Source of the DNA: an uncultured Nitrososphaerota archaeon
GTDB taxonomy: Archaea > Thermoproteota > Nitrososphaeria > Nitrososphaerales > Gagatemarchaeaceae
Assembly: GCA_963838925.1 (NCBI GenBank)
Contig: CAWISW010000003.1
Coordinates: 640,001-704,000, forward strand
Length of the DNA: 64,000 nt
Direction: 5' to 3'
Below the pieces are notes generated by a model. That model had not been told where the DNA came from and did no database searches. It saw only the letters and a program-made list of their open reading frames with translations. Both the position numbers and the translations under genes were made by a program. Below are positions 1-64,000 of the stretch, piece by piece. Positions within the stretch are counted from its first letter, which is position 1; each line of letters starts with the position of its first letter.

Positions 1-331
1 GGTGGCTCGCGCTGTCGCTCCCCGTCAAGGCCACGTCGTAGATGTAGACGGTCGAGCCGGTCTGCGCATCCACGGTCGTGTTGTCGACCGTCGTCCTGGT
101 GACCGAGACGCTCACAGGTCCGCTCGCGGACGCAGTGAGGAGCCGAGTGCTCACGGCCTGCGTCGAGGTCCCCAGTGTCTGCACCTGGGACGTGGCTCCG
201 GACGAGGTGGTCGCGTTGGGGCTACCCTTCAGGACGTAAGCCCCGATGAGGCTGGCCCCTATGACGACTACGATGATTATGACCGCCGACATCAGGCCGT
301 GGCTCTTGGGCTTCTGACTCTCGCTACCCAT
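1..331 (-). CDS. Membrane-anchored Ser/Thr-rich secreted protein (partial, runs off window start)
   Basis: Manually translated, not in ORF track: MGSESQKPKSHGLMSAVIIIVVVIGASLIGAYVLKGSPNATTSSG...; N-terminal hydrophobic anchor followed by an S/T-rich tract. Confidence 0.7.
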   Translation of the reverse strand, partial: MGSESQKPKSHGLMSAVIIIVVVIGASLIGAYVLKGSPNATTSSGATSQVQTLGTSTQAVSTRLLTASASGPVSVSVTRTTVDNTTVDAQTGSTVYIYDVALTGSDSASH

Positions 332-642
332 TACGGACGAACCCTCTCCTTCTCTCCTGACCAGCCGGTTGGCGAACTGCCTAGAAGGGGGGCTTCTTCT
401 TCTTTGGTACCAGCGCAAGTGGCGACGGCGGCATGCTATCTCGGTTAGCCGCAGTAACGTCTGGAGTCTAGATAAACGTTAGATTGGAGGACGGGACCTA
501 GTCGCAGTTCTTGCACCTTATCGGAGGGTAGAAAGGCATCACTCCCATGGGGATGCTGTAGACCTCATAGAGCTCTGGCGGTATTTCTTTCGGGATCTCT
601 TTCGGCATGACTCTAGATGCGTAGATTGGATAAAGGCGCCAC

Positions 643-1080
643 TCAAAGCGGAGAGGTCTGGGGACGCCGGCGGCGGTAGACCTGCAAGCACAGCACCAAA
701 GCTCCGATTACCACGAACGGCGAGAAGATCAGCGGATTGGTGGTGACCCCGCCCCGGGTATTCAAGGACGCGGAGGTCATTGTGGCCAACCCCCACTCGA
801 GCGCCACGAAACCGACGACTGAGACGGGGCTCACGACGAAGCCCTTGCCAAACAGCCCGAAGAGGAGCAAGACCGCCCCTGCGATCGACAGGACGAAGAC
901 GACCGGATAGGCGAAGTTCAGGCTGGTAAAGCACGGCGTTCCTCCAGATTGCAGCGAAGGGTTGGGAGGGCAGTTGAGGAGCTGGAAAGGCGTGAACCGC
1001 GGCATGGCCGCAAAGAGGGCGAAGTAGCTCGCGCAGATCACAGCCGCCCCGGCCATCGTGAGATTGAGAGACCGGACCAA
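643..1080 (-). CDS. Hypothetical multi-pass membrane protein
   Basis: About 4 hydrophobic segments; TTG start immediately after the CAP gene stop. Confidence 0.65.
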   Translation of the reverse strand: MVRSLNLTMAGAAVICASYFALFAAMPRFTPFQLLNCPPNPSLQSGGTPCFTSLNFAYPVVFVLSIAGAVLLLFGLFGKGFVVSPVSVVGFVALEWGLATMTSASLNTRGGVTTNPLIFSPFVVIGALVLCLQVYRRRRPQTSPL

Positions 1081-1082
1081 TG

Positions 1083-2273
1083 CTATGATCCCGTGACGAA
1101 GACGCTCAGGCTCGTGATTGGGGCGGTGTCGTCCCCGTTGGGCCATAGGTAGAAGGTGTAGACCCCGCTCCCGTTCGCGGCCTCGAGCTGGGCAATCGAG
1201 AAGACGATCTCAAAGTTCCCCGAGCTCTGCTGCCACGTCTGCGCGTACGTGAAGTTGCCCACCTCGCAGATGAACCCGGTGGGGCATGGGGCGAGCACGG
1301 CGGCGACCATCGTCCCCTCGTCGTAGGCCCCCTGGTACTGGCACGACGCCGGCTCGTTGACCTCGTTGTACTGGAGGCACGAGGCCTTGGGGACGAGTTC
1401 GCCCACCGGGATGCTGGCGGGCGTGGCGTCGTAGTAGACCGTCATCTCGGCCCCCGACCCGCCTCCCGTCCATCCGGTCAGGTCCTGCTGCGTCGTTCCC
1501 TGGAACGTCACCGTGCTCCCCGAGAGCTGGAGCGAGGACGACGTGAGGTAGTTGTCCTCGAAGTCCTCCACGAGGTACGCGACCTGAGACGTGGAGTTGA
1601 CGGCCACGCCGATCGAGACCATGTTGTGCAGGGGGTCGAGGATGTTCTCCCGGTGGCCGTTGCTGCAGCATATCGAGTCGTTGTTCATCATCTGCCACTC
1701 AGAGTCGTTGATGGAGTTCTCGATGGTCTGGAGGGTGCAGGGGAGGGTCCTCTGCCACGAGGAGTTGCTGCACGACGCGTACGCTATGTTCTCCGCGACG
1801 CCCCCGGTCCCCCCGAGCAGGGTGTAGCGCATGTAGGGCTTGTATCCCTGAGGGTCCCAGTGGCTGAAGTACCCGTAGTAGTCCATCGAGTCGGCGTGCT
1901 GCTGCCCCGAAGGGACTGCGCTCAGGTCCACGGGACCAAGCCCGTTCGAAGCCCTGTCGTCGTTGATCAGCCCCAGCGTGAAGTTCGCGAGGACGCCGTA
2001 GTTTGACGGGTACCCGATGGTAGAGGAGTTCCCCACCAGGAGGGGGCTGGCCGGTGGCGAGCCTCCAGAGAGGGAGGTCTGCGAGCTCCCCTGGCTCGTC
2101 GAGCTCGCGCCTTCTGAGGAGAGGCTGGAGGATGGGGAGGCCGCGACAGACGACGTCGTCGACGTGCCGCCAAGGTTCACGGTAAAGTCGTTCTGATAGT
2201 ACAAGGTGGCTGCCAATCCCACGACGATGACGAGCATTATCGCCACGATCGCGCCGGTCGTGACTTTGCTCAT
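1083..2273 (-). CDS. CAP/SCP-domain secreted protein
   Basis: N-terminal TM, Ser-rich linker, CAP motifs INDDRASNGL, QQHADSM..YFSH, AENIA, GHRENIL. Confidence 0.88.
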   Translation of the reverse strand: MSKVTTGAIVAIMLVIVVGLAATLYYQNDFTVNLGGTSTTSSVAASPSSSLSSEGASSTSQGSSQTSLSGGSPPASPLLVGNSSTIGYPSNYGVLANFTLGLINDDRASNGLGPVDLSAVPSGQQHADSMDYYGYFSHWDPQGYKPYMRYTLLGGTGGVAENIAYASCSNSSWQRTLPCTLQTIENSINDSEWQMMNNDSICCSNGHRENILDPLHNMVSIGVAVNSTSQVAYLVEDFEDNYLTSSSLQLSGSTVTFQGTTQQDLTGWTGGGSGAEMTVYYDATPASIPVGELVPKASCLQYNEVNEPASCQYQGAYDEGTMVAAVLAPCPTGFICEVGNFTYAQTWQQSSGNFEIVFSIAQLEAANGSGVYTFYLWPNGDDTAPITSLSVFVTGS

Positions 2274-2572
2274 GGGCGGCCACCCTTGCCCGCAGACCCG
2301 CGAGCCAGCAGGACGGTCACGCAGAGAGACACCACCAGCGGGATCAACGACCAGAACACGACGTCGAGGATCAACTTCAGCCAGTCCACGCTCCACGGGT
2401 TGTATTGCGGCCCCACGATGAGCCTGTAGAGCCACGGGAGCGGGAACCCGTACCATACGGCGCCGACAAGCCCCGCCGGCGTGACCTCAACGAGCCCTGT
2501 CAGCAGCGCGACGACGACCCCCACGGCAATCGAGACGACGATCATCAGGGCACTAGACCGCATCTTGGGCAA
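2270..2572 (-). CDS. Small membrane protein
   Basis: Two TM segments around YGFPLPW; ATGA overlap with the CAP gene; TTTAA box upstream. Confidence 0.7.
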   Translation of the reverse strand: MPKMRSSALMIVVSIAVGVVVALLTGLVEVTPAGLVGAVWYGFPLPWLYRLIVGPQYNPWSVDWLKLILDVVFWSLIPLVVSLCVTVLLARGSAGKGGRP

Positions 2573-2614
2573 CGCCTCGGCGGCCGTGCCGATTCTGGCT
2601 GTTAAACTTGCGCG

Positions 2615-3346
2615 TCAGCTCGCCCGGTTTGACCCCGAGACCGCGTAGGCCACCGCGTTGTACATCATGCTCGCGAACCCGCCGACCGCCCCGAGGACCA
2701 GGAACAGCTTCCCGACGGGGTCGGTGACCCAGAGAACGGCTGGCCTGACGAACGCGGGCAGGAGGTCGGGGAAGTGGGCGAAGTCGAGCGGGAAGACCTT
2801 CAGGAACCAGAGGGAGGTCACGAGTATCAGCGCCCCCTGGACCGCGTCGAGCGGCCTCACCGGGTTCCTCCTACCCACCGCCGCCCTGGACAGCGAGACC
2901 AGCGCGCCCACGACCCACGTCCCGTAGAAGAGGGTCTGCTCCAGGGTGCCGAAGCCCGACGTGAAGAACCCCGTGCCCTTCACCTGGTTCTCGATGAAGA
3001 AGAGCAGGACCAGGAAGGAGATGAGCACCGAGACAAGCTCGCCGAACCTCTGCCCGGGGTTCAGCCTGTCCCTGTCCGCGACCGACCCGTACCTGCCCCA
3101 CCTGATGTTCGACTGGTGCCACCAGCCCGAGACTCCCGCGAGCATTATCAGGGCCCCGAGCCCCATCAGGACGAGCGAGGCGAGCAGGAGGTCGAGCGCG
3201 ACGTAGAAGATCCCGCCGAGCCCCGGGATGAAGAACGCGAAGAACGAGACGAACACGAGCAGAAGCCAGAGGACGAAGCACGCTACGCCGATGAGCAGGA
3301 TGACCAGGCCGGGAAAGATTCGGCCAAAGTCGATCCTGATGGTCAT
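2615..3346 (-). CDS. Hypothetical multi-pass membrane protein
   Basis: 243 aa, about 6 hydrophobic helices, host-like codon usage. Confidence 0.75.
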   Translation of the reverse strand: MTIRIDFGRIFPGLVILLIGVACFVLWLLLVFVSFFAFFIPGLGGIFYVALDLLLASLVLMGLGALIMLAGVSGWWHQSNIRWGRYGSVADRDRLNPGQRFGELVSVLISFLVLLFFIENQVKGTGFFTSGFGTLEQTLFYGTWVVGALVSLSRAAVGRRNPVRPLDAVQGALILVTSLWFLKVFPLDFAHFPDLLPAFVRPAVLWVTDPVGKLFLVLGAVGGFASMMYNAVAYAVSGSNRAS

Positions 3347-3352
3347 GGCCGG

Positions 3353-3634
3353 CTACCTTTCGAGCAAGACCTTTACTCTCGAGTCCTTCATCTTGACGTC
3401 CATCAGCTCGGTGACGCCCGATGCGGGCATCTCGTTGAGCATCTTCTCGAGGTCGGCGAACATGGAGAAGTCTACGTCCGCGCCCCACGTCTCCTCCCTG
3501 TTCTTCTTCGGGATGAGGGTCATCATCCTGGGGACCCACTTCGCCAAGGCCGCGGGTATCTTCACCTCGGCGTCGGGGACCGCCCCCTCGGCGGGCTCTC
3601 GCGCCTTCCAGACTAGAATCTTGATGTCGGCCAT
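3353..3634 (-). CDS. Hypothetical protein
   Basis: 93 aa, co-oriented and 6 bp upstream of the membrane gene. Confidence 0.7.
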   Translation of the reverse strand: MADIKILVWKAREPAEGAVPDAEVKIPAALAKWVPRMMTLIPKKNREETWGADVDFSMFADLEKMLNEMPASGVTELMDVKMKDSRVKVLLER

Positions 3635-3730
3635 TGCTATCGAGATATTGGGCGCCCGAGGATACTTAAGGACGGGCTACGATTATCAGGCGAGAGAATG
3701 GCAACGTGACCTGAGCGTGCTAGCGTGGGC

Positions 3731-4558
3731 CTAGGCAGGGCTCAGGACCGACCTGACGAATTCGTCGTACTCGCGGTCCCGCTCCCTGACCCAAGCTCTG
3801 AGGAGGCCGCCTGTGCCCGAAACGCCAGCCTCCTTGAGGAAGGCCGTCGCGACGTCCCAGTCGTGGATTGCGCCCAGGGCGTCCTGCCACTCCTGGAGCC
3901 TTGCGACCTCCGGCGAGCCCGCCTCTGCCGTAAGCTCGAGGGTGTAGCGCAGCTTCTTGGAGTCTATCCTCATCTTGTGCAGCTCCTTTAGCCTGGCCGG
4001 GTCCATTATCACCAAGGGCAGCAGCGCGTCGATGTCGCTCGAGAGCCTGCCCGTCACCCTCCCGTGCCTCTTCTGGAGCCACTTCTGCGTCACGCCCTTC
4101 GACCTCACCGCAGGCAGGGGCAGCCTGCGCGCCGAGGCGACCGCCTCCAGCATGTCCTCCGCGAGCTTGGGCCGCTTCCTGTCGATCTTCGCCAGGAGCT
4201 GGGCGCCCCCGGGGCCCTTGTGGCGCGACACCTTGCCTCTCGTCACGTCGAGGTCGCGGACCTTCGCGCTGCGCTTCATCAACTTCCTGTGGCTCTTGAG
4301 CAGCTCCCTCATCTCGGGGCTCTTGCGGATGCTCTTCGGCAGGACGTCCACCCAGGCTTCGTATCTCCTCATCGCCGTGCGCGCGTCATGGACGGCCTCC
4401 TCGTCGGGGTCCTTGGCGAGCAGATCCAGCTTTTGCGAGAGGGACTCGCCGGCCTTCTCGTACCCCTTCAGGAACGCGCCCTTCTCCATCACGGTCCCCT
4501 TGATGCGGGGCGCGAGCCTGGCCCTGGCGTGCGAGAGAACCGCCGACCTGCCGCTCAA
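3731..4558 (-). CDS. CHAD domain (polyphosphate-binding) protein
   Basis: AVHDARTAMRR, KVRDLDV, LHKMRIDSKKLRYTLE, QDALGAIHDWDV; start either TTG 4558 (TATA spacing) or ATG 4489. Confidence 0.88.
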   Translation of the reverse strand: MSGRSAVLSHARARLAPRIKGTVMEKGAFLKGYEKAGESLSQKLDLLAKDPDEEAVHDARTAMRRYEAWVDVLPKSIRKSPEMRELLKSHRKLMKRSAKVRDLDVTRGKVSRHKGPGGAQLLAKIDRKRPKLAEDMLEAVASARRLPLPAVRSKGVTQKWLQKRHGRVTGRLSSDIDALLPLVIMDPARLKELHKMRIDSKKLRYTLELTAEAGSPEVARLQEWQDALGAIHDWDVATAFLKEAGVSGTGGLLRAWVRERDREYDEFVRSVLSPA

Positions 4559-4639
4559 CGTCCGCAAAGGCGACGGCGGTGGTATAAGAAAGGGACAGCG
4601 GCTCACGTTTATCTTGCCCGGCGACGCCTCGGGGCCGCC

Positions 4640-5287
4640 TTGTCGGACGACGAGCTCGTGGATGTCTACGGCGACGACCTGAAGAAGGTCGGGGTCGCGA
4701 CGCGCTACGAGGCACACAGGAAGGGCCTCTGGCACTTCAACTTCCACTGCTGGGTGGTGACCCGCAGGCAGAGGGGTGCGCTGCTCTTCCAGGTGCGGAG
4801 CGAGTCGAAGCCCTCCTTCCCCGGCCTCCTCGACAGCACCGTGGGCGGGCACTACAGGGCGGGCGAGCGGTCGGCTGACGTCGTCCGCGAGATCGAGGAG
4901 GAGCTGGGGGTTAGGGCGGAGCTGAAGGAGCTCGTCCCCATCGGAAGGAGGGTCGACGTCGCCTCCTATGGCGGGGTCCCGAAGAGAGAAGTCGCGGAGG
5001 TCTTCCTCCTCGATAGCGAACGGCCGCTTGGGGAGTACAGCATCGACCCCGCAGAGGTCGCGGGGCTCGTGGAGGTCCCGATAGACGCCGGCCTGAGGCT
5101 CTTCTCGGGCCGCGTGAGGAGGATCTCGGCCAAAGGCATGATGACGGACCCGACTTCAGGGCGGTTGAAGGACGTCAGGCTCAACCTCGAGCTGAGGAGC
5201 TTCGTCCCCAAGATGGACTCTTACTACATGAGCTTGTTCATCGCGGCGAAGAGGCACTTGTCAGGCGAGAAGTACCTCTCGATATGA
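4640..5287 (+). CDS. NUDIX hydrolase (IPP isomerase type 1-like family)
   Basis: AHRKGLWH..FHCWV, FPGLLDSTVGGH, REIEEELG Nudix box; TTTAT box about 31 nt upstream of TTG. Confidence 0.88.
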   Translation: MSDDELVDVYGDDLKKVGVATRYEAHRKGLWHFNFHCWVVTRRQRGALLFQVRSESKPSFPGLLDSTVGGHYRAGERSADVVREIEEELGVRAELKELVPIGRRVDVASYGGVPKREVAEVFLLDSERPLGEYSIDPAEVAGLVEVPIDAGLRLFSGRVRRISAKGMMTDPTSGRLKDVRLNLELRSFVPKMDSYYMSLFIAAKRHLSGEKYLSI

Positions 5288-5395
5288 CTCTCGACCCCGG
5301 CGGAAGCCGATACCGGCCGCCTCCCGGGGGACTTCAATATTGGACGCCCGATGTGCTTTTAACCACTGAAAAAATGCCGGGAGACTAGGCAGCCT

Positions 5396-7066
5396 TTGAC
5401 AAGCCCCGCGGAATCTGCTGAAGTTCAGTCGGACGTCGACGGCGTCATCGGGCCTGCGGTCGCTCCGAAGCTCGAGTACGAGCTTCTGATAATCATCGGC
5501 ATACTTCTCGCCCTCCTCATGGGCGCGCTCGACAACTTCGTCGCCCTCACGGCGCTGCCCACGATCCTCCTCCAGTTCGGCACCCCGAACAGCGGGACGT
5601 TCGTCATCAGCGCGTACGTCATCACCTCGACGGCGGGCATCCCGATATTCGCCAAGCTCTCGGACATCACGAGCAGGCGGAACGTCTTCCTGGGGGCGCT
5701 CATCATCTTCATGGTCGGCTCGGCCCTCTCGGGGCTCAGCCAGAACCTCAGCGAGCTCATCGTCTTCCGCGCCGTCCAGGGGCTCGGGAGCGGCGGCTTC
5801 TTCCCCGTCGGCATCGCCATCGCGGCCGTCGTCTTCCCCCCGAAGACGCGCGCCAGGGTCATCGGGGCCCTCTCAGGTGTCTTCGGCATCGCGGTGGTCG
5901 CAGGCCCGCTCATAGGCAGCGCCATCGTCCAGTACACCTCCTGGCGCTGGGTCTTCTACGTGAACATCCCCGTCGGCATCGCGGGCTTCGCCCTGGTCCT
6001 CGCGACGCTCGACCCCCTCCGCCCAGAGATCGTCCGGAAGTTCGACGTCGTCGGGGCCGGGCTCCTCGTCGGATGGGTGGCCGCGGTGATGTTCCCGCTC
6101 TACCAGATAGTCGACAGCGGGTGGGCGTGGACCGACGTCAGGACGGTCGGCCTGCTCGGGCTCGGGGCGGCGCTCGTCATCGCCTTTTCGCTCTGGGAGC
6201 TCCGCGCAGAGAACCCCCTCGTCCCCCTGAAGCTCTTCAGGCACCGCGTCATGTCGGCTGGAGGCGGGGGGACGTACTTCATCGGCACGGTCTTCTTCCC
6301 GGTCGCGACGTTCCTCTCGCTCGTGGTCGGCGTCGTCCTCGCGCCGGGCTCGGGCTCCTCGGAGACGGTCAGGGACATCCTCTACTTCCTGGTCCTGCCG
6401 CTCGTCGTGGGCGCCGCCCTCGGCGGGCAGCTCCTGACCCGCCTCTCCTACCGGACGGTCGCCGCGGTAGGCCTCGTCATCGGGATGGTGGGGATGGCGG
6501 GCCTGGCGGGGCTCTCGACCACCACGCCCCTGTGGAAGTTCGTGTTCGGCTTCATCCCAGTGGGCGGGATCATCCTGCCGCTTATCCCCATGGGCTTCGG
6601 TGTCGGCCTCACCTTCCCGGTCTTCCTCCTCGCAGCGCAGAACCAGGTGAAGATGGCCGACGTCGGAGAGGCAGGGGGACTGATACAGTTCCTCCAGTCC
6701 CTAGGGGGAGCCGTCGGCCTGTCGGTCTTGGCCTCCTTCCAGGCGACCCAGTTCGCCTCTCTCGACCCGTCGCCCAGCCCCGCCTGCCTCTCCACAAGCC
6801 CGCCGATGCCGACGTGCGCGAGCTACCTCGGCGCGCTTGAAACTTCGCTGATCAAGTCCTACGACCAGACCTTCCTCGTCATGCTGGGCCTGCTCGCTGT
6901 CGCGTTCGTCTTCGTGCTCTTCCTTAGGGGACGCCTGCCGAAGGGGCCTGCCAAGGACGCGGCCGCCGCGGCCGGCCCCACCGCAGAGCATGCGCCAAGA
7001 ACCCCGGCACCAGCTCCAATATCGCAGGCCGGAGTGACGGTCAAGGTCCTGCCCTCGGCAGGCTGA
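5396..7066 (+). CDS. MFS transporter, DHA2/EmrB-like 14-TM type
   Basis: LMGALDNFVALTALPTI, FAKLSDITSRR, FRAVQGLG, WRWVFYVNIPVG. Confidence 0.92.
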   Translation: MTSPAESAEVQSDVDGVIGPAVAPKLEYELLIIIGILLALLMGALDNFVALTALPTILLQFGTPNSGTFVISAYVITSTAGIPIFAKLSDITSRRNVFLGALIIFMVGSALSGLSQNLSELIVFRAVQGLGSGGFFPVGIAIAAVVFPPKTRARVIGALSGVFGIAVVAGPLIGSAIVQYTSWRWVFYVNIPVGIAGFALVLATLDPLRPEIVRKFDVVGAGLLVGWVAAVMFPLYQIVDSGWAWTDVRTVGLLGLGAALVIAFSLWELRAENPLVPLKLFRHRVMSAGGGGTYFIGTVFFPVATFLSLVVGVVLAPGSGSSETVRDILYFLVLPLVVGAALGGQLLTRLSYRTVAAVGLVIGMVGMAGLAGLSTTTPLWKFVFGFIPVGGIILPLIPMGFGVGLTFPVFLLAAQNQVKMADVGEAGGLIQFLQSLGGAVGLSVLASFQATQFASLDPSPSPACLSTSPPMPTCASYLGALETSLIKSYDQTFLVMLGLLAVAFVFVLFLRGRLPKGPAKDAAAAAGPTAEHAPRTPAPAPISQAGVTVKVLPSAG

Positions 7067-7103
7067 CCGGGCCAGGTCGGCCCGCGACCCGCGCGAAGAT
7101 GGG

Positions 7104-7385
7104 TCACAGAAGCGAAAGGCCGTAGAGGAGGAAGAAGACGACCAGGGTTCCGATCAGCAGGAATATGACGAAGCCTGCGACGGCCAGCTTCTTCCAGTCC
7201 GTCTTCCCATGATCCCTGCCCGGAGGACCGTAGGTGATCCCCCTCTCAGGGCTCTCGACCTGCGCGGTGGCCGAGGGGACGTAGAGGGACTGGGTCTCGT
7301 GCTTGTGGGTGGTGCCGCAGCGCCGGAGGTGCCTCTCGTAGTGGCTTTCGCTGATGAACTTCCCGCACTTTGGGCACGTCGGCAA
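7104..7385 (-). CDS. Zinc-finger (CxxC...H...C) protein with C-terminal TM anchor
   Basis: MPTCPKCGKFISESHYERHLRRC plus hydrophobic C-terminus. Confidence 0.75.
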   Translation of the reverse strand: MPTCPKCGKFISESHYERHLRRCGTTHKHETQSLYVPSATAQVESPERGITYGPPGRDHGKTDWKKLAVAGFVIFLLIGTLVVFFLLYGLSLL

Positions 7386-7521
7386 GGCGAACTCACGAGC
7401 GGGCGGAGGCGTATACGTGTTTCCAAGGCGCCAGCCGAAGTCAGGAGCTCGCCGGACCCGATCCCCTGCAGAAAGCGGTCGCTTGGAAAGGCGTAAAATC
7501 CATGGAGACCACCCGAGGGAC

Positions 7522-8610
7522 ATGGAAAAGCCGCCTGTGCCTCGTCGAGCGATCAGGCAGAGAGGCAGGCGCCATTCGAGGACCGTCGGATTCGTGCTCT
7601 ACCAGTCCCTCTACGCGCCCATGATCCTGCTCAGGACGATATCCAAGCAGCTTGTCGTCCTCGGCGGAATGTTCGCCACTGGCGCGGCGGTGTTCTCGTA
7701 CTACGAGCACCTCCCGCTGTTGGACGCGCTCCTCGCGTCGGTCTCGACAATCACGACGATAGGGCTGTACGTCCCCAACGGCGGCAACTTCCTGACGCTC
7801 AACAGGACGGAGGCGGGGCTCCTGATAATCATGATAATAGTCTCGGTCGGCGCCGCAGCCTCGATCCTACAGGGGACAGTGAACACAGTCGTTAATGGGG
7901 ACCTCGCCAGGGGAGAGGCGGAGCGGAGCCTGATCAAGAGGATGAAGGACCACGTGATCGTCTTTGGATATGCGCACCTCGGCCGCTACGTCGCGGACAA
8001 GTTGGGGGAGCTCGGGCTGGACTACGTCGTGGTGACGCACGACCCGGCGATCTACGAGAGCCTGACCAAGAGGAAGGTGCTCGTCGTGCTCGAGCACGAG
8101 AACAGGCCAATCGTGGCCCTGAAGGAGGCAGGCATCGAGAGCGCTTCGACCATCATAGCCGCCCACGAGAAAGACCCTGACAACATGCTCATCATACTGA
8201 GCGCGAGGCGCCTCAAGCCCGACATCAGGATCATCTCGGTTGTGCACGACGAGCAGCTGATAGAGACCGCTAAGAACGCCGGCGCCGACGTGACGATACC
8301 GTCGTCCGTCTCCGTGGGACACCTCCTGGCCCTCTCAGCGACGACCAAAGACCTCGTGGGAATGGTCTTCTCGGAGAGCGTGGGCACCAAGGAGATCGCC
8401 CAGTTCTCGGTCTTCAAGTCTTCGAAGCTGATAGGCCAGACACTGCAGGACATCACCGGGCTCGCCCATGTCATGGGCATCGTAAGGAAAGGCGACCTCA
8501 TTCAAAACGTCTTCGATCTCAACCTCCGGATCCAAGAGGACGACACGCTCCTTGTGTTCGGGGACCCGGCGGGGCTCTACGAGCTCGAGAAAGAAGCAGA
8601 GGCCACATAA
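7522..8610 (+). CDS. 2-TM potassium channel family protein with RCK (TrkA-N/TrkA-C) domains
   Basis: Pore region STITTIGLYVP; KDHVIVFGYAHLG Rossmann motif; DNMLIILSAR; AGADVTI. Confidence 0.9.
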   Translation: MEKPPVPRRAIRQRGRRHSRTVGFVLYQSLYAPMILLRTISKQLVVLGGMFATGAAVFSYYEHLPLLDALLASVSTITTIGLYVPNGGNFLTLNRTEAGLLIIMIIVSVGAAASILQGTVNTVVNGDLARGEAERSLIKRMKDHVIVFGYAHLGRYVADKLGELGLDYVVVTHDPAIYESLTKRKVLVVLEHENRPIVALKEAGIESASTIIAAHEKDPDNMLIILSARRLKPDIRIISVVHDEQLIETAKNAGADVTIPSSVSVGHLLALSATTKDLVGMVFSESVGTKEIAQFSVFKSSKLIGQTLQDITGLAHVMGIVRKGDLIQNVFDLNLRIQEDDTLLVFGDPAGLYELEKEAEAT

Positions 8611-8784
8611 CGAACTTCGGCCTACCCTGGTCGGCTTCGTCCTCGCGGACGAAGGACGGCGATTTGCTGTTGTGACTCTCAGCGACGCGGCCCGGAATTC
8701 CGCGGACGTCAACCAGGCGCAGAACTGCCCCCGTCGCTATGGATCCTTGCGGAATCACCGCCGCACAGGAAAGTTCGCCGGCCG

Positions 8785-9171
8785 CTACTCCGCGCCGACG
8801 AATCCCTTGCCCCCGTTGGCCTTCTGCCACCCGTCGACGGCGAGAAGTATCGCGATCACAAAGCCCGCGAGTCCGGCTGTGAGGATCCCGAGGATGATGT
8901 CTAGGACAAGGACCAACAAGACGAACAAGACCGTCGACATCCCCAGTACCTTCCTCTTTCCCAGGTACACGTAGCCCAGGCCGAAGATCAGGTTGAGGAA
9001 CGCCGCTATCCACGGGTTCTTGTGCGTGCTCTGGCTGGAAGGAGGCGTGCTCCGGCTCCAGGGAGTAGGTTCCGCCGAGGTCTGTTGGCGGGCCGCCGAG
9101 AGATTGGCCCCACAGCTAGAGCAGAACGCTGCACCGTCTGCGTTCTGTGCTCCGCACTTGGCGCAAAACAC
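8785..9171 (-). CDS. Double zinc-ribbon membrane protein (TM2-like)
   Basis: FCAKCGAQNADGAAFCSSCG; KNPWIAAFLNLIFGLGYVYLG; TTTTATA box upstream of GTG. Confidence 0.85.
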   Translation of the reverse strand: MFCAKCGAQNADGAAFCSSCGANLSAARQQTSAEPTPWSRSTPPSSQSTHKNPWIAAFLNLIFGLGYVYLGKRKVLGMSTVLFVLLVLVLDIILGILTAGLAGFVIAILLAVDGWQKANGGKGFVGAE

Positions 9172-9407
9172 AGGAAGCTGCACACTCGTCCGGATATAAA
9201 AGCAAGAGCGGTTCCCTAACGGCGTTCTTTGCGACTGGGGCTGGCCTCCTCGCCAGCCTGCGTCAGTCCACACGACTCGCAAGACACACAAGCGGACATC
9301 CGGCCCACCGCGGTGCTCGGATCGCCCAGATTCGTCTCGAGCTGGTCGTGAGACGGATTCTGCCTTCACAACCGATAAATGCGCTCGGCGCCTCTTTGGA
9401 CCTAGTA

Positions 9408-10370
9408 TTGGCCAGCAGCCTCCGCTTCACCAGACGCCCGGGCATCGCAAGGAACCTCGCCATGGTCGCGGTAGCGGTGCTGGCGGCCTCGGTCGTCGCA
9501 GGGGCCGCCGTATTCTCCATGTCGCAGACGCCCTCCCCGAGCGGAAGCGCGCCTTCCTCAGTCTCCGCGACGACGTCCTCCTCGGCGTCGACTGCCGCCA
9601 CCTCGACGAGTTCGCGCGTCAACTTGTTCTCGACCACGACCAGCTCGGGGTCGACGTCGTCCAGCTCCATTCCCTGCCTGCTCAACAGCACGGGCACGTC
9701 CAGCATGGCCCAGCTCAACGCCACCGTCCTCGCGCTGGTGGGGAACCTTACCGGCCTCTTCAACCAGGGTCAAGGGAACGTGACGGTGGCCCAGCTCTTC
9801 GGGAACTTCTCCCAGATGGCCGTGTCCTCTGAAATCACCGGGAACCTCAGCTTGGCGACCAGCTCGTCCTACCAGGTGGTGGCTCGTCCCATGATAGGCT
9901 CCCTCGAGTACTACGAGGTGAACTTCACTCTCAGCACGGCAGGTTTCAACGACTCCCAGGTGATCATGTTCGCCCCCAACGGGACGGCCACGAGCGTCAG
10001 CTCGCCGCTCCTGGGCAGCTTCACGGGGGCCTCGGCGGCAGCGATGGGCGAGGGCGACGTCTCGTCCTTCCTGATCCAGCTCCACTCGAGCTCCTACGCG
10101 GGCGCCATCCAGTCTGACCCGAGCGTCGCGGTGCTCAACTCGACGACGGTCTCCATCGGGCCGACGCAGGTCAAGATGACCTACTACACGCTAAAGTCGC
10201 TCCCCCTGACCTATTGCGGGACCACCCTGAGCAGGCTCGTCGAGGGCCTGGGGACGGTCCAGAAGACCGGCCTCACCTTCTTGATGTACGGCCAGGCGCA
10301 GGTCACGGAGCAGGGGACCACGATGGGGGTGACGACGAGCGTGGAATCGCTTACGCTCGCGGGACCCTAG
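9408..10370 (+). CDS. Secreted Ser/Thr-rich protein with pilin-like (class III) signal peptide candidate
   Basis: TRRPGIARNLAMVAVAVLAASVVAGAAVF then S/T tract; GATAAAT box upstream of TTG. Confidence 0.75.
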   Translation: MASSLRFTRRPGIARNLAMVAVAVLAASVVAGAAVFSMSQTPSPSGSAPSSVSATTSSSASTAATSTSSRVNLFSTTTSSGSTSSSSIPCLLNSTGTSSMAQLNATVLALVGNLTGLFNQGQGNVTVAQLFGNFSQMAVSSEITGNLSLATSSSYQVVARPMIGSLEYYEVNFTLSTAGFNDSQVIMFAPNGTATSVSSPLLGSFTGASAAAMGEGDVSSFLIQLHSSSYAGAIQSDPSVAVLNSTTVSIGPTQVKMTYYTLKSLPLTYCGTTLSRLVEGLGTVQKTGLTFLMYGQAQVTEQGTTMGVTTSVESLTLAGP

Positions 10371-10389
10371 GTCTTCACGCAATCCTACT

Positions 10390-10432
10390 GTCACAGCAGC
10401 GAAAGGCCGTAAAGGAGGAAGGAGACCACCAG
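10390..10432 (-). repeat. Diverged copy of the 3' end of the 7104-7385 gene
   Basis: 39/43 nt identical to 7103-7145; encodes LVVSFLLYGLSLL* vs LVVFFLLYGLSLL*. Confidence 0.85.
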
Positions 10433-10559
10433 AAAGCGCAGGTGCCCGGCACAGCCTCCGCGGCCAGCATGATTGACGGCCCGAACCGCAGCCAGGGCCA
10501 CACAGATTCCAAATCCACACGGGATTAATACTTCCCGGGCGCATTCTGGGCGAGACCAC

Positions 10560-11111
10560 TTGGTTTGCTGCAACCGGAGGCGGGGCGCAGCTAGGGGCGC
10601 GTGGGCGTTCATGTTGGCCGCCGTGCTGGTCGCCACAGCGGTCAGCGGCGCGGCAGTCTACTACACCTTTGGGCACTCTTCCTCAGCCATCGGCATAGGC
10701 ACCCCTTCCGACGCCGGGGTGACCGGCGCCCCTCCCGATTCTGCGCCCGGAAACTTCACCGCGCTCGCAGGGCAGGTGGCGGTGACCGTTGCCGGACTTG
10801 CTGCCGACGACTTCATGGCCAACGGCACGACCTCGAGTTTCACGTGCGGGTCGTCACCGTCCGGGGCCTACCTAGTCCTCACCGACACGAACACGGGGAG
10901 CGACGCCGTGGCCTCCGTCTCCATCTCCTCGGTGGGAGCGGTCACGGCCTTCACCCCATCAGGCATGTGCGACATAAGCGCCGCGACCACCTACATCGTC
11001 TTCCCCGCGACCTCTCAGATCAGCCCGGGCCCGGAGTCGGGCCAAAGCTACGAGGGGTTCGTGAGCATGGCGGACGGCGTGCCGATAACGTTCGAAGGCA
11101 CCTGGCAATAA
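10560..11111 (+). CDS. Secreted pilin-like/beta-sandwich protein
   Basis: RRRGAARGAWAFMLAAVLVATAVSGAAVYY; C-terminal ITFEGTWQ; ATTAATA box upstream of TTG. Confidence 0.7.
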   Translation: MVCCNRRRGAARGAWAFMLAAVLVATAVSGAAVYYTFGHSSSAIGIGTPSDAGVTGAPPDSAPGNFTALAGQVAVTVAGLAADDFMANGTTSSFTCGSSPSGAYLVLTDTNTGSDAVASVSISSVGAVTAFTPSGMCDISAATTYIVFPATSQISPGPESGQSYEGFVSMADGVPITFEGTWQ

Positions 11112-11113
11112 TC

Positions 11114-11230
11114 CAGTCAGTCAAGTCGGCCTGAAAGAGGCCCTTCGGGCAGACCGCATTGTACTCGCAGGCCTTGCACTTGCCCACCCCCGTGCTCGAG
11201 ATGGCCTGCCGCTCCCCCCAGGGGGTATCC
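11114..11230 (-). pseudogene. Displaced 3' end of a Cas4/Exo5-like nuclease gene
   Basis: Encodes GERQAISSTGVGKCKACEYNAVCPKGLF, matching 14281-14396 (GEREATSSTSVGKCKACEYCSVCPKSLF); 1-nt insertion. Confidence 0.88.
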
Positions 11231-11363
11231 ATGCTTCTGGATTATGCTGGCGTGCGCCGCGTGACCTCAAACACTCAACACTAGCCCGAACGCTCTTGAA
11301 GCGGTGGTCCGCGCACATTCTCGGGTGCGCCTTATAGCCCGGCCTCGCCTCCCTCCCCGCGCA

Positions 11364-12323
11364 TTGAAGGGCGTGATGGCGTGGCTCACCGAGGAGGACC
11401 AGCCGGCCGTCAGGTACCTCGCGATGCGCGACCTGCAGGACGGCAGCGGGGGAGACCTCACGGAGGCCCGCGCGGCGATACCGACTAGGGGCTGGGTCAA
11501 GCAGATCCACGAGAAGCGCCTCCCCGGAGCGTACTGGGTCCACCGCGAGGACCTCTACAGGCCCAAGTACTTCTCGACCAACTGGATGCTCCTGGCGCTC
11601 TCAGACCTCGGGGTGACGAGGGAGGTTCCGTGGGTGGCCGAGTCGGCGGAGATGTGGAGGGACACTTTCGCCCGGCCCGACGGGGGCTTCGACACGCCCG
11701 GCTCGGACACGAGCGAGCTCTGCCTCGTTGGGAACACGGCCAGGGCCCTCGTGAAGTTCGGCTACGAGGACGACCCCAAGGTGAAGGGGGCCTTCGAATG
11801 GCTGGTCAAGAACCAGAAGCCCAACGGGGGCTGGGACTGCTTCGGGAGGGACGGCGTGATCGACGGGTGGGAGGGGATGAGCGCGTTCGCGGCCCTGCCC
11901 CGGGGGAAGTGGACGCGCGGGATGAAGGAGGCCGCGGACAGGGGCCTCGAGTTCTACCTGGAGCGCCGTCTCCTCAACGAGGGCGGCCGGTACGACCCAT
12001 GGCGCAGGCTCCACTTCCCCTACCACTACTACTACGACGTCCTGGTGGGGCTCGAGTTCGTCACAGCCCTCGGCAAAGGGGACGACCCGCGGGCGGAGCA
12101 AGCCCTCCGGCTGCTCAAGAGGAAGAGGCGGTCAGACGGCCGCTGGCTGATGGAATCGGTTCACCCTGACGTCCTCAACTCGGGGAGGCTGCCGAAGTAC
12201 TATCTGAAGCGCAAGAAGGACCTGAGGCCCTTCTCGCTTGAGCGAGCGGGCAAGCCGAGCAAGATGATAACGCTGAGGGCGCTGCGGGTCCTGAAGCGCG
12301 TGGGCGAGCCGGTTCCTAGCTGA
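11364..12323 (+). CDS. Alpha/alpha-toroid protein with prenyltransferase/squalene-cyclase-like repeats (uncharacterised family)
   Basis: WLVKNQKPNGGWDC, KRRSDGRW, FPYHYYYDVL, GKPSKMITLRALRVL; TTATA 32 nt upstream of TTG. Confidence 0.8.
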   Translation: MKGVMAWLTEEDQPAVRYLAMRDLQDGSGGDLTEARAAIPTRGWVKQIHEKRLPGAYWVHREDLYRPKYFSTNWMLLALSDLGVTREVPWVAESAEMWRDTFARPDGGFDTPGSDTSELCLVGNTARALVKFGYEDDPKVKGAFEWLVKNQKPNGGWDCFGRDGVIDGWEGMSAFAALPRGKWTRGMKEAADRGLEFYLERRLLNEGGRYDPWRRLHFPYHYYYDVLVGLEFVTALGKGDDPRAEQALRLLKRKRRSDGRWLMESVHPDVLNSGRLPKYYLKRKKDLRPFSLERAGKPSKMITLRALRVLKRVGEPVPS

Positions 12324-12337
12324 GGCCCCGCTTAGCC

Positions 12338-12514
12338 CTACGCGTGGCTCGTCCCCTCACAGTGGTCGAGAATCGTCAGTAGGTTTGCCAGGATCGCCAG
12401 CTCGGACTCGACATCCTCTCTGGAGTGCTCGATTGCCTGCATGACGCGCCTTGTTACGGCAGGGACCAACCGGTCCGCCAGCTCGCAGACTCGAGCGTCG
12501 TCCTCAGCGGTCAT
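12338..12514 (-). CDS. Microprotein B1 (58 aa) of bicistronic cassette 1
   Basis: Manual translation MTAEDDARVCELADRLVPAVTRRVMQAIEHSREDVESELAILANLLTILDHCEGTSHA; ATGA overlap with A1; similar to B2/B3. Confidence 0.7.
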   Translation of the reverse strand: MTAEDDARVCELADRLVPAVTRRVMQAIEHSREDVESELAILANLLTILDHCEGTSHA

Positions 12515-12651
12515 CGTCTCCGCATTCTAGACACGTCAAGGGTTTCGTTCGCCCACTTCTCGAACGCCTTAGGGTCCTTTAGAAGCCGGTCGATGAAGCG
12601 CCTCGCGCTCTCCAAATCCTCTTCCGGCTGCGCCCGCCTTGCCTTGACCAT
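12511..12651 (-). CDS. Microprotein A1 (46 aa) of bicistronic cassette 1
   Basis: MVKARRAQPEEDLESARRFIDRLLKDPKAFEKWANETLDVSRMRRR; TTATTA box 30 nt upstream; similar to A2/A3. Confidence 0.72.
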   Translation of the reverse strand: MVKARRAQPEEDLESARRFIDRLLKDPKAFEKWANETLDVSRMRRR

Positions 12652-12793
12652 GTCCTGCTAAGATGGTAGGGTGGCTAATAAGCGTCGACGAGGACTGTGG
12701 TCGCGGCGAGCTCATCTTTCCAGGCAGGACATCGTTCAGGCAGACCGTGGATGCTTATTAGGCTCCGGCGATTGCAATGCCGACGGCCTAGAG

Positions 12794-12949
12794 GTGCAGT
12801 CCCTGGACAAGCCGCTGACCAAGAAGGAGCTCCAGAACTTGGACAAGCTTCTCCACGATGACGCGGCGTTCGAAAGGATGGTCGAGCGGGCCGTCAGGGG
12901 TAGAATGCAATCGGGACGAAACGCAAGAAAGTCTGCCCGAGAATCTTGA
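12794..12949 (+). CDS. Microprotein A2 (~51 aa) of bicistronic cassette 2
   Basis: MQSLDKPLTKKELQNLDKLLHDDAAFERMVERAVRGRM...; GCTTATTAG box upstream, the same 9-mer as cassette 1. Confidence 0.65.
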   Translation: MQSLDKPLTKKELQNLDKLLHDDAAFERMVERAVRGRMQSGRNARKSARES

Positions 12950-13082
12950 CAGGCTTGAGAGAGTCCTTCGAAGGCGGGTCATCCGCGCGCCCGTGCGAGA
13001 TCCCGAGCGGCTGTTTGACGAGCTCGACGACCTCAACTTGGTCCTTGAATTGAAGGACAGAATCAAGAGCAACTTACCTTGA
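12933..13082 (+). CDS. Microprotein B2 (~49 aa) of bicistronic cassette 2 (start uncertain: CTG 12933 or ATG 12858)
   Basis: PENLDRLERVLRRRVIRAPVRDPERLFDELDDLNLVLELKDRIKSNLP; overlaps the end of A2; similar to B1/B3. Confidence 0.6.
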   Translation: MPENLDRLERVLRRRVIRAPVRDPERLFDELDDLNLVLELKDRIKSNLP

Positions 13083-13138
13083 ACGTTCTAGGGGATCCCA
13101 CTCGGGCAAGCTCCCGACTTCGAGCAGTCTTTGGAGAG

Positions 13139-13208
13139 GCCGAGCAAGATGATTACCCTGAGGGCGTTGCGAGTCCTGAAGCACCTCTGCGAGCCGATGC
13201 TAGATTGA
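13139..13208 (+). repeat. Displaced copy of the 3' end of the 11364-12323 gene
   Basis: PSKMITLRALRVLKHLCEPMLD* vs PSKMITLRALRVLKRVGEPVPS*; first 43 nt 39/43 identical, stop at the same position. Confidence 0.88.
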
Positions 13209-13269
13209 GGTTGGGAGGCCCCCTTCCCTCATGCAGGCGCTCTGTCAAGGATCACTTTTCTTTGAAATA

Positions 13270-13470
13270 GCGTCGACACGGTAACAATCACTTCTTGGGG
13301 ACGAGACCCCACCCGCCTCCGGCTCCGGCGACTCGACGCCCCCTGCTCAGTCCGACGACAATTCCGACACGACGAGCCCTCCGCCGTCGAATGGCGGCTC
13401 GAGCCCGCCGAGCAGCGACTCGACCTCGGCGACCACCTCGCCCCGCCTATCCATTTCCCCAGTTCCTTAG
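13270..13470 (+). pseudogene. Fragment of a Ser/Pro/Asp-rich secreted protein gene
   Basis: Start-less frame DETPPASGSGDSTPPAQSDDNSDTTSPPPSNGGSSPPSSDSTSATTS...*. Confidence 0.4.
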
Positions 13471-13550
13471 ATTGGAACTGTAGCGGCCGGTGGGCGCTTT
13501 TTGGAGAGGCGACCTTATATCGAAGACAGAGTATGGAAAACCGAACTTCA

Positions 13551-13685
13551 GTGCCAGACCAGACTCCCGAGTCTGACGACGAAGCCATCCGCAGGATCGA
13601 CGAGCTGCTGAAGGACCCCAAGAGACTGAGAGAGGCCATCGAGTCTCGCATCGACAGGGTGGTCAAGAATTGGCCGAAGCATTGA
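13551..13685 (+). CDS. Microprotein A3 (44 aa; 50 aa from ATG 13533) of bicistronic cassette 3
   Basis: MPDQTPESDDEAIRRIDELLKDPKRLREAIESRIDRVVKNWPKH; CTTATAT box upstream; shares IDxLLKDPK with A1. Confidence 0.72.
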   Translation: MPDQTPESDDEAIRRIDELLKDPKRLREAIESRIDRVVKNWPKH

Positions 13686-13867
13686 ACGACGACATCCAGC
13701 GTCTCTGCCGGCTCCTAATCGACCACAAGAAAGTGCTCGCCCACAGAGCCCTCATAGCTTGGGAGCGAAGCCCCGAGACTTTTGGTGAAGAGATTATCGC
13801 CCTCAACAGCATCGATGAGACCTTGCGCAACAACCCGCTTCTCAGACCGGAGTCGAACAACCCGTGA
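13682..13867 (+). CDS. Microprotein B3 (~61-65 aa) of bicistronic cassette 3
   Basis: NDDIQRLCRLLIDHKKVLAHRALIAWERSPETFGEEIIALNSIDETLRNNP...; TTGA overlap with the A3 stop (alternative TTG at 13670). Confidence 0.7.
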   Translation: MNDDIQRLCRLLIDHKKVLAHRALIAWERSPETFGEEIIALNSIDETLRNNPLLRPESNNP

Positions 13868-13907
13868 ATCCATGTTTACCAGCAGCGGCCCCACGCAGTG
13901 ACACGAC

Positions 13908-13980
13908 TTGGAGCTCCCCGACGACGAGCTGGTGGATGTCTACGACGACGCCCTCCTCCAAGGCACGCGGTCGTTATGAG
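13908..13980 (+). pseudogene. Truncated 5' end of a NUDIX paralog
   Basis: 13920-13954 is 32/35 identical to 4646-4680 (DDELVDVY); preceded by GTTTA box and TTG, then decays. Confidence 0.75.
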
Positions 13981-14287
13981 AGACGTAGATGAGCACGGCA
14001 CGCCACACTGCCTGCTAGACTTATGCTGATCAATGCCCTACGTGGGCGCTTTAGTCCGTACACGGCCTGAACGCGAGGAGTCTGTTGAGGTGGTTGAGGG
14101 GCCGCGATGAAGGATTAGCAATCGGACCATCATCCCACATGGAATGACGGGAACACGATGTGGTCTGAGCCCCTCGATCCTTGACCCTCAGGCTCTCATA
14201 AGAGCGTTCTGAGGGTGGGCGCATCGGTCTCCGCGCGCGACCACGACGGGCAGGCAGAACTGGCCGCCTCAACAGCGATTCAGTTGG

Positions 14288-15085
14288 TCAAGTGGGCTTG
14301 AAGAGGCTCTTTGGGCAGACCGAGCAGTACTCGCAGGCCTTGCACTTGCCCACGCTCGTGCTCGACGTCGCCTCCCTCTCGCCCAGCCAGTACCCCCGCT
14401 TCTCCATCACGCTCGCCTCCGCCGCGGCCCTGTCGTGGGAGAGGAGGTGCACCTTCATCGCGTTCCGGTACTTGGCCTCGAGCTCGGCCAGCTTCCCCGA
14501 CTCCAGGTGGGTCGAGACCCTCTCCATCCAGAGCCCGCGCTCCTCCTCCGTGAGCTCCCCCGCCCTCAGCCTCACCAGGGCGAGCCTCAGGCGGGAGCAG
14601 TCGAACCCCATCAGCTCCAGGAGGAGGCCGTAGATCCGGACCTGGTTCATCTGGTCGGGCCAAAGGGAGGTCGGGTCGCCCCTCGTGGTCTTCAGCTCGA
14701 CGAGCCAGAGCGGCCTCCCCTCAGACCACACGATGTGGTCGGGCTCGCCGACTATCCGAAGGCCGCCGACGGTCGCCCAGACCCTCAGCACCGCGTAGCT
14801 CGGCTCCTTCCTGCTCACGAGCTCGGCGAACTGCCTCTCCGTGATGGGCTCCTGCGGGATGAGCTCGTCGTGCAGGTCCGTCCCCGCGTCCTTCGCCTCG
14901 GTGGGGACCTCCCCGAACGCGAACTCGTTCTCGACCTTGTACTCGCAGTAGAACTGGCCGGCTATCGTGGAGACCGCGACGAAGCTCGCGTCGTGGCGGA
15001 AGTTCTTCTCGCCCGATAGCATGAATTCCTTTTCGCGTCTCCACAAGGAATCCCAAAATGCAGCCCGTCGAGCGGCGTCAGTCAA
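14288..15085 (-). CDS. Solo Cas4/Exo5-like PD-(D/E)XK nuclease with 4Fe-4S ligands
   Basis: QFYCEYK + C-terminal CKACEYCSVC, GTDLH, GEPDHI...VELKT, QVRIYG; start may be ATG 15022. Confidence 0.85.
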   Translation of the reverse strand: MTDAARRAAFWDSLWRREKEFMLSGEKNFRHDASFVAVSTIAGQFYCEYKVENEFAFGEVPTEAKDAGTDLHDELIPQEPITERQFAELVSRKEPSYAVLRVWATVGGLRIVGEPDHIVWSEGRPLWLVELKTTRGDPTSLWPDQMNQVRIYGLLLELMGFDCSRLRLALVRLRAGELTEEERGLWMERVSTHLESGKLAELEAKYRNAMKVHLLSHDRAAAEASVMEKRGYWLGEREATSSTSVGKCKACEYCSVCPKSLFKPT

Positions 15086-15203
15086 TCTTCTTCTTTAAGG
15101 ATAGAGTTGCGTCAACCGTCCCCTAATACAGATATCTTACTAGCAGGGTTGAGGAGGATTGCTACCGCCGCGGCGGCCCTCGCGCGGTCTGCAGAATTAG
15201 ACA

Positions 15204-15716
15204 TCAGACCCCCAGCACGGCCTGGAGGATGCCTGCAACCGAGGTCGAAGCGACCAGCGAGATGACAAGTTGGTTGGTCTGTGGGTCGACGATCACGTAC
15301 CCAGAAAGTTTCAGCGACGAAAACGCCCCTGTGAAGCTTGGGGACTTTATGTTCACTCCGGTAAGGTTGAGCGTCATGTTCAGGTCGGTGCTCCCCTGGG
15401 CGGCCGGGTTCATGGTTATCTGAATGCTGCCCGAGGTCGCGTTGAGCTTCGTCGAGCCGTCGGGACTGCTGTAGTTGAAGTTCTGCAAAGTGAGTCCGAT
15501 GTTCCCCGTCGTGTTTGTAGCGACGGCCGCGAAAACGGGATTGGTCATCAGTCCCGCAGGAATCGCGGTCCGCTCGTTGATGTGGTCGACGGGGACCTGC
15601 CAAGTGAAGCCCAGGAATATCAGCAGTATCGCGACGACGGCGACCGCCAAGCCGACAGTCTTGCGCCGAGTGAGATGCAGACCACGCGGGTTCGATGGCG
15701 CCGCAGTTGTTGACAA
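15204..15716 (-). CDS. Secreted/membrane-anchored hypothetical protein
   Basis: RRKTVGLAVAVVAILLIFLGF anchor, beta-rich N/T/S body. Confidence 0.75.
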   Translation of the reverse strand: MSTTAAPSNPRGLHLTRRKTVGLAVAVVAILLIFLGFTWQVPVDHINERTAIPAGLMTNPVFAAVATNTTGNIGLTLQNFNYSSPDGSTKLNATSGSIQITMNPAAQGSTDLNMTLNLTGVNIKSPSFTGAFSSLKLSGYVIVDPQTNQLVISLVASTSVAGILQAVLGV

Positions 15717-15832
15717 GATGGCCGCTCTCGCAAAAAGAGACCTTCCCTATTGAAGATTTCCATCCATTAGCACGGAGACCCAGGAGGAGGGGACGCGGCG
15801 TCTTGACTTGGCCTTCGGGTGACCGTCGTCTC

Positions 15833-16663
15833 TCAGGCCGCGGCCTGAGGCTTGACCGATGATGACGCCGCAGAGATTAGCGCAGGGAACGCCTTCGCCA
15901 CGGCGGCGATACCCAGTGACAACACTCCGGCAGCCGACGCGGCTGCAGAAGTCGACGTGCCGGGATAAGACGCTGCAATCGACCCTGATGCGAAGGCTAG
16001 GACGACCGCAATCGCGCCTAGAGCGCCCAGAAGCAGATCTTCAGTTGTCCGGGAGTTCTGAGAGGAAAGCCCTGCGTCAGCTGGACTTTTCTTCACCTTG
16101 TCCAACATCGCGCTTACCTTCGCGGTCAAGGACAAATCCGCCAGAGCTTTCACCACGAAGGCAGACCCCGTAAAGATGAGAAACCACTCAACGTCGTTGC
16201 CTACTACCGCTGTGGAGGGAGTAGACTTCCCGAGGAAGACGGTGAGAAGGGTGGGTATGATTCCCGCCAAGGTCAAGCCGAGGAGGGACAAGTCCCCCAG
16301 AAGCTCGTACGTGTCGATCTTCGGCGTTTGGTCACCCGGCTTGCCCTTTCGTACGAGGCTCGGATACTTTTCCTCGAGTTTGTCAATGGGGCCTCTGACT
16401 CTGTAGTGCACCGTGGCTATCAGAGACGGGATGGCCTTGCCAAGAGCCGCAACCACAAGGGCTCCCTCACCAAGATACACAGCCGTCGGAGTGGCGGCAG
16501 TAAGAAACGAACTGAAGCTCCCGGTCAGGAGCGAGCTCATCGTACCGACGAACCCTCCCACCGCCAGGAAACCGTCCTCACATGAGGTTAGGAACGCAAC
16601 TCTGTTGTCGGTGGATTCCGACCTCTTGCCAGTATGCTCCTTCGTCTCGAGAGCGGAAGCCAT
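15833..16663 (-). CDS. Membrane protein with three internal 2-TM repeats
   Basis: Units start EDGFL/GDLSL/EDLLL and end LGKAIPSL/VVKALADL/VAKAFPAL. Confidence 0.7.
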   Translation of the reverse strand: MASALETKEHTGKRSESTDNRVAFLTSCEDGFLAVGGFVGTMSSLLTGSFSSFLTAATPTAVYLGEGALVVAALGKAIPSLIATVHYRVRGPIDKLEEKYPSLVRKGKPGDQTPKIDTYELLGDLSLLGLTLAGIIPTLLTVFLGKSTPSTAVVGNDVEWFLIFTGSAFVVKALADLSLTAKVSAMLDKVKKSPADAGLSSQNSRTTEDLLLGALGAIAVVLAFASGSIAASYPGTSTSAAASAAGVLSLGIAAVAKAFPALISAASSSVKPQAAA

Positions 16664-16822
16664 CTGCTCACGGATTTAGGTGGCGGAACGAATGTAAGGT
16701 TTTCGAGTTTGGGGCAGCGACGGCCGGGACGCAGAGAGGCAATCCTTCCTCTACAATACCTAGATTGGAGATTCTGGTTCCATAAATATTCGGATAATCA
16801 AGAAGATTCAATTTAGTGACTC

Positions 16823-18832
16823 GTGTTGACAGCTTCTGCTCATCCCACCTCTGCATTTCTGGGACTCCGCCTAAAGCCAATCCTAATCGAGCTTGAGAAG
16901 GAGATCCAAAACCTCGAAGAGAAGACGTCTCCCTACAAGACATACGCAGCATATATTCAGCGAAAGGACAGAGCGGAATGTCTGAATGAAGTCAAGTCAC
17001 TTTTGAGAAGGATTCACGGTTTGCGCTCTCGGACATTCTTTGCAACTTGGAGGAATCGCACGGTGCTTCACTCTCTGCAGTCTAGGACATACGCTCTCAA
17101 GAATTTCCTCGAAGGTTATTGTTCAGAGTATGCGAGCGCCGAGGTCAATCGGAGGAAGGCGTTCTTCGACGAAGCTAGATTGGACGAAGAACAAAAAACC
17201 GCTGTAGTGAAGGACGAGTCCCACCATCTGGTCATTGCGGCGGCAGGTTCAGGCAAGACCCGAACTCTAACAGCGAGGATTGCCCTTCTGATTGAACGAG
17301 GAGTACCGCAAGAAAGAATCCTTGCTCTCACATACACCAACGCGGCTGTGGCCGAAATGACGTCCAGACTCAACTCCCAATACGGCATCAAGGCTAACGT
17401 GAACACGTTTCACTCCTTTTGTCATGACTTAGCCAAGGAATCACAGGACTTCAGAAGCGGGGTAGCGGGAGCAAAAGAGCACCAGTTCATTCGTCAAGCC
17501 GCTGAAAGGCTAGCGTCCAATAACAAAGATTTCGCGCTGAAGATGCTCAACTTTGCCGAGGAGTTCAAAAGAGCCGAGGAGAAGAAACAGCAAGAATTTC
17601 CGACCGCAGAAGAGTACTACAAGTACCTACGCCATCAGGAATACCAGACACTGAACCTAGTGCCTGTGAAGTCGATAGCTGAATGCGAGATAGGTAATTT
17701 TCTCTTCTTGCACGGTGTGCGGTTCGAGTACGAGGCTTCTGCGAAGTGGGCCGACAGAAGTCCTGCGTTCCGAGACTACCAACCCGATTTCTTTCTGCCC
17801 GACTACGGTCTCTATCTGGAGCATTGGGCCAGCGATAGAAAGGGGAGAGTTCCGGATTGGTTCTCGGACGGTGGCTCGGGAGACCCCTCGGAGCGATACC
17901 GGGAGGGGATGGAGTGGAAGAGAGACCAGTTCAAGAAGCAGAATCGACGACTGGTTGAGACCTTCCACTATCAAGTCGCAGAAGGTGATCTTCTACGCAA
18001 CCTTAGGATGCAGCTGGAGGCGAATGGTGTCATGCTCGCCGACCTCCCTATGGACGAGGTCATCAGACGAATCGACGGGGAAATTCGGCGCGATCCGCTT
18101 CATGAGATTGTCTTGTCCTTCATCAAGCGGGGGAAGACCAACGGGCTAGTGCCGTCCGACATTCAAGCCCGGCTTGAATCCGGCAACTGGACGAAGAAGC
18201 AGCGGGATTTCGCTTCCCTGATGGTGCTCATCTGGATAGAGTACGAGAACCTCCTCAGGGAGAGCAACATGCTTGATTTCAATGACATGGTGACTCTCGC
18301 CCTGCAGGTGGCTCGGAAGAAGGGGTCTGATCTGGCGAAGCAATATCCTCACATCCTTGTCGACGAGTTCCAAGACATCACCGACCCTCAACTCGAACTG
18401 ATACGATGCATCTCATCTGGGTCCGGGAACGGCGGAACCTTGTTCTGCGTGGGGGACCACAGACAAAACATCTTTTCTTTCGCCGGGTCAAACGTCAAGA
18501 ACATCCTCGAGTTCGATGAAAGCTTCCCAGACTCGGAGAGGACGCTGTTATCCACCAACTATCGATGCCCAAGCAACGTGGTCAGAGCTTCGAACCAGCT
18601 GATGGTCAGCCACCCAGGTGAAACGCCGGCAGTCCCAATGTCAACCGAGGTTCGTCCTATCCGTCTGATTCAGAAGAGCGACAATCTTCAGTACGACAAA
18701 TGGGAGGCGCAATCGGCAAGAACGCTGCTGAACGAGCTTCTCGAGACGAAGAAAGACGATGAGGACATCTTGGTCCTGGCTCGATACAATTTCCGCTATC
18801 AAGACTTAGATGTCTTTTGGCGAAGACGCTAA
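16823..18832 (+). CDS. UvrD/HelD (helicase IV-like) SF1 helicase with embedded PD-(D/E)XK-like domain, N-terminal part
   Basis: AAAGSGKT, ILALTYTN, LVDEFQD, VGDHRQNIFSFAGS, LSTNYRC; insert YQPDFFLPDYGLYLEHW. Confidence 0.88.
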   Translation: MLTASAHPTSAFLGLRLKPILIELEKEIQNLEEKTSPYKTYAAYIQRKDRAECLNEVKSLLRRIHGLRSRTFFATWRNRTVLHSLQSRTYALKNFLEGYCSEYASAEVNRRKAFFDEARLDEEQKTAVVKDESHHLVIAAAGSGKTRTLTARIALLIERGVPQERILALTYTNAAVAEMTSRLNSQYGIKANVNTFHSFCHDLAKESQDFRSGVAGAKEHQFIRQAAERLASNNKDFALKMLNFAEEFKRAEEKKQQEFPTAEEYYKYLRHQEYQTLNLVPVKSIAECEIGNFLFLHGVRFEYEASAKWADRSPAFRDYQPDFFLPDYGLYLEHWASDRKGRVPDWFSDGGSGDPSERYREGMEWKRDQFKKQNRRLVETFHYQVAEGDLLRNLRMQLEANGVMLADLPMDEVIRRIDGEIRRDPLHEIVLSFIKRGKTNGLVPSDIQARLESGNWTKKQRDFASLMVLIWIEYENLLRESNMLDFNDMVTLALQVARKKGSDLAKQYPHILVDEFQDITDPQLELIRCISSGSGNGGTLFCVGDHRQNIFSFAGSNVKNILEFDESFPDSERTLLSTNYRCPSNVVRASNQLMVSHPGETPAVPMSTEVRPIRLIQKSDNLQYDKWEAQSARTLLNELLETKKDDEDILVLARYNFRYQDLDVFWRRR

Positions 18833-19316
18833 GCGCGGATTGGCGTTCGCGTCCATTCACGGAGCGAAGGGGATGGAGGCAGACTACGTTGTGCTTCTGG
18901 GGTGTGTTGGAGGCTTGTTCGGATTTCCCTCGGCAATCTTGGATGACGAACTCCTGGACATCGTGAGCAATCACAAGCAGGACACGAACGAGAAGCTGGA
19001 GGAGGAGAGGAGGCTGTTCTACGTCGCGCTGACTAGGTGTAGGAAGCAACTGTATATCTTCACCTCAGAGGTAGACAGGTCGCCGTTTCTTGCCGAGATT
19101 GACGAGCTTCGACACCGCGACGACGGCTATTGCATCAGGTCAGGTCATAGAATCCCGTTCAACAAAAGGGATCCGCTGTGCCCTAGCTGCCGTCGCACGT
19201 GGGATCGGTACAAGAGGAAGAACTATCCCGAGAAATGGTGTCACTCTTGCGGGGAGCCCGCTGAGACTTCTTTTGCCAGACCGTTGTGCATAAGATGTTG
19301 GCGGAAATCCAGATAG
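18810..19316 (+). CDS. C-terminal part of the UvrD helicase (other frame) plus Cys-rich zinc-finger tail
   Basis: SIHGAKGMEAD, EEERRLFYVALTR; PLCPSC...WCHSCG...PLCIRC; implies a frameshift or split near 18805-18830. Confidence 0.85.
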   Translation: MSFGEDAKRGLAFASIHGAKGMEADYVVLLGCVGGLFGFPSAILDDELLDIVSNHKQDTNEKLEEERRLFYVALTRCRKQLYIFTSEVDRSPFLAEIDELRHRDDGYCIRSGHRIPFNKRDPLCPSCRRTWDRYKRKNYPEKWCHSCGEPAETSFARPLCIRCWRKSR

Positions 19317-19365
19317 AACCGAAGTCGGTGACAAATAAATATCGGTGGATCCCTAAAAATGGTCA

Positions 19366-19812
19366 TTGGCCCATTTCGAGGGAATCACGGATGAGAAGGG
19401 AAGGGTCAGGTTCGACGACATGCCTCCTGGCATTTACACCGTGACGGTCGAGGCCGAAGGCTCCGAGCCTGTCGAAAGGAAGATCCAAGTGAAGTCTCCT
19501 GAGGACGACGTATCACTCAACATAAACCTGAAGCCAATAACCACTGGTTTCTTGGCTCTTCAGAACAAACGGCTCAGGGCGCTAATTCTGTCCTCCACGG
19601 ACATGCTAAGAGTGGGCGCGTACGTCAGCGAGAGCGAACGGCTGATCAAACTTTCGTCGCCCGGTCTCAGGAAGTACGCCACAAGTCAATTCGAAAAGAC
19701 GAGTGAGTCGGCCAGAAGGAGAATCGAAGAGCTGCGAAAGCTCGAGTCTTCCGTCTCGGTCGGAATTGGCCCAACTGGACTGAAGTTCTCTAAGAGAGTG
19801 AAGAAGCGGTAG
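19366..19812 (+). CDS. Carboxypeptidase-regulatory-like beta-sandwich domain protein
   Basis: TDEKGRVRFDDMPPGIYTVTVEAEG; AATAAATA box upstream. Confidence 0.7.
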   Translation: MAHFEGITDEKGRVRFDDMPPGIYTVTVEAEGSEPVERKIQVKSPEDDVSLNINLKPITTGFLALQNKRLRALILSSTDMLRVGAYVSESERLIKLSSPGLRKYATSQFEKTSESARRRIEELRKLESSVSVGIGPTGLKFSKRVKKR

Positions 19813-19876
19813 GGCATTCGGTCGCATCGAGCCGAGGCGGAAGCTGGTTGTCTTCTCAGAGGCCTGACGGAAGGTT

Positions 19877-21670
19877 CTAACGTTTGGTCTTGGGCGCAGG
19901 TTGAGCTGGGCCTGCCAGCTCTGATAGCTCTATTTTTGCCAGTATCTCTGCGGCCTTCCGAGCCAAGGCGGGGTTCTTGCTGCCATGGTGCCGGCTCAAT
20001 GCCCTTTGGAATCTTTTCACCTCATTACGGTGGAGCTTTCCTCTAAGTGCCGTATACTGATACCCTTCCTTGATGCTGGCCCAAGTACCCAGCTGAGATT
20101 CCAGCCTCGTCAGCCACTCAAACAGATCAGCGGCGGCTTCAAGCCTCGATTCTAGCACGATGGACTTCAATTGGCCGACCCGTTTGATTGCCCCCGCGTT
20201 CTGCTGCAACACTTCCGCCGCAGATGCCCATTTCAGCGTTGGCGTACTGAACCCAATGGTGAGGGTCCCCTGTGCACCCCCTTCTTCAATCTTGACCGAC
20301 AGCCGGGCGAGTGTGGCTTCAAGTCTCTCCTTCCATATCTTGCATCGCGAGGAATCTGCATAGGCCGAGTAGGTTGTCAGGGCACGGAGGCAAATCCCAA
20401 TCGCATCTGACGGTTTTTCGCTGAGCATGGAGTCTAGGTTGATTTGCTGGTCTATTTCTTCGACCTTGTCGATGTGGCTGCAGTCGAGGAAGTATTGCAG
20501 TTCGCTAATCCAGTAGTCTGGGACCTCTTGGCCCTCCATTTGCCTGTCTAGCCGATTTCTCTCCACTTGATAACCGAGTCTGACATATGGGAAGAATAGG
20601 GTCTTCAGATAGGGCAGGACTTTCTCGAATTCGTAGGGCAGGCAGATGGTCCGTCCGGCAAGCTCGGAATCTACCGGAAGCGAGAGGCCTAGTTGGTTGG
20701 GGCTCTCGTCAAGCACAACTCTCCGCTTGTCGTAATATCTCAGGCGAGTTTGGTAGACGTCGCGGCAATCGGGGCCCACCAGAATAAGAATGAACTGTCG
20801 ATTGCGGCGAGCCGCGTCCCAGAACACGCGTCTTATGTGGTCATCCCTGAACGAGTATCCTGCAACGGTAACGTTGCCGACGGACTCGAGCCGATTCTTG
20901 AGCTCCATCAAGAGTTCCTGCAGGGGTTCTTCATATTCCCACTTTCTCATGGGGTAAAGGATCAGGGTCTCTGCAGTCTCTCCGGTGATTAGCTCAGTTC
21001 TGGCGTTGAGGCTCGTGACCGGAATCTTCACGTAACTGCCCGTGTCGGTTCGATACCACATTATCGACCCATGGAGCTTGTAGAGTCTCACGTCCACATC
21101 GGTCCGCTCGAAGTTCTTTCTGTTCCACTCGAAGTCGAACCCGTCCACGTACCTCTTCTTGTTGACATTGCAGAGCTGCTCGACCGCGATGTCGTAGTTG
21201 ACGGAAAAGACATCTAACGGTTTGCCTCCTTTCTTGAAGCCGAAAAGAGGCTGCAGATAGGCGACTTTGCCAGGCGCTACCTCGCCTTTCTTCCGGATAA
21301 AGTTCCTCAGTTTCCCGCTCAGAATGCCCACTTCGACGGGGTCTAATGACTTTGATTCGGGGAGCCTGAGGAACCTAGCGAGGACGTCTTGGTCCAAGTT
21401 CGCTAGTCGCTCCATCGTCTCCAGGAGGAGCTCAACGTCCGCCCCGCCACTGATGCCTTCTTGCATGCCTCTCCAATCGCGGAGTACTCGAAGAATGTCC
21501 TCAAGGACACGCGTCTCGTGTTCATCGCTGAGAGTCGACTTGAACGCCTCTACGAAACCGAAGGTGGTTGGCACGCCTGCGGCAACCGATGCGCCCGCAC
21601 CCAAGAAGAAGATCTCGTCGTCTGTGTTTTGGCCGGACAAATGACCACTGCTTCTGCCCAAGGTTTCCAT
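19877..21670 (-). CDS. SIR2-like (defence-type) NADase domain protein
   Basis: FFLGAGASVAAGVPT, FSVNYD, YKLHGS, GYSFRDDHI; helical C-terminal half. Confidence 0.9.
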   Translation of the reverse strand: METLGRSSGHLSGQNTDDEIFFLGAGASVAAGVPTTFGFVEAFKSTLSDEHETRVLEDILRVLRDWRGMQEGISGGADVELLLETMERLANLDQDVLARFLRLPESKSLDPVEVGILSGKLRNFIRKKGEVAPGKVAYLQPLFGFKKGGKPLDVFSVNYDIAVEQLCNVNKKRYVDGFDFEWNRKNFERTDVDVRLYKLHGSIMWYRTDTGSYVKIPVTSLNARTELITGETAETLILYPMRKWEYEEPLQELLMELKNRLESVGNVTVAGYSFRDDHIRRVFWDAARRNRQFILILVGPDCRDVYQTRLRYYDKRRVVLDESPNQLGLSLPVDSELAGRTICLPYEFEKVLPYLKTLFFPYVRLGYQVERNRLDRQMEGQEVPDYWISELQYFLDCSHIDKVEEIDQQINLDSMLSEKPSDAIGICLRALTTYSAYADSSRCKIWKERLEATLARLSVKIEEGGAQGTLTIGFSTPTLKWASAAEVLQQNAGAIKRVGQLKSIVLESRLEAAADLFEWLTRLESQLGTWASIKEGYQYTALRGKLHRNEVKRFQRALSRHHGSKNPALARKAAEILAKIELSELAGPAQPAPKTKR

Positions 21671-21743
21671 CCTTATTATAGCAAATGCGCTAGGCGCTAT
21701 GGCGTCTAATTGCGCGAGCCGTGTGATTGCAGCGAGGCCGACA

Positions 21744-21920
21744 CTATGCAGTCCTGGATTCGTCTGTCCTCCTGCCTAGCTCACTGAGCACCTTCGAGAG
21801 GTCTAGGTCTTTGGACTTTGACGACTCGATGGTCGAGATGAGTTCATCCATGGGGGATTCGCCTTCAGAATCTTCCACAGGGCTAGCGTTCAACCCCAGT
21901 ATATGCGCCATATGGCCCAT
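21744..21920 (-). CDS. Possible small acidic protein or gene remnant
   Basis: MGHMAHILGLNASPVEDSEGESPMDELISTIESSK...; plausible composition only. Confidence 0.35.
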   Translation of the reverse strand: MGHMAHILGLNASPVEDSEGESPMDELISTIESSKSKDLDLSKVLSELGRRTDESRTA

Positions 21921-22047
21921 GGCCTCAGCTCGAGGTGCTTGACAAGCGGCAGATGGAACTTCCTTGTGGTCCCGGATTGCAGGTCTGCATAGAGCGGAAC
22001 GGGGTTCGTCAGGGAAACCACGCACTCGCCGAGGAGTTCCATCGGGC

Positions 22048-22341
22048 ATGCCTCTAGGCGGCCGGGTCTATGCCGCTCTTCACCAGATATCTGATCAAAA
22101 GAAACTCAAGGCCCACGTCATCTTCATAGTTGACAAGAATGGGAAGCTTGAAGGCGAAATAGCCGGGCCGGTAACGATTGGTGCTTGGTATTTGCCAAGA
22201 ATGAGGAAGAAGGAAGCTGCTCAGATAGTTCAGGATTACCTCAAAGAAGAATATCCCCACAAGAAGATTCAAGTTGAAGACATCAAGCTGTATTCTAGCA
22301 AGAAGGCAAATGAGCTATTGTTCAAGCTCGAGAACAAGTGA
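22048..22341 (+). CDS. Small basic hypothetical protein
   Basis: KLKAHVIFIVDKNGKLEGEI...VQDYLKEEYPHKKIQVEDIKL; start uncertain. Confidence 0.55.
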   Translation: MPLGGRVYAALHQISDQKKLKAHVIFIVDKNGKLEGEIAGPVTIGAWYLPRMRKKEAAQIVQDYLKEEYPHKKIQVEDIKLYSSKKANELLFKLENK

Positions 22342-22383
22342 CCTCATGGGGGCATAAATTGTCGTTACGAAGATGTTATCAGC

Positions 22384-25300
22384 GTGACGTTTCCATTGCT
22401 GGAGGGCAGCCTATTGAATCCGGTGGAGAAGTACTTCCAAGATCTCCGAGATATTAGGTCAACCGGCGCAGCAGTGCCAGAAACATCGTACTACGGTGCT
22501 CTTGAATCTCTTCTAAACGAGATTGGACGGACAATGAACCCGAAAGTAAGGTGCGTCATTAACATTGCGAACAGAGGAGTCGGGATTCCCGATGGGGGGC
22601 TGTTTACTGAAAGTCAGTTTCAACGACTAGACTTGGGGAAACCGATGGGTGGACAGCTTCCTGAAAGAGGAGTTGTCGAAGTGAAACCGACTGGCGACGA
22701 TGCTTGGGTGACGAGTTCCGGAGAGCAGGTCACCAGATATTGGGGTGAATATGGCCTCGTTTTGGTTACCAACTACAGGGACTTCGTTTTGGTTGGTAGA
22801 GACTCCCAAGGCAGAGCAGAGCGACTCGAAACTTACCGCTTGGCGGACACCGAATCGGATTTCTGGGGAATGGTCGCACATCCAAAGAGAGCGGACAAAC
22901 AGCAAGGTGAGCGCTTAACCGAATACCTGAAACGAGTCCTATTGCATGCCGCTCCTATCACTTCTCCCGAGGATGTAGCATGGTTCCTTGCCTCCTATGC
23001 CAGAGATTCGAGGGCGAGAATCGAAGGGGCAGAACTACCATCACTCAACACAGTGCGTCAGGCTTTGGAGGATGCGCTTGGGCTCAAGTTTGAAGGCGAA
23101 AAGGGAGAACACTTCTTCAGGTCAACTTTGATACAGACTTTGTTCTACGGTGTCTTTTCTGCCTGGGTCTTATGGAGCAAAGACCTTTCACCCAATGACA
23201 ACTCATCGAGGTTTGATTGGCGAATAGCGGCGTGGTCTCTGCGAATACCAATGATAAGGGTCCTCTTCGAGCAGATTGCAACACCGCAGCTTGGCTCCTT
23301 GGGTTTGGTGGAGCCTTTGGATTGGGCTTCTGCGGTTCTTAACAGGGTAGATCGGCCGAGGTTCTTCAGCACTTTTGATCAAGGCTATGCCGTCCAATAC
23401 TTTTACGAGCCATTTCTAGAGCAGTTGGATCCAGAACTCAGAAAAACATTGGGAGTGTGGTACACTCCTCCAGAGATTGTAAAGTACATGGTTGCAAGGG
23501 TAGATACAGTTCTCCGACAAGAGCTCGACATTCCCGATGGCTTGGCGGACCCGAGAGTGGTGGTCCTTGATCCATGTTGCGGGACAGGCACTTATCTGAT
23601 TGAGGCAATACGACTAATCGCGCGTACTATCAAAGAGAAGCATGGAGACGCTCTAGCGCCTCAGGAAATCAAGAAAGCCGCAATGGAAAGAATCTATGGT
23701 TTTGAGATTCTTCCGGCGCCATTCATTGTAGCGCATTTGCAAATGGATCTCCTCCTTCAGCAGCTTCAAGCACCGTTCCTGCAAGAAAAGTCTGAGCGCG
23801 CGTCAATCTACCTGACGAATGCGTTGACGGGTTGGACGTCCCAAGAGGAAGCCTCGCACCAAGCGTTCTTCCCCGAACTTGAGAAGGAGAGATCCGCCTC
23901 AGAAGGCGTAAAGCGCGCGAGACCTATTCTGGTCGTGCTAGGAAACCCGCCATACGATGCGTTCGCTGGGGTGAGTTCCGCTGAGGAAGACCACGTAGTT
24001 GATTTGTACAAGGAAGGTCTGAACGAACCAGTAAGCAGAGGTGGATGGGGAATCAAGAAGTTCAACCTCGATGACTTGTACATCCGTTTTTTCAGAATCG
24101 CAGAGCGGCGCATCGTTGACGGAGAGCCGGGCTACGGGATAGTCTGCTTCATCTCAAATTTCTCCTTCCTCAGAAGAGACTCTTATGTCGTTATGCGTCA
24201 AAGATTTGCGAAGGAGTTCGACTCAGTTTGGCTTGACTGCATGAATGGTGACAGCAGAGAGACTGGGAAACTTACTCCGGACGGCGGCTCTGACCCATCG
24301 GTTTTCTCAACGGATTATCATCCTGTCGGTATTCGTGTGGGTACAGTCATCTCCTTGTTCGCTCGGAAACCTCAAAGGAGCGAGAAGATGTCCATTCGGT
24401 ATCGAGACTTTTGGGGAGTCGCGAAGAGAGCAGACTTGCTGAAGAGTCTTCAGGTTGCAGACTTTGATAAGCAGTACGAGCAGATTCAGCCCTCGAAACA
24501 GAATCGTTACTTGTTCCACCCGACGGCCGAAGGGGGAAGATACGAACACTGGCCCAAGCTCACAGACTTGAGCAGAGAAGCACCGATTAACGGGCTAATG
24601 GAGAAACGAGGAGGAGGGCTTATAGACATTGATCGGACCAAGATTGAGGAAAGAATGCAGAGATACTTCGACAAGAATGTCGATTGGGACACATTCGTGT
24701 TAGGGAACTCCAAGCTCACCGAAAATGCAGCCGGATTCACAGCAAAAGAGGTCCGTCAGAAGCTGCTCAATTCCGAGCAATATCAGGCCGAACGAGTGGT
24801 GCCATACGCTCTCCGACCGTATGATACAAGATGGTGCTACTATAGCAGCGTGAATCCCTTGTGGAATAGGTCGAGACCCAAGCTTTGGGGCCAATATCGG
24901 AAAAAGAATGGATTTGTAATGTCACGTCCAACGGGGGTGGCTAGTCCTGAAGGGATTCCTTTCTTTTTTACGCGGCTACTTGGCGATAACGATTTCCTAC
25001 GAGGCCATGCCTACTACATCCCGATTAAGCTCTTTCAAGATGAGGGCGATGGCTCCACACTCTTTCCCAAGGCTCAATCTGGGCTGGATTGGGAGGCCAA
25101 TCTCTCGCCCAAGGCAATCAGCTACCTTATGGATTTGGGAATAGCAAGCCTCGAAGATGAAGACTCCGCAAGTCTTGTTTGGATGCACGTACTTGCGATT
25201 GGTTTCTCACCTAGTTACTTGCTAGAAAACGAAGACGGCATCCGTAGAGATTGGCCAAGAATTCCTATGCCTCAATCAAAGGAGCTACTTGCGTCCTCTG

Positions 25301-25932
25301 CTCTCATGGGCAAGAGGATAGCTGACCTTCTGGATTCCAAATCGGTCGATGGTGTGAATTCAGGCCAAATCAAGCAGGAGTTGAGTATCATCGGTTCTGT
25401 TTCGAGAAAGGATGAAGGGGCAATCGATTTGAACGCCGGAGACCTTGATGTCACCGCGCATTGGGGAAGTATCGGAAAGGATGGTGCTGTCATGCCGGGA
25501 CCTGGGATTGTCGTCTGGCGAAACTACGCTGAGGATGAACTCAAACAACTGGCGAATGGCGCCATCCTTCTTGGAATGTCATTGAGAGAGATTACAGATC
25601 TCCTCGGGCCGAGAGTGCTAGATGTCTATCTCAATGAGAATGTCTTTTGGAGCGGGATTCCTGAAAAAGTGTGGGGCTTCACCATTGGTGGCTATCAAGT
25701 GCTAAAGAAGTGGCTTAGCTATCGAGAAAAGAGAGTCCTTGGCCGAGGACTCAGCGTAGATGAGGCACGCGAGGTTACAGTGATCGCACGCCGCATTGCG
25801 TCACTCGTATTGATGCATCCGTCGCTGAATGAGAATTACACGCTGAGCAAGAACTCTGCCGTCGACTGGCTAAATACTTCTGAGAGCATTGGCGCGAGAG
25901 ACTTGCCTTCATCACTTGGGGCTATCTCCTAA
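22384..25932 (+). CDS. Single-chain restriction-modification enzyme (type IIG/IIL, ISP-like C-terminal specificity domain)
   Basis: N-terminal PDGG...VEVK nuclease motif, GVWYTP, LDPCCGTG, GNPPY, YALRPYDTRW, DWPRIP, FTIGGYQVLKKWLSYR. Confidence 0.9.
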   Translation: MTFPLLEGSLLNPVEKYFQDLRDIRSTGAAVPETSYYGALESLLNEIGRTMNPKVRCVINIANRGVGIPDGGLFTESQFQRLDLGKPMGGQLPERGVVEVKPTGDDAWVTSSGEQVTRYWGEYGLVLVTNYRDFVLVGRDSQGRAERLETYRLADTESDFWGMVAHPKRADKQQGERLTEYLKRVLLHAAPITSPEDVAWFLASYARDSRARIEGAELPSLNTVRQALEDALGLKFEGEKGEHFFRSTLIQTLFYGVFSAWVLWSKDLSPNDNSSRFDWRIAAWSLRIPMIRVLFEQIATPQLGSLGLVEPLDWASAVLNRVDRPRFFSTFDQGYAVQYFYEPFLEQLDPELRKTLGVWYTPPEIVKYMVARVDTVLRQELDIPDGLADPRVVVLDPCCGTGTYLIEAIRLIARTIKEKHGDALAPQEIKKAAMERIYGFEILPAPFIVAHLQMDLLLQQLQAPFLQEKSERASIYLTNALTGWTSQEEASHQAFFPELEKERSASEGVKRARPILVVLGNPPYDAFAGVSSAEEDHVVDLYKEGLNEPVSRGGWGIKKFNLDDLYIRFFRIAERRIVDGEPGYGIVCFISNFSFLRRDSYVVMRQRFAKEFDSVWLDCMNGDSRETGKLTPDGGSDPSVFSTDYHPVGIRVGTVISLFARKPQRSEKMSIRYRDFWGVAKRADLLKSLQVADFDKQYEQIQPSKQNRYLFHPTAEGGRYEHWPKLTDLSREAPINGLMEKRGGGLIDIDRTKIEERMQRYFDKNVDWDTFVLGNSKLTENAAGFTAKEVRQKLLNSEQYQAERVVPYALRPYDTRWCYYSSVNPLWNRSRPKLWGQYRKKNGFVMSRPTGVASPEGIPFFFTRLLGDNDFLRGHAYYIPIKLFQDEGDGSTLFPKAQSGLDWEANLSPKAISYLMDLGIASLEDEDSASLVWMHVLAIGFSPSYLLENEDGIRRDWPRIPMPQSKELLASSALMGKRIADLLDSKSVDGVNSGQIKQELSIIGSVSRKDEGAIDLNAGDLDVTAHWGSIGKDGAVMPGPGIVVWRNYAEDELKQLANGAILLGMSLREITDLLGPRVLDVYLNENVFWSGIPEKVWGFTIGGYQVLKKWLSYREKRVLGRGLSVDEAREVTVIARRIASLVLMHPSLNENYTLSKNSAVDWLNTSESIGARDLPSSLGAIS

Positions 25933-26038
25933 TCCGCGCTCAACATCGCCGTGTAATGGATTCGACCTCTGTGTCGAAAAAATGTATTCTCTCTCCATTT
26001 ACCACCGCTGGGTTGTATCATGTTTAGGTAATCCAATT

Positions 26039-26245
26039 ATGGGACGAAGAATGGTGCTGTTCGGATTCTGGTTGGTCGGCTATGCTCTGGGCTTCTTCGC
26101 TTGGCTTGTGAGGGCGCCAGTCATCACTTGGGTCATGACCCTCGGTATCAGCGCGGACGTGGCAGGCGCGATGATCACGGGGTTCGCGAGTTCCGTCGTG
26201 ATGCTGGTCGGAGTTATGCTCTGGAGCTTTCTGTCTAAACAGTAG
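26039..26245 (+). CDS. Small two-TM membrane protein
   Basis: 68 aa, two hydrophobic helices. Confidence 0.65.
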   Translation: MGRRMVLFGFWLVGYALGFFAWLVRAPVITWVMTLGISADVAGAMITGFASSVVMLVGVMLWSFLSKQ

Positions 26246-26424
26246 CTCCGCCATTATCCACTAAGCAATTCGCCAGCTTCAGAATCGCATCGAGCATCCA
26301 TGGAGATGCTCTAATCCAGTTTGCTTCATCTATTGCCAGGATGTCGCAGGAAATGGCAACCCCATCGCACGTAAAACATTATAACTATACGGAGGAGGGA
26401 GCGTTTTGAAAGCAGGAATAGGCC

Positions 26425-28617
26425 ATGCCGAAGTTCAAGTCCACGTCTGAAGCGCTGAAGATCGTCCACAACCGTGAGCAGTTGAGGAACATGGGCATCA
26501 TCGCCCACGTGGACCACGGTAAGACCACCACAGCTGACTCTCTGCTCGCGGCCTGCGGAATGCTCTCCCCCTCGGTGGCCGGCCAGGCGCTCGCCCTCGA
26601 CTACATGGAGCTCGAGCAGCAGAGGCAGATGACCATCAAGGCGGCAAATGTCACGCTTTACTACGAAAAGGACGGGACGCCCTACGTCATCAACCTCATC
26701 GACACTCCGGGGCACATTGACTTCACTGGGAAGGTCACAAGGTCGTTACGGGCCGTAGACGGCGCAATCGTCGTGATTGACTCTGTCGAGGGAATCATGA
26801 CTCAGACCGAGACTGTAACCCGTCAGGCGCTCGAGGAGCGCGTCCGGCCGGTCATGTACATCAACAAGATCGACCGCCTCATCAAGGAGCTCCGCCTCAA
26901 CCCGGAGCAGATGCAAAAATGGCTCTTCAACATCGTCGCCGACTTCAACCGCCTCGTCGAGACCCACGCGGAGCCCCAGTACAGGGAGCTCTGGAAGGTC
27001 AAGATACAGGACTCGATGGTCGCGTTCGGCTCGAGCAAAGACAAGTGGGGCTTCAACTCCGACATCGCGAAGGCCACCGGGATGGGCTTCAAGGACATCT
27101 ACGAGGCCTACACGACCGGCGACCCCAAGACGCTGGGCGAGAGGATGCCCCTCCACGAGGCGCTCCTCGGGATGGTCGTCAAGCACCACCCGCCGCCGCA
27201 CGTGGCGCAGGCCTACCGCATCCCCAAGATCTGGTCGGGCGGCGACCTCAACAGCGACGTCGGCAAGGCCCTGCTGGCCTGCGACGAGAACGGCCCCATG
27301 GTCATGATGGTCACCAACGTCGTCGTCGACCCGGCCGCCGGCCTGGTCGGCGTGGGCAGGCTCTTCTCTGGTCAGGTGAGCAACGGCGACGAGGTCTACC
27401 TCCTCAACTCGAAGCGCGAGGGGAAGATCCAGTCCGTCCAGATATTCATGGGCTTCCAGCGCGAGATAGTCGACACGCTCCCCGCGGGCAACATCCCGGC
27501 CATACTCGGGCTCGACATTCGCTCCGGCGAGACGATCTCCACGCGGAAGGACGTCCAGCCCTTCGAGAGCATCCACTACGTCTCCGAGCCGGTGGTCACC
27601 CAGGCCGTCGAGGCGAAGCACCCGCGCGACCTCCCCAAGCTCGTCGAGGCCATGCGCCGCCTGAACATTGAGGACCCCAACCTCATCATCACCATCAACC
27701 AGGAGAGCGGGGAGACCCTGATGGCGGGCATGGGCGTCCTCCACTTGGAGATTGCCACCACCATGCTCCAGCGGCAGGGGCTGGAGATAATCACCTCGGA
27801 GCCGATCACCAACTACCGCGAGACCATCAGGCAGCCGGCGGGGCCGATAATGAGCAAGTCGCCCAACCGCCACAACAAGATATTCATGAAGGTCGAGCCG
27901 CTCGCCCCGGACATCGTCGAGATGATCCGAAAGGGGGAGCTGAGCGACAACACCGACAAGAAGACGGTGGTCAAGCTCCTCCGCGACCACGGCTGGGACT
28001 CGGACACGTCGCGGACGGTCGTGGAGATAGACAACAAGGGCAACATGCTCTGCGAGGAGACGAAGGGAGTCCAGTTCCTGGCGGAGTCGATGGACACCAT
28101 GCGCTCCGGCTTCGAGGACGTCATGACGAACGGCCCCCTCGCCTACGAGCTCTGCAGGGGGGTCAAGGCGACGCTCACCCACTACGTGCCGCACGAAGAC
28201 GCGGCCCACAGGACCTACGCCCAGCTCATGCCGGCGACCAGGCGCGCCGTCCTCGGCGCGATGCTCCTGGGCAACCCCACCCTCCTCGAGCCCGTCCTGG
28301 GCATAGAGGTCAAGGGCCCCTCCGACCAGATTGGCGCGATCACGGGGGTCATCAGCGGGAAGAGGGGCAAGCTCATCAACATCGAGCAGCGCGAGGCGCT
28401 CACGATCGTGGAGGGAGAGATCCCGGCCGCGGAGACCATGGACCTCAGCCAGGAGATGAGGGGAGCGACGGCGGGGAGGGCGGTCTGGAACACCTACTTC
28501 AAGCTCTGGCAGGCGGTCCCGACCAACCTGCTCCCGGTGCTCGTCGCACAGATCAGGAAGCGCAAGGGCCTGCCCGAGGAAGCCCCGAAGGCCTCCGAGT
28601 TCATCGACAACGAGTAG
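26425..28617 (+). CDS. fusA: Archaeal translation elongation factor 2
   Basis: AHVDHGKTT, DTPGHIDF, INKIDR, KSPNRHNK, HEDAAHRT, IRKRKGL; 730 aa. Confidence 0.98.
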   Translation: MPKFKSTSEALKIVHNREQLRNMGIIAHVDHGKTTTADSLLAACGMLSPSVAGQALALDYMELEQQRQMTIKAANVTLYYEKDGTPYVINLIDTPGHIDFTGKVTRSLRAVDGAIVVIDSVEGIMTQTETVTRQALEERVRPVMYINKIDRLIKELRLNPEQMQKWLFNIVADFNRLVETHAEPQYRELWKVKIQDSMVAFGSSKDKWGFNSDIAKATGMGFKDIYEAYTTGDPKTLGERMPLHEALLGMVVKHHPPPHVAQAYRIPKIWSGGDLNSDVGKALLACDENGPMVMMVTNVVVDPAAGLVGVGRLFSGQVSNGDEVYLLNSKREGKIQSVQIFMGFQREIVDTLPAGNIPAILGLDIRSGETISTRKDVQPFESIHYVSEPVVTQAVEAKHPRDLPKLVEAMRRLNIEDPNLIITINQESGETLMAGMGVLHLEIATTMLQRQGLEIITSEPITNYRETIRQPAGPIMSKSPNRHNKIFMKVEPLAPDIVEMIRKGELSDNTDKKTVVKLLRDHGWDSDTSRTVVEIDNKGNMLCEETKGVQFLAESMDTMRSGFEDVMTNGPLAYELCRGVKATLTHYVPHEDAAHRTYAQLMPATRRAVLGAMLLGNPTLLEPVLGIEVKGPSDQIGAITGVISGKRGKLINIEQREALTIVEGEIPAAETMDLSQEMRGATAGRAVWNTYFKLWQAVPTNLLPVLVAQIRKRKGLPEEAPKASEFIDNE
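28594..28613 (+). repeat. Direct repeat copy 1 (EF-2 3' end)
   Basis: TCCGAGTTCATCGACAACGA, exact match to 29379-29398. Confidence 0.9.
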
Positions 28618-28691
28618 CAATCAGAGGGGGTTCAAGGTTCCTTCCCGTCTATCATATAGATTTATATGATACCGAAGCTCGTCCGGAGTCC

Positions 28692-28976
28692 GTGACTACG
28701 CAGTCGGCAGGCTCCCTACAGGAAGGCCACTGGCCGAACCTTCAGACGCTACTGATGATTGAGAAGGCCATAAAGGAGGCCGACATTCCGCCGAAGAGAA
28801 CTGCGCTCTGGAGGTCGCTGCCGAGAAGACCGATGTACCAGACCTTCAAGAAGGCTATCGATTACCTTGATGCTTCCGGGAAGATCATGATCGACAGAAA
28901 TGACAGAGTTGTCTGGGTGGCAGCCGAGAGCCCCAAGCTTCGAGCGCTCTTCGACAAGGCCGTCCCGCTTCGCTGA
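28692..28976 (+). CDS. Small winged-helix-like archaeal protein (possible antitoxin/regulator)
   Basis: PNLQTLLMIEKAIKEA...LWRSLPRRPMYQTFKKAIDYLDASGKIMID; TTTATAT box upstream. Confidence 0.75.
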   Translation: MTTQSAGSLQEGHWPNLQTLLMIEKAIKEADIPPKRTALWRSLPRRPMYQTFKKAIDYLDASGKIMIDRNDRVVWVAAESPKLRALFDKAVPLR

Positions 28977-28987
28977 AGCACTCATGA

Positions 28988-29320
28988 TCAATAGTGAAAC
29001 CTTCGCTCGTAGCTCTTGTGGTCAGGAAATATCTCAATCACTCTGATGACGTATCTGTCTCCCTCTCGTCTGATGGTGTAGGAAGCTCGCATTGCCCGGT
29101 CGATTTCATATCTGAAGAGATTCACGATGTCTTCGTAGGCCGGATGCTTTGGCCAAAGGCCTCTAGGAATGTAATCGCCTGCATCAACCCTTTCTTTCAA
29201 CGTCTCCAACATGCCTTTGACCTTCTTTCTCGTTTCGCCCTCGGGAAGGGAGCCTAGCCAATCGAGGCATCCCTGATCTAGGCGTACCTCGATGTTCCGA
29301 GGCTTAGGCTTCGAAGGCAA
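28988..29320 (-). CDS. RelE/ParE-like toxin candidate
   Basis: NLFRYEIDRAMRASYTI...VIEIFPDHKSYERRFHY, archaeal RelE-fold pattern; 110 aa. Confidence 0.72.
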   Translation of the reverse strand: MPSKPKPRNIEVRLDQGCLDWLGSLPEGETRKKVKGMLETLKERVDAGDYIPRGLWPKHPAYEDIVNLFRYEIDRAMRASYTIRREGDRYVIRVIEIFPDHKSYERRFHY

Positions 29321-29378
29321 TCAATTACAAGAAATTGAATTCTAAACATAAGCATAACCGAACGTTCGGCTCAGAACT

Positions 29379-29398
29379 TCCGAGTTCATCGACAACGA
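29379..29398 (+). repeat. Direct repeat copy 2 (displaced EF-2 3' end)
   Basis: Exact 20-mer; reads SEFIDNE then TGA instead of TAG. Confidence 0.9.
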
Positions 29399-29488
29399 AT
29401 GATGTTGTGAGTTGGTCCCTGGTTTTCCTTGTTCTCGGGCCGTAATTCCTGCTGAACCCTTATTACTCCAGCGTGGACCAAGGGGCTC

Positions 29489-29785
29489 ATGCGTTTCCTT
29501 GTCATGGAGAAAGTTCGTGCCGGAGTCCAGATTGACATGAAGGACTTTGCGAAGTTGGCGGTAGACGACCTTCAGTACAAGCGGAAGCTCGAGAAGGAGG
29601 GCAAGATAATCGGCGGGCCATTCCTTGATGTCCTCGGGGTGGGCTACGTCTTGGAGACCAAGAGCATCGAAGAATTGGGCGAGATCTTCTTTGGTTCTCC
29701 CTCCAACCTGATGATGGACAGGGAAGTCCATCCCCTGGGTTCCTTCAAGGACAGTCTTGAAGGAATGAAAGAGATGCGGAAGTAA
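29489..29785 (+). CDS. Muconolactone-isomerase/DUF3303-like dimeric alpha-beta barrel protein
   Basis: MRFLV...LEKEGKIIGG...ETKSIEELGEIFFGSP...EVHPL. Confidence 0.7.
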   Translation: MRFLVMEKVRAGVQIDMKDFAKLAVDDLQYKRKLEKEGKIIGGPFLDVLGVGYVLETKSIEELGEIFFGSPSNLMMDREVHPLGSFKDSLEGMKEMRK

Positions 29786-29789
29786 GTTC

Positions 29790-30137
29790 TCAGTAGCTCG
29801 TCGCGCCTACGTCCAGCTTCGAGATCTTCCCTTTCTCCACGACGAACCGCCAGAACGTCTTGAAGTCTCCCCACTTGTCGGAGTGGTACCTCGCGTAGAA
29901 GGTCAGCCCGCCGTCCTCAACCTTGTCTATCGCGATGAGGTAGGCGAGCGAGCGGCCGAAGAGCTCCTCCTCGCACCACTTTGCGAGGTCGCGGGGGACG
30001 CCGTCGTCGGAGAACCTGGCCTTCTCGGAGAAGAGCGCGAACCAGCGCCTCTTGTCCCTCTCGTGGAGGGCCGCTATGGCTGAGAGGACGACGGGGTCGC
30101 TAATCGAGCTGAGGCCTTTCGGGGGTGCTGGCTTCAT
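29790..30137 (-). CDS. NTF2/SnoaL-like protein
   Basis: WFALFSEKARFSDDG...YHSDKWGDFKTFWRFVVEKGKISKLDVG. Confidence 0.8.
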   Translation of the reverse strand: MKPAPPKGLSSISDPVVLSAIAALHERDKRRWFALFSEKARFSDDGVPRDLAKWCEEELFGRSLAYLIAIDKVEDGGLTFYARYHSDKWGDFKTFWRFVVEKGKISKLDVGATSY

Positions 30138-30142
30138 CTAGG

Positions 30143-30586
30143 TCACTGGACGCAGAACTCGTTGCCCTCAGGGTCGAGCATCACCACGCAGTACTCCCCC
30201 GGCTCGTCCACTACGCGCTCCTTCGTAGCCCCCAGGGCGAGTACGCGGTCGACTTCTCTGTCCACTTCCTCCTTGCGCAGTTGGATGGACACCCGTGAGC
30301 CACTGGAGGCGTTCACATCGATGTGCAACCGGTTCTTCCCGAACTTGGGGGTGTCCATCTGCTGGAAATAAATGCGCGGCCCCTTCCCCATCGGGTCGAC
30401 GATAGAGCTGGCGGAGTTCCAGTCCTCCTCCGGGACGCCGTTCGCCTTGAGCCACTCCTCCCACGTGCCGAACCCCTTGGGAGGTTCCTGCTCCTTGTAG
30501 TGGAGCACCTTGGCGTAGAAGCCCGCGAGGGCTGCGGGATCTCTGCAGTCGAAGACGACCTGCACTCCGTGCGCCACGTTGGGCAA
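30143..30586 (-). CDS. VOC/glyoxalase-like protein
   Basis: VFDCRDPAALAGFY, KNRLHIDV, MLDPEGNEFCV. Confidence 0.92.
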   Translation of the reverse strand: MPNVAHGVQVVFDCRDPAALAGFYAKVLHYKEQEPPKGFGTWEEWLKANGVPEEDWNSASSIVDPMGKGPRIYFQQMDTPKFGKNRLHIDVNASSGSRVSIQLRKEEVDREVDRVLALGATKERVVDEPGEYCVVMLDPEGNEFCVQ

Positions 30587-30672
30587 TAGTGCGAGTCTCG
30601 CTAATATGATTTTTCAGGCTCTCCTCGCTCATCGGTGCGCTTATACGCGCCCCTAGGTGACCAGCGGTCGTC

Positions 30673-31140
30673 TTGGCCGCAGCTAGCAACCGTAACCCAT
30701 ACGACACCTACAACTTCATGGTGGAGGTAGCGGGCGTCACTCAGCCGACCACGGGGCTGTTCACGGAGTGCATCCTCCCGGTCGCATCCATCGACGTCGT
30801 CGAGTACAGGGAGGGAGCGGACCCCATGAACAACGTCCACAAGCTTCCCGGCCTCGTTCGGTACGGCAACCTCGTGCTCAAGCGCGGCCTCGCCGACTCG
30901 ATGGCCCTGTGGACCTGGTTCACCTCCTTCGTCAACGGGACGGGGACCCCGACGCCGATCACCGTGACGCTCTTCGACAGGGCGAAGACTCCCGTCATCA
31001 AGTGGAGCTTCAACAACGCCTGGCCCTCGAAGTACGAGTCGCCGCCACTCAACGCCAAGACGAGCGCGCTGGCGATAGAGACCCTGGAGATCGCCGTGGA
31101 CAGCGTCGTCGTCTCGGGCGCGACCTCCCAAGAGACCTAG
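30673..31140 (+). CDS. Contractile tail tube protein (T4 gp19 / Afp1-like)
   Basis: YNFMVEV, VEYREG, KLPGLVRYGNLVLKRG, LWTWF, WSFNNAWPSKY, LAIETLEI; TTATA 32 nt upstream of TTG. Confidence 0.92.
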   Translation: MAAASNRNPYDTYNFMVEVAGVTQPTTGLFTECILPVASIDVVEYREGADPMNNVHKLPGLVRYGNLVLKRGLADSMALWTWFTSFVNGTGTPTPITVTLFDRAKTPVIKWSFNNAWPSKYESPPLNAKTSALAIETLEIAVDSVVVSGATSQET

Positions 31141-31155
31141 TCGAAGGGAACTGGC

Positions 31156-31557
31156 ACGGACCGAGGACCTTCTAGCGCGGGAGTCCCGAACCAGGCGAGG
31201 CCGAGGGTCATCCTCGACGTGGACTTCGACAGGGGGTTCTTCTTCTTCGTCCTCAAGAACATAGGGGACGAGCCAGCAACCAAGGTCGTGACCAAGATAG
31301 GCGGGAAGATAATCGGGCCCGACGGCAAGAAGGTCCTCAACGACCTGGCCATCTTCCGCAGCCTCGAGTTCATCCCGCCGGGCAAGGAGTTCCGCATCCT
31401 CGTGGGCTCCGCTGCGACCTACTTGGCGACCAAGCAGCCAACGAAGTTCGTCGCCGCGATGACCTACTCAGACTCTAGCAACAACAAGTACGAGGAGACC
31501 ATCAACCACGACCTCTCGATATACTCGGACCTGCCGCACTCCGTCGAGCGCGAGTGA
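31156..31557 (+). CDS. Ig-like beta-sandwich hypothetical protein (start uncertain: ACG 31156 or GTG 31219)
   Basis: RPRVILDVDFDRG...LKNIGDEPATKV...FIPPGKEF...TYSD; in frame with the tube gene. Confidence 0.75.
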   Translation, partial: TDRGPSSAGVPNQARPRVILDVDFDRGFFFFVLKNIGDEPATKVVTKIGGKIIGPDGKKVLNDLAIFRSLEFIPPGKEFRILVGSAATYLATKQPTKFVAAMTYSDSSNNKYEETINHDLSIYSDLPHSVERE

Positions 31558-31579
31558 ACGCCGCCCTCTCCTAGAGCCG

Positions 31580-32614
31580 CTAGTGCTTCAGGGGCTCTAG
31601 GGCGGATATCGCGACAGGGGGAGTCTTCTTGAAATCGTCCCACTGCTGCTTCGTGAGCTTGAAGAAGTCCGCGCCGAAGACCAGGGTGAGGCTCTGCCCA
31701 ATGTCGGGGCGCCCCTTCGGGAACTCGACGATGAGGTGGAAGCTCAGCCCGGGGTCCTCGTGGAAAACCACGACCGAGCTGATCTCCTTGACGAGCTTCT
31801 CCGCCGAGTAGGGGGTGCTCAGGAGCTCGTTCTCCAGCGTGTCTATGAGCACCTTGTACCCGCCCCTCGCGTGGTGCGTGGAGCCCCTCAGCTGGGTGCC
31901 CAGAGGCGGGAGCTCGTAGCTCAGCCCGTATGTCTTCGCGAGCCGGTCGAGCTCGGTGGTCTTGAGGAAGTCGACCAGCCCGGGATGGTCCCCGGTGGTC
32001 CCGTTTCGGGGGGCAAGGTGGTGCTCCGTCCTGTGGTACCTCACGGAAACCGCGAGGGGCTTGTTGATGAGGGGCGAGGTCCCGGTCTGGCCGTAGATCA
32101 CGCGGTGGCGGACATAGTCGGGGAAGTAGCCGAGGGTGACGTCCCAGTCGTCGAACGACCTCGTGAAGACGATGTCGTGGCTGCCCCAGTCCTCGGTCTT
32201 CTTTGCGGGGTGGAGCCTCACCTCGTCGGCGGTCTCGTTGACGAGCCTCTCCAGCCTGTCGGTGAGTATCTTCCTCCTCATCAGCCTCTCCGCCTCGGCC
32301 GGAGTGGTGTCGAGGACGCCGAGCATGAGGTTGGTGAACTCGTCAGACGTGACGGGCTTGGGCGCCCTCATGTTGGTGACGATCATGTCGATGACCTTGG
32401 TGGCTATCGCGTCGCGCCCCGTCGCAGCGCCGTTCCCCTTGGAGCGGACTATCATCGCGAGCGCCCTCTTCCTCCCCTCGTCGGTCTCCTCCGCCGCGGT
32501 CGGGTCGAAGAACGCGTCGAAGCCGTCCATGATGCCGAGTAGCGTCTCGACGACTTCCATGATGGTTTCGGCTTTCGCTACGTGCAATTTATCCTTTAGG
32601 AGTGATTCTTCCAT
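31580..32614 (-). CDS. Hypothetical protein
   Basis: 344 aa ORF with host-like codon usage, divergent from the CNNM gene. Confidence 0.75.
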   Translation of the reverse strand: MEESLLKDKLHVAKAETIMEVVETLLGIMDGFDAFFDPTAAEETDEGRKRALAMIVRSKGNGAATGRDAIATKVIDMIVTNMRAPKPVTSDEFTNLMLGVLDTTPAEAERLMRRKILTDRLERLVNETADEVRLHPAKKTEDWGSHDIVFTRSFDDWDVTLGYFPDYVRHRVIYGQTGTSPLINKPLAVSVRYHRTEHHLAPRNGTTGDHPGLVDFLKTTELDRLAKTYGLSYELPPLGTQLRGSTHHARGGYKVLIDTLENELLSTPYSAEKLVKEISSVVVFHEDPGLSFHLIVEFPKGRPDIGQSLTLVFGADFFKLTKQQWDDFKKTPPVAISALEPLKH

Positions 32615-32706
32615 GAGAGGAGCGTCGCTTGGGGCGCGCCGCTATCGATTACGCGAAATATGGCGCGCGTGTTTATTAGCTCCGCAGGGAAAACGAGGTC
32701 TCGTCG

Positions 32707-33708
32707 ATGGTCTACTGGTACGTCTACCTCAGCCTGGCCGTAGCGGTCACGGTCTCGTTCTGGGCCTCGCTCCTCGAGGCGACGTTCCTGACCGTCCGGC
32801 CGCTCTCCTTGACCGCCTCGAGCGAGGGCGGGAACGTCAAGGCGAAGAAGGCCCTCAAGATCGTCGAGGAGAAGACCAAGCTCGTCAGCACAACCACCCT
32901 GCTGTCGACGTTCGCGGACGTCATCCTCACCAGCACGACGGGTCTCATCCTCTCGAGCGCCCTCGGTCCCGGCGGGTGGGTGGTCGCGGTGATCGTCGTC
33001 TCGCTCGTGATAATGGTCTTCCTCAACCTCCTCCCGAAGGCGATAGGCATCGAGAACTCGGTGCGGATGGCCCTCTTCCTCTCCCCGGGCACCGGGGCGC
33101 TCCTGACCATCCTCTCGCCCGCAGCCGTCCCCCTCACAAGGCTGTCCAAGACGCTCTCGCAGGCGGTCGTGGGCAAGCCGGCCTACGAGAAGGAGGCGCT
33201 GGTCGACGAGTTCGAGAGCCTCCTGATAATGCTGGAGAAGGCCGGGGAGATCGAGCCCGACTCCGGCAGGATACTCAGGTCTGCGCTCGCGTCGTCCAAG
33301 ACGACCGCCGGCAACCTCCTGACGCCGATCACCGAGATAGTCGCCGTGAACGCCGGTTCGGACGTCAGAGAGGCCCTGAGGCTCATGGGCAAGTCCAACC
33401 ATCCCCACCTCCCAGTCTACGACTCCAAGACCAAGTCCTACCTCGGCGCCGTGACGTTCCGCTCGCTCTTCAGGGCCTTCAACTCCGAGGGCATTAGCGA
33501 CGGCGTCAGCCGCTACATGGTCCAGCCGGCCAAGGTGGACGCGTACGAGACCGCGGCCTCGGTCATGGACAAGATGCAAAAGGCCGGCGTGACGATGGCG
33601 TTCGTCTCCGAAGGAGGGACGCTGATCGGGATGGTGACCGTCACCGACATCCTCGAGGTCATACTCGGGACGAAGATAAGAAGGGAAGCGCACTCAGAGA
33701 CAGCCTAG
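32707..33708 (+). CDS. CNNM/DUF21 + CBS domain protein (CorC/HlyC family)
   Basis: SLLEATFLT, NLLPKAIG, HPHLPVYD, GMVTVTDILEVILG. Confidence 0.9.
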   Translation: MVYWYVYLSLAVAVTVSFWASLLEATFLTVRPLSLTASSEGGNVKAKKALKIVEEKTKLVSTTTLLSTFADVILTSTTGLILSSALGPGGWVVAVIVVSLVIMVFLNLLPKAIGIENSVRMALFLSPGTGALLTILSPAAVPLTRLSKTLSQAVVGKPAYEKEALVDEFESLLIMLEKAGEIEPDSGRILRSALASSKTTAGNLLTPITEIVAVNAGSDVREALRLMGKSNHPHLPVYDSKTKSYLGAVTFRSLFRAFNSEGISDGVSRYMVQPAKVDAYETAASVMDKMQKAGVTMAFVSEGGTLIGMVTVTDILEVILGTKIRREAHSETA

Positions 33709-33728
33709 GGACGGCGCGCGTCCCGAAG

Positions 33729-34433
33729 TCAGATGAGGGAGGCTATGAGGACGGCGACGATGCCGGTGAGGAATATCCCGTCGAACTTCCCCGCGCCGCC
33801 GATGCTCGCGACGTGGGTCCCTCCCCTCGCGATCTTCCCGAGGTTCGAGAGGTCGGCCCCTATCAGCGTGCCAAGAGTCCCCGCGATGTAGGCGGTGACC
33901 ACGAGGTTGCTCCCCGCGAACGGGAGCGAGAAGAGGACGGCGGCGATTGGCGGGAGCAGGGTCGGCGCGACTATCCCCACCCCCTCGACGTACTTCGCGA
34001 CCATGTGGACCGCTAGCGCGGTCAGGAGCGTAGCCGCGAGGGCGCCGAGCCAGATCCCCGGGTGAGCGTTCACGAGGAGCGCCGAGACCACGAGCGGGAC
34101 CAGGCCTCCCCCGACGTTGAGGGCGATGGTGGTCGAGACCTCAGTCAGCGCGTACTCCGGGATCCTGTAGGTCACCCAGAACGCCCTGACCTCCCGCACC
34201 ACGACGGTCGGGCGCACGTCCTTGAGCCGCCAGATCGGGATGTCGACGTAGCTGCCGATCAGCGTTATGCCGAGGATGACGAGGAACTGGAGGCGCGTGA
34301 ACCCGGTCTTCTCGAACGCCACTTCCGTCACGAAGAAGAAGATGAACGCGGCGACGACGAGGAAGGCAAGCGCAAGGATGTAGTCTACAGGCGTATACTG
34401 CCTTCTGTAGACCGCGCGTCTACTGCTCGACGT
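33729..34433 (-). CDS. DUF1614 family membrane protein (start uncertain: ACG 34433 or GTG 34331)
   Basis: GSYVDIP, IALNVGGGLVP, GTLGTLIGADLSNL, SIGGAGKFDGIFLTG. Confidence 0.88.
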   Translation of the reverse strand, partial: TSSSRRAVYRRQYTPVDYILALAFLVVAAFIFFFVTEVAFEKTGFTRLQFLVILGITLIGSYVDIPIWRLKDVRPTVVVREVRAFWVTYRIPEYALTEVSTTIALNVGGGLVPLVVSALLVNAHPGIWLGALAATLLTALAVHMVAKYVEGVGIVAPTLLPPIAAVLFSLPFAGSNLVVTAYIAGTLGTLIGADLSNLGKIARGGTHVASIGGAGKFDGIFLTGIVAVLIASLI

Positions 34434-34454
34434 ACCTCGCCCCTCGCCCGGGAG

Positions 34455-35078
34455 CTAGATGTGCGCCTTCAGCTCTTCGACGTCCCCGCGAGGCGATTGC
34501 TCCGCGAAGATCTCGGCCTGGAACCTCTGCACCTTGACGTCTGGGGTGAGCCAGGCGTCGGTGAGAAGGCCAGCCTTCTCGCACGTCAGCGACAGGAAGT
34601 CGTCCGGGGTGAGCGCCATGTCCGTCGCGACCTGTGGAAGCAGTAGACCGCTGCGTCCCAGCCCGGTGACGATGAGCCCGTCCGTTCCTATCCTCACGTG
34701 GTCGGGCAGGTCGATGGCGTTGCACTCGAGGAGCTCAGGCTCCGTAAGGGCGCTCACCTCCACCTTCAGGGAAGCGAGCTCCGCCGGGGTGACGCTCGCG
34801 AACCTCGGGTCTCGGGTCGCCGCCCCGACCGCCGCGTGGACCACCGCACCCAGGAGCGGCTTCACGGGGTAGGGCAGCCCGATGCAGCCCCTGAGCTCCC
34901 CCGCCGAGTCCGTGAGGGTGACGAAGACGCCCCTGTGGCTCCTCAGGAAGCCGTCCTCGCCCGCCGGCCACGATGCGAGCTCGTCGTCCCTCGGTGGCCT
35001 GCCATCGGTCACGGCCGTCTCCACCGTCTTCCTCGCGATGGAGACTAGGTGAGCGCCCTGCTCTAACGAAAGCGTCAT
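34455..35078 (-). CDS. amrA: AMMECR1-domain protein (AmmeMemoRadiSam protein A)
   Basis: GVFVTL, LRGCIG, DPRF, EVSALT, GLLLPQVA, TCEKAGL. Confidence 0.95.
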   Translation of the reverse strand: MTLSLEQGAHLVSIARKTVETAVTDGRPPRDDELASWPAGEDGFLRSHRGVFVTLTDSAGELRGCIGLPYPVKPLLGAVVHAAVGAATRDPRFASVTPAELASLKVEVSALTEPELLECNAIDLPDHVRIGTDGLIVTGLGRSGLLLPQVATDMALTPDDFLSLTCEKAGLLTDAWLTPDVKVQRFQAEIFAEQSPRGDVEELKAHI

Positions 35079-35193
35079 TCTTCTTGCCCTAGGAGGCTTC
35101 TCTAGGACCCATCCGATAAACCCTTTTGCTGTGGAAGGGCGCCTTCGAGCGTTTCATTCTCCTTAAATCTCGTGCCCGCTTCTCAGCCAAGCG

Positions 35194-36057
35194 ATGACAC
35201 TGAGGAAGCCCGCGGTGGCCGGAACCTTCTACCCGGCGGGGGAGGCCGAGCTCCGCGCCGCAATCGAGAGCTCCTACCTCCACAAGCTCGGCCCAGGGAA
35301 GCTCCCCTCCACCGGGATCGTCGAGGAGGGTCTGAAGGCGTGCGTCTGCCCCCACGCGGGCTACGCCTACTCCGGCCCAGTCGCCGCGCACAGCTACCTC
35401 GACATCTCACAGCTGAGCAAGCCCGAGCTCGTGGTCATCGTCGGGCCCAACCACTACGGCCTGGGGAGCGGCGCGGCCACCTACGGCGAGGGCGAGTGGG
35501 AGACCCCCCTGGGGAAGGCCAAGGTCGACAAGGAAGCCTCGGATAGGATCGTGAGGCTGACCGGCTTCGTGGACATAGACCCCGAGGCCCACAGGAAGGA
35601 GCACTCCATCGAGGTCCAGCTCCCGTTCCTCCAGCACCTCTACGGGGGCTCGTTCAGCTTCCTGCCCATCTCGCTAGCCTACCAGGAGAAGGCCATCGCC
35701 CGAGACCTCGGGAAGGCGCTGGCGGAGCTCCTCAAGGAGGCGGGCGAGGCGGAGGTGAGCGCGGTCCTCATCGCCTCCTCCGACCTGACCCACTACGAGC
35801 CCGCGGCGCAGGCGAGGGAGAAGGACACGATGCTACTGAAGCACGTCCAGTCGCTCGACCTGGACGCGTTCTACACGGCCCTCGAGAGGAGGAACATCAC
35901 CGCCTGCGGGTACGGCGCCATAGCCTCGGTGATGGAGGCCTGCAGGATCCTCGGGTTCGCCAAGGGGCGGGTCAACGCCTATGCGACGAGCGGCGACGTC
36001 ACCGGCGACAACGACGCCGTGGTGGGTTACTCGTCTGTCTCGTTCCAGGAGCGCTGA
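35194..36057 (+). CDS. amrB: MEMO1 family protein (AmmeMemoRadiSam protein B)
   Basis: RKPAVAGTFYP, PHAGYAYSG, GPNHYG, EHSIEVQLPFLQ, SSDLTHY, CGYG. Confidence 0.95.
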   Translation: MTLRKPAVAGTFYPAGEAELRAAIESSYLHKLGPGKLPSTGIVEEGLKACVCPHAGYAYSGPVAAHSYLDISQLSKPELVVIVGPNHYGLGSGAATYGEGEWETPLGKAKVDKEASDRIVRLTGFVDIDPEAHRKEHSIEVQLPFLQHLYGGSFSFLPISLAYQEKAIARDLGKALAELLKEAGEAEVSAVLIASSDLTHYEPAAQAREKDTMLLKHVQSLDLDAFYTALERRNITACGYGAIASVMEACRILGFAKGRVNAYATSGDVTGDNDAVVGYSSVSFQER

Positions 36058-36121
36058 GCCGGTGCGCGGCAGGAACCGCGCGACTCCGAAGAGATTGAAA
36101 CATCCAGCTGTGGATTCTGAC

Positions 36122-36595
36122 ATGAGAAAGTCGGTCGCAGAGATTCTCGACAAGCCTGTTTCGGAGCTCGCAGACAAGGCCAACCAGAAGACACTGGCAC
36201 TCTGGGCCGCAGACTGCGCAGAGCATGTCCTCACATACTTTGAGGATAAGTATCCTAAGGACGACCGACCTCGAAAAGCCGTCGAAGCATTACGGACGTG
36301 GGCAGCCACAGGCGTGTTCAAGATGGCTGACGTGCGTAGGGCTTCGCTCGCGGCTCATGCTGCTGCTCGTGAAGCGAAGGAGGATGATGCGGTTGCTGCT
36401 GCCCGCGCCGCAGGCCAGGCGATGGCGACCGCGCATGTTCCCACTCACGCTATCGGCGCCGCTGCTTACGCCATCAAGGCCGCCGCTGCCCATTCCAACA
36501 ACCTGGGTGACGGCATCATCAAGGAACGCAATTGGCAATTGCGACGCTTGCGTCGCATAGCGAATGCGGAGTGCGGGCAGGGACATCCCTTATAG
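36122..36595 (+). CDS. Imm5-like putative immunity protein
   Basis: LALWAADCAEHVL..FE...PKDDRPRKA, AARAAGQAMATAHVPTHA, ERNWQ; lower GC3 than neighbours. Confidence 0.82.
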   Translation: MRKSVAEILDKPVSELADKANQKTLALWAADCAEHVLTYFEDKYPKDDRPRKAVEALRTWAATGVFKMADVRRASLAAHAAAREAKEDDAVAAARAAGQAMATAHVPTHAIGAAAYAIKAAAAHSNNLGDGIIKERNWQLRRLRRIANAECGQGHPL

Positions 36596-36619
36596 GGATG
36601 GGCACCCCCTCGAAGCCGA

Positions 36620-37699
36620 ACGGACACGGTAGAGAAGGAAGGTATCCTCTGGCATCCTGTCGGGGACGGCAGGATAGTGTGCGACGCGTGCAACCGGAGG
36701 TGCTCAATCCCCGAGGGCTCCCACGGGTTCTGCTACGTGAGGAAGAACGTCGGGGGCAAGCTCTACCTCTCGGTCTACGGCAAGCTCGCCGCGATGCAGA
36801 TCGACCCCATCGAAAAGAAGCCCTTCAACCACTTCCATCCCGGGACGCACGTCTTCACAGTGGGGACAATTTCCTGTTCGTGGCATTGCACTTTTTGCCA
36901 GAACCACGCGATCAGCAAGGAGACGGATGTCTACGGAGAAGATGTCCCACCAGAACAAGTCCCCCTGCTTGCAGAGGAGAAAGATTGTGAAGGAGTTGGC
37001 TTCAGCTACAACGAGCCGACGATTTTCGTGGAGTATGTTATCGACGCCGCAAGGGAGGCCCACAGGATGGGCAAATACACGGTCTTCGTCACCAACGGCT
37101 ACGGAACGGCTGAGATGGTCAGGGCCATCAAGGGATATGTCGACGCGGTAGTGGTCGACTACAAGGGGAACGGCGAGGAGCTCTTCCAGAAGCGGCAGAC
37201 GATGACCGTCAGCGCCGAGCCAATCAAGCAAACACTGTTGGAGCTAAAGGCGCAGAAGATCCACACGGAGCTCACAGACCTAATCATCCCGCAGTTCGGC
37301 GAGGACCTCGACGAGGCCAAGAGGCTCTGCGACTGGCTCTACGACAACCTCGGCCCAGACGTCCCGATCCAGTTCACGAGGTTCCATCCTGACTACAAGA
37401 TGCTCGACGTCCCTTCCACCCCCAACGAGCTCCTGCTGAAGCACCACGAGATCGCCACCAAGGCAGGCTTGAACTACGCCTACGTCGGTAACGTGCCCGG
37501 GAGCCCTCAGGAGCACACCTACTGCCCGGGCTGCCACGAGGTGGCCATCGAGAGGTACGGATTCATGATAACCGGCTGGAACCTCGACGACGACTACCAC
37601 TGCAAGACGTGCGGCTACAAGATCCCCATCGTAGGAAAGAGGGCCGAGAGGTTCCGCTACCGGGGGATCGAGTCGTTCTACATCCCCAACCCGCGGTGA
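36620..37699 (+). CDS. amrS: AmmeMemoRadiSam radical SAM enzyme (probable ACG start; first canonical start is GTG 36677)
   Basis: CDACNRRC, DPIEKKPFNHFHPG, CSWHCTFCQN, SYNEP, RFHPDY, YVGNVPG, CPGC. Confidence 0.93.
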   Translation, partial: TDTVEKEGILWHPVGDGRIVCDACNRRCSIPEGSHGFCYVRKNVGGKLYLSVYGKLAAMQIDPIEKKPFNHFHPGTHVFTVGTISCSWHCTFCQNHAISKETDVYGEDVPPEQVPLLAEEKDCEGVGFSYNEPTIFVEYVIDAAREAHRMGKYTVFVTNGYGTAEMVRAIKGYVDAVVVDYKGNGEELFQKRQTMTVSAEPIKQTLLELKAQKIHTELTDLIIPQFGEDLDEAKRLCDWLYDNLGPDVPIQFTRFHPDYKMLDVPSTPNELLLKHHEIATKAGLNYAYVGNVPGSPQEHTYCPGCHEVAIERYGFMITGWNLDDDYHCKTCGYKIPIVGKRAERFRYRGIESFYIPNPR

Positions 37700-37721
37700 G
37701 CGGGACTAGGGAACGGTGGCT

Positions 37722-37925
37722 CTAGCTGATGAGGACGATGTACTTGCCGCGCTCTAGCGTCTTGGACTGGCTTATGCACGATTCCTCGGAGAAGCATATC
37801 TCGAGCTTGGGGTTCTTGTCCTTCGCAATCTCCTTGATCTCTTCCTCGCTCAGGCCAGACTCGAGCAGAAACCTCAGGTAGTTCACGTCGTGCCTGAGGG
37901 TCTGGTCCTCCTCTTCGGGGTTCAT
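37722..37925 (-). CDS. Small acidic hypothetical protein
   Basis: 67 aa ATG ORF with CTTATAT box upstream on the minus strand. Confidence 0.55.
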   Translation of the reverse strand: MNPEEEDQTLRHDVNYLRFLLESGLSEEEIKEIAKDKNPKLEICFSEESCISQSKTLERGKYIVLIS

Positions 37926-38245
37926 ATTCCGCCCTTTTCGTTAACAAACGAACTATTTCCATATAAGTCTTTCCACAATCTGTTCTGGTATCGACATCTG
38001 CGAATGCCATTCACTCACGCCTTGCCGCCTGCGAGGCTCGTTCGTTCATCTCCCTCTGCTGGACGAGTTGCGCATCGAGGGAGACTCGGGTCCATCTTCG
38101 ACTTCCAGTCGAGCCTCGACGGAGACGAGCGACGCAAGAGCATCTAGCTAGTCGCGGACTTGGCCGGAATTCCGGTCTCGCTCCCATCTAGACTTAAGAA
38201 CCAGCCAAGAGGCCCGAGGCCCAACGCGAGGACTGACGCCACAAA

Positions 38246-40745
38246 CTGTCTACCGACAAGTCTCCCAGCAGGGCGAAGAGCAGAAAGTCTGGGGCCACCG
38301 CCTTTTCGAGGCTGGGCGAGCTCGTCGTCAAGAGGCACAGGCTCGTCGTGGTCTTCTGGATAATCGCCCTGGTCGTCCTGATCCCCGCGGTCCTCAACGA
38401 GGGGAACGCGCTCTCCCTCTCGCAGGGCACCACGTCGGGCAACAACCTGGAGTCGGTGCAGGCCTCGAACATCATCTCGGCGCAGTTCGCCAGCTCCGTG
38501 CCCACCAACAGCCTGATCATAGTGGTGACGGCCAAGAACGTCACGACGCCAGCCGTCCAGGACACGATCAACAGCCTCGTGTCCCAGATAGGGGCGGACA
38601 AGAGCCTGGTCGGGGTCCAGAGCGTTACCAGCGTCTACTCGGTCCTGTATCCCGTCTTGAACGGCACGGGAGGACCTGCGCACATGGTCCTGAACCAGAC
38701 GCAGCTCGAGTCCCTCGCCGGGGGCGTCGCGTGGAAGCCCTCGCGCTACTCCCTGGGTCCCCGCCTCGAGTCCGTGGTCTCCTCCTTCGTCTCCCCGAAC
38801 GCCAACACCACGCTGATCTCGGTGAGCGAGAACGAGACCTCCACGGACAACGTCCTCGCGATCCGCTCGATCATCTCCGGGATGGGGCTCTCCAACGGGC
38901 TGACGAGCGCGCCCCCCTCCTCCTCGGGGATCTCAGCGGTCCAGGTGACGGGCGGAGACGCGATCTCGCACGACTTTGGGGGCTCGACGACGAGCGACCT
39001 CGGCATCATCCTCCCCGTCACCATCGCCCTCCTGATAATCGCGACCGGGCTCTTCTTCAGGTCGGTCGTCACGCCCTTCGTGGCGCTCACCAGCATCGGG
39101 GTGGCGCTCGGCATCTCCCAGGTCTTCGTAGTCCTGGCTGGCACGTTCATCGCGAAGGTCGACTTCACCATCCCGACCATCCTCCTCACCATCGTGATAG
39201 GGGTGGGGACCGACTATAGCGTCTTCATCATCTCGAGATATCGGGAGGAGCGGGTGAAGGGCCTCCCGGCGAAGGACGCCATCGTCACGTCGGTGACGTG
39301 GGCGGGGGAGAGCATCACCACGAGCGGGGCCACGGTCATCATCTCGTTCCTCTCGCTCACGTTCACCTCCGTCACCTTCCTCAAGACCATGGGAGTCGTC
39401 GTGGGCCTCGGGGTCCTGCGTGGCCCTCCTGGTCGCCCTCACCCTGGTCCCCGCAGTCGCCACCATGCTCTCCGAGTCCCTCTTCTGGCCCACCTCAGGC
39501 AAGCGGTTCGCAGCCCACTCGAAGGGGGTCCTCTCGAGGCTCCAGAGGCGGTCGGGCTACTTCTCGAAGAGCGGCGCCTTCTCGGTGAAGCACGCAAAGG
39601 CGCTCATGGTGGTCGCGCTGCTGGTCTCGCTCCCCGCCCTCTACGTGTACCTCGGCACAACTCCGACCTACGACTTCCTGGCGGGCGCCCCCAGCAACCT
39701 AGAGTCGGTCAGCGCCTCGAACCACCTCACGTCGGGCTTCGGAGGAGGCAGGCTGAACCCCTCCTACGTCGTGGTCTCCTTCGCCCAGCCGCTCAGGAAC
39801 GGCACCGGGTTCGACGCGTCCGAGATGGGGGTCTTGCAGGACATGTCCAGCTACATCGCCTCGATCCCGGACATCGCCAACGTCACCGGGCCGACCATGC
39901 CCTACGGCCACGCCGTCGACTACTCCTCGGCCTCGATACTGACGGGCACCGACCCCCAGGACGCGCAGACGAGGGCCGCCATGCTGCAGGCAATAGGGAA
40001 GGACAACACCACAGCGCTCATCACGATAAGCTTCAGGATCGACCCCTCGTCCACGAAGGCGCTCGACGACGCCCAGGCTCTCCGCAACTACCTCCACGCC
40101 AACTATGACGGCAAGCCAGGCGTCGTCCAGGTGCTCCTGGGAGGCGCCTCCGGGTCGATAGTGGACACCAGGCAGGTCTCCACCGACCAGTTCAACCTCG
40201 TCGTCCCGCTGGTGGCGGTCGGCGTCGCCCTGATCCTCTTCATCGTGCTCGACTCCCTCGTGCTACCGATCTTCGCGCTCATCTCCGTCCTGATGAGCAT
40301 CATCTGGACGCTGGCGCTGACCGAGGTCGTCTTCAAGGGGCTCTACAACTACGACCTCCTCTTCATCACGCCCCTGTTCCTTTTCGTGACCCTTCTCGGG
40401 CTGGGGATGGACTACAACATCTTCATTCTCACGAGGGTCCGCGAGGAGAGCCGCAAGGACAGGAACAGGAACGAGGCCGTCATCCGGGCCATCGAGAACA
40501 CGGGGGGCGTGATCTCCGCGGCCGCGGTCATACTCGCCGGCTCCCTCGGAGCCCTGATGCTCTCGGGCGACCTCCTCCTCAAGCAGATAGGGTTCGCGTT
40601 CTCGTTCTCCATCCTGGTGGACGCGCTCTTCGTCCGCACCTACCTCGTCCCCGCCGTGATGTCCTTCCTCGGGAAGTGGAACTGGTACAACCCCGTGCCG
40701 GTGCTCAAGAGGTCCCGGGAGCTGTACAAGGACACCGACGCCTGA
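38246..40745 (+). CDS. MMPL/RND family transporter, frameshifted near 39418 (probable CTG start)
   Basis: GVGTDYSVFIISRYREE in frame 1; GLGMDYNIFILTRVREE, DALFVRTYLVPAVM in frame 2; junction GGGGTCCTGCGTGGCC has one extra base. Confidence 0.88.
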
Positions 40746-40763
40746 ACGGCCAACGATGCAGAA

Positions 40764-41543
40764 TCAGGTCTGGGGGATCGGCTTCGCCGGCTGGACTTCG
40801 CTCGGGCGGAACTCCTTCATGAGCCTCTCGCAGACCGTGCAGACCGAGACCTCCCTGGGGAAGTCCTTGAACTTCACCGACCTCAGCTTCCAGATCGGCC
40901 TCCGCTTGCTCGCGGACATCCTCGCCTTCTCGCGCGCCTCGAGCTGGAGGTCGTAGTAGAACACGCCCGCGTCCCTGAGGTAGTCGATGCCGTCGACGAG
41001 CTTCAGGCCGCTGAGCCTCGCGATGTAGCCTAGCCTCTGGTACTCCACGTCGTGGAGGTCCTGCTCCCTCTTCAGCTTCCGGTTCGTCACCTTCTCGAAC
41101 TCGTTCAGCCTGGCTGCTATCGAGGCGCGCTGCGACTCGTCAGCGGTGATCCCGCTTATGCGGATGGGGGCGCCCTTCCTCACCGCGTAAGAGACCTCGT
41201 CCAGCTCCCGGATGGTGTTGCGCCCCTCCTCGAGGAGGTTCGAGAGGAACTGCATGGACTTGAACTGGTCGGCGTTCTGGAGGACGAACGCCAGGTCGAA
41301 CTCCTTGAAGGCGTCCTGTATCCCCTCCTTCCACTTGGCCGAGTTCGCGACGAGGGCGTCCCTCGCTGCCTTGGTGGCGGCTATCTCCTGGGAGATCTTC
41401 ACCTCGTCCTCGGTGTCGCCGCTGAGCGCCGAGCCGATCTCGCTCGACGTCCTCCGGCATATCCAGCACGTAGCGTCAGGTGAGGCCGTCTCGACGGCTG
41501 TTGCTTCCTTCGGCATTTTGGGCTCGCCTTGGCCGTAGGACAT
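40764..41543 (-). CDS. Helical protein with split CxxC pairs at the N- and C-termini
   Basis: CWICRR near start, VCTVCE near end, coiled-coil-like middle. Confidence 0.78.
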   Translation of the reverse strand: MSYGQGEPKMPKEATAVETASPDATCWICRRTSSEIGSALSGDTEDEVKISQEIAATKAARDALVANSAKWKEGIQDAFKEFDLAFVLQNADQFKSMQFLSNLLEEGRNTIRELDEVSYAVRKGAPIRISGITADESQRASIAARLNEFEKVTNRKLKREQDLHDVEYQRLGYIARLSGLKLVDGIDYLRDAGVFYYDLQLEAREKARMSASKRRPIWKLRSVKFKDFPREVSVCTVCERLMKEFRPSEVQPAKPIPQT

Positions 41544-41637
41544 GGTGAGATAAGCGTTGTATCTCCCCCAAGCCAGCGGGGAGGCGACAGAAAGCGCTAC
41601 TAATCACCGGCCCTGCGCCGGTGGGGCTGCGAGCCAG

Positions 41638-41949
41638 TTGACAATCACGGTACACGTCGCCGGTCACCTGAGGGACCTCACAGGCAAGTCCGTGGACCTC
41701 GAGCTGGAAAGCGCGAGGGATGTCCTCGACGTTATCGAGCAGCTCGACGTCAGGATACCCAGCATCAAGGACAGGGTCCTCGACGAGCACGACAAGACGA
41801 GGCGCTTCATCAACATCTACGTCAACGACGAGGACGTCAGGGGGCTCGAGGGGGAGGCGACGAAGACCAAGGATGGAGACGTTATCTACATCCTCCCCTC
41901 GGTAGCTGGTGGGAAGGACAGGTTGTCACCCGGGGAAAAGGAAGCATGA
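41638..41949 (+). CDS. MoaD/ThiS/SAMP ubiquitin-like protein with C-terminal extension
   Basis: FINIYVNDEDVR...DGDVIYILPSVAGG followed by KDRLSPGEKEA. Confidence 0.9.
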   Translation: MTITVHVAGHLRDLTGKSVDLELESARDVLDVIEQLDVRIPSIKDRVLDEHDKTRRFINIYVNDEDVRGLEGEATKTKDGDVIYILPSVAGGKDRLSPGEKEA

Positions 41950-43025
41950 AGCCGCGGAGCCTGGTCATGGTCGGGACGAAGAAGGGGGCGTTCGTCTTCG
42001 AGTCGCTCGACGGCAGGAGGACCTGGAAGTCGACGGGCCCCCACTTCAAGGGCGTCCCGATCTACCACGTCACCCTCGACCCCCGGACCAAGGTCATGTT
42101 CGCGACCGTCAACAGCGACTTCCAGGGCCCGAGGCTCGCAAGGAGCCGGGACAACGGCCGCACTTGGAAGGAGATGAAGAAGCCGCCAAGGTTCGCGAAG
42201 GCCTCGGACTGGACCGTCAAGCAGCTCTGGCACGTCGAGCCGGGTGTCGAGGAGGAGCCCGACGTCCTCTACTGCGGCGTCAACCCCGCGGCCCTCTTCA
42301 AGAGCGACGACGGAGGCGAGACCTGGGCGCTGAACCAGGGGCTCTACGGGCAAGAGACCAGGCCGAAGTGGAACCCGGGCGCGGGAGGGCTCTGCCTCCA
42401 CACCATCCTGGTGGACCCGAGGGACCCGGACACCTTGCTGATCGCCATCTCCGCGGTGGGGATACTCAAGAGCACCGACGGCGGGGAGTCGTGGTCGTTC
42501 AAGAACAACAACCTCCGCGCGGACTTTTCGCCCAACAAGTACCCGGAATACGGGCAGTGCCCGCACCACCTCGTCCGCCACCCCTCGCGGCCCGACGTGA
42601 TCTACCAGCAGAACCACTGCGGCCAGTACAGGAGCCAAGACAACGGCGAGACCTGGAAGGAGATGGTCGGCAACCTGCCTTCGCGCTTCGGCTTCCCGGT
42701 CGCGGTCGACTACAACGACCCCAAGAGGGTCTACGTCGCCCCCGAGGAGTCGGGCGATGCCCGCCTGCCCCCTGACGGAAGGTTCCTCGTCTGGGCCTCC
42801 GACGACGAGGGCAGGAGTTGGACCTCGCAGGGAAATGGCCTCCCAAGGCGCTCGTACTTCACCATCTTCAGGGAGGGCATGGACACCGACGAGGAGGACC
42901 CCTCCGGCGTCTACGCTGGGACGGGTAACGGGCAGCTCTTCTTCAGCAGGAACGCGGGGAAGAGGTGGACCCTCATCGCCGACGGCCTTCCGCCGATCCT
43001 CTCAGTCAACGCGGCTAGCGCCTGA
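41946..43025 (+). CDS. BNR/Asp-box beta-propeller (sialidase-like) protein
   Basis: Repeated SxDxGxTW; GGLCLHTI, GQCPHH, QQNHCG; ATGA overlap with the Ubl gene. Confidence 0.9.
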   Translation: MKPRSLVMVGTKKGAFVFESLDGRRTWKSTGPHFKGVPIYHVTLDPRTKVMFATVNSDFQGPRLARSRDNGRTWKEMKKPPRFAKASDWTVKQLWHVEPGVEEEPDVLYCGVNPAALFKSDDGGETWALNQGLYGQETRPKWNPGAGGLCLHTILVDPRDPDTLLIAISAVGILKSTDGGESWSFKNNNLRADFSPNKYPEYGQCPHHLVRHPSRPDVIYQQNHCGQYRSQDNGETWKEMVGNLPSRFGFPVAVDYNDPKRVYVAPEESGDARLPPDGRFLVWASDDEGRSWTSQGNGLPRRSYFTIFREGMDTDEEDPSGVYAGTGNGQLFFSRNAGKRWTLIADGLPPILSVNAASA

Positions 43026-43077
43026 GGGCTTGCACCACCGGCAACGTTTATCCGTAGAAAGCGCCCTGGTGAGAAAG

Positions 43078-44238
43078 TTGGCGAAGAAGGCGCACGCCAG
43101 GCACATCCTCCCTGCCCTCATGCTCTCGCTCTTCTTGCTCTCCATGATCGTCGGGCCTGCGTTCGCAGACGCCTCCTCGACCAAGGCCGGGCCGTCGGCT
43201 GCCGCCGACCCTCCGAGGCAGGTCGCGGTGGGGGTCTACGTCAACGACATCGGCACCTTCGACCTGACCACCGGGTCTTTCGACGCGGACTTTTACCTGT
43301 GGTTCCGATGGCAGGGGAACTGGACGGTCGGGAACGACAACGCCACAGTGACGTCGATGATCGCCACCGCCCAGGCCGCAACGACGGGCAGCCTGTCAGG
43401 GCTGGCCCCGCTCTCCTTCCCCTACCACTTTGAGTTCATGAACAGCGAAGGCCCGACCCGGACCCTCATCTCCGCGCAGCCAAGGTACAACGGGACGTCA
43501 TACAACTTCCTGCAGTACAGGATCAGGGGGACGTTCCACGTTCCGGTCGAGCTCAGCGAGTACCCGCTCGACGAGCAGACGCTCTCCATCCAGATGGAGG
43601 ACAGCTTCTACGCGAACACCACGCTGGTCTACGTCCCGGACTCCGGGAGCGTGCTCGACCCGAGCGTCACGACGAGGGGGTCGATACCCGGCCTGAACTT
43701 TGTCACAGGGTCGTTCCAGACAGCCGTGGTAAGCCATGAGTATGACACGGCCTTCGGCTATCAGGTCGTCCCAGGCGGCAACACGACGAGCGACTACTCA
43801 AGGTACATCGCCCAGTTCACCCTCAGCAGGCCCTTTGCTGCCTCGGTCACATCGCTCCTCCTGCCCGTAGGGATAATCATCGCGCTGGCGGTCGTGTGCT
43901 TCTTCATCGACGCCGAGAAGTTCGAGGAGAGGCTGGCCCTCCTGGTGACGGCCGTCCTGACGGCCGTCCTGCTCCAGGTCAACTTCGCCTCCACCGTGCC
44001 TTCCGAAGGGCAGTTCACGCTCGCAGACAGGGTCATGCTCGTCGTCTACGCGGTCCTCGCAGTGGGCGTGCTTGTCGCGGTCCTCGAGAAGAGGATAAAG
44101 AGAGAGCAGCACCCGGAGACGATCCTGTGGCTCGACAGGTTCACCCTCGTCATCATACCGGTGGCGACGGTCGTGGCTCTGGTGTTCCTGATCTCGCCGG
44201 CGTGCGCGCACAGGACGTGCCAGCTGCTGACCGGCTGA
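43078..44238 (+). CDS. Prokaryotic pentameric ligand-gated ion channel (Pro-loop receptor, GLIC/ELIC-like)
   Basis: Signal peptide; VAVGVYVNDI, FDADFYLWFRW, YPLDEQTL, LLPVGII, EERLALLVTAVLT, FTLAD; 4 TM helices. Confidence 0.87.
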   Translation: MAKKAHARHILPALMLSLFLLSMIVGPAFADASSTKAGPSAAADPPRQVAVGVYVNDIGTFDLTTGSFDADFYLWFRWQGNWTVGNDNATVTSMIATAQAATTGSLSGLAPLSFPYHFEFMNSEGPTRTLISAQPRYNGTSYNFLQYRIRGTFHVPVELSEYPLDEQTLSIQMEDSFYANTTLVYVPDSGSVLDPSVTTRGSIPGLNFVTGSFQTAVVSHEYDTAFGYQVVPGGNTTSDYSRYIAQFTLSRPFAASVTSLLLPVGIIIALAVVCFFIDAEKFEERLALLVTAVLTAVLLQVNFASTVPSEGQFTLADRVMLVVYAVLAVGVLVAVLEKRIKREQHPETILWLDRFTLVIIPVATVVALVFLISPACAHRTCQLLTG

Positions 44239-44298
44239 AGCGGCGGGGCCTCGGAGAGCTTTAACGCCGCCCGTCGCTAGGAGGGGCGGGCACCAGCG

Positions 44299-44511
44299 TT
44301 GGCCAACGTCAAGATTCGGCACAGCAGGCTCTCTCGCAACTCGAGCCTAGGCATGATCGGGCTCGGGGTGATCACGTTCCTGTTCGTCAGCGCAGGCGTC
44401 GGAATAATCCTGATGATCGTGGGGCTCGTCATGTTCTGGTTCTACCGCCGCCAGACGAGGGCCGCGGTCTCGGAGAGCGGGCCCAAGGTCGAGAAGGGCG
44501 CAGCCCTCTAG
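44299..44511 (+). CDS. Small two-TM membrane protein
   Basis: 70 aa hydrophobic hairpin; CTTTAA box upstream. Confidence 0.65.
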   Translation: MANVKIRHSRLSRNSSLGMIGLGVITFLFVSAGVGIILMIVGLVMFWFYRRQTRAAVSESGPKVEKGAAL

Positions 44512-44512
44512 C

Positions 44513-45547
44513 TTAGATGTTCTTTCCTGACCTTTCGTGGAGCCGCCAGATCTCGTCGTTGGGCGGCCCCTTCACCACTTCCGCCTTTCCGCCCCTGGTC
44601 AGGACGACCTTCCCCTTCCTGAAGCGCCCGATGGTCGCGATGCTCGAGCCGACGGAGGCGGTCGCCTCTGAGACCCGCTCCTCTTTCCCCCTCTCTACGG
44701 CTACGATGAGCGTCCCCGAGCTGATGAGCTTCAATGGGTCTACCCCGAGCACTGAGCGTACCTTGCGCGTCTCCCTCGCGACAGGGATGTCCTCCTCGTC
44801 GACCTCGAGCCCGAGCCCTGACGCCGTCGCCATCTCGTAGAGGGCCCCGAGGACTCCTCCCTCGGTGCAGTCGTGCATCGCGTGGACCGCGCCCGTCCCG
44901 TACGCGCTCACGGCCTCGTCCACAACGCTGAGCTTCTCGAAGAACTTCCTCGCCGCCGCCACCGTCCCCGCGTCGAGCCTCTTGTTGAAGCGGCCGTCGG
45001 CCCCGATTATCGCGGTCCCCTCCACCCCCGCGGTCTTCGTCATCATCAGGGAGTCGCCCTCTCGCGCGCCCGCCGCGGTCACGTACGCGTCAACCACCGC
45101 GAACGCGGTCGTCACCACTATGGGCCTGTCGAGGCCGGGCGTGAGCTCCGTGTGGCCCCCGACGATGGTGATGCCGAGCCCCTTGGCCGTCCTGTGCATG
45201 TCGGTCGCGATGCGCTCGACGTCCCCCTCCGTCGCGCCCTCGGGCAGCAGGATTATCGACTGCATGAACTCGGGCCTGTTCCCGCTCGTCGCGACGTCGT
45301 TGGCGCTAACGTTCACGGCGTACCACCCCGCCCTCTCGCGCACGCCGGTGATCGGGTCTGACGAGACGATGAGGTACCTGCCCCTGGACTTGGGCCCGCC
45401 CAGCCTCACCACCCCGAAGTCCAGGCCCAGCGAGGGCTCAACGACGACCCTCTTGGAAGACGCGCCAGTCATCCCGAAGAGGTACCTCGCCATCACGTCG
45501 GGCGGGAGCTTCCCCAGCGAGAGCCTCCCCTGCTTTTCCTTCTTCAA
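44513..45547 (-). CDS. AIR synthase/HypE-like (PurM superfamily) protein
   Basis: GKLPP, SSDPITG, ANDVATSG, VGGHTE, AMHDCTEGG, DPLKLISSG. Confidence 0.92.
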   Translation of the reverse strand: MKKEKQGRLSLGKLPPDVMARYLFGMTGASSKRVVVEPSLGLDFGVVRLGGPKSRGRYLIVSSDPITGVRERAGWYAVNVSANDVATSGNRPEFMQSIILLPEGATEGDVERIATDMHRTAKGLGITIVGGHTELTPGLDRPIVVTTAFAVVDAYVTAAGAREGDSLMMTKTAGVEGTAIIGADGRFNKRLDAGTVAAARKFFEKLSVVDEAVSAYGTGAVHAMHDCTEGGVLGALYEMATASGLGLEVDEEDIPVARETRKVRSVLGVDPLKLISSGTLIVAVERGKEERVSEATASVGSSIATIGRFRKGKVVLTRGGKAEVVKGPPNDEIWRLHERSGKNI

Positions 45548-45568
45548 GTCTAAAGACGACGAAGGGGC

Positions 45569-45934
45569 TTACTGCCCCTTCTGCTGCTCCTTCAGCCACT
45601 TCGCCGCGGCGCTGTAGACCGGGTTGTTGCTCAGGTCTATGACGGGGATGATCACGCTCGTCTCCTTGTAGGTGAGGCTCGGCTTGTACTCTAGCATCTC
45701 CGAGTACCCCACCCATAGCCAGTGGACGCGCCCGTCGAGGTTCTCCTTCGTTATCATCTCGTTCTGGGGGAAGGTCTCCCTCCACATCACCAGCCCCTCA
45801 GCCCACTGGAAGTTGGGCGCGATGCTCCCGACCTGCATCCCGGTGCACCTGAGCCTGATCATGTCGTCGAGCGCGAAGCGCTGGTGCTCGTGGACGATGA
45901 GGTCCTCGTAGGGCTTGAACGTGATCTTGACCAA
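45569..45934 (-). CDS. Conserved archaeal hypothetical protein
   Basis: KPYEDLIVHE, WAEGLV, IPVIDLSNNPVY. Confidence 0.8.
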   Translation of the reverse strand: MVKITFKPYEDLIVHEHQRFALDDMIRLRCTGMQVGSIAPNFQWAEGLVMWRETFPQNEMITKENLDGRVHWLWVGYSEMLEYKPSLTYKETSVIIPVIDLSNNPVYSAAAKWLKEQQKGQ

Positions 45935-45975
45935 TACGGACGGGACGCTCCGGGCGCCCGGCGCTTTTAACCTTC

Positions 45976-46386
45976 TCAGCCTTCGAGAAGGGAGCGGTGC
46001 AGAAGTATGGGCGCATCGTAGAAGAGCGCTATCGCGATCGCGTCCGAGGCCCTGTAGCCGCGGAGCAGCATCTCCTTGCCCCTCCCGACGAACTGGAGGT
46101 CAGACCTCAGGACGCTCCCCGACGGGTACACCTCGATCCCGGCGAGGTGGAGCCCCTCCTTCTCGGCGAACTCCTCGATCATGTTGTAGACCGAGGGTAT
46201 CGAAGAGCGGTCTCCCTTGTCGAACCGCGACATGTGCATGGCGGTCTCCCCGGAGAACGCTCGCATAGTGAAGCTCTCGTCGGTCTGGGCCTTTAGCAGC
46301 ACCAGCCCCTCGAGCCCGTCCTCGTCGGCGAACCCCACCTCGGCGACCTTGACGACGACGAAATCGGTGACCTTCGTCTCTGCCAT
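45976..46386 (-). CDS. Bifunctional nuclease (DUF151) domain protein
   Basis: RASDAIAIALFYDAPILL C-terminal motif. Confidence 0.82.
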   Translation of the reverse strand: MAETKVTDFVVVKVAEVGFADEDGLEGLVLLKAQTDESFTMRAFSGETAMHMSRFDKGDRSSIPSVYNMIEEFAEKEGLHLAGIEVYPSGSVLRSDLQFVGRGKEMLLRGYRASDAIAIALFYDAPILLHRSLLEG

Positions 46387-46422
46387 GCCGGGCTAAATGT
46401 GCGAGGCCTTCTAGATAAATCC

Positions 46423-46755
46423 TTACGGCGAAGGCGGTATCTCTTTCTTCAGCGCCTTGATCGTCTCCTCCGTCATCGAAAGGCCCTCGCGCACTCCCGC
46501 CGTCCCGCCGTACTTGATCCCAACCGTGATCATGTTGACGTACGCCTGGAGCTCCTTCATCTTTGGCATCGTCTCGGGCCTCTCGCGCGCCAGCCTGCCC
46601 ACCTCGTTGTTGAGCGCGAATATGTCCTCGAAGGACTGGTCCTTCGCAGCCTCGTCGCCGGCGATGGCCATCTCTGCCGACGACCTGACCTTGGAGAACG
46701 CGGCCTCTATCCCGTCGACGCTACTTCTCATGCGATACGCCCGATGACGGACCAC
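46423..46755 (-). CDS. Hypothetical helical protein
   Basis: About 100-110 aa, co-oriented in the cluster. Confidence 0.6.
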   Translation of the reverse strand: MVRHRAYRMRSSVDGIEAAFSKVRSSAEMAIAGDEAAKDQSFEDIFALNNEVGRLARERPETMPKMKELQAYVNMITVGIKYGGTAGVREGLSMTEETIKALKKEIPPSP

Positions 46756-46791
46756 CCAGGGGAGCGCGAACGCCCCGACCTCCTCGCTTCC

Positions 46792-47133
46792 TCACTTTGC
46801 TTGCTGAGGCTGCTGGGGCTGCGGCTGGGCCTGGGGCTTGTTGACCTGCTTGTTGACGGCGTCGGCAAGGTAGTGTCCCTTGACGGTGACCTTGACGTCC
46901 TTGACGCCCTTGACCTGCTGGGCGTAGTTCTTCATGTCCTGCGATATCTTGAGGGCGAATATGGGCGGGCAGTAGGGAGTGGTCGCGTGGTACTCGATGT
47001 TGACGTTCCCGTCCTGGACCTCCAGCTTGTCGATGAGGTTCATCTCGACGATGGGCATCCCGATCTCCGGGTCCACGACCTTCGCGAGCTGGCGCTGCAC
47101 CTCCTTCAGGTCTACCTCTTCGACTGCTGACAT
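46792..47133 (-). CDS. DUF59/SufT (MIP18) Fe-S cluster assembly protein
   Basis: VVDPEIGMPIVEMNLI, TTPYCP. Confidence 0.92.
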   Translation of the reverse strand: MSAVEEVDLKEVQRQLAKVVDPEIGMPIVEMNLIDKLEVQDGNVNIEYHATTPYCPPIFALKISQDMKNYAQQVKGVKDVKVTVKGHYLADAVNKQVNKPQAQPQPQQPQQAK

Positions 47134-47184
47134 AACAGGAAAGAAGCCCTTTCGGAGTTATTTAGAGCTTTGCGGAGGTCGGGC

Positions 47185-47934
47185 CTACCCGTAGATGCCG
47201 CCGCGCTCGCGCCTCACCTCAGGGAGGCCCTCCTGCGGCCCCTCGCGCTCCATCTCCTTCGCGCGTGCCACGAGCTCCTTCAGGTCGAGGTGCAGGCCGA
47301 GCATCTCCGAGAGGACGCCGATGATGGTGATCAGCGACTTTGGGTGCGGGCTGGGCTCGCCGTGGTCCACGCCTAGCTTGAACCCCCTCATCCCGTACTC
47401 CTCTGCCATCCCGACGAGCAGGTTCGGGAAGAACGGGCCCGGCTCGCTCTTCGTTATCGTCACTCCGAGCCCCTGAAGCTCGGTGATGCCTGCCGCGTCG
47501 GAGGCGAAGCCCACCGCCTTCAGGAGCGAGCCGGCGGGGACCGGCGACTCCGACCACCTCGCGCCGATGGAGACCATCTCCTTCGCCCCCAGCTGGCGCG
47601 CGAAGGAGAGTATGCTGTTGGCGTACTCCTGCTGGTAGTCGAAGGGGGACCCGTCGCCCGCGACCATGATTATCCGCTTCCTCCCGGCGAACGAGTAGAA
47701 TGAGTTCGAGTTGAGGCGCGCGACGCCGTCGGGCTCTATCGCGACCGCGGGAGGGAGCGCAGACGAGTAGAGCGTCGCGAACTTCTTGAACCCGACCTTC
47801 TGCATGAGGAACTTCGAGAGCTCCCTAGCGTGAGAATAGAGGGGCATGTACTGGGGAGCCATCGTGGACAGCGAGACGAGGAGGACGGACTCCTCCGCGG
47901 CGGGCATCTCGTCTACCTCTAGCCTTTCCCACAT
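47185..47934 (-). CDS. PAC2 family proteasome assembly chaperone
   Basis: LYSSALPPAVAI, IMVAGDG, LGAKEMVSIG, PHPKS, LDLKELVARAKEME. Confidence 0.82.
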   Translation of the reverse strand: MWERLEVDEMPAAEESVLLVSLSTMAPQYMPLYSHARELSKFLMQKVGFKKFATLYSSALPPAVAIEPDGVARLNSNSFYSFAGRKRIIMVAGDGSPFDYQQEYANSILSFARQLGAKEMVSIGARWSESPVPAGSLLKAVGFASDAAGITELQGLGVTITKSEPGPFFPNLLVGMAEEYGMRGFKLGVDHGEPSPHPKSLITIIGVLSEMLGLHLDLKELVARAKEMEREGPQEGLPEVRRERGGIYG

Positions 47935-47995
47935 CTGGAGAACTACGGACGGACGAGCGCCGCGTCGGATAAAAGAGCATCGTTGCGAGACGGCT

Positions 47996-48790
47996 TCAGC
48001 GCTTCGCGGCGACCATGTAATAGCGCCCTCCCCAAGTCTTCAGCTCGACCCTTGTTCCTAGGCAGCGGGAGAGCTTCGCGCTCGTGAGCGTTGAGCCTAT
48101 CTTCCCGGACGCGACCACCCGCCCCTCCCTGAGGAGGAGCGCGTGCGTGAACCCCGGTGGCACGTCCTCCGTCCTGTGCGTCACCTCGATGAACGTGGGG
48201 CCTCCCCTCTCCGACAGCAGGGGCGCGAGGCCATCCAGGAAGCTCTCCCTCGACGCGATGTCGAGCCCCTCGCATGGCTCGTCCAGCACGAGGAGCCTCG
48301 GCCTCGGCATCAGCGCCCGCGCGATCGCGACCTTCTGCCTCTCGCCCTGCGAGAGCTCCGCCATGACCTTCCCACGCTGAGCCAGGCACCCCATCGCCTC
48401 GAGCAGGGACGCCGCCCTCGCCACGTCCCCCGCCCCGACCTTGCGCCAGACCCTGGTGGAGCCGAACTTCCCGCTCACGACGAGGTCCATCACCTTCTCG
48501 TCGCCGCCTATCATCCAGTCGAGGTAGGAGCTGACCAGCCCCGTCTCCTCCCTCAGCTCGCGGAGGTCCGCCTCTCCGAACCTCCTCCCCAGGACCGAGA
48601 CCTCGCCGCTCGAGGGCCACCTGTACCCGTTGATGATGCTGAGGAGGCTAGTCTTCCCCGCCCCGTTGGGGCCCACCACTACCCAGTTCTCGCCCGGCAT
48701 CACCCTCCAGTCCACGTGGCTGAGCACCCGCTTGCCGTCGAGGAATAGACTCACGTCTTCGAACGAGAGGACGGGCGCGCGGCTTGGCAT
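47996..48790 (-). CDS. ABC transporter ATP-binding protein (ModF/YlmA-like)
   Basis: GPNGAGKT, LSQGERQ, LVLDEP, VTH. Confidence 0.93.
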   Translation of the reverse strand: MPSRAPVLSFEDVSLFLDGKRVLSHVDWRVMPGENWVVVGPNGAGKTSLLSIINGYRWPSSGEVSVLGRRFGEADLRELREETGLVSSYLDWMIGGDEKVMDLVVSGKFGSTRVWRKVGAGDVARAASLLEAMGCLAQRGKVMAELSQGERQKVAIARALMPRPRLLVLDEPCEGLDIASRESFLDGLAPLLSERGGPTFIEVTHRTEDVPPGFTHALLLREGRVVASGKIGSTLTSAKLSRCLGTRVELKTWGGRYYMVAAKR

Positions 48791-48889
48791 CCTTAGGAAC
48801 GCCTCCGGCCGCCGCGGCCGCTTTAACCTTAGTCTCGCCATCGCCCAAGAAAGCAATAACAACGCCGCCGGGGAGGACGGAAGGGCACG

Positions 48890-50020
48890 TTGGATCTCAT
48901 CGAGCTAGCGAAGTCCCTCGTCGCGTTCAGGACGGAGATCCCGCCCGGGAACGAGGAGGGGTGCGCCCGGTACATCTACGACTTCCTGGCCGACCTTCGC
49001 ATCGACGGGGCGGAGCTCAGTCTCGACAGGTTCGAGGCGGGGAGGGCGAACGTCGTCGCAAGGTTCGGGCCGAGCGAGCCTGGCCTCCTGCTCGGAGGGC
49101 ACATCGACGTCGTCCCCGCGGGCGACGAGTCCGCCTGGTCGCATCCGCCTTTCGAGGGTGTCGTGAAGGGAGGGCGCCTCTACGGCAGGGGCTCAGCGGA
49201 CATGAAGACGGGGCTCGCGGCGATCCTCAAGGCGGTCGAGGCGGCCTCGAAGAAGAAGATGCGCCGCGGGCTGACGTTCGTCGCCACATCGGGGGAGGAG
49301 GTGGGGTTCGAAGGCCTCAAGGCGCTCTATGCGCGCAAGCTGATCCCCGAGGGCGCGGCGAGGTTCGGCGTCATGGGGGAGCCCACGAGCCTGCGCCCGA
49401 TCAGGGGCCACAAGGGGCTGGCCGACTTTAGAATAACCGTCAAGGGGAGGAGCGGCCACGCGAGCAGGCCTGACCTTGGGGTCAACGCGATAGAGAAGTG
49501 CGCGAGCATCATCGGCGCCCTCTCGACCTGGAGCCGCGGCCTGGGAAAGAGCCCCGACCGAGACCTCGGAAGCACGATCGCGACGGCCACCATTGTCAAG
49601 GGCGGGACCAAGAGCAACGTGATACCGGACTCCTGCGAGCTGATCGTTGACTCGCGGTGGATCCCCAAGCACGGGACGGCCTTCGTCGAGAGGGGCCTGA
49701 ACTCGGTGATCGCCTCCCTCAGGAGAAATGACCCAGCCCTCGACGCCGAGGTCGAGCTGATGTACGACAGCCCGGCGCTGAAGCTCCCCCGGGGCCACCC
49801 CGCAGTGAGGCTCGCGGAGTCGATAAGCGGGCTCAAGTCCGAGGTCGCGCCCTACGGCACCGAGGCCGCGCTGTACGCGATCCACGGCGTCCCCTCCATC
49901 GTCCTTGGCCCCGGGAACCTGAAGCAGGCCCACATAGTCGACGAGTTCGTGCAGGTCTCCGAGGCCAAGAAGGCCCTCTCCATCTACTCGAAGTTGATCC
50001 AGTCGGTCTGCCTGGCCTAG
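48890..50020 (+). CDS. M20 metallopeptidase (ArgE/DapE family)
   Basis: GHIDVVP, GRGSADMK, GEE, GEPT, GHAS, AHIVDE. Confidence 0.93.
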   Translation: MDLIELAKSLVAFRTEIPPGNEEGCARYIYDFLADLRIDGAELSLDRFEAGRANVVARFGPSEPGLLLGGHIDVVPAGDESAWSHPPFEGVVKGGRLYGRGSADMKTGLAAILKAVEAASKKKMRRGLTFVATSGEEVGFEGLKALYARKLIPEGAARFGVMGEPTSLRPIRGHKGLADFRITVKGRSGHASRPDLGVNAIEKCASIIGALSTWSRGLGKSPDRDLGSTIATATIVKGGTKSNVIPDSCELIVDSRWIPKHGTAFVERGLNSVIASLRRNDPALDAEVELMYDSPALKLPRGHPAVRLAESISGLKSEVAPYGTEAALYAIHGVPSIVLGPGNLKQAHIVDEFVQVSEAKKALSIYSKLIQSVCLA

Positions 50021-50024
50021 CGCG

Positions 50025-50807
50025 TCAGACGAAGACGAACGCGCTGCCTATCGCGTACAGAATCGCGGCCGCGGCCGCCCCGATGAGCAGCGTCTCGAGC
50101 CCGCTCCTCAGCGCCTTGCGCTTCACTATGCGCCCCTTCCATTCTCCCGCCCCGAACAAGAAGATCAGGGAAACGACGGCCGAGACGGTCACGGCGAGCG
50201 ACCTTCCCGAGACCAGGTAGTACGGGACCAGAGGGACGAGCGCCCCTAGCAGGAACGAGAGCCCTATCACAGCCCCGAGCTTGTAGGGGTTCTGCAGGCT
50301 ATGCTCGTGCACGTGGAGCTCGTTCGTGAGCATGTCCTCGAGGAACTTCTCCTTGTTGGTGAGCAGCCTCGCCACCACCATGTCAGCCTCCTGCTCCGTC
50401 AGGCCCTTGTCCATGTAGATCCACTTCAGCTCAAGCTTCTCCTCGTCCGTCTCGTTCTCCATCTCGTAGGCCTCCCTCGCCGAGTCCGCCTTGAAGAGGT
50501 CGTGCTCGGACCGCGCGCTCAGGATCCCGCCGAAGAACATCGAGACCGTCCCGGCGAGCATCGCGGCGAGCCCGGCGAAACGGATGAGCGAGTCGCTCGA
50601 GACGGCGCCGCTGAACCCCGTGAGGAACGCGAGGTTCGTTATCAGGCCGTCTGCCAGGCCCAGGGCGGAGGCGGATATCAGCCCCCTCCCCGCTATGTGC
50701 GGGTGCCTCTCCACGTACGCGTCGTGCACCGTGGTCTGCGACTGGCCCGAGCCGCTGGGCTGGGCGGGGGACTGGGCCACCGAGACCGGGTCGTGCTCAT
50801 CTGGCAT
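50025..50807 (-). CDS. VIT1/CCC1 family Fe/Mn transporter
   Basis: LGLADGL, AGTVSMFFG, SFLLGALVPLVPY. Confidence 0.9.
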   Translation of the reverse strand: MPDEHDPVSVAQSPAQPSGSGQSQTTVHDAYVERHPHIAGRGLISASALGLADGLITNLAFLTGFSGAVSSDSLIRFAGLAAMLAGTVSMFFGGILSARSEHDLFKADSAREAYEMENETDEEKLELKWIYMDKGLTEQEADMVVARLLTNKEKFLEDMLTNELHVHEHSLQNPYKLGAVIGLSFLLGALVPLVPYYLVSGRSLAVTVSAVVSLIFLFGAGEWKGRIVKRKALRSGLETLLIGAAAAAILYAIGSAFVFV

Positions 50808-50898
50808 CCGGAAAACGGGGCCTCCGAGCCCCTCTGACCTTATAGGCGTTTGCCGGGCGTTCGGCTTATAACGCTCCGCCCGGGGGACCTGCTCCTGC

Positions 50899-51447
50899 AT
50901 GTCGCTCATGGACAGACGGGGCGAGTACAAGTGGCCGAAGACCGCGCTCGCCGACGTCAGCATAATCCTGGACAAGGGCGTCGTCCCGTTGGACGAGAGC
51001 GTCGGGATCACCGTGGGCTTCCGCGTCGTCGGTGGGCTCAGGGAGTCGTTCGCCCCCAGCGTGTGGACGATGGCGTGGGAGGACAACGACAAGCTCGTCA
51101 GGCTCATGATGGACAGCACCGTCTCGGCGGGGAAGAGGCTGGCCACCACCGGGAAGGAGGTCAGGAGGGCGAGGTTCTACTGGAGCAGGGACCCCGACCT
51201 TCCCTACAGGATCTGGGCGGCCGTGGTGCACGAGGACGGAGGGGCGCCCATCATCCCCGTCAGCGTGGAGGACGCGCGCATGAAGTTCCTCGACGTGGTG
51301 AAGAGGTTCGAAGTCCCGGCCAAGTCCCTCGGAAGGGGGACGCACAGGCTCGTCGCCAGCGTCAACGTGGCCTGGGGGCGCAGGACGTACCTCGAGAAGG
51401 GGAAGACCTCGGGCAAGTCCAAGCCTGTAGAGGTAAAGATAGAGTGA
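50899..51447 (+). CDS. Hypothetical protein
   Basis: 182 aa; TTATAA 33 nt upstream; GTGA overlap with the OsmC gene. Confidence 0.8.
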   Translation: MSLMDRRGEYKWPKTALADVSIILDKGVVPLDESVGITVGFRVVGGLRESFAPSVWTMAWEDNDKLVRLMMDSTVSAGKRLATTGKEVRRARFYWSRDPDLPYRIWAAVVHEDGGAPIIPVSVEDARMKFLDVVKRFEVPAKSLGRGTHRLVASVNVAWGRRTYLEKGKTSGKSKPVEVKIE

Positions 51448-51905
51448 GCTCCGACCCCGCCACCACGACCTCCAAGGTCGACGTGGAGTGGGTAGAGGAC
51501 AACCTCTTCCTCGGCAGCGACGAGGAGGGGCACGCCGTCGTCTTCGACTCGTCCCTCTCGGCCTCGCCCTCGAAGAAGGGGGCGCGCACGAGGGGCATCG
51601 GGCCCATGAAAGCGCTCCTGACGTCCCTCGGCGCCTGCTCGGGGATGGACGTCACCGCGATCCTTCACAAGCGGAGACAGAAGCTGGACTCCCTCAGGGT
51701 GGAGGTCACGGGGAAGCGCCCTCAGTACGGCCATCCGAAGCCCTACACAGAGATCCACCTGAAGTTCCTCGTCAGCGGACCCGCGCTCGAGGAGAGGTAC
51801 GTGAAGGAGGCCGTGACCGACAGCGTCACGAAGTTCTGCAGCGTCGCGGCCACAATCGACGGGAAGGCGAACGTGACCTTCTCCTACGAGATAGCCCGGC
51901 CCTAG
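51444..51905 (+). CDS. OsmC/YhfA family protein
   Basis: PMKALLTSLGACSGMDV, KFCSVAAT. Confidence 0.92.
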   Translation: MSSDPATTTSKVDVEWVEDNLFLGSDEEGHAVVFDSSLSASPSKKGARTRGIGPMKALLTSLGACSGMDVTAILHKRRQKLDSLRVEVTGKRPQYGHPKPYTEIHLKFLVSGPALEERYVKEAVTDSVTKFCSVAATIDGKANVTFSYEIARP

Positions 51906-52933
51906 GTCGTCAGCACGATCTTCCCAAAGTGCTCGCTCTTCTCCATCCGGACCTGCGCGTCCTTCGCCCTGCTCAGTGGCATCGCGATGTCCACGACGGG
52001 CCTGAGCCTCCTCTGCTTGAACAGCTCGAGCACCCGGAGCAGCTCTCCGCTGCCTCCCATGTAGCTCCCGAAAATCGTGATCTCCTTGGAGAAGACGTAC
52101 CTGAGGTCCGTGACCGCGTCGAACCCCGTCGTGGCGCCGCACGTGACTATCCTCCCGCCCCTCGCGACAGACTTTACGCTCTCCTCCCACGTCGCCTTCC
52201 CCGGGTGCTCCACCACGACGTCCACGCCCCTCCCCTCGGTGTACTTCCTCGCCTCCTCTGAGACCTTCTTGGTGCTGTGGTTCACCGTGTAGTCGGCTCC
52301 CAGCTCCACCGCCTTCCGCAGCTTGGGCTCGCTCCCCGCGGTCGCCACGACGTTGGCGTTGAACGCCTTCGCTATCTGGATGGCCGCTATCCCGACCCCC
52401 GACCCCGCGCCCAGCACCAGCACCGTCTCCCCGGGCTGGACCCTCGCCTTGGTCGCGAGCATGTGGTATGCGGTCAGGAAGGACAGCGGTACGGATGCGG
52501 CCTGGACGAAGTCCATCCTCTCGGGCTTTGGGAGGACGTTCCTCGCGGGGACCGCCACGAGCTCCGCGTACCCCCCGTCGGCCTCGTTCCCGATGATGGA
52601 GTAGCGGCGGCACTGGTTGTCCATCCCGCTCAGGCACTTCTCGCACCTCCCGCACCCGACCCCCGGGCTGACGATGACCTCCATCCCCTTCCTAAGCTCC
52701 TTCTCATTCGGCGAGACCTCCTCGACCACGCCCGCGATGTCGCACCCCGGGATGTGGGGGAGCCGGGGCTTGGAGTAGGGCGGCCCTATCCTCCCCCAGA
52801 TGTCGAGGTGGTTCAGCGCGCAGGCCTTCACCCTGATCAGGGCCTGGTCGGGGCCGAACAGCACCGGGTCGGGCGCGTCCTCGTATTGCAGGACCTCAGG
52901 CCCCCCGTGCTGGTGGAATCTCACTGCCTTCAT
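51902..52933 (-). CDS. Zinc-binding MDR dehydrogenase/quinone oxidoreductase
   Basis: MKAVRFHQHGGPEVL, LNHLD, CGRCEKC, GAGSGVG, HFGKIVL. Confidence 0.95.
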   Translation of the reverse strand: MKAVRFHQHGGPEVLQYEDAPDPVLFGPDQALIRVKACALNHLDIWGRIGPPYSKPRLPHIPGCDIAGVVEEVSPNEKELRKGMEVIVSPGVGCGRCEKCLSGMDNQCRRYSIIGNEADGGYAELVAVPARNVLPKPERMDFVQAASVPLSFLTAYHMLATKARVQPGETVLVLGAGSGVGIAAIQIAKAFNANVVATAGSEPKLRKAVELGADYTVNHSTKKVSEEARKYTEGRGVDVVVEHPGKATWEESVKSVARGGRIVTCGATTGFDAVTDLRYVFSKEITIFGSYMGGSGELLRVLELFKQRRLRPVVDIAMPLSRAKDAQVRMEKSEHFGKIVLTT

Positions 52934-52981
52934 GCGTCATTCCCGCCGGACCGCTCCCTTATACGAGATATCGTCCCGCGC

Positions 52982-53590
52982 TCACTCTGGCGGGCGGATG
53001 CGCGTGAAGAGCAGGCCCAGCCCGAACCCGCCAGCGACGCCGAAGACGTGCGCGTAGTCGTTGACGCCCGGCCCCGAGCTCGCGATCAGGATGAAGACCG
53101 CGTAGACGAGCGCCAGCGCTATGTTGGCGAGGTTGTGGTTCCTCGCCGCGTATGAGCCCACGAGCCCGAAGATCGCCCCCGATGCCCCTCCTGTCTGGAC
53201 GTCGAGCGGGATCAGGAAGAGGGAGACAGCGTTGCCCAGCAGGCCCGCCCCGAAGTAGATCGAGAGGTACTCTGCCCTCGAGTATGAGATCTCGTTCAGC
53301 CTCCCGAAGTAGTAGAGCGCGATCATGTTGAACCCGATGTGGAAGATGTCGAAGTGCACGAACATCGACGTGAATATCTGCCAGTAGTCTCCTCCGAAGA
53401 ACGTGCTCCCCGTCTGGGTCAGCGCCGCGTAGAACGGCTCTCCCCCTATCTGCATCACGACGTAGACGACGACGTTCGCCGCCATCAGCGAGTAGGTGAC
53501 CGCCATCGAGTACTTCTGCCCGTACTGCATCGGGGAAGGGAACATCAACGCTCTTTTCAGCCTCGGATTACTTTCACTCTGCTCCCCCAA
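52982..53590 (-). CDS. Rhomboid intramembrane serine protease
   Basis: TSMFVH..HIGFNM, GASGAIFG, AHVFG; start could be ATG 53545. Confidence 0.92.
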   Translation of the reverse strand: MGEQSESNPRLKRALMFPSPMQYGQKYSMAVTYSLMAANVVVYVVMQIGGEPFYAALTQTGSTFFGGDYWQIFTSMFVHFDIFHIGFNMIALYYFGRLNEISYSRAEYLSIYFGAGLLGNAVSLFLIPLDVQTGGASGAIFGLVGSYAARNHNLANIALALVYAVFILIASSGPGVNDYAHVFGVAGGFGLGLLFTRIRPPE

Positions 53591-53630
53591 TCACGGTTAT
53601 ATAGAATCGGGGACAAGATTTTCTTCTGCG

Positions 53631-54788
53631 ATGAGCTTCCATCACTCTCTTTTCAAGAACGAGAGCGTGCTCGTCCCAGAGTACGTCCCCGCGACGATAC
53701 CGCACCGCGGGGTCCAGATGAGGGAGCTGGAGGCCTACTTCCAGGGAGTGGCCGAGCGCCCCGAGAGCTTCAGCCAGAACGTCCTGCTGTACGGGCCTGT
53801 CGGGTCGGGGAAGACTCTACTCGCGAAGAAGCTCGGCCTGGCGCTCGAGAAGAAGGCCGCCACGTACGGCAACCGCGTCAAGTTCCTGCACGTCAACTGC
53901 CGGATCGACAGGTCGCTGGTCGCGATATTCAACAAGGCGCTCCGGAGCCTCGGGCACGTCTACCCGTCGAGGGGGCTCAGCTTCGAGGAGCTGACGCAGG
54001 CGCTCTTCGAGGAGCTGAGGAGGGACAGGGTGCACATGGTGGTGGCCTTCGACGAGGTCGACGCCCTGGTCGAGTCCGACCCTTCCTCGCTCTACACGAT
54101 AACCAGGATCAGGGAGCTGGCGCAGGACGCCCAGGCGTTCTCCTCCCTGCTGATCTCGAAGACGCTGGACTACGTGAAGATGGTCGACCTGAGCACGCTC
54201 AGCTCGCTGCAGTGGAACGCGATATCGCTCGACCCGTACTCCGCAGAGCAGCTCTACGACATCCTCCTCTCCAGAAGCCAGCAGGCCTTCCGCGAAGGGT
54301 GCGTGGATGACGAGCTGCTCCAGATGGTCGCCGAGCTGGCGAGCATCTACGGCGACGCGAGGTACGCCCTCGACCTGCTCCACAGGGCGGGCACGCTGGC
54401 GGAGATGTCCGACTCTGACAAGGTGATGCCGGAGCACGTGAGGCGCGCGAAGGCCTCCCTCCCCCCGCAGTTCAGGAAGGAGGAGCTCGTCTACCTCGAC
54501 AAGCACCAGCGCGTCATGCTAATGGCGATTTCGGGCATGCTCCAGAAGAGCGAGGCCCCGTTCACCACCATCGGCGAGGTGGAGAAGAACTACAACGCCC
54601 TGTGCGAGTCGATGGGGATAGCCCCGAACCACCACACGCAGGTCTGGAACGACGTGAACGAGCTCGCGAGGAAGGGGATCATCGAGACGCAGCTCTCGGG
54701 CAAGGGGTTCAGGGGGAGGACCACGATGATAGGCCTCTCGATGGTCTCGGCCGAGCAGCTGATCGAAGAGCTGCACAAAGAGGCGTGA
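53631..54788 (+). CDS. cdc6: Orc1/Cdc6 replication initiator
   Basis: EYVPATIPHR, GPVGSGKT, HVNC, FDEVD, PYSAEQL, GDARYAL, C-terminal wHTH with GFRGRT. Confidence 0.95.
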   Translation: MSFHHSLFKNESVLVPEYVPATIPHRGVQMRELEAYFQGVAERPESFSQNVLLYGPVGSGKTLLAKKLGLALEKKAATYGNRVKFLHVNCRIDRSLVAIFNKALRSLGHVYPSRGLSFEELTQALFEELRRDRVHMVVAFDEVDALVESDPSSLYTITRIRELAQDAQAFSSLLISKTLDYVKMVDLSTLSSLQWNAISLDPYSAEQLYDILLSRSQQAFREGCVDDELLQMVAELASIYGDARYALDLLHRAGTLAEMSDSDKVMPEHVRRAKASLPPQFRKEELVYLDKHQRVMLMAISGMLQKSEAPFTTIGEVEKNYNALCESMGIAPNHHTQVWNDVNELARKGIIETQLSGKGFRGRTTMIGLSMVSAEQLIEELHKEA

Positions 54789-54854
54789 GAGGGACGGGGC
54801 GCGACAACGACAGCGAGAAAGACAGCGCCGCGCCAGCCTAGGCAGGCCCCTCAG

Positions 54855-55154
54855 GTGGAGGAGCTCTTCTCCTCGTACGGGCGGGTGAAGATAATGGGCA
54901 TAATGATGGAGAGCAACGAGCTCAACATCTCGGAGATCACGCGCAGGTCGGGGATATCCCACTCGTCGGTGGAGGTCCACCTGGAGCTCCTCGTGGAGTC
55001 GGGCCTCCTGACTGAGAAGAGGTTCAACAGGATAAGGATCTTCAGGGTCAACCACTCCAACCCGTACACGAACGCGGTGGGGCGCTTCCTATCGGAGTGG
55101 AGGTCGATCTCGTCGGAGTCGTCCAGCCAGGCCGTGGCGAGGGCCTTCAGCTAG
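54855..55154 (+). CDS. Small winged-helix (ArsR-like) regulator
   Basis: EELFSSYGRVKI, ELNISEITRR, HLELLVESGLLTEKRF. Confidence 0.88.
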   Translation: MEELFSSYGRVKIMGIMMESNELNISEITRRSGISHSSVEVHLELLVESGLLTEKRFNRIRIFRVNHSNPYTNAVGRFLSEWRSISSESSSQAVARAFS

Positions 55155-55507
55155 TCCTTCAGGTTCGCGTCGAACGTCTTGGAGTAGAGGCCGAAGACCG
55201 ACTTCTCCGGCGCGTGGTCTGCGCAGAGGCAGTAGGTCGAGACGCTTGTCCTGTCGCAAGACGAGAGATAGGGGCACCCCTCGCAGGCGGGCTTTCCGCA
55301 CACAAAGCACCTGAGGGTGAGCTCGACGTCAATCCCTGCCGAGCGCAGGGTCATGACCGCCCCGGGGATGTCGGTGCTCGCGTCGAACTTGAAGCCCGTC
55401 GACTTTTCGTACACGACTCCCTGCTTCCTGACGAGAGTCGACCAGACCTCGGTCCCAAGGCGAGGGAGGTCGAACCACCCTCCCACGAGAACCTTCTTCT
55501 CCGCCAC
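55151..55507 (-). CDS. Cys-rich zinc-binding hypothetical protein
   Basis: CFVCGKPACEGCPYLSSC...YCLCADH; abuts rfcL. Confidence 0.8.
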   Translation of the reverse strand: MAEKKVLVGGWFDLPRLGTEVWSTLVRKQGVVYEKSTGFKFDASTDIPGAVMTLRSAGIDVELTLRCFVCGKPACEGCPYLSSCDRTSVSTYCLCADHAPEKSVFGLYSKTFDANLKD

Positions 55508-56718
55508 TACCTCCCCGCCTCCTTGACGAGGAACCTGTCGTAGGACTCTAGGAGGTCGGGATCGGCGTCCAGGCCCATCGCGTGTTCAAAGTCCTCCCTG
55601 AACTTCTTCCTCGCGCAGAGGGCGAAGACGTAGGGCATGTCCTGGGAGCGCGCGCTCATCCCGCTCGTCCCACCCTTCGAGGCGTACCTAAGCGAGAGCT
55701 CTGTGATCTTCTTCGAGTCGTTCCATATGCGCGAGAGGACGGGGAAGGGGAGGTCGTCCTGCGGCGAGTGCTTCACCGCTCTCCCCTTGACAATCGGGTA
55801 GAGCTCGTCGACGAAGAGCTTGTCCATGTACCGGAGCAGCCTCCACTCGCCGGCCTTCATCATCTTCCCAATGAGGATGTCTGCGCTCGAGACCACCTCG
55901 AGCGCCCTCGCGAGCTCGGGCGCCGGGAGGCCCGACCTGACGATGCTCCTGTGGAACTCCCTCACCTTCTCGAACGGGGACATGGAGATGGCCCTCAGGG
56001 CCGCTGCGGCCTCGTCCTTGTCCGCCGCCCCGAAGAACCCGTTGAATGCCTCGCTCACCGTCCGGTCCTGGTCCTTGTAGTACCCCTTCGTCCCCTCCTT
56101 CATTGTCAGCAGCGGCCTGCTCTGGAGGAGGTTCACGGCGTTCCTCACGTCCCCCGCCGAGTCGGTCACGTACCTGCGGAGCTCCTCGTCGCCGAGCTCC
56201 ACGCCCTCCTTCGCGGCTATCTCCCTGAGGTACATCTCCACCTCCCTGGGCGGAGGGGGCCTGAACCTCACCGCGAGGCACGAGCTCGCGAGCTTCTTGA
56301 TCTCACTAGAGTCGGGGTCGTTCGCGGCCATCACTATCGGGTTCTGGCTTTCCTTGACGGACTCTTTGATGAACTCCACCGCCCCTATGTCGGCCCTCCC
56401 CGCGAGTCCGTCCACCTCGTCGAGGAAGATCAGCGACCTCTCGCCGAACAGACTGACCGTGCTCATCGCCTCCCCCATCTTCTTTTGGAGCTTGTCCTTC
56501 GTCCTGACGTCGCTCGCGTTGAGGTCGATCAGGTTCATGCCGCTCGCCTTTGCGAGCAAGGTGACGAACGTGGTCTTGCCTGTCCCCGGGGGTCCCACAA
56601 GGAGCGCCGCCTTGGTCCCGGGCTTCCACTTCTTGAGCCACAGCGCGAGCGCGAGCCTCGCCTCCTCGTTCCCGATGAGGCGGTCAGGCTTGTCCGGCCG
56701 GTACTTCTCGGACCACAT
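55507..56718 (-). CDS. rfcL: Replication factor C large subunit
   Basis: MWSEKYRP, GPPGTGKTT, LNASDVR, LDEVDG, GDVRNAVN. Confidence 0.93.
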   Translation of the reverse strand: MWSEKYRPDKPDRLIGNEEARLALALWLKKWKPGTKAALLVGPPGTGKTTFVTLLAKASGMNLIDLNASDVRTKDKLQKKMGEAMSTVSLFGERSLIFLDEVDGLAGRADIGAVEFIKESVKESQNPIVMAANDPDSSEIKKLASSCLAVRFRPPPPREVEMYLREIAAKEGVELGDEELRRYVTDSAGDVRNAVNLLQSRPLLTMKEGTKGYYKDQDRTVSEAFNGFFGAADKDEAAAALRAISMSPFEKVREFHRSIVRSGLPAPELARALEVVSSADILIGKMMKAGEWRLLRYMDKLFVDELYPIVKGRAVKHSPQDDLPFPVLSRIWNDSKKITELSLRYASKGGTSGMSARSQDMPYVFALCARKKFREDFEHAMGLDADPDLLESYDRFLVKEAGR

Positions 56719-56722
56719 CCTC

Positions 56723-57568
56723 CTAGAACGCGCCTCCGATGAAGACAACCAGGCCCAAGAGCATCCCCATCAGAGCGGTCTTCTTGACGGACAGCGCCCC
56801 CTTCACGTCCGCGTGGGTCACTATCCTGTAGGCGAGGTAGACGAACGCCGCGTCCGGGAGGACGACCCCGACCTTGTAGAAGACGCTAACTGAGATCAAG
56901 AGAAGCGGGAGTACGCTCGTGACCACCGCAAGCAGGAAGAAGACCGCCCCGAGCGCGGCGGCTGACCTCAGCCCGTGGACGCTGGCGTACGACCTCACGC
57001 CCCTCTTCTGGTCTCCAGGGACGTCCGCCATCGCCTTTACCACCTCCCTCCCGACGCCAGCCAGGAACGAGGTGGAGGCCATGAAGAGGAGGAGCGAGTC
57101 GAGCACCTGCCCGCCCGAGATGACCCCTCCGTAGATGAACGGGATCGCGAGGGACGAAGCGACGACCAGGTTGCCCGCGAGGCCGTACTTCTTGGCCCGG
57201 AAGTCGTAGAGCCATGCGAGGAGGGAGTAGAGGGCCACGATCAGGACGGCGCCGACGTTTACGAGCACGGCGGTCGCGGCGAACCCCACGACCAGCATCA
57301 CGACCGCGATGCCCACCGCCCCGCCCTTCGAGACCTGCCCGCTCGGGAGGGGCCTTGTGGGCTGGTTCACCCTGTCCACCTCGATGTCGTAGTAGTCGTT
57401 GACCACCATGGAGAAGGCGCAGATCGCGAAGCCAGTCACGAACCCCATCGCTATCCCGAGCGGCGAGAGAGACGAGGGCTTCGACACGAAGTAGCCCACG
57501 ATGACCGCGAATCCTATCATCGCGCAGTTGACCGGTCTGATTATCGAGATTGAAGCCTTGAGGTTCAA
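56723..57568 (-). CDS. Digeranylgeranylglyceryl phosphate synthase (UbiA family)
   Basis: RPVNC, NDYYDIEVDRVNQPTRPLPSG, GNLVVA, GREVVK...D..GD. Confidence 0.9.
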   Translation of the reverse strand: MNLKASISIIRPVNCAMIGFAVIVGYFVSKPSSLSPLGIAMGFVTGFAICAFSMVVNDYYDIEVDRVNQPTRPLPSGQVSKGGAVGIAVVMLVVGFAATAVLVNVGAVLIVALYSLLAWLYDFRAKKYGLAGNLVVASSLAIPFIYGGVISGGQVLDSLLLFMASTSFLAGVGREVVKAMADVPGDQKRGVRSYASVHGLRSAAALGAVFFLLAVVTSVLPLLLISVSVFYKVGVVLPDAAFVYLAYRIVTHADVKGALSVKKTALMGMLLGLVVFIGGAF

Positions 57569-57589
57569 GGTCGCTGCGCCAGAGAACCC

Positions 57590-58177
57590 CTACTTGCGGA
57601 ATGTCGCCTTGGTCACCCTGTAGTAGATGACCTCTCCCCTGCGCTCGATGACCGCGACTATCGCCTCCTTCCCCATCCTCACTATCTGCTTGACCGAGTC
57701 CCTGAGGTCCCCCAGGCTCTTCTCGGTCCCCTCGTCGAGCGCGAATATCACGAACTTCGCCGCCTTGGCCGGGAAGTCACCCCTCTCGTAGACCCTGAGG
57801 TCGGTCCCGAAGCCGAACCCGTCCTTGACCACGTACCCCCTGCTCCTGAGGTCCCTATAGATGATGAACTTGGTCCAAGAGTCCTTGACCCTCGCCTGGT
57901 TCGCCTTTGCCAGCTCCTCGAAGGAGACGCCCTTCCCCTTGGCGTCCTTGAGGGCCATCTTCCCAGAGTACAACAGGTAGAGCGCCTCGAAGTCCTTGAG
58001 CCTGATCCCCTTTCCCTGCCGCTCGCCGTACCCGCCCTCCTCCAGCTCGCCGAACCTGTCGCTCTGGTCCACGACGACTGACCCGCTCTTGTCGATGGTG
58101 CCCGCTAAGGGGTTGTTCGGCTGCTGTGAAGGCTGCTCCTGGACCTCCATCTGTGGCCCGCGAACCCGCCGAGTCAT
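57590..58177 (-). CDS. endA: tRNA-splicing endonuclease subunit (probably structural; the catalytic His is not evident)
   Basis: EALYL, YRDLRSRGYVVKDGFGFGTDLRVYERG, AVIERRGEVIYY. Confidence 0.88.
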   Translation of the reverse strand: MTRRVRGPQMEVQEQPSQQPNNPLAGTIDKSGSVVVDQSDRFGELEEGGYGERQGKGIRLKDFEALYLLYSGKMALKDAKGKGVSFEELAKANQARVKDSWTKFIIYRDLRSRGYVVKDGFGFGTDLRVYERGDFPAKAAKFVIFALDEGTEKSLGDLRDSVKQIVRMGKEAIVAVIERRGEVIYYRVTKATFRK

Positions 58178-58194
58178 AATAAGGGTTTCAAGAG

Positions 58195-58596
58195 TCAGAC
58201 GCGGGCCGACCTAAGTTCCAACACCGATTTGAAGCCCAAGAGCGCGACGAGGCTTCCAAGCACGATGTACAGGACGCTCACGGCTATCGGAAGGCCCCCG
58301 CCCACCTCGAGGTTGGGCTGGGTGCTGATGGCGACCCTGAGCGCGACGCCGAAGATCCCGAGCATCGACGCGCCTGCGTAGCTCCAGGCCTTCCCCATTC
58401 TGCAATATCGGATCAAGACTAGGCTGGCCACGATTATCGGTACGACCAATCCGACCGACAGAATCTGCATCTCGAGGGTGCCCGTTGACACCGTGATCAG
58501 GAGCGCCAGGACAATTGCTGCGACGAAGATCTCCAGCAGAGTCGTAGCCGCCTTCATGCTGACGGTCAGCGCGTTGTCTGCAGCCAACCTGGTCAA
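58195..58596 (-). CDS. Four-TM membrane protein
   Basis: Four hydrophobic helices, QPNLEVGGGLP loop. Confidence 0.75.
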   Translation of the reverse strand: MTRLAADNALTVSMKAATTLLEIFVAAIVLALLITVSTGTLEMQILSVGLVVPIIVASLVLIRYCRMGKAWSYAGASMLGIFGVALRVAISTQPNLEVGGGLPIAVSVLYIVLGSLVALLGFKSVLELRSARV

Positions 58597-58681
58597 CTCC
58601 TTCGTTCAGTTACTTAAGGCGGAGCAGGCAGGTCATCAGCGGACAAAGGCTTTAGAACTCGTCGGGCCTTCACGGCCCTTC

Positions 58682-59725
58682 TTGAAGGAGAGCTTCTTCA
58701 CGCTCCGAACGGTAATGTGGGACGAGGGGAGGGTCAAGATGATCGATCAGACTCTGCTCCCCGGCCGCCTGACCTACCGCTCCTACGACGACTGGGAGGG
58801 AGTGGCCGACGCCATCAGGACGCTCGTGGTGCGGGGCGCTCCAGCGATAGGAGTGGCCGCCGCGATGGGGGTCGCTGTCGCGGCCGTCAACTCCAAGGCC
58901 AAGGACGTCGAACAGCTCAGACTAGAGCTCGCGAAAGCCGCCTCGGGGCTCCGCGCGACCAGGCCCACGGCCGTGAACCTCTTCTGGGGGATAGACAGGG
59001 TGATGGGCGTCGCGGCCCGCTCGAGCAGTGTCGGAGCCGCCAAGCAGGCGCTGGTGAAGGAGGTCATCATGATGGCCGAGGAGGACGTAGAGGCCTGCAA
59101 GAGGCTCGGCAGGTTCGGGGCCGACCTGATCGACGACGGAGACACGGTCATCACCCAGTGCAACGCGGGAGCCCTCGCGACCGTGGGCTACGGGACTGCG
59201 CTCGGCGTCCTGCGCGCCGCGAGCGAGCAGGGCAAGTGCGTCAAGGTGATCGTCCCTGAGACCAGGCCGGCCCTACAGGGGTCGAGGCTGACGGCGTTCG
59301 AGCTCTCCAGGGACGGGTTCAGCTGCACGGTGATCTCGGACACGGCTGTGGGCTCCATGATGCAGTCTGGCAAGGTGGACAAGGCCGTCGTAGGGGCGGA
59401 CAGGATCACGAAGGACGGGTTCGTCTTCAACAAGATAGGGACGTACCAGGTGGCAGTCCTCGCGAAGCGCCACGGGGTACCCTTCTACCCAGCTGCGCCC
59501 ACCTCGAGCTTCGACCTCAAGCGGACGCACGACGAGGTCACCATAGAGGAGCGCCCCGCTCGGGAAGTCTTCGAGATCCGAGGCAGGCGGATTGCACCCA
59601 AGGGAGTCCCCATAGCGAACCCCGCGTTCGACATGACCCCGCCCGAGCTGGTGACCGCCATAGTCTCAGACCAGGGTATCATCGACAGCCCAGTACAGGA
59701 CAACATAAGGGCCGTAATTCGTTAA
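58682..59725 (+). CDS. mtnA: Methylthioribose-1-phosphate isomerase (eIF-2B family)
   Basis: IDQTLLP, VRGAPAIG, RPTAVNL, CNAGALAT, ETRPALQGSRLT, NKIGTY, NPAFDMTP. Confidence 0.93.
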   Translation: MKESFFTLRTVMWDEGRVKMIDQTLLPGRLTYRSYDDWEGVADAIRTLVVRGAPAIGVAAAMGVAVAAVNSKAKDVEQLRLELAKAASGLRATRPTAVNLFWGIDRVMGVAARSSSVGAAKQALVKEVIMMAEEDVEACKRLGRFGADLIDDGDTVITQCNAGALATVGYGTALGVLRAASEQGKCVKVIVPETRPALQGSRLTAFELSRDGFSCTVISDTAVGSMMQSGKVDKAVVGADRITKDGFVFNKIGTYQVAVLAKRHGVPFYPAAPTSSFDLKRTHDEVTIEERPAREVFEIRGRRIAPKGVPIANPAFDMTPPELVTAIVSDQGIIDSPVQDNIRAVIR

Positions 59726-59750
59726 TAACCATAGGAACCAACCTCTCATC

Positions 59751-59825
59751 GGGCCCGTCGCCTAGCTCGGACAGGGCACGGGGCTTCGGACCCCGGTGTC
59801 GCGGGTTCAAATCCTGCCGGGCCCG
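59751..59825 (+). tRNA. tRNA-Arg(TCG)
   Basis: Acceptor stem GGGCCCG/CGGGCCC, anticodon arm CGGGG-CTTCGGA-CCCCG, T arm GCGGG-TTCAAAT-CCTGC; no intron, no encoded CCA. Confidence 0.95.
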
Positions 59826-59935
59826 CTAATTATAAGTCAGTTCTGAGCTTATTCTGTCGGAAAGAGGCAGAATTGCGCCTTTTTTCGAATCAATTGGCGT
59901 TTGCAATGAGACAACCATACTTGGTGACGCGGCTC

Positions 59936-60817
59936 TCAGCCAACCGAACGCAGCAGGATATGGCGGACTGTGTACTCGTTGGTCTTTGAAGGAGAGCCTT
60001 GAGTACTCGTCTCTTGCACCATGTGCTCGTCAAGGGTGGCTTTTCTGAGCCAACGAGTGGCCAAGTCGACATACATGTCTCCCTTGTATTGGTCAACACC
60101 CTCCGTTACGGTGTCTTGATTTCTGGAATCCGGGATGACCATCTTGACCTTGCTATCTCCAGCATCGTATGCGACGAGTGCGCAGGGAACTCCATCGACA
60201 ACACTGACTCCCTTCAATTCAAGGCTTACCTCGCCATTCTGAAAAGTAGATCCGGGTTTGATCTCGGTACCGAATTTGACCGAAGCCTGGATGAAAGACG
60301 CGGGATGGATTATCCTTTGACCTATCTCCTTGAGATCCTGGATTCCTTTGCCAAACTTCATCGGTCGTAAGTATACGTCGTTGAAGCTATGGAAGTCGAT
60401 GAAATTGACATATGAGGCATAGCGGGTGCCGAAGGGTAACGCCTTCTCCTGATCGTCTGTTAGATTGATGAATTTCTCTTGCGAGATGCCCCAGAGTGGC
60501 CCGCGTTCGTCTCCGGACAATGTCGGATTGAATGTGTAGGTCCAGTTTCTGAGTTGAGGGATGGTAACGGACGGACCGTCATTGGTCTGTAGCTGAAGTT
60601 CCGAAACCGTATACTGGTCAACGTTTCCCGCCGGCGATGTCTTCGGGTCGTAATGGAGGTTTAGGACATAGGATTCTGTGCCGACTCTCCTTCCGTTCAG
60701 CTGGAAATGGATGTACTTTGTCTCCATGCGGAAATTCTGGACTCCCCTCTTTCTGTCGGAGGATAGGTCAAAGGAACCCTTGAGGTCTACTGTCGCCCAA
60801 GTCTCTGTGGTAGTCAT
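59936..60817 (-). CDS. Hypothetical beta-rich protein (low-GC cargo)
   Basis: 293 aa ORF directly downstream of the tRNA; atypical codon usage. Confidence 0.78.
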   Translation of the reverse strand: MTTTETWATVDLKGSFDLSSDRKRGVQNFRMETKYIHFQLNGRRVGTESYVLNLHYDPKTSPAGNVDQYTVSELQLQTNDGPSVTIPQLRNWTYTFNPTLSGDERGPLWGISQEKFINLTDDQEKALPFGTRYASYVNFIDFHSFNDVYLRPMKFGKGIQDLKEIGQRIIHPASFIQASVKFGTEIKPGSTFQNGEVSLELKGVSVVDGVPCALVAYDAGDSKVKMVIPDSRNQDTVTEGVDQYKGDMYVDLATRWLRKATLDEHMVQETSTQGSPSKTNEYTVRHILLRSVG

Positions 60818-60994
60818 TGTGTCGATGATACTATTTTACACCGATACCTGATAATAAGAACTGAAGACGATTCTCAGTCTTGAGAACCGTTGACTTGGGA
60901 AGGCGTCAATAATCGACGGCGCTCGTGGCACATTAGAACGGGGTGCTACTTGTCCGACCGCCTCGTTCCAATTCGGGTGAGCTATCCTTCCTGC

Positions 60995-61050
60995 CGGAAT
61001 CCACTTTCAGAACCCGTTCAGGGGCGGGCTCTACCGGGCCCGCAACCAAT
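60995..61050 (+). repeat. 56-bp direct repeat copy 1, resembling a degenerate tRNA-Arg 3' half
   Basis: 48/56 identical to 61905-61960; contains CCGGGCCCGC as at the tRNA 3' end. Confidence 0.85.
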
Positions 61051-61138
61051 GCCTCTCCCGTGTCGAATTCGAACTTCTTGAGCATGGTAGCGGAAATTGA
61101 ACATGATTCATATTCATGTCCTATCGGGCGTTTGTGAG

Positions 61139-61847
61139 TTGGAACCCGAGAAGCCCGCCGAAGAAATCCATTACGGAGACCGACTGATTGGCGCTATCAA
61201 ATCCATTGAGTGCGATCGGATTGGAGTCATCCTCAGACACTCCGTCAGGGATCAAGGTCGAATAGGCGAGATTGCCAATCCGAATATGGTCGCAGGGCTG
61301 ACCACTCACGGGCACGACGAATCGAAAAGGTTCGGCCGGTCGCTCCCCAGAAGGTTTCAACCTCGTTGTAAGCTATAGTCCGGTCCCTCGCTGCGTAGAG
61401 ACTGCAACAGGCATCATGAAGGGCTACTCGCATGTGAATTCCGGTAGCATATCAGACGTTGGAATAGACGATTCCTTAGCCGTGACCCACTTTTTCTCCA
61501 AGGACACAAGTGCAATGGAGTCACATAGGGAAAAGGTGGGAGGACTGGGTTTCCTTAGAGAATGGCTGGACGGGAGCCTTCCTGTCGGGATGATGAAATC
61601 CCCTTCCGAGGTGAAGCAGTTCGTGGTGAGCAGCGTTAGCAAGGACCTGAGGGCCCGTCAAGCCCCGCTCCTGCGGTTGTGGGTGGGGCACGATTACGGG
61701 CTGATAGTCCTGATAGAGACCATCTTTGGCGGACGATTCAAGGAAATCAAGTGGGTACCATATCTGGACGGCATAGTGTTTTGCTTGAGCAAGGAGGGAT
61801 CTCTCACCGCAACTTGGGACGGCGAAACTGTAAAACTAAACGCTTGA
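61139..61847 (+). pseudogene. Histidine phosphatase family gene, frameshifted near 61345-61360
   Basis: ILRHSVR...LTTHG in one frame; SPVPRCVETA...VGHD...YLDG in the next. Confidence 0.8.
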
Positions 61848-61904
61848 ATGCGACTCGGATTGGCCGTGCACCAGTCTCAAATTCTGCGTGCGATGACACG
61901 GTCT

Positions 61905-61960
61905 CGGAATCCATTTTGAGAACCCGTCCAGGCGCGGGTCCAGCCGGGCCCGCAACCAAT
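61905..61960 (+). repeat. 56-bp direct repeat copy 2
   Basis: CGGAATCCATTTTGAGAACCCGTCCAGGCGCGGGTCCAGCCGGGCCCGCAACCAAT. Confidence 0.85.
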
Positions 61961-62106
61961 CTAGTGAGTCCTTGGTTTCATCTAGCCGGATTCTCTGAGA
62001 CTCTTGCAGCGTAATGCGATTCTAAGACCTATGGCACGATGTGAAAGAAAGGGAATAGGCAAGCAACCTTCTTATCTGCTGCAGCCGTCCGATTTGCTGA
62101 TCCGAA

Positions 62107-63477
62107 GTGTCGGGGAGTTCGGCCGCAGAAACACCTGAGGCGGGGACGGTCGTTCTTGCAAGGCTCGACAGAATCCCGGTTTGGTCCTTGCCGCCGTCGT
62201 TTCTGGTGATCATCGGAATGGGCTACTTCTTCACCTTCTACGACATCACGGACATCGGGTTTGCGATGCCCGCAATCGCTCCGGCTTTCAATCTCACCGG
62301 CTCCGAGACTCTCTTCGTCGCTCTCTCTATCGGTCTCATCGGCTACATCTTCGGCTCGTACCTGATCGGGTCGCTTGCTGACCGGTACGGAAGATTTGAC
62401 ACGATGATTCTGACGATGATTCTAACGGCAGTGGGCTCATTTGGGGACGCCGCGGCCACTGGGATTGTCACGCTCTCAATCTGGAGGTTCGTCACGGGGA
62501 TGGGAGTTGGTGCGGATCTGAACCTGGTCTCGACATACATCGGAGAGCTCGCACCCTCGAAGATACGAGGCAGGATTTCCGTGCTCACCTTCCTGGTGGG
62601 AATCATGGGGCAGGCCGTCACCCCCTTTGCGGCGTTAGCGCTCGTCCCCAACTTCTCATTTGGATGGAGGGCTCTCTTCGTGATTGGCGGGGTAATCGCG
62701 GTCATTGCGCTCATCTTTCGGTTCAAACTTCCTGAATCTCCCAGATGGCTGGTGACTCATGGCAAACTCGACGAAGCAGAGAAAGTAGTAGGTCAGATGG
62801 AGCGGTTCGCCTCGGCAAAAGGGGTTCAGCTCCTAGAACCCGAAGCGGTGCGCATCTCCTCCGAGGAGGGCAAGTTCCCTACGTCCTACCTGTTCCGCCG
62901 TCCTTACTCGGGCAGATTGGTCCTCTTCGTCGGCATTTGGTTTCTTTGGTATATCGGAAACTATGGTTTCCTCGGCGATGCTGCCACGCTGCTTGCAAAT
63001 CAGAACATATCTATTGGCAATTCGATCCTCTATCTTGCCGTCGGGGCGGTGGGATACCCTGTCGGCGCAGCCATCATGCTTGTGCTTGCAGACAGGATTG
63101 AAAGGAAGCTGCTTGTTCTAGGTGCAGCGGTCGTCTGGATGATCGGAATGGTTTCCCTTGGCACTCTTGCCAATGACTTTGTCATCTCCGTTTCTGCCTT
63201 TCTTGCCGCTCTTGCCTTGGGGATGTATTTGCAGGTGGCCTACACGTTCACCGCAGAGAGCTTCCCGACAAGGGCAAGAAGCTCTGGTTTCGCGCTGAGC
63301 GATGGACTGGGGCACATCGGAGGCGCGATAGGCGCGCTCGCCCTTCCGATAGTGGTCGCACAGTTTTCATTCTTCGTTGGCTTTAGCGTGATTGGCCTCA
63401 CGGGCCTCCTCGCGGGACTCCTCGCCCTCTTAGGACCTTCGACCACAGGACGTAAGCTTGAACAGGTCTCAGGCTAG
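62107..63477 (+). CDS. MFS transporter (sugar/aromatic acid porter-like)
   Basis: ARLDRIP, LADRYGR, RFVTGMGVG, ELAPSKIRG, PESPRWL, ESFPTRAR. Confidence 0.93.
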   Translation: MSGSSAAETPEAGTVVLARLDRIPVWSLPPSFLVIIGMGYFFTFYDITDIGFAMPAIAPAFNLTGSETLFVALSIGLIGYIFGSYLIGSLADRYGRFDTMILTMILTAVGSFGDAAATGIVTLSIWRFVTGMGVGADLNLVSTYIGELAPSKIRGRISVLTFLVGIMGQAVTPFAALALVPNFSFGWRALFVIGGVIAVIALIFRFKLPESPRWLVTHGKLDEAEKVVGQMERFASAKGVQLLEPEAVRISSEEGKFPTSYLFRRPYSGRLVLFVGIWFLWYIGNYGFLGDAATLLANQNISIGNSILYLAVGAVGYPVGAAIMLVLADRIERKLLVLGAAVVWMIGMVSLGTLANDFVISVSAFLAALALGMYLQVAYTFTAESFPTRARSSGFALSDGLGHIGGAIGALALPIVVAQFSFFVGFSVIGLTGLLAGLLALLGPSTTGRKLEQVSG

Positions 63478-63582
63478 ACGAACTTGCAAAAAAGTACGAT
63501 GGTGCGCGTTCTCGTCGCGCGGGAACGCCTCGTCCCGACCGACGGTCCTGCTTAGGGCGGGGCCTGGTGGCGAGCTCGGTCC

Positions 63583-64000
63583 TTAGCTCACCGCTCTCTT
63601 CACGAGCGCGGCGATCCTTGCCTCTTCGGCGGCGGTCAACCTCTTCAGCGCGAACGCGTTCGGCCACATGGAGCCCTCGTCGAGGTTCGCCTTGTCGCTA
63701 AAGCCGATAGTCGAGTACCGCGTCTTGAACTTCTGCGCTGGTTGGAAGTGGCAGACGACCTTGTCGTCCTTGGCATAGGCGGGCATCCCGTACCAGAGCC
63801 TCGGCGAGAGGGCTGGGGCGTTGGCTTTGATGATAGCATGTAGCCGCTCGCCGATGGCGCGATCCGGTCCCGGCATCGCGGCGATCTTCGCAAGCACGGC
63901 ACTCTCCCCGTCCGTCTTGTCCGCGTTCAGCTCTTGGACGCGCTCCCTCATTGCGGCTCGTTCCTCGTCCGTGAATCCCGTGGGCTTCCTGCTGGTAGCG
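63583..64000 (-). CDS. DUF1801 (YdhG-like) protein, partial at the window end
   Basis: [44 protein letters not shown]. Confidence 0.9.

Follow-up and report, generated by a model that had tools for sequence, protein, structure and literature searches.

Duplicated 3' gene ends in a variable region of a Nitrososphaerales-like soil archaeon, possibly decaying stubs left by additive recombination

Within the 64,000 nucleotides of archaeal DNA analyzed here (the window), the 3' ends of two genes, one coding for a Cas4-like nuclease and one for a toroid protein, each occur a second time as an isolated relic. Our best explanation, which we hold tentatively, is that these repeats are decaying 3' stubs, one of an additional nuclease copy and one of a further toroid gene that was more divergent. 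They would have been left by additive recombination with related DNA and subsequent decay in a region free of integrases. The source genome (1.84 Mb, 87% complete) is that of a Nitrososphaerales-like soil archaeon. The interval under study (11111–14428) lies in a variable region of the cassette-shuffling type between core genes and the gene for elongation factor 2 (EF-2; 26425–28617, + strand), which is 96% identical at the amino acid level in L057 and serves as a conserved anchor on one flank. Between the nuclease gene and EF-2 lies a low-GC defence island (16823–25932) with a split UvrD/GajB-like helicase, a SIR2-like protein and a type IIG restriction-methylase. Synteny in relatives was followed by tblastn and ORF clustering; tblastx maps of the region were empty at first and later returned noise. 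Among relatives the gene order is scrambled, with the same genes in other arrangements.

The intact nuclease gene occupies 14288–15085 on the - strand (longest ORF: 265 aa; public gene call: 244 aa), and homologs occur in 62 of 97 family genomes. The protein matches Pfam PF12705 (E 6e-8) and the PADLOC Cas4 models (E ~1e-6), and scores about 25 bits (25.1) against TIGR00372, below the Cas4 family threshold of 65. Cas1 (PF01867) has no match across the 87%-complete genome, and the nuclease stands without cas1 linkage. As a PD-(D/E)XK nuclease with C-terminal Cys cluster that falls below the TIGR00372 cut-off and has no Cas1 partner, the protein is called "Cas4-like" here for its fold type only. 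The repeated part of the gene comprises its last ~141 nt (14288–14428), which code for the most conserved, not the most variable, stretch of the protein.

The relic of this gene (11111–11261, - strand) matches codons ~219–265 (~47 codons) and ~10 nt beyond the stop. Repeat finding paired 11128–11218 with 14294–14384 (91 nt, 81% identical, 17 mismatches, longest exact run 27 nt), and blastn in a 30-kb self-comparison extended the match to 11111–11261 against 14278–14426 (151 nt, 77.5%, E 8e-26). An earlier note made from the sequence had placed a ~115-nt copy at 11114–11230, which is right and only short at its 5' side. There is no third copy in the whole 1.84-Mb genome. A frame shift near the end of the relic has cost it the stop, and its pN/pS against intact genes is 0.5–1.2, compared to 0.12–0.37 among intact genes. 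Because of this difference we regard the relic as an old stub and not as a fresh att site; judged from its sequence, it is decaying. The synonymous distance of the relic is 0.18 to the G017 gene and 0.36 to the window's own gene, a difference that is not significant at ~27 sites.

The toroid gene (alpha/alpha-toroid, squalene-cyclase-like; 11304–12323, + strand, likely start ATG at 11376) scores 25.0 bits against Pfam SQHop_cyclase_C, slightly under the cut-off of 26.1. Its product is 84% identical at the amino acid level to the G017 copy, and a paralog lies on contig C1 of the genome. The last 70 nt of the gene (12254–12323) recur, with 15 mismatches and a longest exact run of 15 nt, in a relic at 13139–13210 (+ strand) that corresponds to the final 24 codons of another, more divergent toroid allele. 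A 58-nt core (12254–12311 against 13139–13196) aligns at 86% (E 9e-13), and the relic, read in frame, reaches a stop at the same position (13208–13210). This result confirms the recurrence noted previously at 13139–13208; with E values of 8e-26 and 9e-13, both copies are true gene-end relics far above chance. In the first 16 shared toroid codons the four synonymous changes listed earlier (ATA/ATT, ACG/ACC, CTG/TTG, CGG/CGA) are indeed the only differences, and those in the last 7 codons are mostly replacements. A contig from soil run X2 is at least 90% identical to the toroid relic and reads as toroid protein over the 10 codons (30 letters) visible upstream of it. Since all four core changes are synonymous, the stop position is kept and the X2 contig continues as toroid, this relic seems to stem from a diverged allele that was once functional. 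The proposal that the duplicated ends come from diverged functional orthologs is thus supported for the toroid relic; the nuclease relic is decaying. The earlier note had further argued that cargo entered by 3'-end replacement, with the original end displaced. As to repeated events at this locus, the nuclease gene end is a recurrent site, as described below. For the toroid gene we observed the opposite: the attached end is orthologous to that of G017 and matches the relatives, and the relic is the more divergent copy.

Both stubs sit where relatives carry the whole gene. In G017 a whole nuclease gene takes the place of the nuclease relic, which is oriented head-to-head with the toroid gene; both genes are whole in this orientation in G017 and L057. 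The place of the toroid relic, tail-to-tail with the intact nuclease gene, is taken by a whole toroid gene in L054 and G085. In these two genomes, which belong to other species and have otherwise different flanks, nuclease and toroid genes are tail-to-tail and ~40 nt apart. In G022, again another species with otherwise different flanks, a zinc-ribbon gene directly follows the nuclease gene, and G003 has the order nuclease–p170–relic as opposed to p170–nuclease in the window. The repeats behind the idea of nested insertions are real. Since whole genes occupy these places in relatives, the geometry may equally result from two gene pairs that interleave, one member of each pair having been cut down to a stub; nested insertion by 3'-end replacement may have been the sequence of events but is not the only one possible. 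Such insertion would predict empty sites with the same flanks in close relatives; L054, G085 and G022 have other flanks, and no genome or allele of the same species was found without the inserts.

Small two-gene modules, a 73-aa ORF and a nudix scrap make up the DNA between the stubs, which does not form an autonomous element. Cassette 1 (12338–12651, - strand) contains two overlapping small ORFs of 46 aa (12511–12651) and 58 aa (12338–12514), with a paralog pair at G000:C3:393941–394236 and homologs in L058. Cassette 2 (12671–13082, + strand) likewise holds two overlapping ORFs (longest-ORF lengths 92 and 74 aa, with uncertain predicted starts); it has homologs at two separate places in G009, and a motif that it shares with the 46-aa ORF of cassette 1 matches weakly. 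The first ORF of cassette 3 (13533–13867, + strand; overlapping ORFs of 50 and 65 aa) has a 20-residue motif in common with the same 46-aa ORF, and homologs of this cassette occur in G017 adjoining nudix and toroid genes, in G020, and beside a p170 paralog on contig C2. None of the small ORFs has a match in Pfam, PADLOC, NCBIfam or PHROGs, and the best ESM Atlas score (0.79) is a lead only. The order of these small modules differs among G009, G017 and G020. The conserved 73-aa ORF (14051–14272, - strand) lies immediately downstream of the intact nuclease gene and moves as a unit in relatives; in G020 it is found with 68% amino acid identity over 69 residues and without an adjoining nuclease gene. 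A contig in soil runs X1 and X2 spans 14041–14428 at ~91% and is flanked on either side by unlike DNA. Further scraps, absent from the earlier note, are an internal piece of a nudix/IDI-like gene (13914–13955, + strand; 35–42 nt, ~90% identical to the G017 and G009 nudix genes and 91% to the window's own nudix/IDI-like gene at 4646–4680) and the 3' end of a membrane ORF (10390–10432, - strand; 43 nt, 91%), the whole 139-aa version of which lies at 7104–7523. The occurrence of these two relics within the same 10 kb points to repeated rearrangement.

Most likely, DNA from related lineages with the same nuclease/toroid pair in another arrangement would have been added by recombination. Homology in one of the two genes would have provided the anchor, and a non-homologous or single-crossover join would have closed the other side. 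With this combination, part of the resident gene would be duplicated instead of replaced. One copy of each gene would then stay whole, and the redundant pieces would lose their 5' parts and decay; we infer both the succession of these steps and the kind of join. Homology-facilitated illegitimate recombination is a known process of this kind, in which one homologous anchor and one non-homologous join add DNA without a dedicated recombinase and may leave partial duplicates. We identified no donor for the nuclease part. If this explanation is correct, the locus is a well-documented case of variable and defence regions being rebuilt without recombinases of their own in uncultured soil Thaumarchaeota, with partial gene duplicates as datable scars.

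One point against additive recombination is the position of the breaks. Nuclease 3' relics occur at seven places, in genomes G000, G003, G009, G024 and G110 (twice) and in one read-contig strain. All seven clear relics contain 3'-end sequence and six reach the gene end; otherwise there is a single weak internal match. In three of them (the window, copy A of G110, which is from another genus, and the strain in runs X1/X2) the 5' boundary lies 46–48 codons before the gene end, and in two further relics from two genomes it lies at 31–33 codons. Random non-homologous joins, including those of homology-facilitated illegitimate recombination, do not predict such clusters. The near-constant codon position from which nuclease relics run in different genomes is the sole unusual point of this locus. 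Should a larger survey uphold the boundary at codon ~219 in different genera, it would indicate site-preferring insertion or breakage at the end of a protein-coding gene.

Clustered boundaries and the consistent presence of 3'-end sequence would be expected if the stubs were remnants of site-specific integrative elements, an alternative we consider doubtful. According to this explanation the terminal ~141 nt of the nuclease gene (codon ~219 onward) would be an att site where an element brings a new end and displaces the old one, and the integrase would have been lost or would act in trans. In 14 of 68 cases, thaumarchaeal integrated elements were reported in 2019 to use a 3'-distal part of a protein gene (PMC6563490). 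These elements come from the same phylum-level group and resemble the present case in that the direct repeat is a gene 3' end, the gene remains functional and one site is described as being used again in tandem. They encode integrases or casposases, and the att sites are described as generally short (one 13-bp example; 29–69 bp in Crenarchaeota) (PMC6563490). In contrast, the repeat of the window is ~141–150 nt long, its copies are 77–81% alike with raised pN in the relic, no integrase is present, and the cargo consists of host-type genes, among them the toroid gene, and of pairs of tiny ORFs. The lack of an integrase in or near the interval, as claimed earlier, was borne out: Pfam searches of its ORFs found no recombinase. 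The genome-wide search that the earlier note had called for (six-frame, 87%-complete genome) gave a single tyrosine recombinase (PF00589) at C3:13943–14476, ~626 kb away, and no serine recombinase (PF00239). Nor is there an integrase near the G110 or G009 relics. The direct repeats that bound the interval (11111–11261/14278–14426 and 12254–12323/13139–13208) are imperfect (77–86% identical), and by eye, unscored, the sequences adjoining the three similar boundaries have no motif in common. No viral contig carries the nuclease gene or its end, and none of three pattern stretches encodes a relative; of at least 80 viral DNA-motif loci, 80 among the matches listed agree with the motif alone. Integration would also be expected to leave a breakpoint in the intact gene at codon 219. 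Against G017, pS is 0.09 for codons 130–218 and 0.31 for codons 219–262 (codons 40–218 tested against 219–262: p = 0.06), but scans of identity and synonymous distance show no clear breakpoint, and references other than G017 show none. Two observations elsewhere in the genome would suit integrative elements: relic-type repeats behind a tRNA-Arg, and a 59-nt displaced gene end beside the only tyrosine recombinase. The 293-aa ORF behind this tRNA-Arg has no Pfam match and reaches only E 0.15 against PDB sequences.

Several known systems invite comparison. The E. coli icd prophages e14 and phage 21 bring a phage-borne substitute 3' end, with an integrase adjoining the site and a defined prophage. 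The likeness consists in a long duplicated gene end with largely synonymous differences and homology that starts at a fixed point; in the window, however, the foreign-looking toroid copy is the relic and not the attached end. Integron cassette arrays, which have also been reported from archaea, similarly contain small promoter-poor units in variable order at one locus. We rejected an integron because the window has no tyrosine recombinase or IntI-type gene and no repeat family common to the cassette borders; no attC-like repeat is found at the unit borders, and homology blocks stop close to the ORFs. A diversity-generating retroelement, suggested by the nearby near-copy of a gene's 3' end, was discarded since reverse transcriptase (PF00078) has no match in the 87%-complete genome and the mismatches are spread over four bases without being tied to adenine. 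A casposon was discarded because the 87%-complete genome has no PF01867 match and no long inverted repeats bound the interval. Eight TnpB-like genes are present, all on other contigs. Folded as single-stranded DNA, the boundary region is not unusual in structure (z-scores +0.8 to +1.2).

It is unlikely that the history was purely local, that is, that a nuclease/toroid pair was duplicated in place and reciprocal deletions left one nuclease and one toroid stub without any foreign DNA. The interleaved geometry can be read this way, and the G110 relics are 97–99% identical to that genome's own nuclease gene, which fits within-genome copying or gene conversion rather than foreign DNA. The toroid family is also multi-copy (84 of 97 genomes) with many fragments of varied boundaries. 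Yet the toroid relic differs from the resident core only synonymously and has a closer allele in the community, the nuclease relic is 19–23% apart from the intact gene with a neutral-type excess of only ~0.1 per site, and local deletions do not predict clustered boundaries either.

We consider it improbable that, in soil Nitrososphaerales, the ~141-nt end of this solo Cas4-like nuclease gene, starting at codon ~219, serves as a dedicated docking site for the capture and exchange of integrase-less cassettes, with each capture bringing a fresh gene end and with a recombinase in trans or the nuclease itself as catalyst. If true, the end of a protein-coding gene would act as a cassette platform of an integron-like or Xer-exploiting-like kind.

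Very little speaks for stubs kept for function, either as silent cassettes that donate sequence to the nuclease C-terminus by gene conversion or as genes for a free C-terminal Cys-cluster peptide. Cassettes of the pilS type are silent partial copies with a common 5' boundary, and by analogy the common boundary and the retention of 3' parts alone might be seen in this light. The window's relic has an ATG-started 70-aa ORF (11020–11232). On the other hand, the stop of the relic is lost by the frame shift, a deletion of 2 nt has occurred in copy A of G110, some references give a pN/pS close to 1, and the repeated part codes for the most conserved instead of the most variable part of the protein.

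Of 135 pairs in a genome-wide screen for gene-end copies, 55 have one of their copies at the end of an ORF; most are repeat arrays, and at this GC content the screen is too noisy for a rate.

Finally, chimeric strain joins could hardly have made the duplications, even though the assembly is of the metagenome type and individual soil runs contain several related strains, since copies only 77–86% alike do not easily cause collapse or mis-joins, comparable relics occur in independent genomes, and error-free contigs from other runs span several joins. For this comparison, only covered parts were counted as evidence. Among the matches listed, no Logan contig without differences crosses 13139–13210; these independent short-read contigs answer the earlier concern about chimeric joins for some of the joins. 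Logan contigs of public soil runs cover the p212/relic/toroid join (11028–11924, 897 nt) with 0 differences, the toroid end (11829–12359), 12354–12671 and 13410–13936, and, again with 0 differences, the nuclease end (14156–14306 and 14304–14454).

The stretch around the toroid gene is a flexible region marked by gene-end scars. We recovered both repeats described in the earlier note by repeat search and by blastn, and the description proved accurate. The first repeat is a relic copy of the 3' end of the nuclease gene (14288–15085, minus strand). The repeat search aligned 11128–11218 with 14294–14384 (81% over 91 nt, 17 mismatches, longest exact run 27 nt), and blastn gave a longer match of 11111–11261 to 14278–14426 (151 nt, 77.5%, E = 8e-26). 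The second is a relic copy of the end of the toroid gene (11304–12323), in which 12254–12311 recurs at 13139–13196 (86% over 58 nt, E = 9e-13; 15 of 70 positions mismatched, longest exact run 15 nt). Read in frame, this toroid relic carries a stop codon at the gene's own stop position, and its last seven codons differ from the gene chiefly by replacements. The same 10 kb contains two further relics beyond those first listed: the last 43 nt of a 139-aa membrane ORF (ORF 7104–7523, end 7103–7145) recur at 10390–10432 with 91% identity, on the same strand and 3.3 kb away, and an internal nudix/IDI-like piece of 35–42 nt lies at 13914–13955. The membrane-ORF relic forms the end of an 81-aa ORF that is otherwise unrelated to the 139-aa ORF.

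The nuclease gene encodes a PD-(D/E)XK protein with a C-terminal Cys cluster (PF12705, E = 6e-8). It scores 25 bits against the Cas4 family model, far below the cut-off of 65, and is Cas4-like in fold alone. Its homologs are recorded as proteins of Nitrososphaerales or of Thaumarchaeota metagenome genomes, and the runs that contain the window's stretch are soil metagenomes. The toroid gene scores slightly below the cut-off of a squalene-cyclase C-terminal model and belongs to a multi-copy family present in 84 of the 97 genomes of the taxonomic family. The interval between the two gene ends contains overlapping small ORFs in three pairs (pair 1: 12338–12651; pair 2: 12671–13082; pair 3: 13533–13867) and a 73-aa ORF (14051–14272), none of which matched Pfam, PADLOC, NCBIfam or PHROGs. 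A 20-residue motif (14 of 20 identical), matched weakly by pair 2, is common to the first ORFs of pairs 1 and 3; the second ORFs of these two pairs do not align. Two unknown ORFs follow to the right of the nuclease gene, and then, upstream of EF-2 (26425–28617), comes a low-GC defence island (16823–25932, GC 50–55%) with a UvrD/GajB-like helicase divided between two ORFs (16823–18832 and 18810–19316), a SIR2-like protein (19877–21670) and a type IIG restriction-methylase (22384–25932).

The attached toroid end closely matches the gene of the relative G017 in the conserved core, and the toroid relic is the more distant copy. Every difference in the relic's conserved core is synonymous; the four synonymous changes named in the earlier note indeed account for every mismatch within the first 16 codons that gene and relic share. 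Furthermore, from 13138 onward a contig of the public soil run X2 matches the relic at 90% or more, and its 10 visible upstream codons read as toroid protein. The source of the toroid relic is therefore a diverged, formerly functional allele that exists in the community, and the earlier note's claim that diverged functional alleles gave rise to the copies holds for this relic. The nuclease relic is an old stub in decay. Its pN/pS against six references is 0.5–1.2, versus 0.12–0.37 for those codons in comparisons of intact genes, and its stop has been lost through a frame shift. At synonymous sites (about 27) its smallest distance is to the G017 gene (0.18) and its largest to the window's own gene (0.36), a difference short of significance. 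For the intact gene, comparison with G017 only weakly suggests a breakpoint at codon 219, and comparison with the other references does not suggest one.

Partial copies of the nuclease gene away from contig ends occur in the source genome and in the relatives G003, G009, G024 and G110, the last in two places. G085 contains one weak internal match, and an N-terminal piece in G105 stops at the end of its contig. A second nearby copy of the gene end was found in only one of the 62 fetched loci that carry this end (G003). We measured the relic boundaries against 16 whole genes as codons before the gene end, stop counted, with an error of a few codons for diverged relics. The boundary lies at 46–48 codons in the window (44–48 by 9 of 16 references), at 48 in copy A of G110 (11 of 16 references), at 47 in the strain of soil runs X1 and X2, at 41.7 in copy B of G110, at 31–32 in G003, at 31–33 in G009 and at 99–104 in G024. 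The X1/X2 contig covers 14041–14428 at about 91% and continues beyond 14428 into unlike DNA. Relics could be detected only through the conserved Cys-cluster core, and the overrepresentation of 3' pieces is therefore in part a search bias; the clustering of the boundaries is not. The fold of the boundary region is not unusual, and the codon-219 boundary is the sole remaining testable oddity.

Gene order was compared with that in other species or on metagenome contigs. The nuclease gene is present in 25 of 61 relatives in a first search and in 62 of the 97 genomes of the family, and its neighbourhood is not conserved over the family; among members of the genus, these genes stand in varying order. 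G017 and the metagenome locus L057 have EF-2, pair-3 homologs, nudix and toroid, then the whole nuclease gene, with whole nuclease and toroid genes head-to-head and 1.2 kb apart; in the window, the nuclease relic stands head-to-head with the toroid gene. At L054 and in G085 the whole genes are tail-to-tail with about 40 nt between them; in the window the intact nuclease gene is tail-to-tail with the toroid relic across 1.08 kb. A zinc-ribbon gene directly follows the nuclease gene in G022, and in G009, which has only a nuclease relic, the same gene follows that relic. The order nuclease, p170 ORF, relic in G003 compares with p170, nuclease in the window, and G020 has the window's order of pair 1, pair 3 and 73-aa ORF, with a membrane gene interspersed and without the nuclease gene. 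These differing orders indicate that units move as small blocks, with homology ending near ORFs. In several further genomes the nuclease and toroid genes lie a few kb apart in all orientations, which suggests a functional or island-level link. Such neighbours, in varying orientation, occupy L103:5612–7357, L054:10001–11844 and G112:C1:28932–30698. In the G022 nuclease gene (L021:9414–10280), a 1-nt insertion puts the reading frame out directly past the CxxC motif; either the gene is broken or the sequence is in error here. In G017, two ORFs of 131 and 130 aa, by eye a putative AbrB-type antitoxin and PIN-domain toxin, separate the toroid gene from the nuclease gene (L022:8833–9625).

We tentatively regard additive recombination involving DNA from related lineages as the likeliest cause of this arrangement. 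The conserved nuclease/toroid pair would serve as the anchor for incoming related DNA, and redundant pieces would decay afterwards. Additive recombination accounts for the origin of the toroid relic from a diverged functional allele and for the decay of the nuclease relic. It also accounts for the two arrangements of interleaved pairs, the remaining scraps, the reordering of small units and the missing recombinase. It leaves the clustered boundaries unexplained. The repeated 3'-end replacement proposed in the earlier note is one possible order of events; prophage integration at icd and homology-facilitated illegitimate recombination are cases for comparison.

The clustered boundaries are the main support for a possible but doubtful second explanation, in which the end of the nuclease gene serves integrative elements as an attachment site, their integrase having been lost or acting in trans. 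Of 68 elements integrated in Thaumarchaeota, PMC6563490 places 14 in 3'-distal parts of protein genes, with short att sites and tandem re-use. However, no relic site examined has an integrase: the ORF matches of the window's interval include no recombinase, and there is no integrase on the contigs of the G110 relics or within 100 kb of the G009 relic. The relic-side flanks are also unrelated, the cargo includes host-type genes, and neither the nuclease gene nor its end occurs on a viral contig among the matches listed. The ORFs around the G110 relics gave no match to mobile-element families.

Local duplication followed by reciprocal loss is an unlikely cause; it fits the geometry, and it fits G110, where the relics are 97–99% identical to the genome's own gene on another contig, but not the toroid relic. 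That the stubs retain a function is very unlikely. Least likely of all is an assembly artefact, because comparable relics occur in other genomes; moreover, Logan contigs from public soil runs, although of low depth, match with 0 differences over 11028–11924 (p212 end, relic and toroid start), 11829–12359 (toroid end), 12354–12671, 13410–13936, and 14156–14306 with 14304–14454 (nuclease gene end), while none of the error-free contigs listed crosses the toroid relic.

A six-frame search of the source genome (1.84 Mb, three contigs, 61% GC, 87% complete), of which the window is C3:640001–704000, found one tyrosine recombinase (C3:13943–14476, about 626 kb off), eight TnpB-like genes, every one on contigs C1 and C2, and no serine recombinase, Cas1 or reverse transcriptase; at this completeness the absences are provisional. 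A diversity-generating retroelement is excluded by the search result for reverse transcriptases and by the mismatch pattern.

Similar structures exist elsewhere in this genome. Low-GC DNA follows a tRNA-Arg (59751–59826; region 59751–61960), behind which two 56-nt copies (60995–61050 and 61905–61960, 86% alike) both end in sequence like the tRNA-Arg 3' end. The copies resemble the stacked remains of elements that inserted at this tRNA; the ORFs between them include no Pfam match and no integrase. At L104, a 59-nt copy (85%) of an ORF 3' end (L104:3212–3270 and 4721–4779; C3:11211–11269 and 12720–12778) bounds a single unknown 464-aa ORF. The source ORF adjoins a signal-peptidase-like gene, and the genome's only tyrosine recombinase (L104:5608–6903) lies 0.8 kb past the second copy. 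Here too, a unit with no integrase of its own is framed by a displaced gene end, this time with an integrase next to it. A conserved element of about 60–130 nt, without Rfam match, recurs in about 26 copies that form two arrays (C3:171–204 kb and 363–372 kb; spacing 0.6–5 kb; for example L102:969–1084, 2093–2174, 4073–4185 and 4719–4846), on a single strand per array and often directly past ORF ends; they could be a cassette array or a conserved untranslated-region family. Finally, the start of contig C2 (400–9000) is another cassette-rich stretch, in which seven copies of a motif of about 45–85 nt, with four more elsewhere in the genome, surround paralogs of p170 (80.6% aa identity) and of pair 3.

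Follow-up and report, generated by a model that had tools for sequence, protein, structure and literature searches.

The described systems that lie closest to the cassettes reported here are the type II toxin-antitoxin pairs, the WXG100 proteins, Rop and the gene cassettes of integrons. Within the type II toxin-antitoxin systems, small pairs built wholly of helices, such as Hha/TomB, and short helical antitoxins, PaaA2 for example, come closest in character. WXG100 proteins (EsxA/EsxB), which belong to Gram-positive bacteria and mycobacteria, are roughly 100 aa long, have a W-x-G motif at the turn and require a type VII secretion system, and Rop (Rop/Rom of ColE1 plasmids) is a homodimer without an obligatory partner gene. 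The non-ammonia-oxidising soil Thaumarchaeota are uncultured, and we know of nothing reported on their mobile or conflict genes. A paper on the lineage (PMC10640624) does not contain the words toxin, defence or defense.

The window analysed here, a 64,000-nucleotide stretch of DNA from an uncultured Nitrososphaerota archaeon, holds three cassettes (12338-13867), each composed of a gene for a small protein A followed by a gene for a small protein B. These three cassettes are members of an unnamed multi-copy two-gene family, and A and B almost certainly form a real, conserved and co-functioning gene pair. Like type II toxin-antitoxin operons, the cassettes consist of adjacent, co-directional small genes, usually with overlapping stop and start, and have their own promoter-like box. 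Similarly, one partner is basic and the other acidic, one is partly disordered, and the many diverged copies per genome are patchily distributed among kin, in variable regions near PIN, Fic/Doc and restriction genes. Unlike those systems, A and B have no homology to toxin, antitoxin or defence families in Pfam, NCBIfam, PADLOC, PHROGs or the PDB, contain no recognised RHH, HTH, AbrB or Phd DNA-binding domain, and also occur as in-frame A-B fusions; at 45-65 aa they are far smaller than known type II toxins and have no enzyme-like or membrane-active features. With WXG100 proteins they share the bicistronic arrangement of small helical-hairpin pairs, thought in that family to form a four-helix heterodimer, and the many paralogous pairs per genome. 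They differ in being half that size (43-74 aa), in having S-P-E (B) or D-P (A) at the turn, in giving no Pfam WXG100 match and in their archaeal host. B, predicted to be a hairpin of two helices with a floppy tail and about 55-65 aa in length, falls into the same size and topology class as Rop, yet there is neither a sequence match nor a significant fold match, as 0/133 Foldseek matches of the B3 model in the PDB reached E <= 0.001 and only generic hairpins were returned. Finally, integron gene cassettes, which are promoterless and bounded by a conserved recombination site next to an integrase, are likewise compact one- or two-gene units that gather side by side at a hotspot, from which the A/B cassettes differ by having their own TATA-like box, no common flanking recombination site and no integrase among the 50 ORFs scanned.

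Gene layout and promoter-like boxes

The three cassettes comprise six open reading frames, listed here in genomic order.

12338..12514, minus strand: B1, ORF of 58 aa, acidic helical-hairpin member (B-profile E 1.8e-24)
12511..12651, minus strand: A1, ORF of 46 aa, basic two-helix member (A-profile E 1.9e-22)
12794..12949, plus strand: A2, ORF frame with GTG start, 51 aa (A-profile E 3.6e-19)
12858..13082, plus strand: B2, ORF of 74 aa (B-profile E 9.3e-20)
13533..13685, plus strand: A3, ORF with ATG at 13533, 50 aa (A-profile E 1.1e-24)
13670..13867, plus strand: B3, ORF with TTG start, 65 aa (B-profile E 4e-23)

An earlier note on this DNA had described compact bicistrons in which the stop of A overlaps the start of B. 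The ORFs lie where that note placed them and all three pairs overlap, by 4 nt in cassette 1, 92 nt in cassette 2 and 16 nt in cassette 3, but the description does not extend to a neat stop/start junction in cassette 2, where the sole start codon of B2 is ATG 12858 and the overlap with A2 is therefore 92 nt. In cassette 1, the TGA of A1 and the ATG of B1 are joined as a classical ATGA stop/start overlap, which is kept in another genome (locus L096). The size range of ~49-65 aa given for B holds for B1 and B3 but not for B2, which at 74 aa is longer than the ~49 aa read there; its long N-terminus is also present in a 72-aa homologue (P0013). The A2 start is the same as that called for its homologues (P0201). 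For A3, an in-frame GTG at 13551 provides an alternative start that would give 44 aa, and homologues have been called at both lengths, 50 aa and 44 aa. The TTG start of B3 and the same first residues are common to the paralogue at C2:5602-5784. Called proteins identical to A1, B1 (P0001) and B3 already exist in the protein collection, and among the collection matches listed there is no identical called protein for A2, B2 or A3.

TATA-like boxes lie upstream of each cassette at the following positions.

12675..12683, minus strand: TATA-like box GCTTATTAG, -32 to -24 of the A1 ATG, with an exact match in L096
12753..12761, plus strand: TATA-like box GCTTATTAG, -41 to -33 of the A2 GTG, recognised from its sequence
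13494-13504 and 13513-13521, plus strand: two conserved AT-rich boxes 5' of A3, GCGCTTTTTGG and CCTTATATC, either a candidate TATA box

The motif that the earlier note had seen to be shared by cassettes 1 and 2 is thus this 9-mer, and the presence of such boxes upstream, conserved in relatives, is consistent with its proposal that each cassette has a promoter of its own. In L096 the 9-mer is identical at -32 of an A1-type gene although the flanks have diverged, and both A3 boxes recur 5' of A3-type genes in L078, L027, L032, L029 and L031. Similar TATA-like boxes are found upstream of 26/44 A genes versus 0.9% of random genome positions, by a motif list picked after the sequences had been seen. 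Between cassettes 1 and 2, the inverted repeats I2 and I3 interleave instead of nesting, and 14 other pairs within 2.5 kb are at least as good; I2 and I3 are read as the two TATA-like boxes plus chance. The cassettes may be described as putative autonomous two-gene operons, each with a TATA-like box, in which both proteins would be made from one transcript because the A and B frames overlap. Four soil-metagenome DNA runs of one study contain the stretch, and no RNA run is listed among the sequencing runs that do.

Relatedness, pairing and distribution

There is no DNA-level similarity among the three cassettes, so their likeness lies at the protein level, as had been proposed. Smith-Waterman comparison against 1000 shuffles gave z 7.9 for A1-A3 (0/1000), 3.5 for A1-A2 (3/1000) and 2.3 for A2-A3 (38/1000), and for the B proteins z 3.6 for B1-B2 (9/1000), 3.7 for B2-B3 (7/1000) and 2.4 for B1-B3 (31/1000). 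The A-versus-B pairs stayed at z <= 1.4 in 7/9 cases, and because the two exceptions, B2-A3 (2.9) and A3-B3 (2.5), equal the weakest like-with-like pairs, pairwise scores alone prove only A1-A3. Profile searches decide the matter. In the same genome, the three-copy A profile finds further copies at E 1e-9 to 8e-3 and the three-copy B profile at E 2e-11 to 9e-7, and directly downstream of every further A match is a further B match on the same strand. These searches add four adjacent A+B pairs, plus one B with a divergent A upstream, and place a second divergent cassette pair at C2:5602-6544. An A-profile match inside a 334-aa frame (C3:396808) and a B-profile match inside a 222-aa frame (C1:227253) were dropped as chance. 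A and B are not detectably related to each other, since hhalign of the A profile with the B profile returns a probability of 0.9%.

The genomes compared are close kin and their counts are therefore not independent: B genes are present in 26/36 other genomes of the same archaeal family, in 1/24 genomes of sister families and, phylum-wide among 400 genomes, as a single weak match. Judged from these genomes, the cassette family is restricted almost wholly to one family of Nitrososphaerales, and the relatives with the genes are soil MAGs of Group I.1c / Gagatemarchaeaceae type. Among congeners, 18/22 carry B genes and 4/22 gave none, with 0 to 12 B copies per genome. A collection of 5.8 billion proteins contains 88 B relatives (E <= 0.01; 8 are the genome's own copies) and 46 A relatives, all small and none with a Pfam family, and 100 B representatives were found among 1.84 billion proteins at E <= 1e-3.

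The pairing of the two genes, predicted to be invariable, is nearly so. An A-profile match overlaps the B start in 22/28 B loci from other genomes, and when the DNA of all loci is compared an A-type ORF overlaps the start in about 57/59 unique B genes (43 with an A-profile match, 13 with a divergent A-type ORF, 1 with an A-like frame by eye, and 2 with none). A profile of the 13 divergent A-type ORFs matches the A profile with an hhalign probability of 96.1% (E 3.3e-9). A downstream B is present for 41/44 unique A genes. One relative, G409, has a damaged copy with a frame-split B (L078) as well as an orphan A without a B downstream (L080). Stops inside the frame were flagged in 9/92 B matches of the genome survey; in the one flagged B that was inspected, on contig C1 of the genome itself, the stop is simply where a shorter B naturally ends, and for this reason flagged matches are not counted as pseudogenes. 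Across comparisons, pN is below pS in 35/35 and pN/pS is <= 0.48 in 33/35, ratios which indicate that both A and B are under purifying selection and agree with the view of an old, selected family.

Predicted folds and searches against known families

A is a protein of about 43-62 aa, basic (median pI 9.9) and very hydrophilic, for which the predicted architecture is a disordered N-terminus, two short helices with a conserved D-P at their junction, and a tail rich in Arg and Lys. The length of B is about 51-74 aa; the protein is weakly acidic (median pI 5.3) and is predicted to form a two-helix hairpin with a conserved S-P-E at the turn. In the AF2 models, residues 1-14 of A3 are disordered and followed by helices 15-27 and 29-45 (pLDDT 73.6), while B3 is a helical hairpin formed by helices 2-33 and 35-54 (pLDDT 87.8). 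Prediction of the A3+B3 complex, each with its own alignment, scored 0.01, below the mark, a value that speaks neither for nor against a complex. GRAVY values of the two proteins are -1.23 and -0.29, and a hydrophobic segment or signal-like N-terminus is absent from both. Hydrophilic proteins of 45-65 aa, smaller than known type II toxins, are also unlike the membrane-active type I toxins, an observation that speaks against a toxin-antitoxin reading. Those motifs of A and B that are strongly conserved all resemble helix-capping boxes rather than catalytic sites. Three types of natural A-B fusion exist (P0042 with P0226; P0108; P0176 with P0227), two of them present in two assemblies each, and an obligate complex accounts for these fusions no less well than the classical unstable-antitoxin mechanism. 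Such in-frame fusions are awkward for a mechanism based on a labile antitoxin. A search for longer proteins containing the A domain, weak as evidence, found none.

Consistent with the absence of a recognised fold in the earlier note, no already described family was matched in Pfam, NCBIfam, PADLOC, PHROGs or the PDB. Pfam returned nothing at the curated cut-off, and its best E values (0.0036-0.0062) came from one or two members each and pointed to unrelated families. The best NCBIfam match had E 0.012, the best PHROGs match E 0.06 and the best PDB profile matches E 0.015-0.034, and PADLOC gave 0 matches. The resemblance of the A profile to a short N-terminal helix of FtsH (PDB, E 0.015) was set aside as a local helix-Pro-helix likeness, not homology. 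Neither protein matches a recognised toxin or antitoxin superfamily (PIN, RelE/ParE, MazF, Doc, HicA, HEPN; RHH, HTH, AbrB, Phd), and A contains no recognised DNA-binding domain. The best ESM Atlas look-alikes, at 0.79 (B3) and 0.80 (A3), are within the range of shuffled sequences. Used alone as a locus query, B3 retrieved 4 MAG loci and, in IMG/VR, no viral contig; tblastn of this one protein against phage and plasmid collections, a search of limited reach, gave no match.

Insertion site and candidate roles

Cassettes 1 and 2 are bracketed by a 58-nt direct repeat (86% identical) that delimits an 885-bp unit.

12254..12311, plus strand: direct-repeat copy 1 (family D1), the native 3' end of a 339-aa gene (11304-12323), sharing 91% identity with the end of the orthologous gene in G417
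13139..13196, plus strand: direct-repeat copy 2, the same gene end again in diverged form (86% identity with copy 1), closing the 885-bp unit

The outer copy is a diverged gene-end duplicate in which the frame and stop codon are kept. The related genomes G417 and G415 have a single gene end and cassettes 1 and 2 are missing from the site, which in G415 is occupied by a Fic/DOC gene; the variable insertion hotspot that the earlier note had suspected is thereby borne out. Contigs from the soil runs are identical to the window across the junction of gene end and cassette 1, and none of them joins the two sides directly without the 885-bp unit; at low coverage and maybe from the source sample, they carry no weight as evidence. 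In G417 the counterpart of cassette 3 has 73% DNA identity, versus 87-92% for the flanking genes, and is placed differently relative to a shared remnant. In the window the cassettes abut a nuclease / UvrD / SIR2 / Type ISP restriction island, and in 3 loci PIN genes are no farther than about 0.5-0.8 kb from cassettes. Since the immediate neighbours are mostly housekeeping genes (EF-2, endonuclease V, TiaS, NAC, TrmO, flavodoxin) and PIN makes up only 3/40 neighbour ORFs scanned outside the window (a raw count), the argument from neighbourhood is weak. Two B genes are less than 7 kb apart in 10/22 multi-copy genomes, where 1.2 were expected and 2000 simulations reached a maximum of 5.

A toxin-antitoxin-like function of the A/B module is a reasonable inference from these sequences, in which we place somewhat less than even confidence. 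Of the proposal that this is a toxin-antitoxin-like or defence module, the underlying picture of an old, selected and paired family with its own box at a hotspot has stood, but no known toxin, antitoxin or defence family is matched, and because of the small size, the helix-capping motifs and the natural fusions the term denotes a behavioural analogy and not a classification. Near-obligate adjacency, overlapping frames and single-chain A-B fusions suggest that A binds B, the two probably forming a small bundle of helices. The polar motifs that are conserved lie where helices begin, and no candidate catalytic residues were seen, so the pair would act through binding rather than catalysis. The module may persist as a selfish, toxin-antitoxin-like (addiction or defence) element, given its 0-12 copies, their clustering, the variable sites near PIN, Fic/Doc and restriction/defence genes, the indels between congeners and a divergence faster than that of flanking genes. 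If it is a toxin-antitoxin pair, we lean weakly towards A as the antitoxin-like partner, a guess prompted by its upstream position, partial disorder, faster divergence and a basic tail potentially able to bind the promoter; by a similar guess the effector would be B, whose sequence is better conserved and whose fold is stable. In its fullest form, which is possible but doubtful, the reading is of a new class of minimal, non-enzymatic, all-helical two-protein addiction/defence module of ~110 codons, specific to soil Thaumarchaeota of the Group I.1c type, in which the well-folded acidic B and the basic, half-disordered A form a bundle, their balance controls growth or invader replication, and the whole inserts at gene ends together with its promoter, duplicating the 3' end of its target.

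It is also conceivable, if rather unlikely, that A and B are the halves of one non-toxic heterodimeric helical bundle whose basic tail binds DNA or RNA (e.g. a regulator or a nucleoid- or ribosome-associated factor), multiplied in the lineage and involving no addiction or killing. The single-chain fusions, the strict pairing with overlapping frames, the structural nature of the conserved motifs (D-P and S-P-E at helix starts), the basic tail of A and the many single copies between housekeeping genes all fit such a protein. Its copy number of 0 to 12 among congeners, with genes not found in 4/22, its clustering, its differing presence among close relatives and the way the cassettes outpace their flanks in divergence do not. 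Patchy, clustered and fast-diverging copies are not what one usually sees in a cellular regulator; they typify selfish or conflict genes.

The direct repeat around cassettes 1 and 2, with its outer copy derived from the gene end, the lack of the segment in G417 and G415, the second divergent pair at C2:5602-6544 and the clustering would also suit cassettes that are passengers of a small integrative element moved in trans, in which case the 885-bp unit is an integration product and A/B serve the element (maintenance, regulation, anti-defence) and not the cell. We regard this as improbable, as the repeat-bounded arrangement was observed just once, the scan of 10 window ORFs and 40 neighbour ORFs detected no family of integrases, transposases or recombinases, and paralogous cassettes have no flanking DNA repeats in common, their similarity ending at the coding sequence. 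In addition, tRNA and Rfam scans of the region returned nothing, leaving no tRNA nearby, and the searches with B3 found no relative in IMG/VR or in phage or plasmid collections (one protein, limited reach).

A secreted or contact-dependent effector with its immunity protein (bacteriocin/immunity or WXG100-type) would share the bicistronic small helical proteins and the many diverging paralogues per genome, and is very improbable in view of two hydrophilic proteins with no hydrophobic segment or signal-like N-terminus, no recurring secretion genes in the neighbourhoods scanned and no Pfam match to WXG100 or bacteriocin families. That such very short ORFs are chance open frames in GC-rich intergenic DNA, which is rich in spurious ORFs (for example the antisense 145-aa frame 13229-13666), is refuted as far as sequence evidence goes by the apparent purifying selection in both frames, more than 100 diverged homologues with length and order kept, the conserved promoter box and the confidently predicted B fold.

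The A/B pair is among the most multiplied gene pairs in these genomes. None of the family libraries tried recognises the family, and part of it escapes automatic gene calling. Its small size makes the pair amenable to direct synthesis, co-expression, structure determination and toxicity tests. If it proves to be an obligate heterodimeric nucleic-acid binder, it would be a compact, rapidly evolving helical-bundle protein found both split and fused. If it is the addiction or defence module that we favour, it would be a toxin-antitoxin-like system built of two helical proteins of fewer than 70 residues with no enzyme, and would serve as a marker for variable islands in these archaea.

Three small-gene pairs and their copies in the same genome

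The region 12338–13867 comprises three compact pairs of small ORFs, as the earlier note had described, each pair (cassette) encoding two small proteins, A and B, numbered here by cassette. Cassettes 1 and 2 are divergent, and the upstream sequence they were said to share is present on both sides.

Genes and shared upstream box of the three cassettes
12511–12651, minus: A1, ORF of 46 aa
12338–12514, minus: B1, ORF of 58 aa; overlaps A1 by an ATGA stop/start
12794–12949, plus: A2, ORF of 51 aa with GTG start
12858–13082, plus: B2, ORF of 74 aa; overlaps A2 by 92 nt
13533–13685, plus: A3, ORF of 50 aa
13670–13867, plus: B3, ORF of 65 aa with TTG start; overlaps A3 by 16 nt
12675–12683, minus: GCTTATTAG upstream of cassette 1
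12753–12761, plus: GCTTATTAG upstream of cassette 2

The long overlap in cassette 2 arises because the ATG at 12858 is the sole start codon of B2. An in-frame GTG at 13551 would shorten A3 to 44 aa, and its homologues are called at both 50 and 44 aa. Locus L096, which carries an A1-type gene, keeps both the ATGA overlap and the 9-mer GCTTATTAG, the latter exactly and at −32 to −24, while the DNA on both sides has diverged. In 26 of 44 A genes, TATA-like words lie 22–45 nt upstream of a candidate start, versus 0.9% of random positions in this GC-rich genome, a comparison in which the word list was picked after inspection of the data and random genome positions are a lenient control. The A3-type genes have two conserved upstream boxes, either of which is a candidate TATA box. 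An open frame of 145 aa (13229–13666, minus) runs antisense to A3 and the stretch before it; it is probably spurious, a product of GC-rich DNA, and an automatic caller might favour it over the real small genes.

Of the protein similarity proposed earlier, pairwise local alignment (1000 shuffles) bears out only A1–A3 decisively (z 7.9). The remaining like-with-like pairs reach only z 2.3–3.7 and two of nine A-versus-B pairs reach z 2.5–2.9, so that pairwise scores by themselves leave doubt. Profiles settle the question, and at the level of sequence the likeness among cassettes is beyond chance. Built from the three A and three B proteins and run on the 1.84-Mb genome of the window (contigs C1–C3), each profile finds further copies, every further A being immediately followed on its strand by a further B; two weak matches inside long unrelated frames were dropped.

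Further copies found by the A and B profiles
C2:5602–5900, minus: A+B pair
C2:6153–6544, plus: A+B pair, divergent from the preceding one like cassettes 1 and 2
C3:393920–394236, minus: A+B pair
C1:252241–252515, minus: A+B pair
C3:384939–385097, plus: B (B profile), with a divergent A as upstream partner

The paralogous cassettes compared have no common DNA outside coding sequence. An A5-type protein of 93 aa (G000:C2:6153–6434, in the window's own genome; L004 1882–2163) carries a conserved N-terminal extension of ~40 residues, without a Pfam match, that is common to at least six metagenomic homologues (P0187, P0189, P0191, P0193, P0197 and P0203). Between G000:C2:6261–6541 and locus L089 of genome G420 (8282–8553), the A proteins are 98% identical and the adjoining B proteins only 74%, which suggests that recombination broke within the cassette or that rates of change differ greatly.

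A lineage-restricted family of paired genes

The cassettes form a genuine family of promoter-bearing operons of two genes, under selection and confined to one lineage; the A and B genes are almost never apart, and their number and place vary between close relatives. The B profile matched 88 proteins at E ≤ 0.01 in a collection of 5.8 billion, including eight from this genome itself; among 1.84 billion proteins it matched 100 cluster representatives at E ≤ 1e-3. The A profile matched 46 proteins. B relatives are 27–119 aa long, bar one coiled-coil protein of 2072 aa that is regarded as spurious. None of the A or B relatives has a Pfam domain, and the sole name given to any is 'hypothetical protein'. 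Titled relatives come from MAGs labelled Thaumarchaeota or Nitrososphaerales archaeon, one of which, palsa_1368, is assigned to Gagatemarchaeaceae (Group I.1c) in PMC10640624. B genes were found in 18 of the 22 congeners, in 26 of 36 other same-family genomes and in one of 24 genomes from other families of the order, at 0 to 12 copies per genome; an even phylum-wide sample of 400 genomes gave one weak match, containing a stop.

Adjacency of A and B, for which the earlier note had proposed a profile search, is seen well beyond the window. An A-profile match overlaps the B start for 22 of 28 B genes in loci from other genomes and for 43 of the 59 unique B genes in all DNA examined. Another 13 of the 59 have an overlapping upstream ORF of a divergent A type, a set selected by a motif already seen, whose profile aligns with the A profile at an hhalign probability of 96.1% (E 3.3e-9). 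The rest comprise one with an upstream ORF that is A-like by eye and two with nothing recognisable. Conversely, B lies downstream in 41 of 44 unique A genes. No relationship was found between the A and B profiles. Natural in-frame A–B fusions are of three kinds (93–109 aa), two of them present in two assemblies each. An orphan A2-type gene (L080 11664–11804) stands without a recognisable B; at L078 (G409:C3, 7150–7459) A is intact and B is split over two frames (profile matches 7296–7382 and 7370–7459), likely a frameshifted, decaying copy.

The selection proposed earlier is evident in pN < pS in all 35 homologous pairs, with pN/pS ≤ 0.48 in 33 and the other two little-diverged (Nei-Gojobori; 12 A and 23 B pairs at ≥ 55% amino-acid identity, non-independent and with overlap regions included). 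A search of sequencing runs returned no RNA data for the cassettes.

Putative insertion site and neighbouring island

Upstream of cassettes 1 and 2 lies a 339-aa gene (11304–12323) that weakly matches a squalene-hopene cyclase domain. Its last 58 nt (12254–12311) are repeated at 13139–13196, 86% identical with the same frame and stop, within a 25-aa ORF (13131–13208), so that direct repeats bracket an 885-bp unit with cassettes 1 and 2. Copy 1 is the native end, since it is 91% identical to the G417 ortholog versus 80% for copy 2. This congener (87% DNA identity in the 339-aa gene) has one gene end without cassettes 1 and 2; the unit is also missing from congener G415 and resembles a scar left by integration or recombination. 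The sole G417 cassette at the site, 73% identical to cassette 3, lies on the opposite side of a 42-nt remnant (window 13914–13955) and abuts EF-2 directly; EF-2 in the window (26425–28617) lies ~12.5 kb further on. The remnant matches 4646–4680, inside a NUDIX-domain ORF (4064–5287), at 91% identity, and at 90% the beginning of a paralogous ORF that G417 carries between its 339-aa gene and its cassette. It is probably left over from a paralogue that was deleted.

A defence-type island (14288–25932) stands between cassette 3 and EF-2.

Genes of the defence-type island
14288–15085, minus: PD-(D/E)XK/Cas4-like nuclease
16823–18832 and 18810–19316, plus: UvrD-type helicase, apparently split in two ORFs
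19877–21670, minus: SIR2_2 protein
22384–25932, plus: Type ISP/MmeI-like restriction-methylase, 1182 aa

The G417 counterpart of the nuclease gene, 91% identical, sits on the far side of the 339-aa gene. Across 16500–17700, over the start of the UvrD-type gene, G+C is 0.47–0.52 versus 0.60–0.69 around, consistent with a foreign origin of that part. Directly downstream of the 339-aa ortholog, the position of cassettes 1 and 2, G415 has a Fic/DOC gene (L092, G415:C8, 7985–8365, minus; 126 aa, Pfam E 9.5e-14); the same site thus hosts a classical toxin-antitoxin (TA)-type toxin gene in another species. Outside the window, 40 neighbour ORFs were scanned and three of them encode PIN-domain proteins; the remaining family-assigned neighbours are ordinary (EF-2, endonuclease V, TiaS, PUA, NAC, TrmO, flavodoxin, cupredoxin, radical SAM). 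Two B genes lie ≤ 7 kb apart in 10 of 22 multi-copy genomes, where random placement gives 1.2 expected and a maximum of 5 (2000 simulations).

Predicted proteins and possible function

The operons are predicted to encode two unlike proteins: A, basic and half-disordered with two helices, and B, an acidic helical hairpin. A proteins (median 48 aa, pI 9.9, GRAVY −1.23) have an Arg/Lys-rich tail, and the AlphaFold2 model of A3 (pLDDT 73.6) places helices 15–27 and 29–45, broken at a conserved D-P, after a disordered N-terminus. B proteins have a median of 56 aa, pI 5.3 and GRAVY −0.29; B3 is modelled as a confident hairpin (helices 2–33 and 35–54; pLDDT 87.8, pTM 0.68) with the conserved S-P-E where the second helix begins. 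As such, the best-conserved polar motifs look like helix caps in the models, and no candidate catalytic residues were seen. Nothing significant was found for A or B in Pfam, PADLOC, PHROGs, NCBIfam or PDB by sequence profile, nor for the B3 model in PDB by fold, in agreement with the earlier note, which recognised no known fold.

Its suggestion of a TA or defence module draws a decent case from genomic behaviour, namely copy-number variation, clustering, the hotspot location and PIN, Doc and restriction neighbours, but A and B show no homology to known families of toxins or antitoxins. The two proteins would bind one another and exert their effect through binding, and the module may persist as a selfish TA-like or defence element. 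Because the A–B fusions and tiny protein size fit an obligate, non-toxic heterodimeric binder about equally well, we hold the TA-like reading tentatively, at somewhat below an even chance. The plain binder itself is somewhat less likely. That the cassettes are passengers of a mobile element, which is compatible with a TA-like module, appears improbable; no integrase, transposase or recombinase is among the 40 neighbour and 10 window ORFs scanned.

Likeness to type II TA modules lies in architecture and genomic behaviour. WXG100 pairs and Rop resemble the products only as small helical hairpins; an integron-type cassette was rejected as the identity of the pairs. Literature searches returned general TA, small-protein and lineage papers and no description of such a pair, which is weak evidence of its absence from print since word searches are blind to unnamed families. 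The A/B pair is a new gene-pair family, a variant of the two-gene selfish-module theme.
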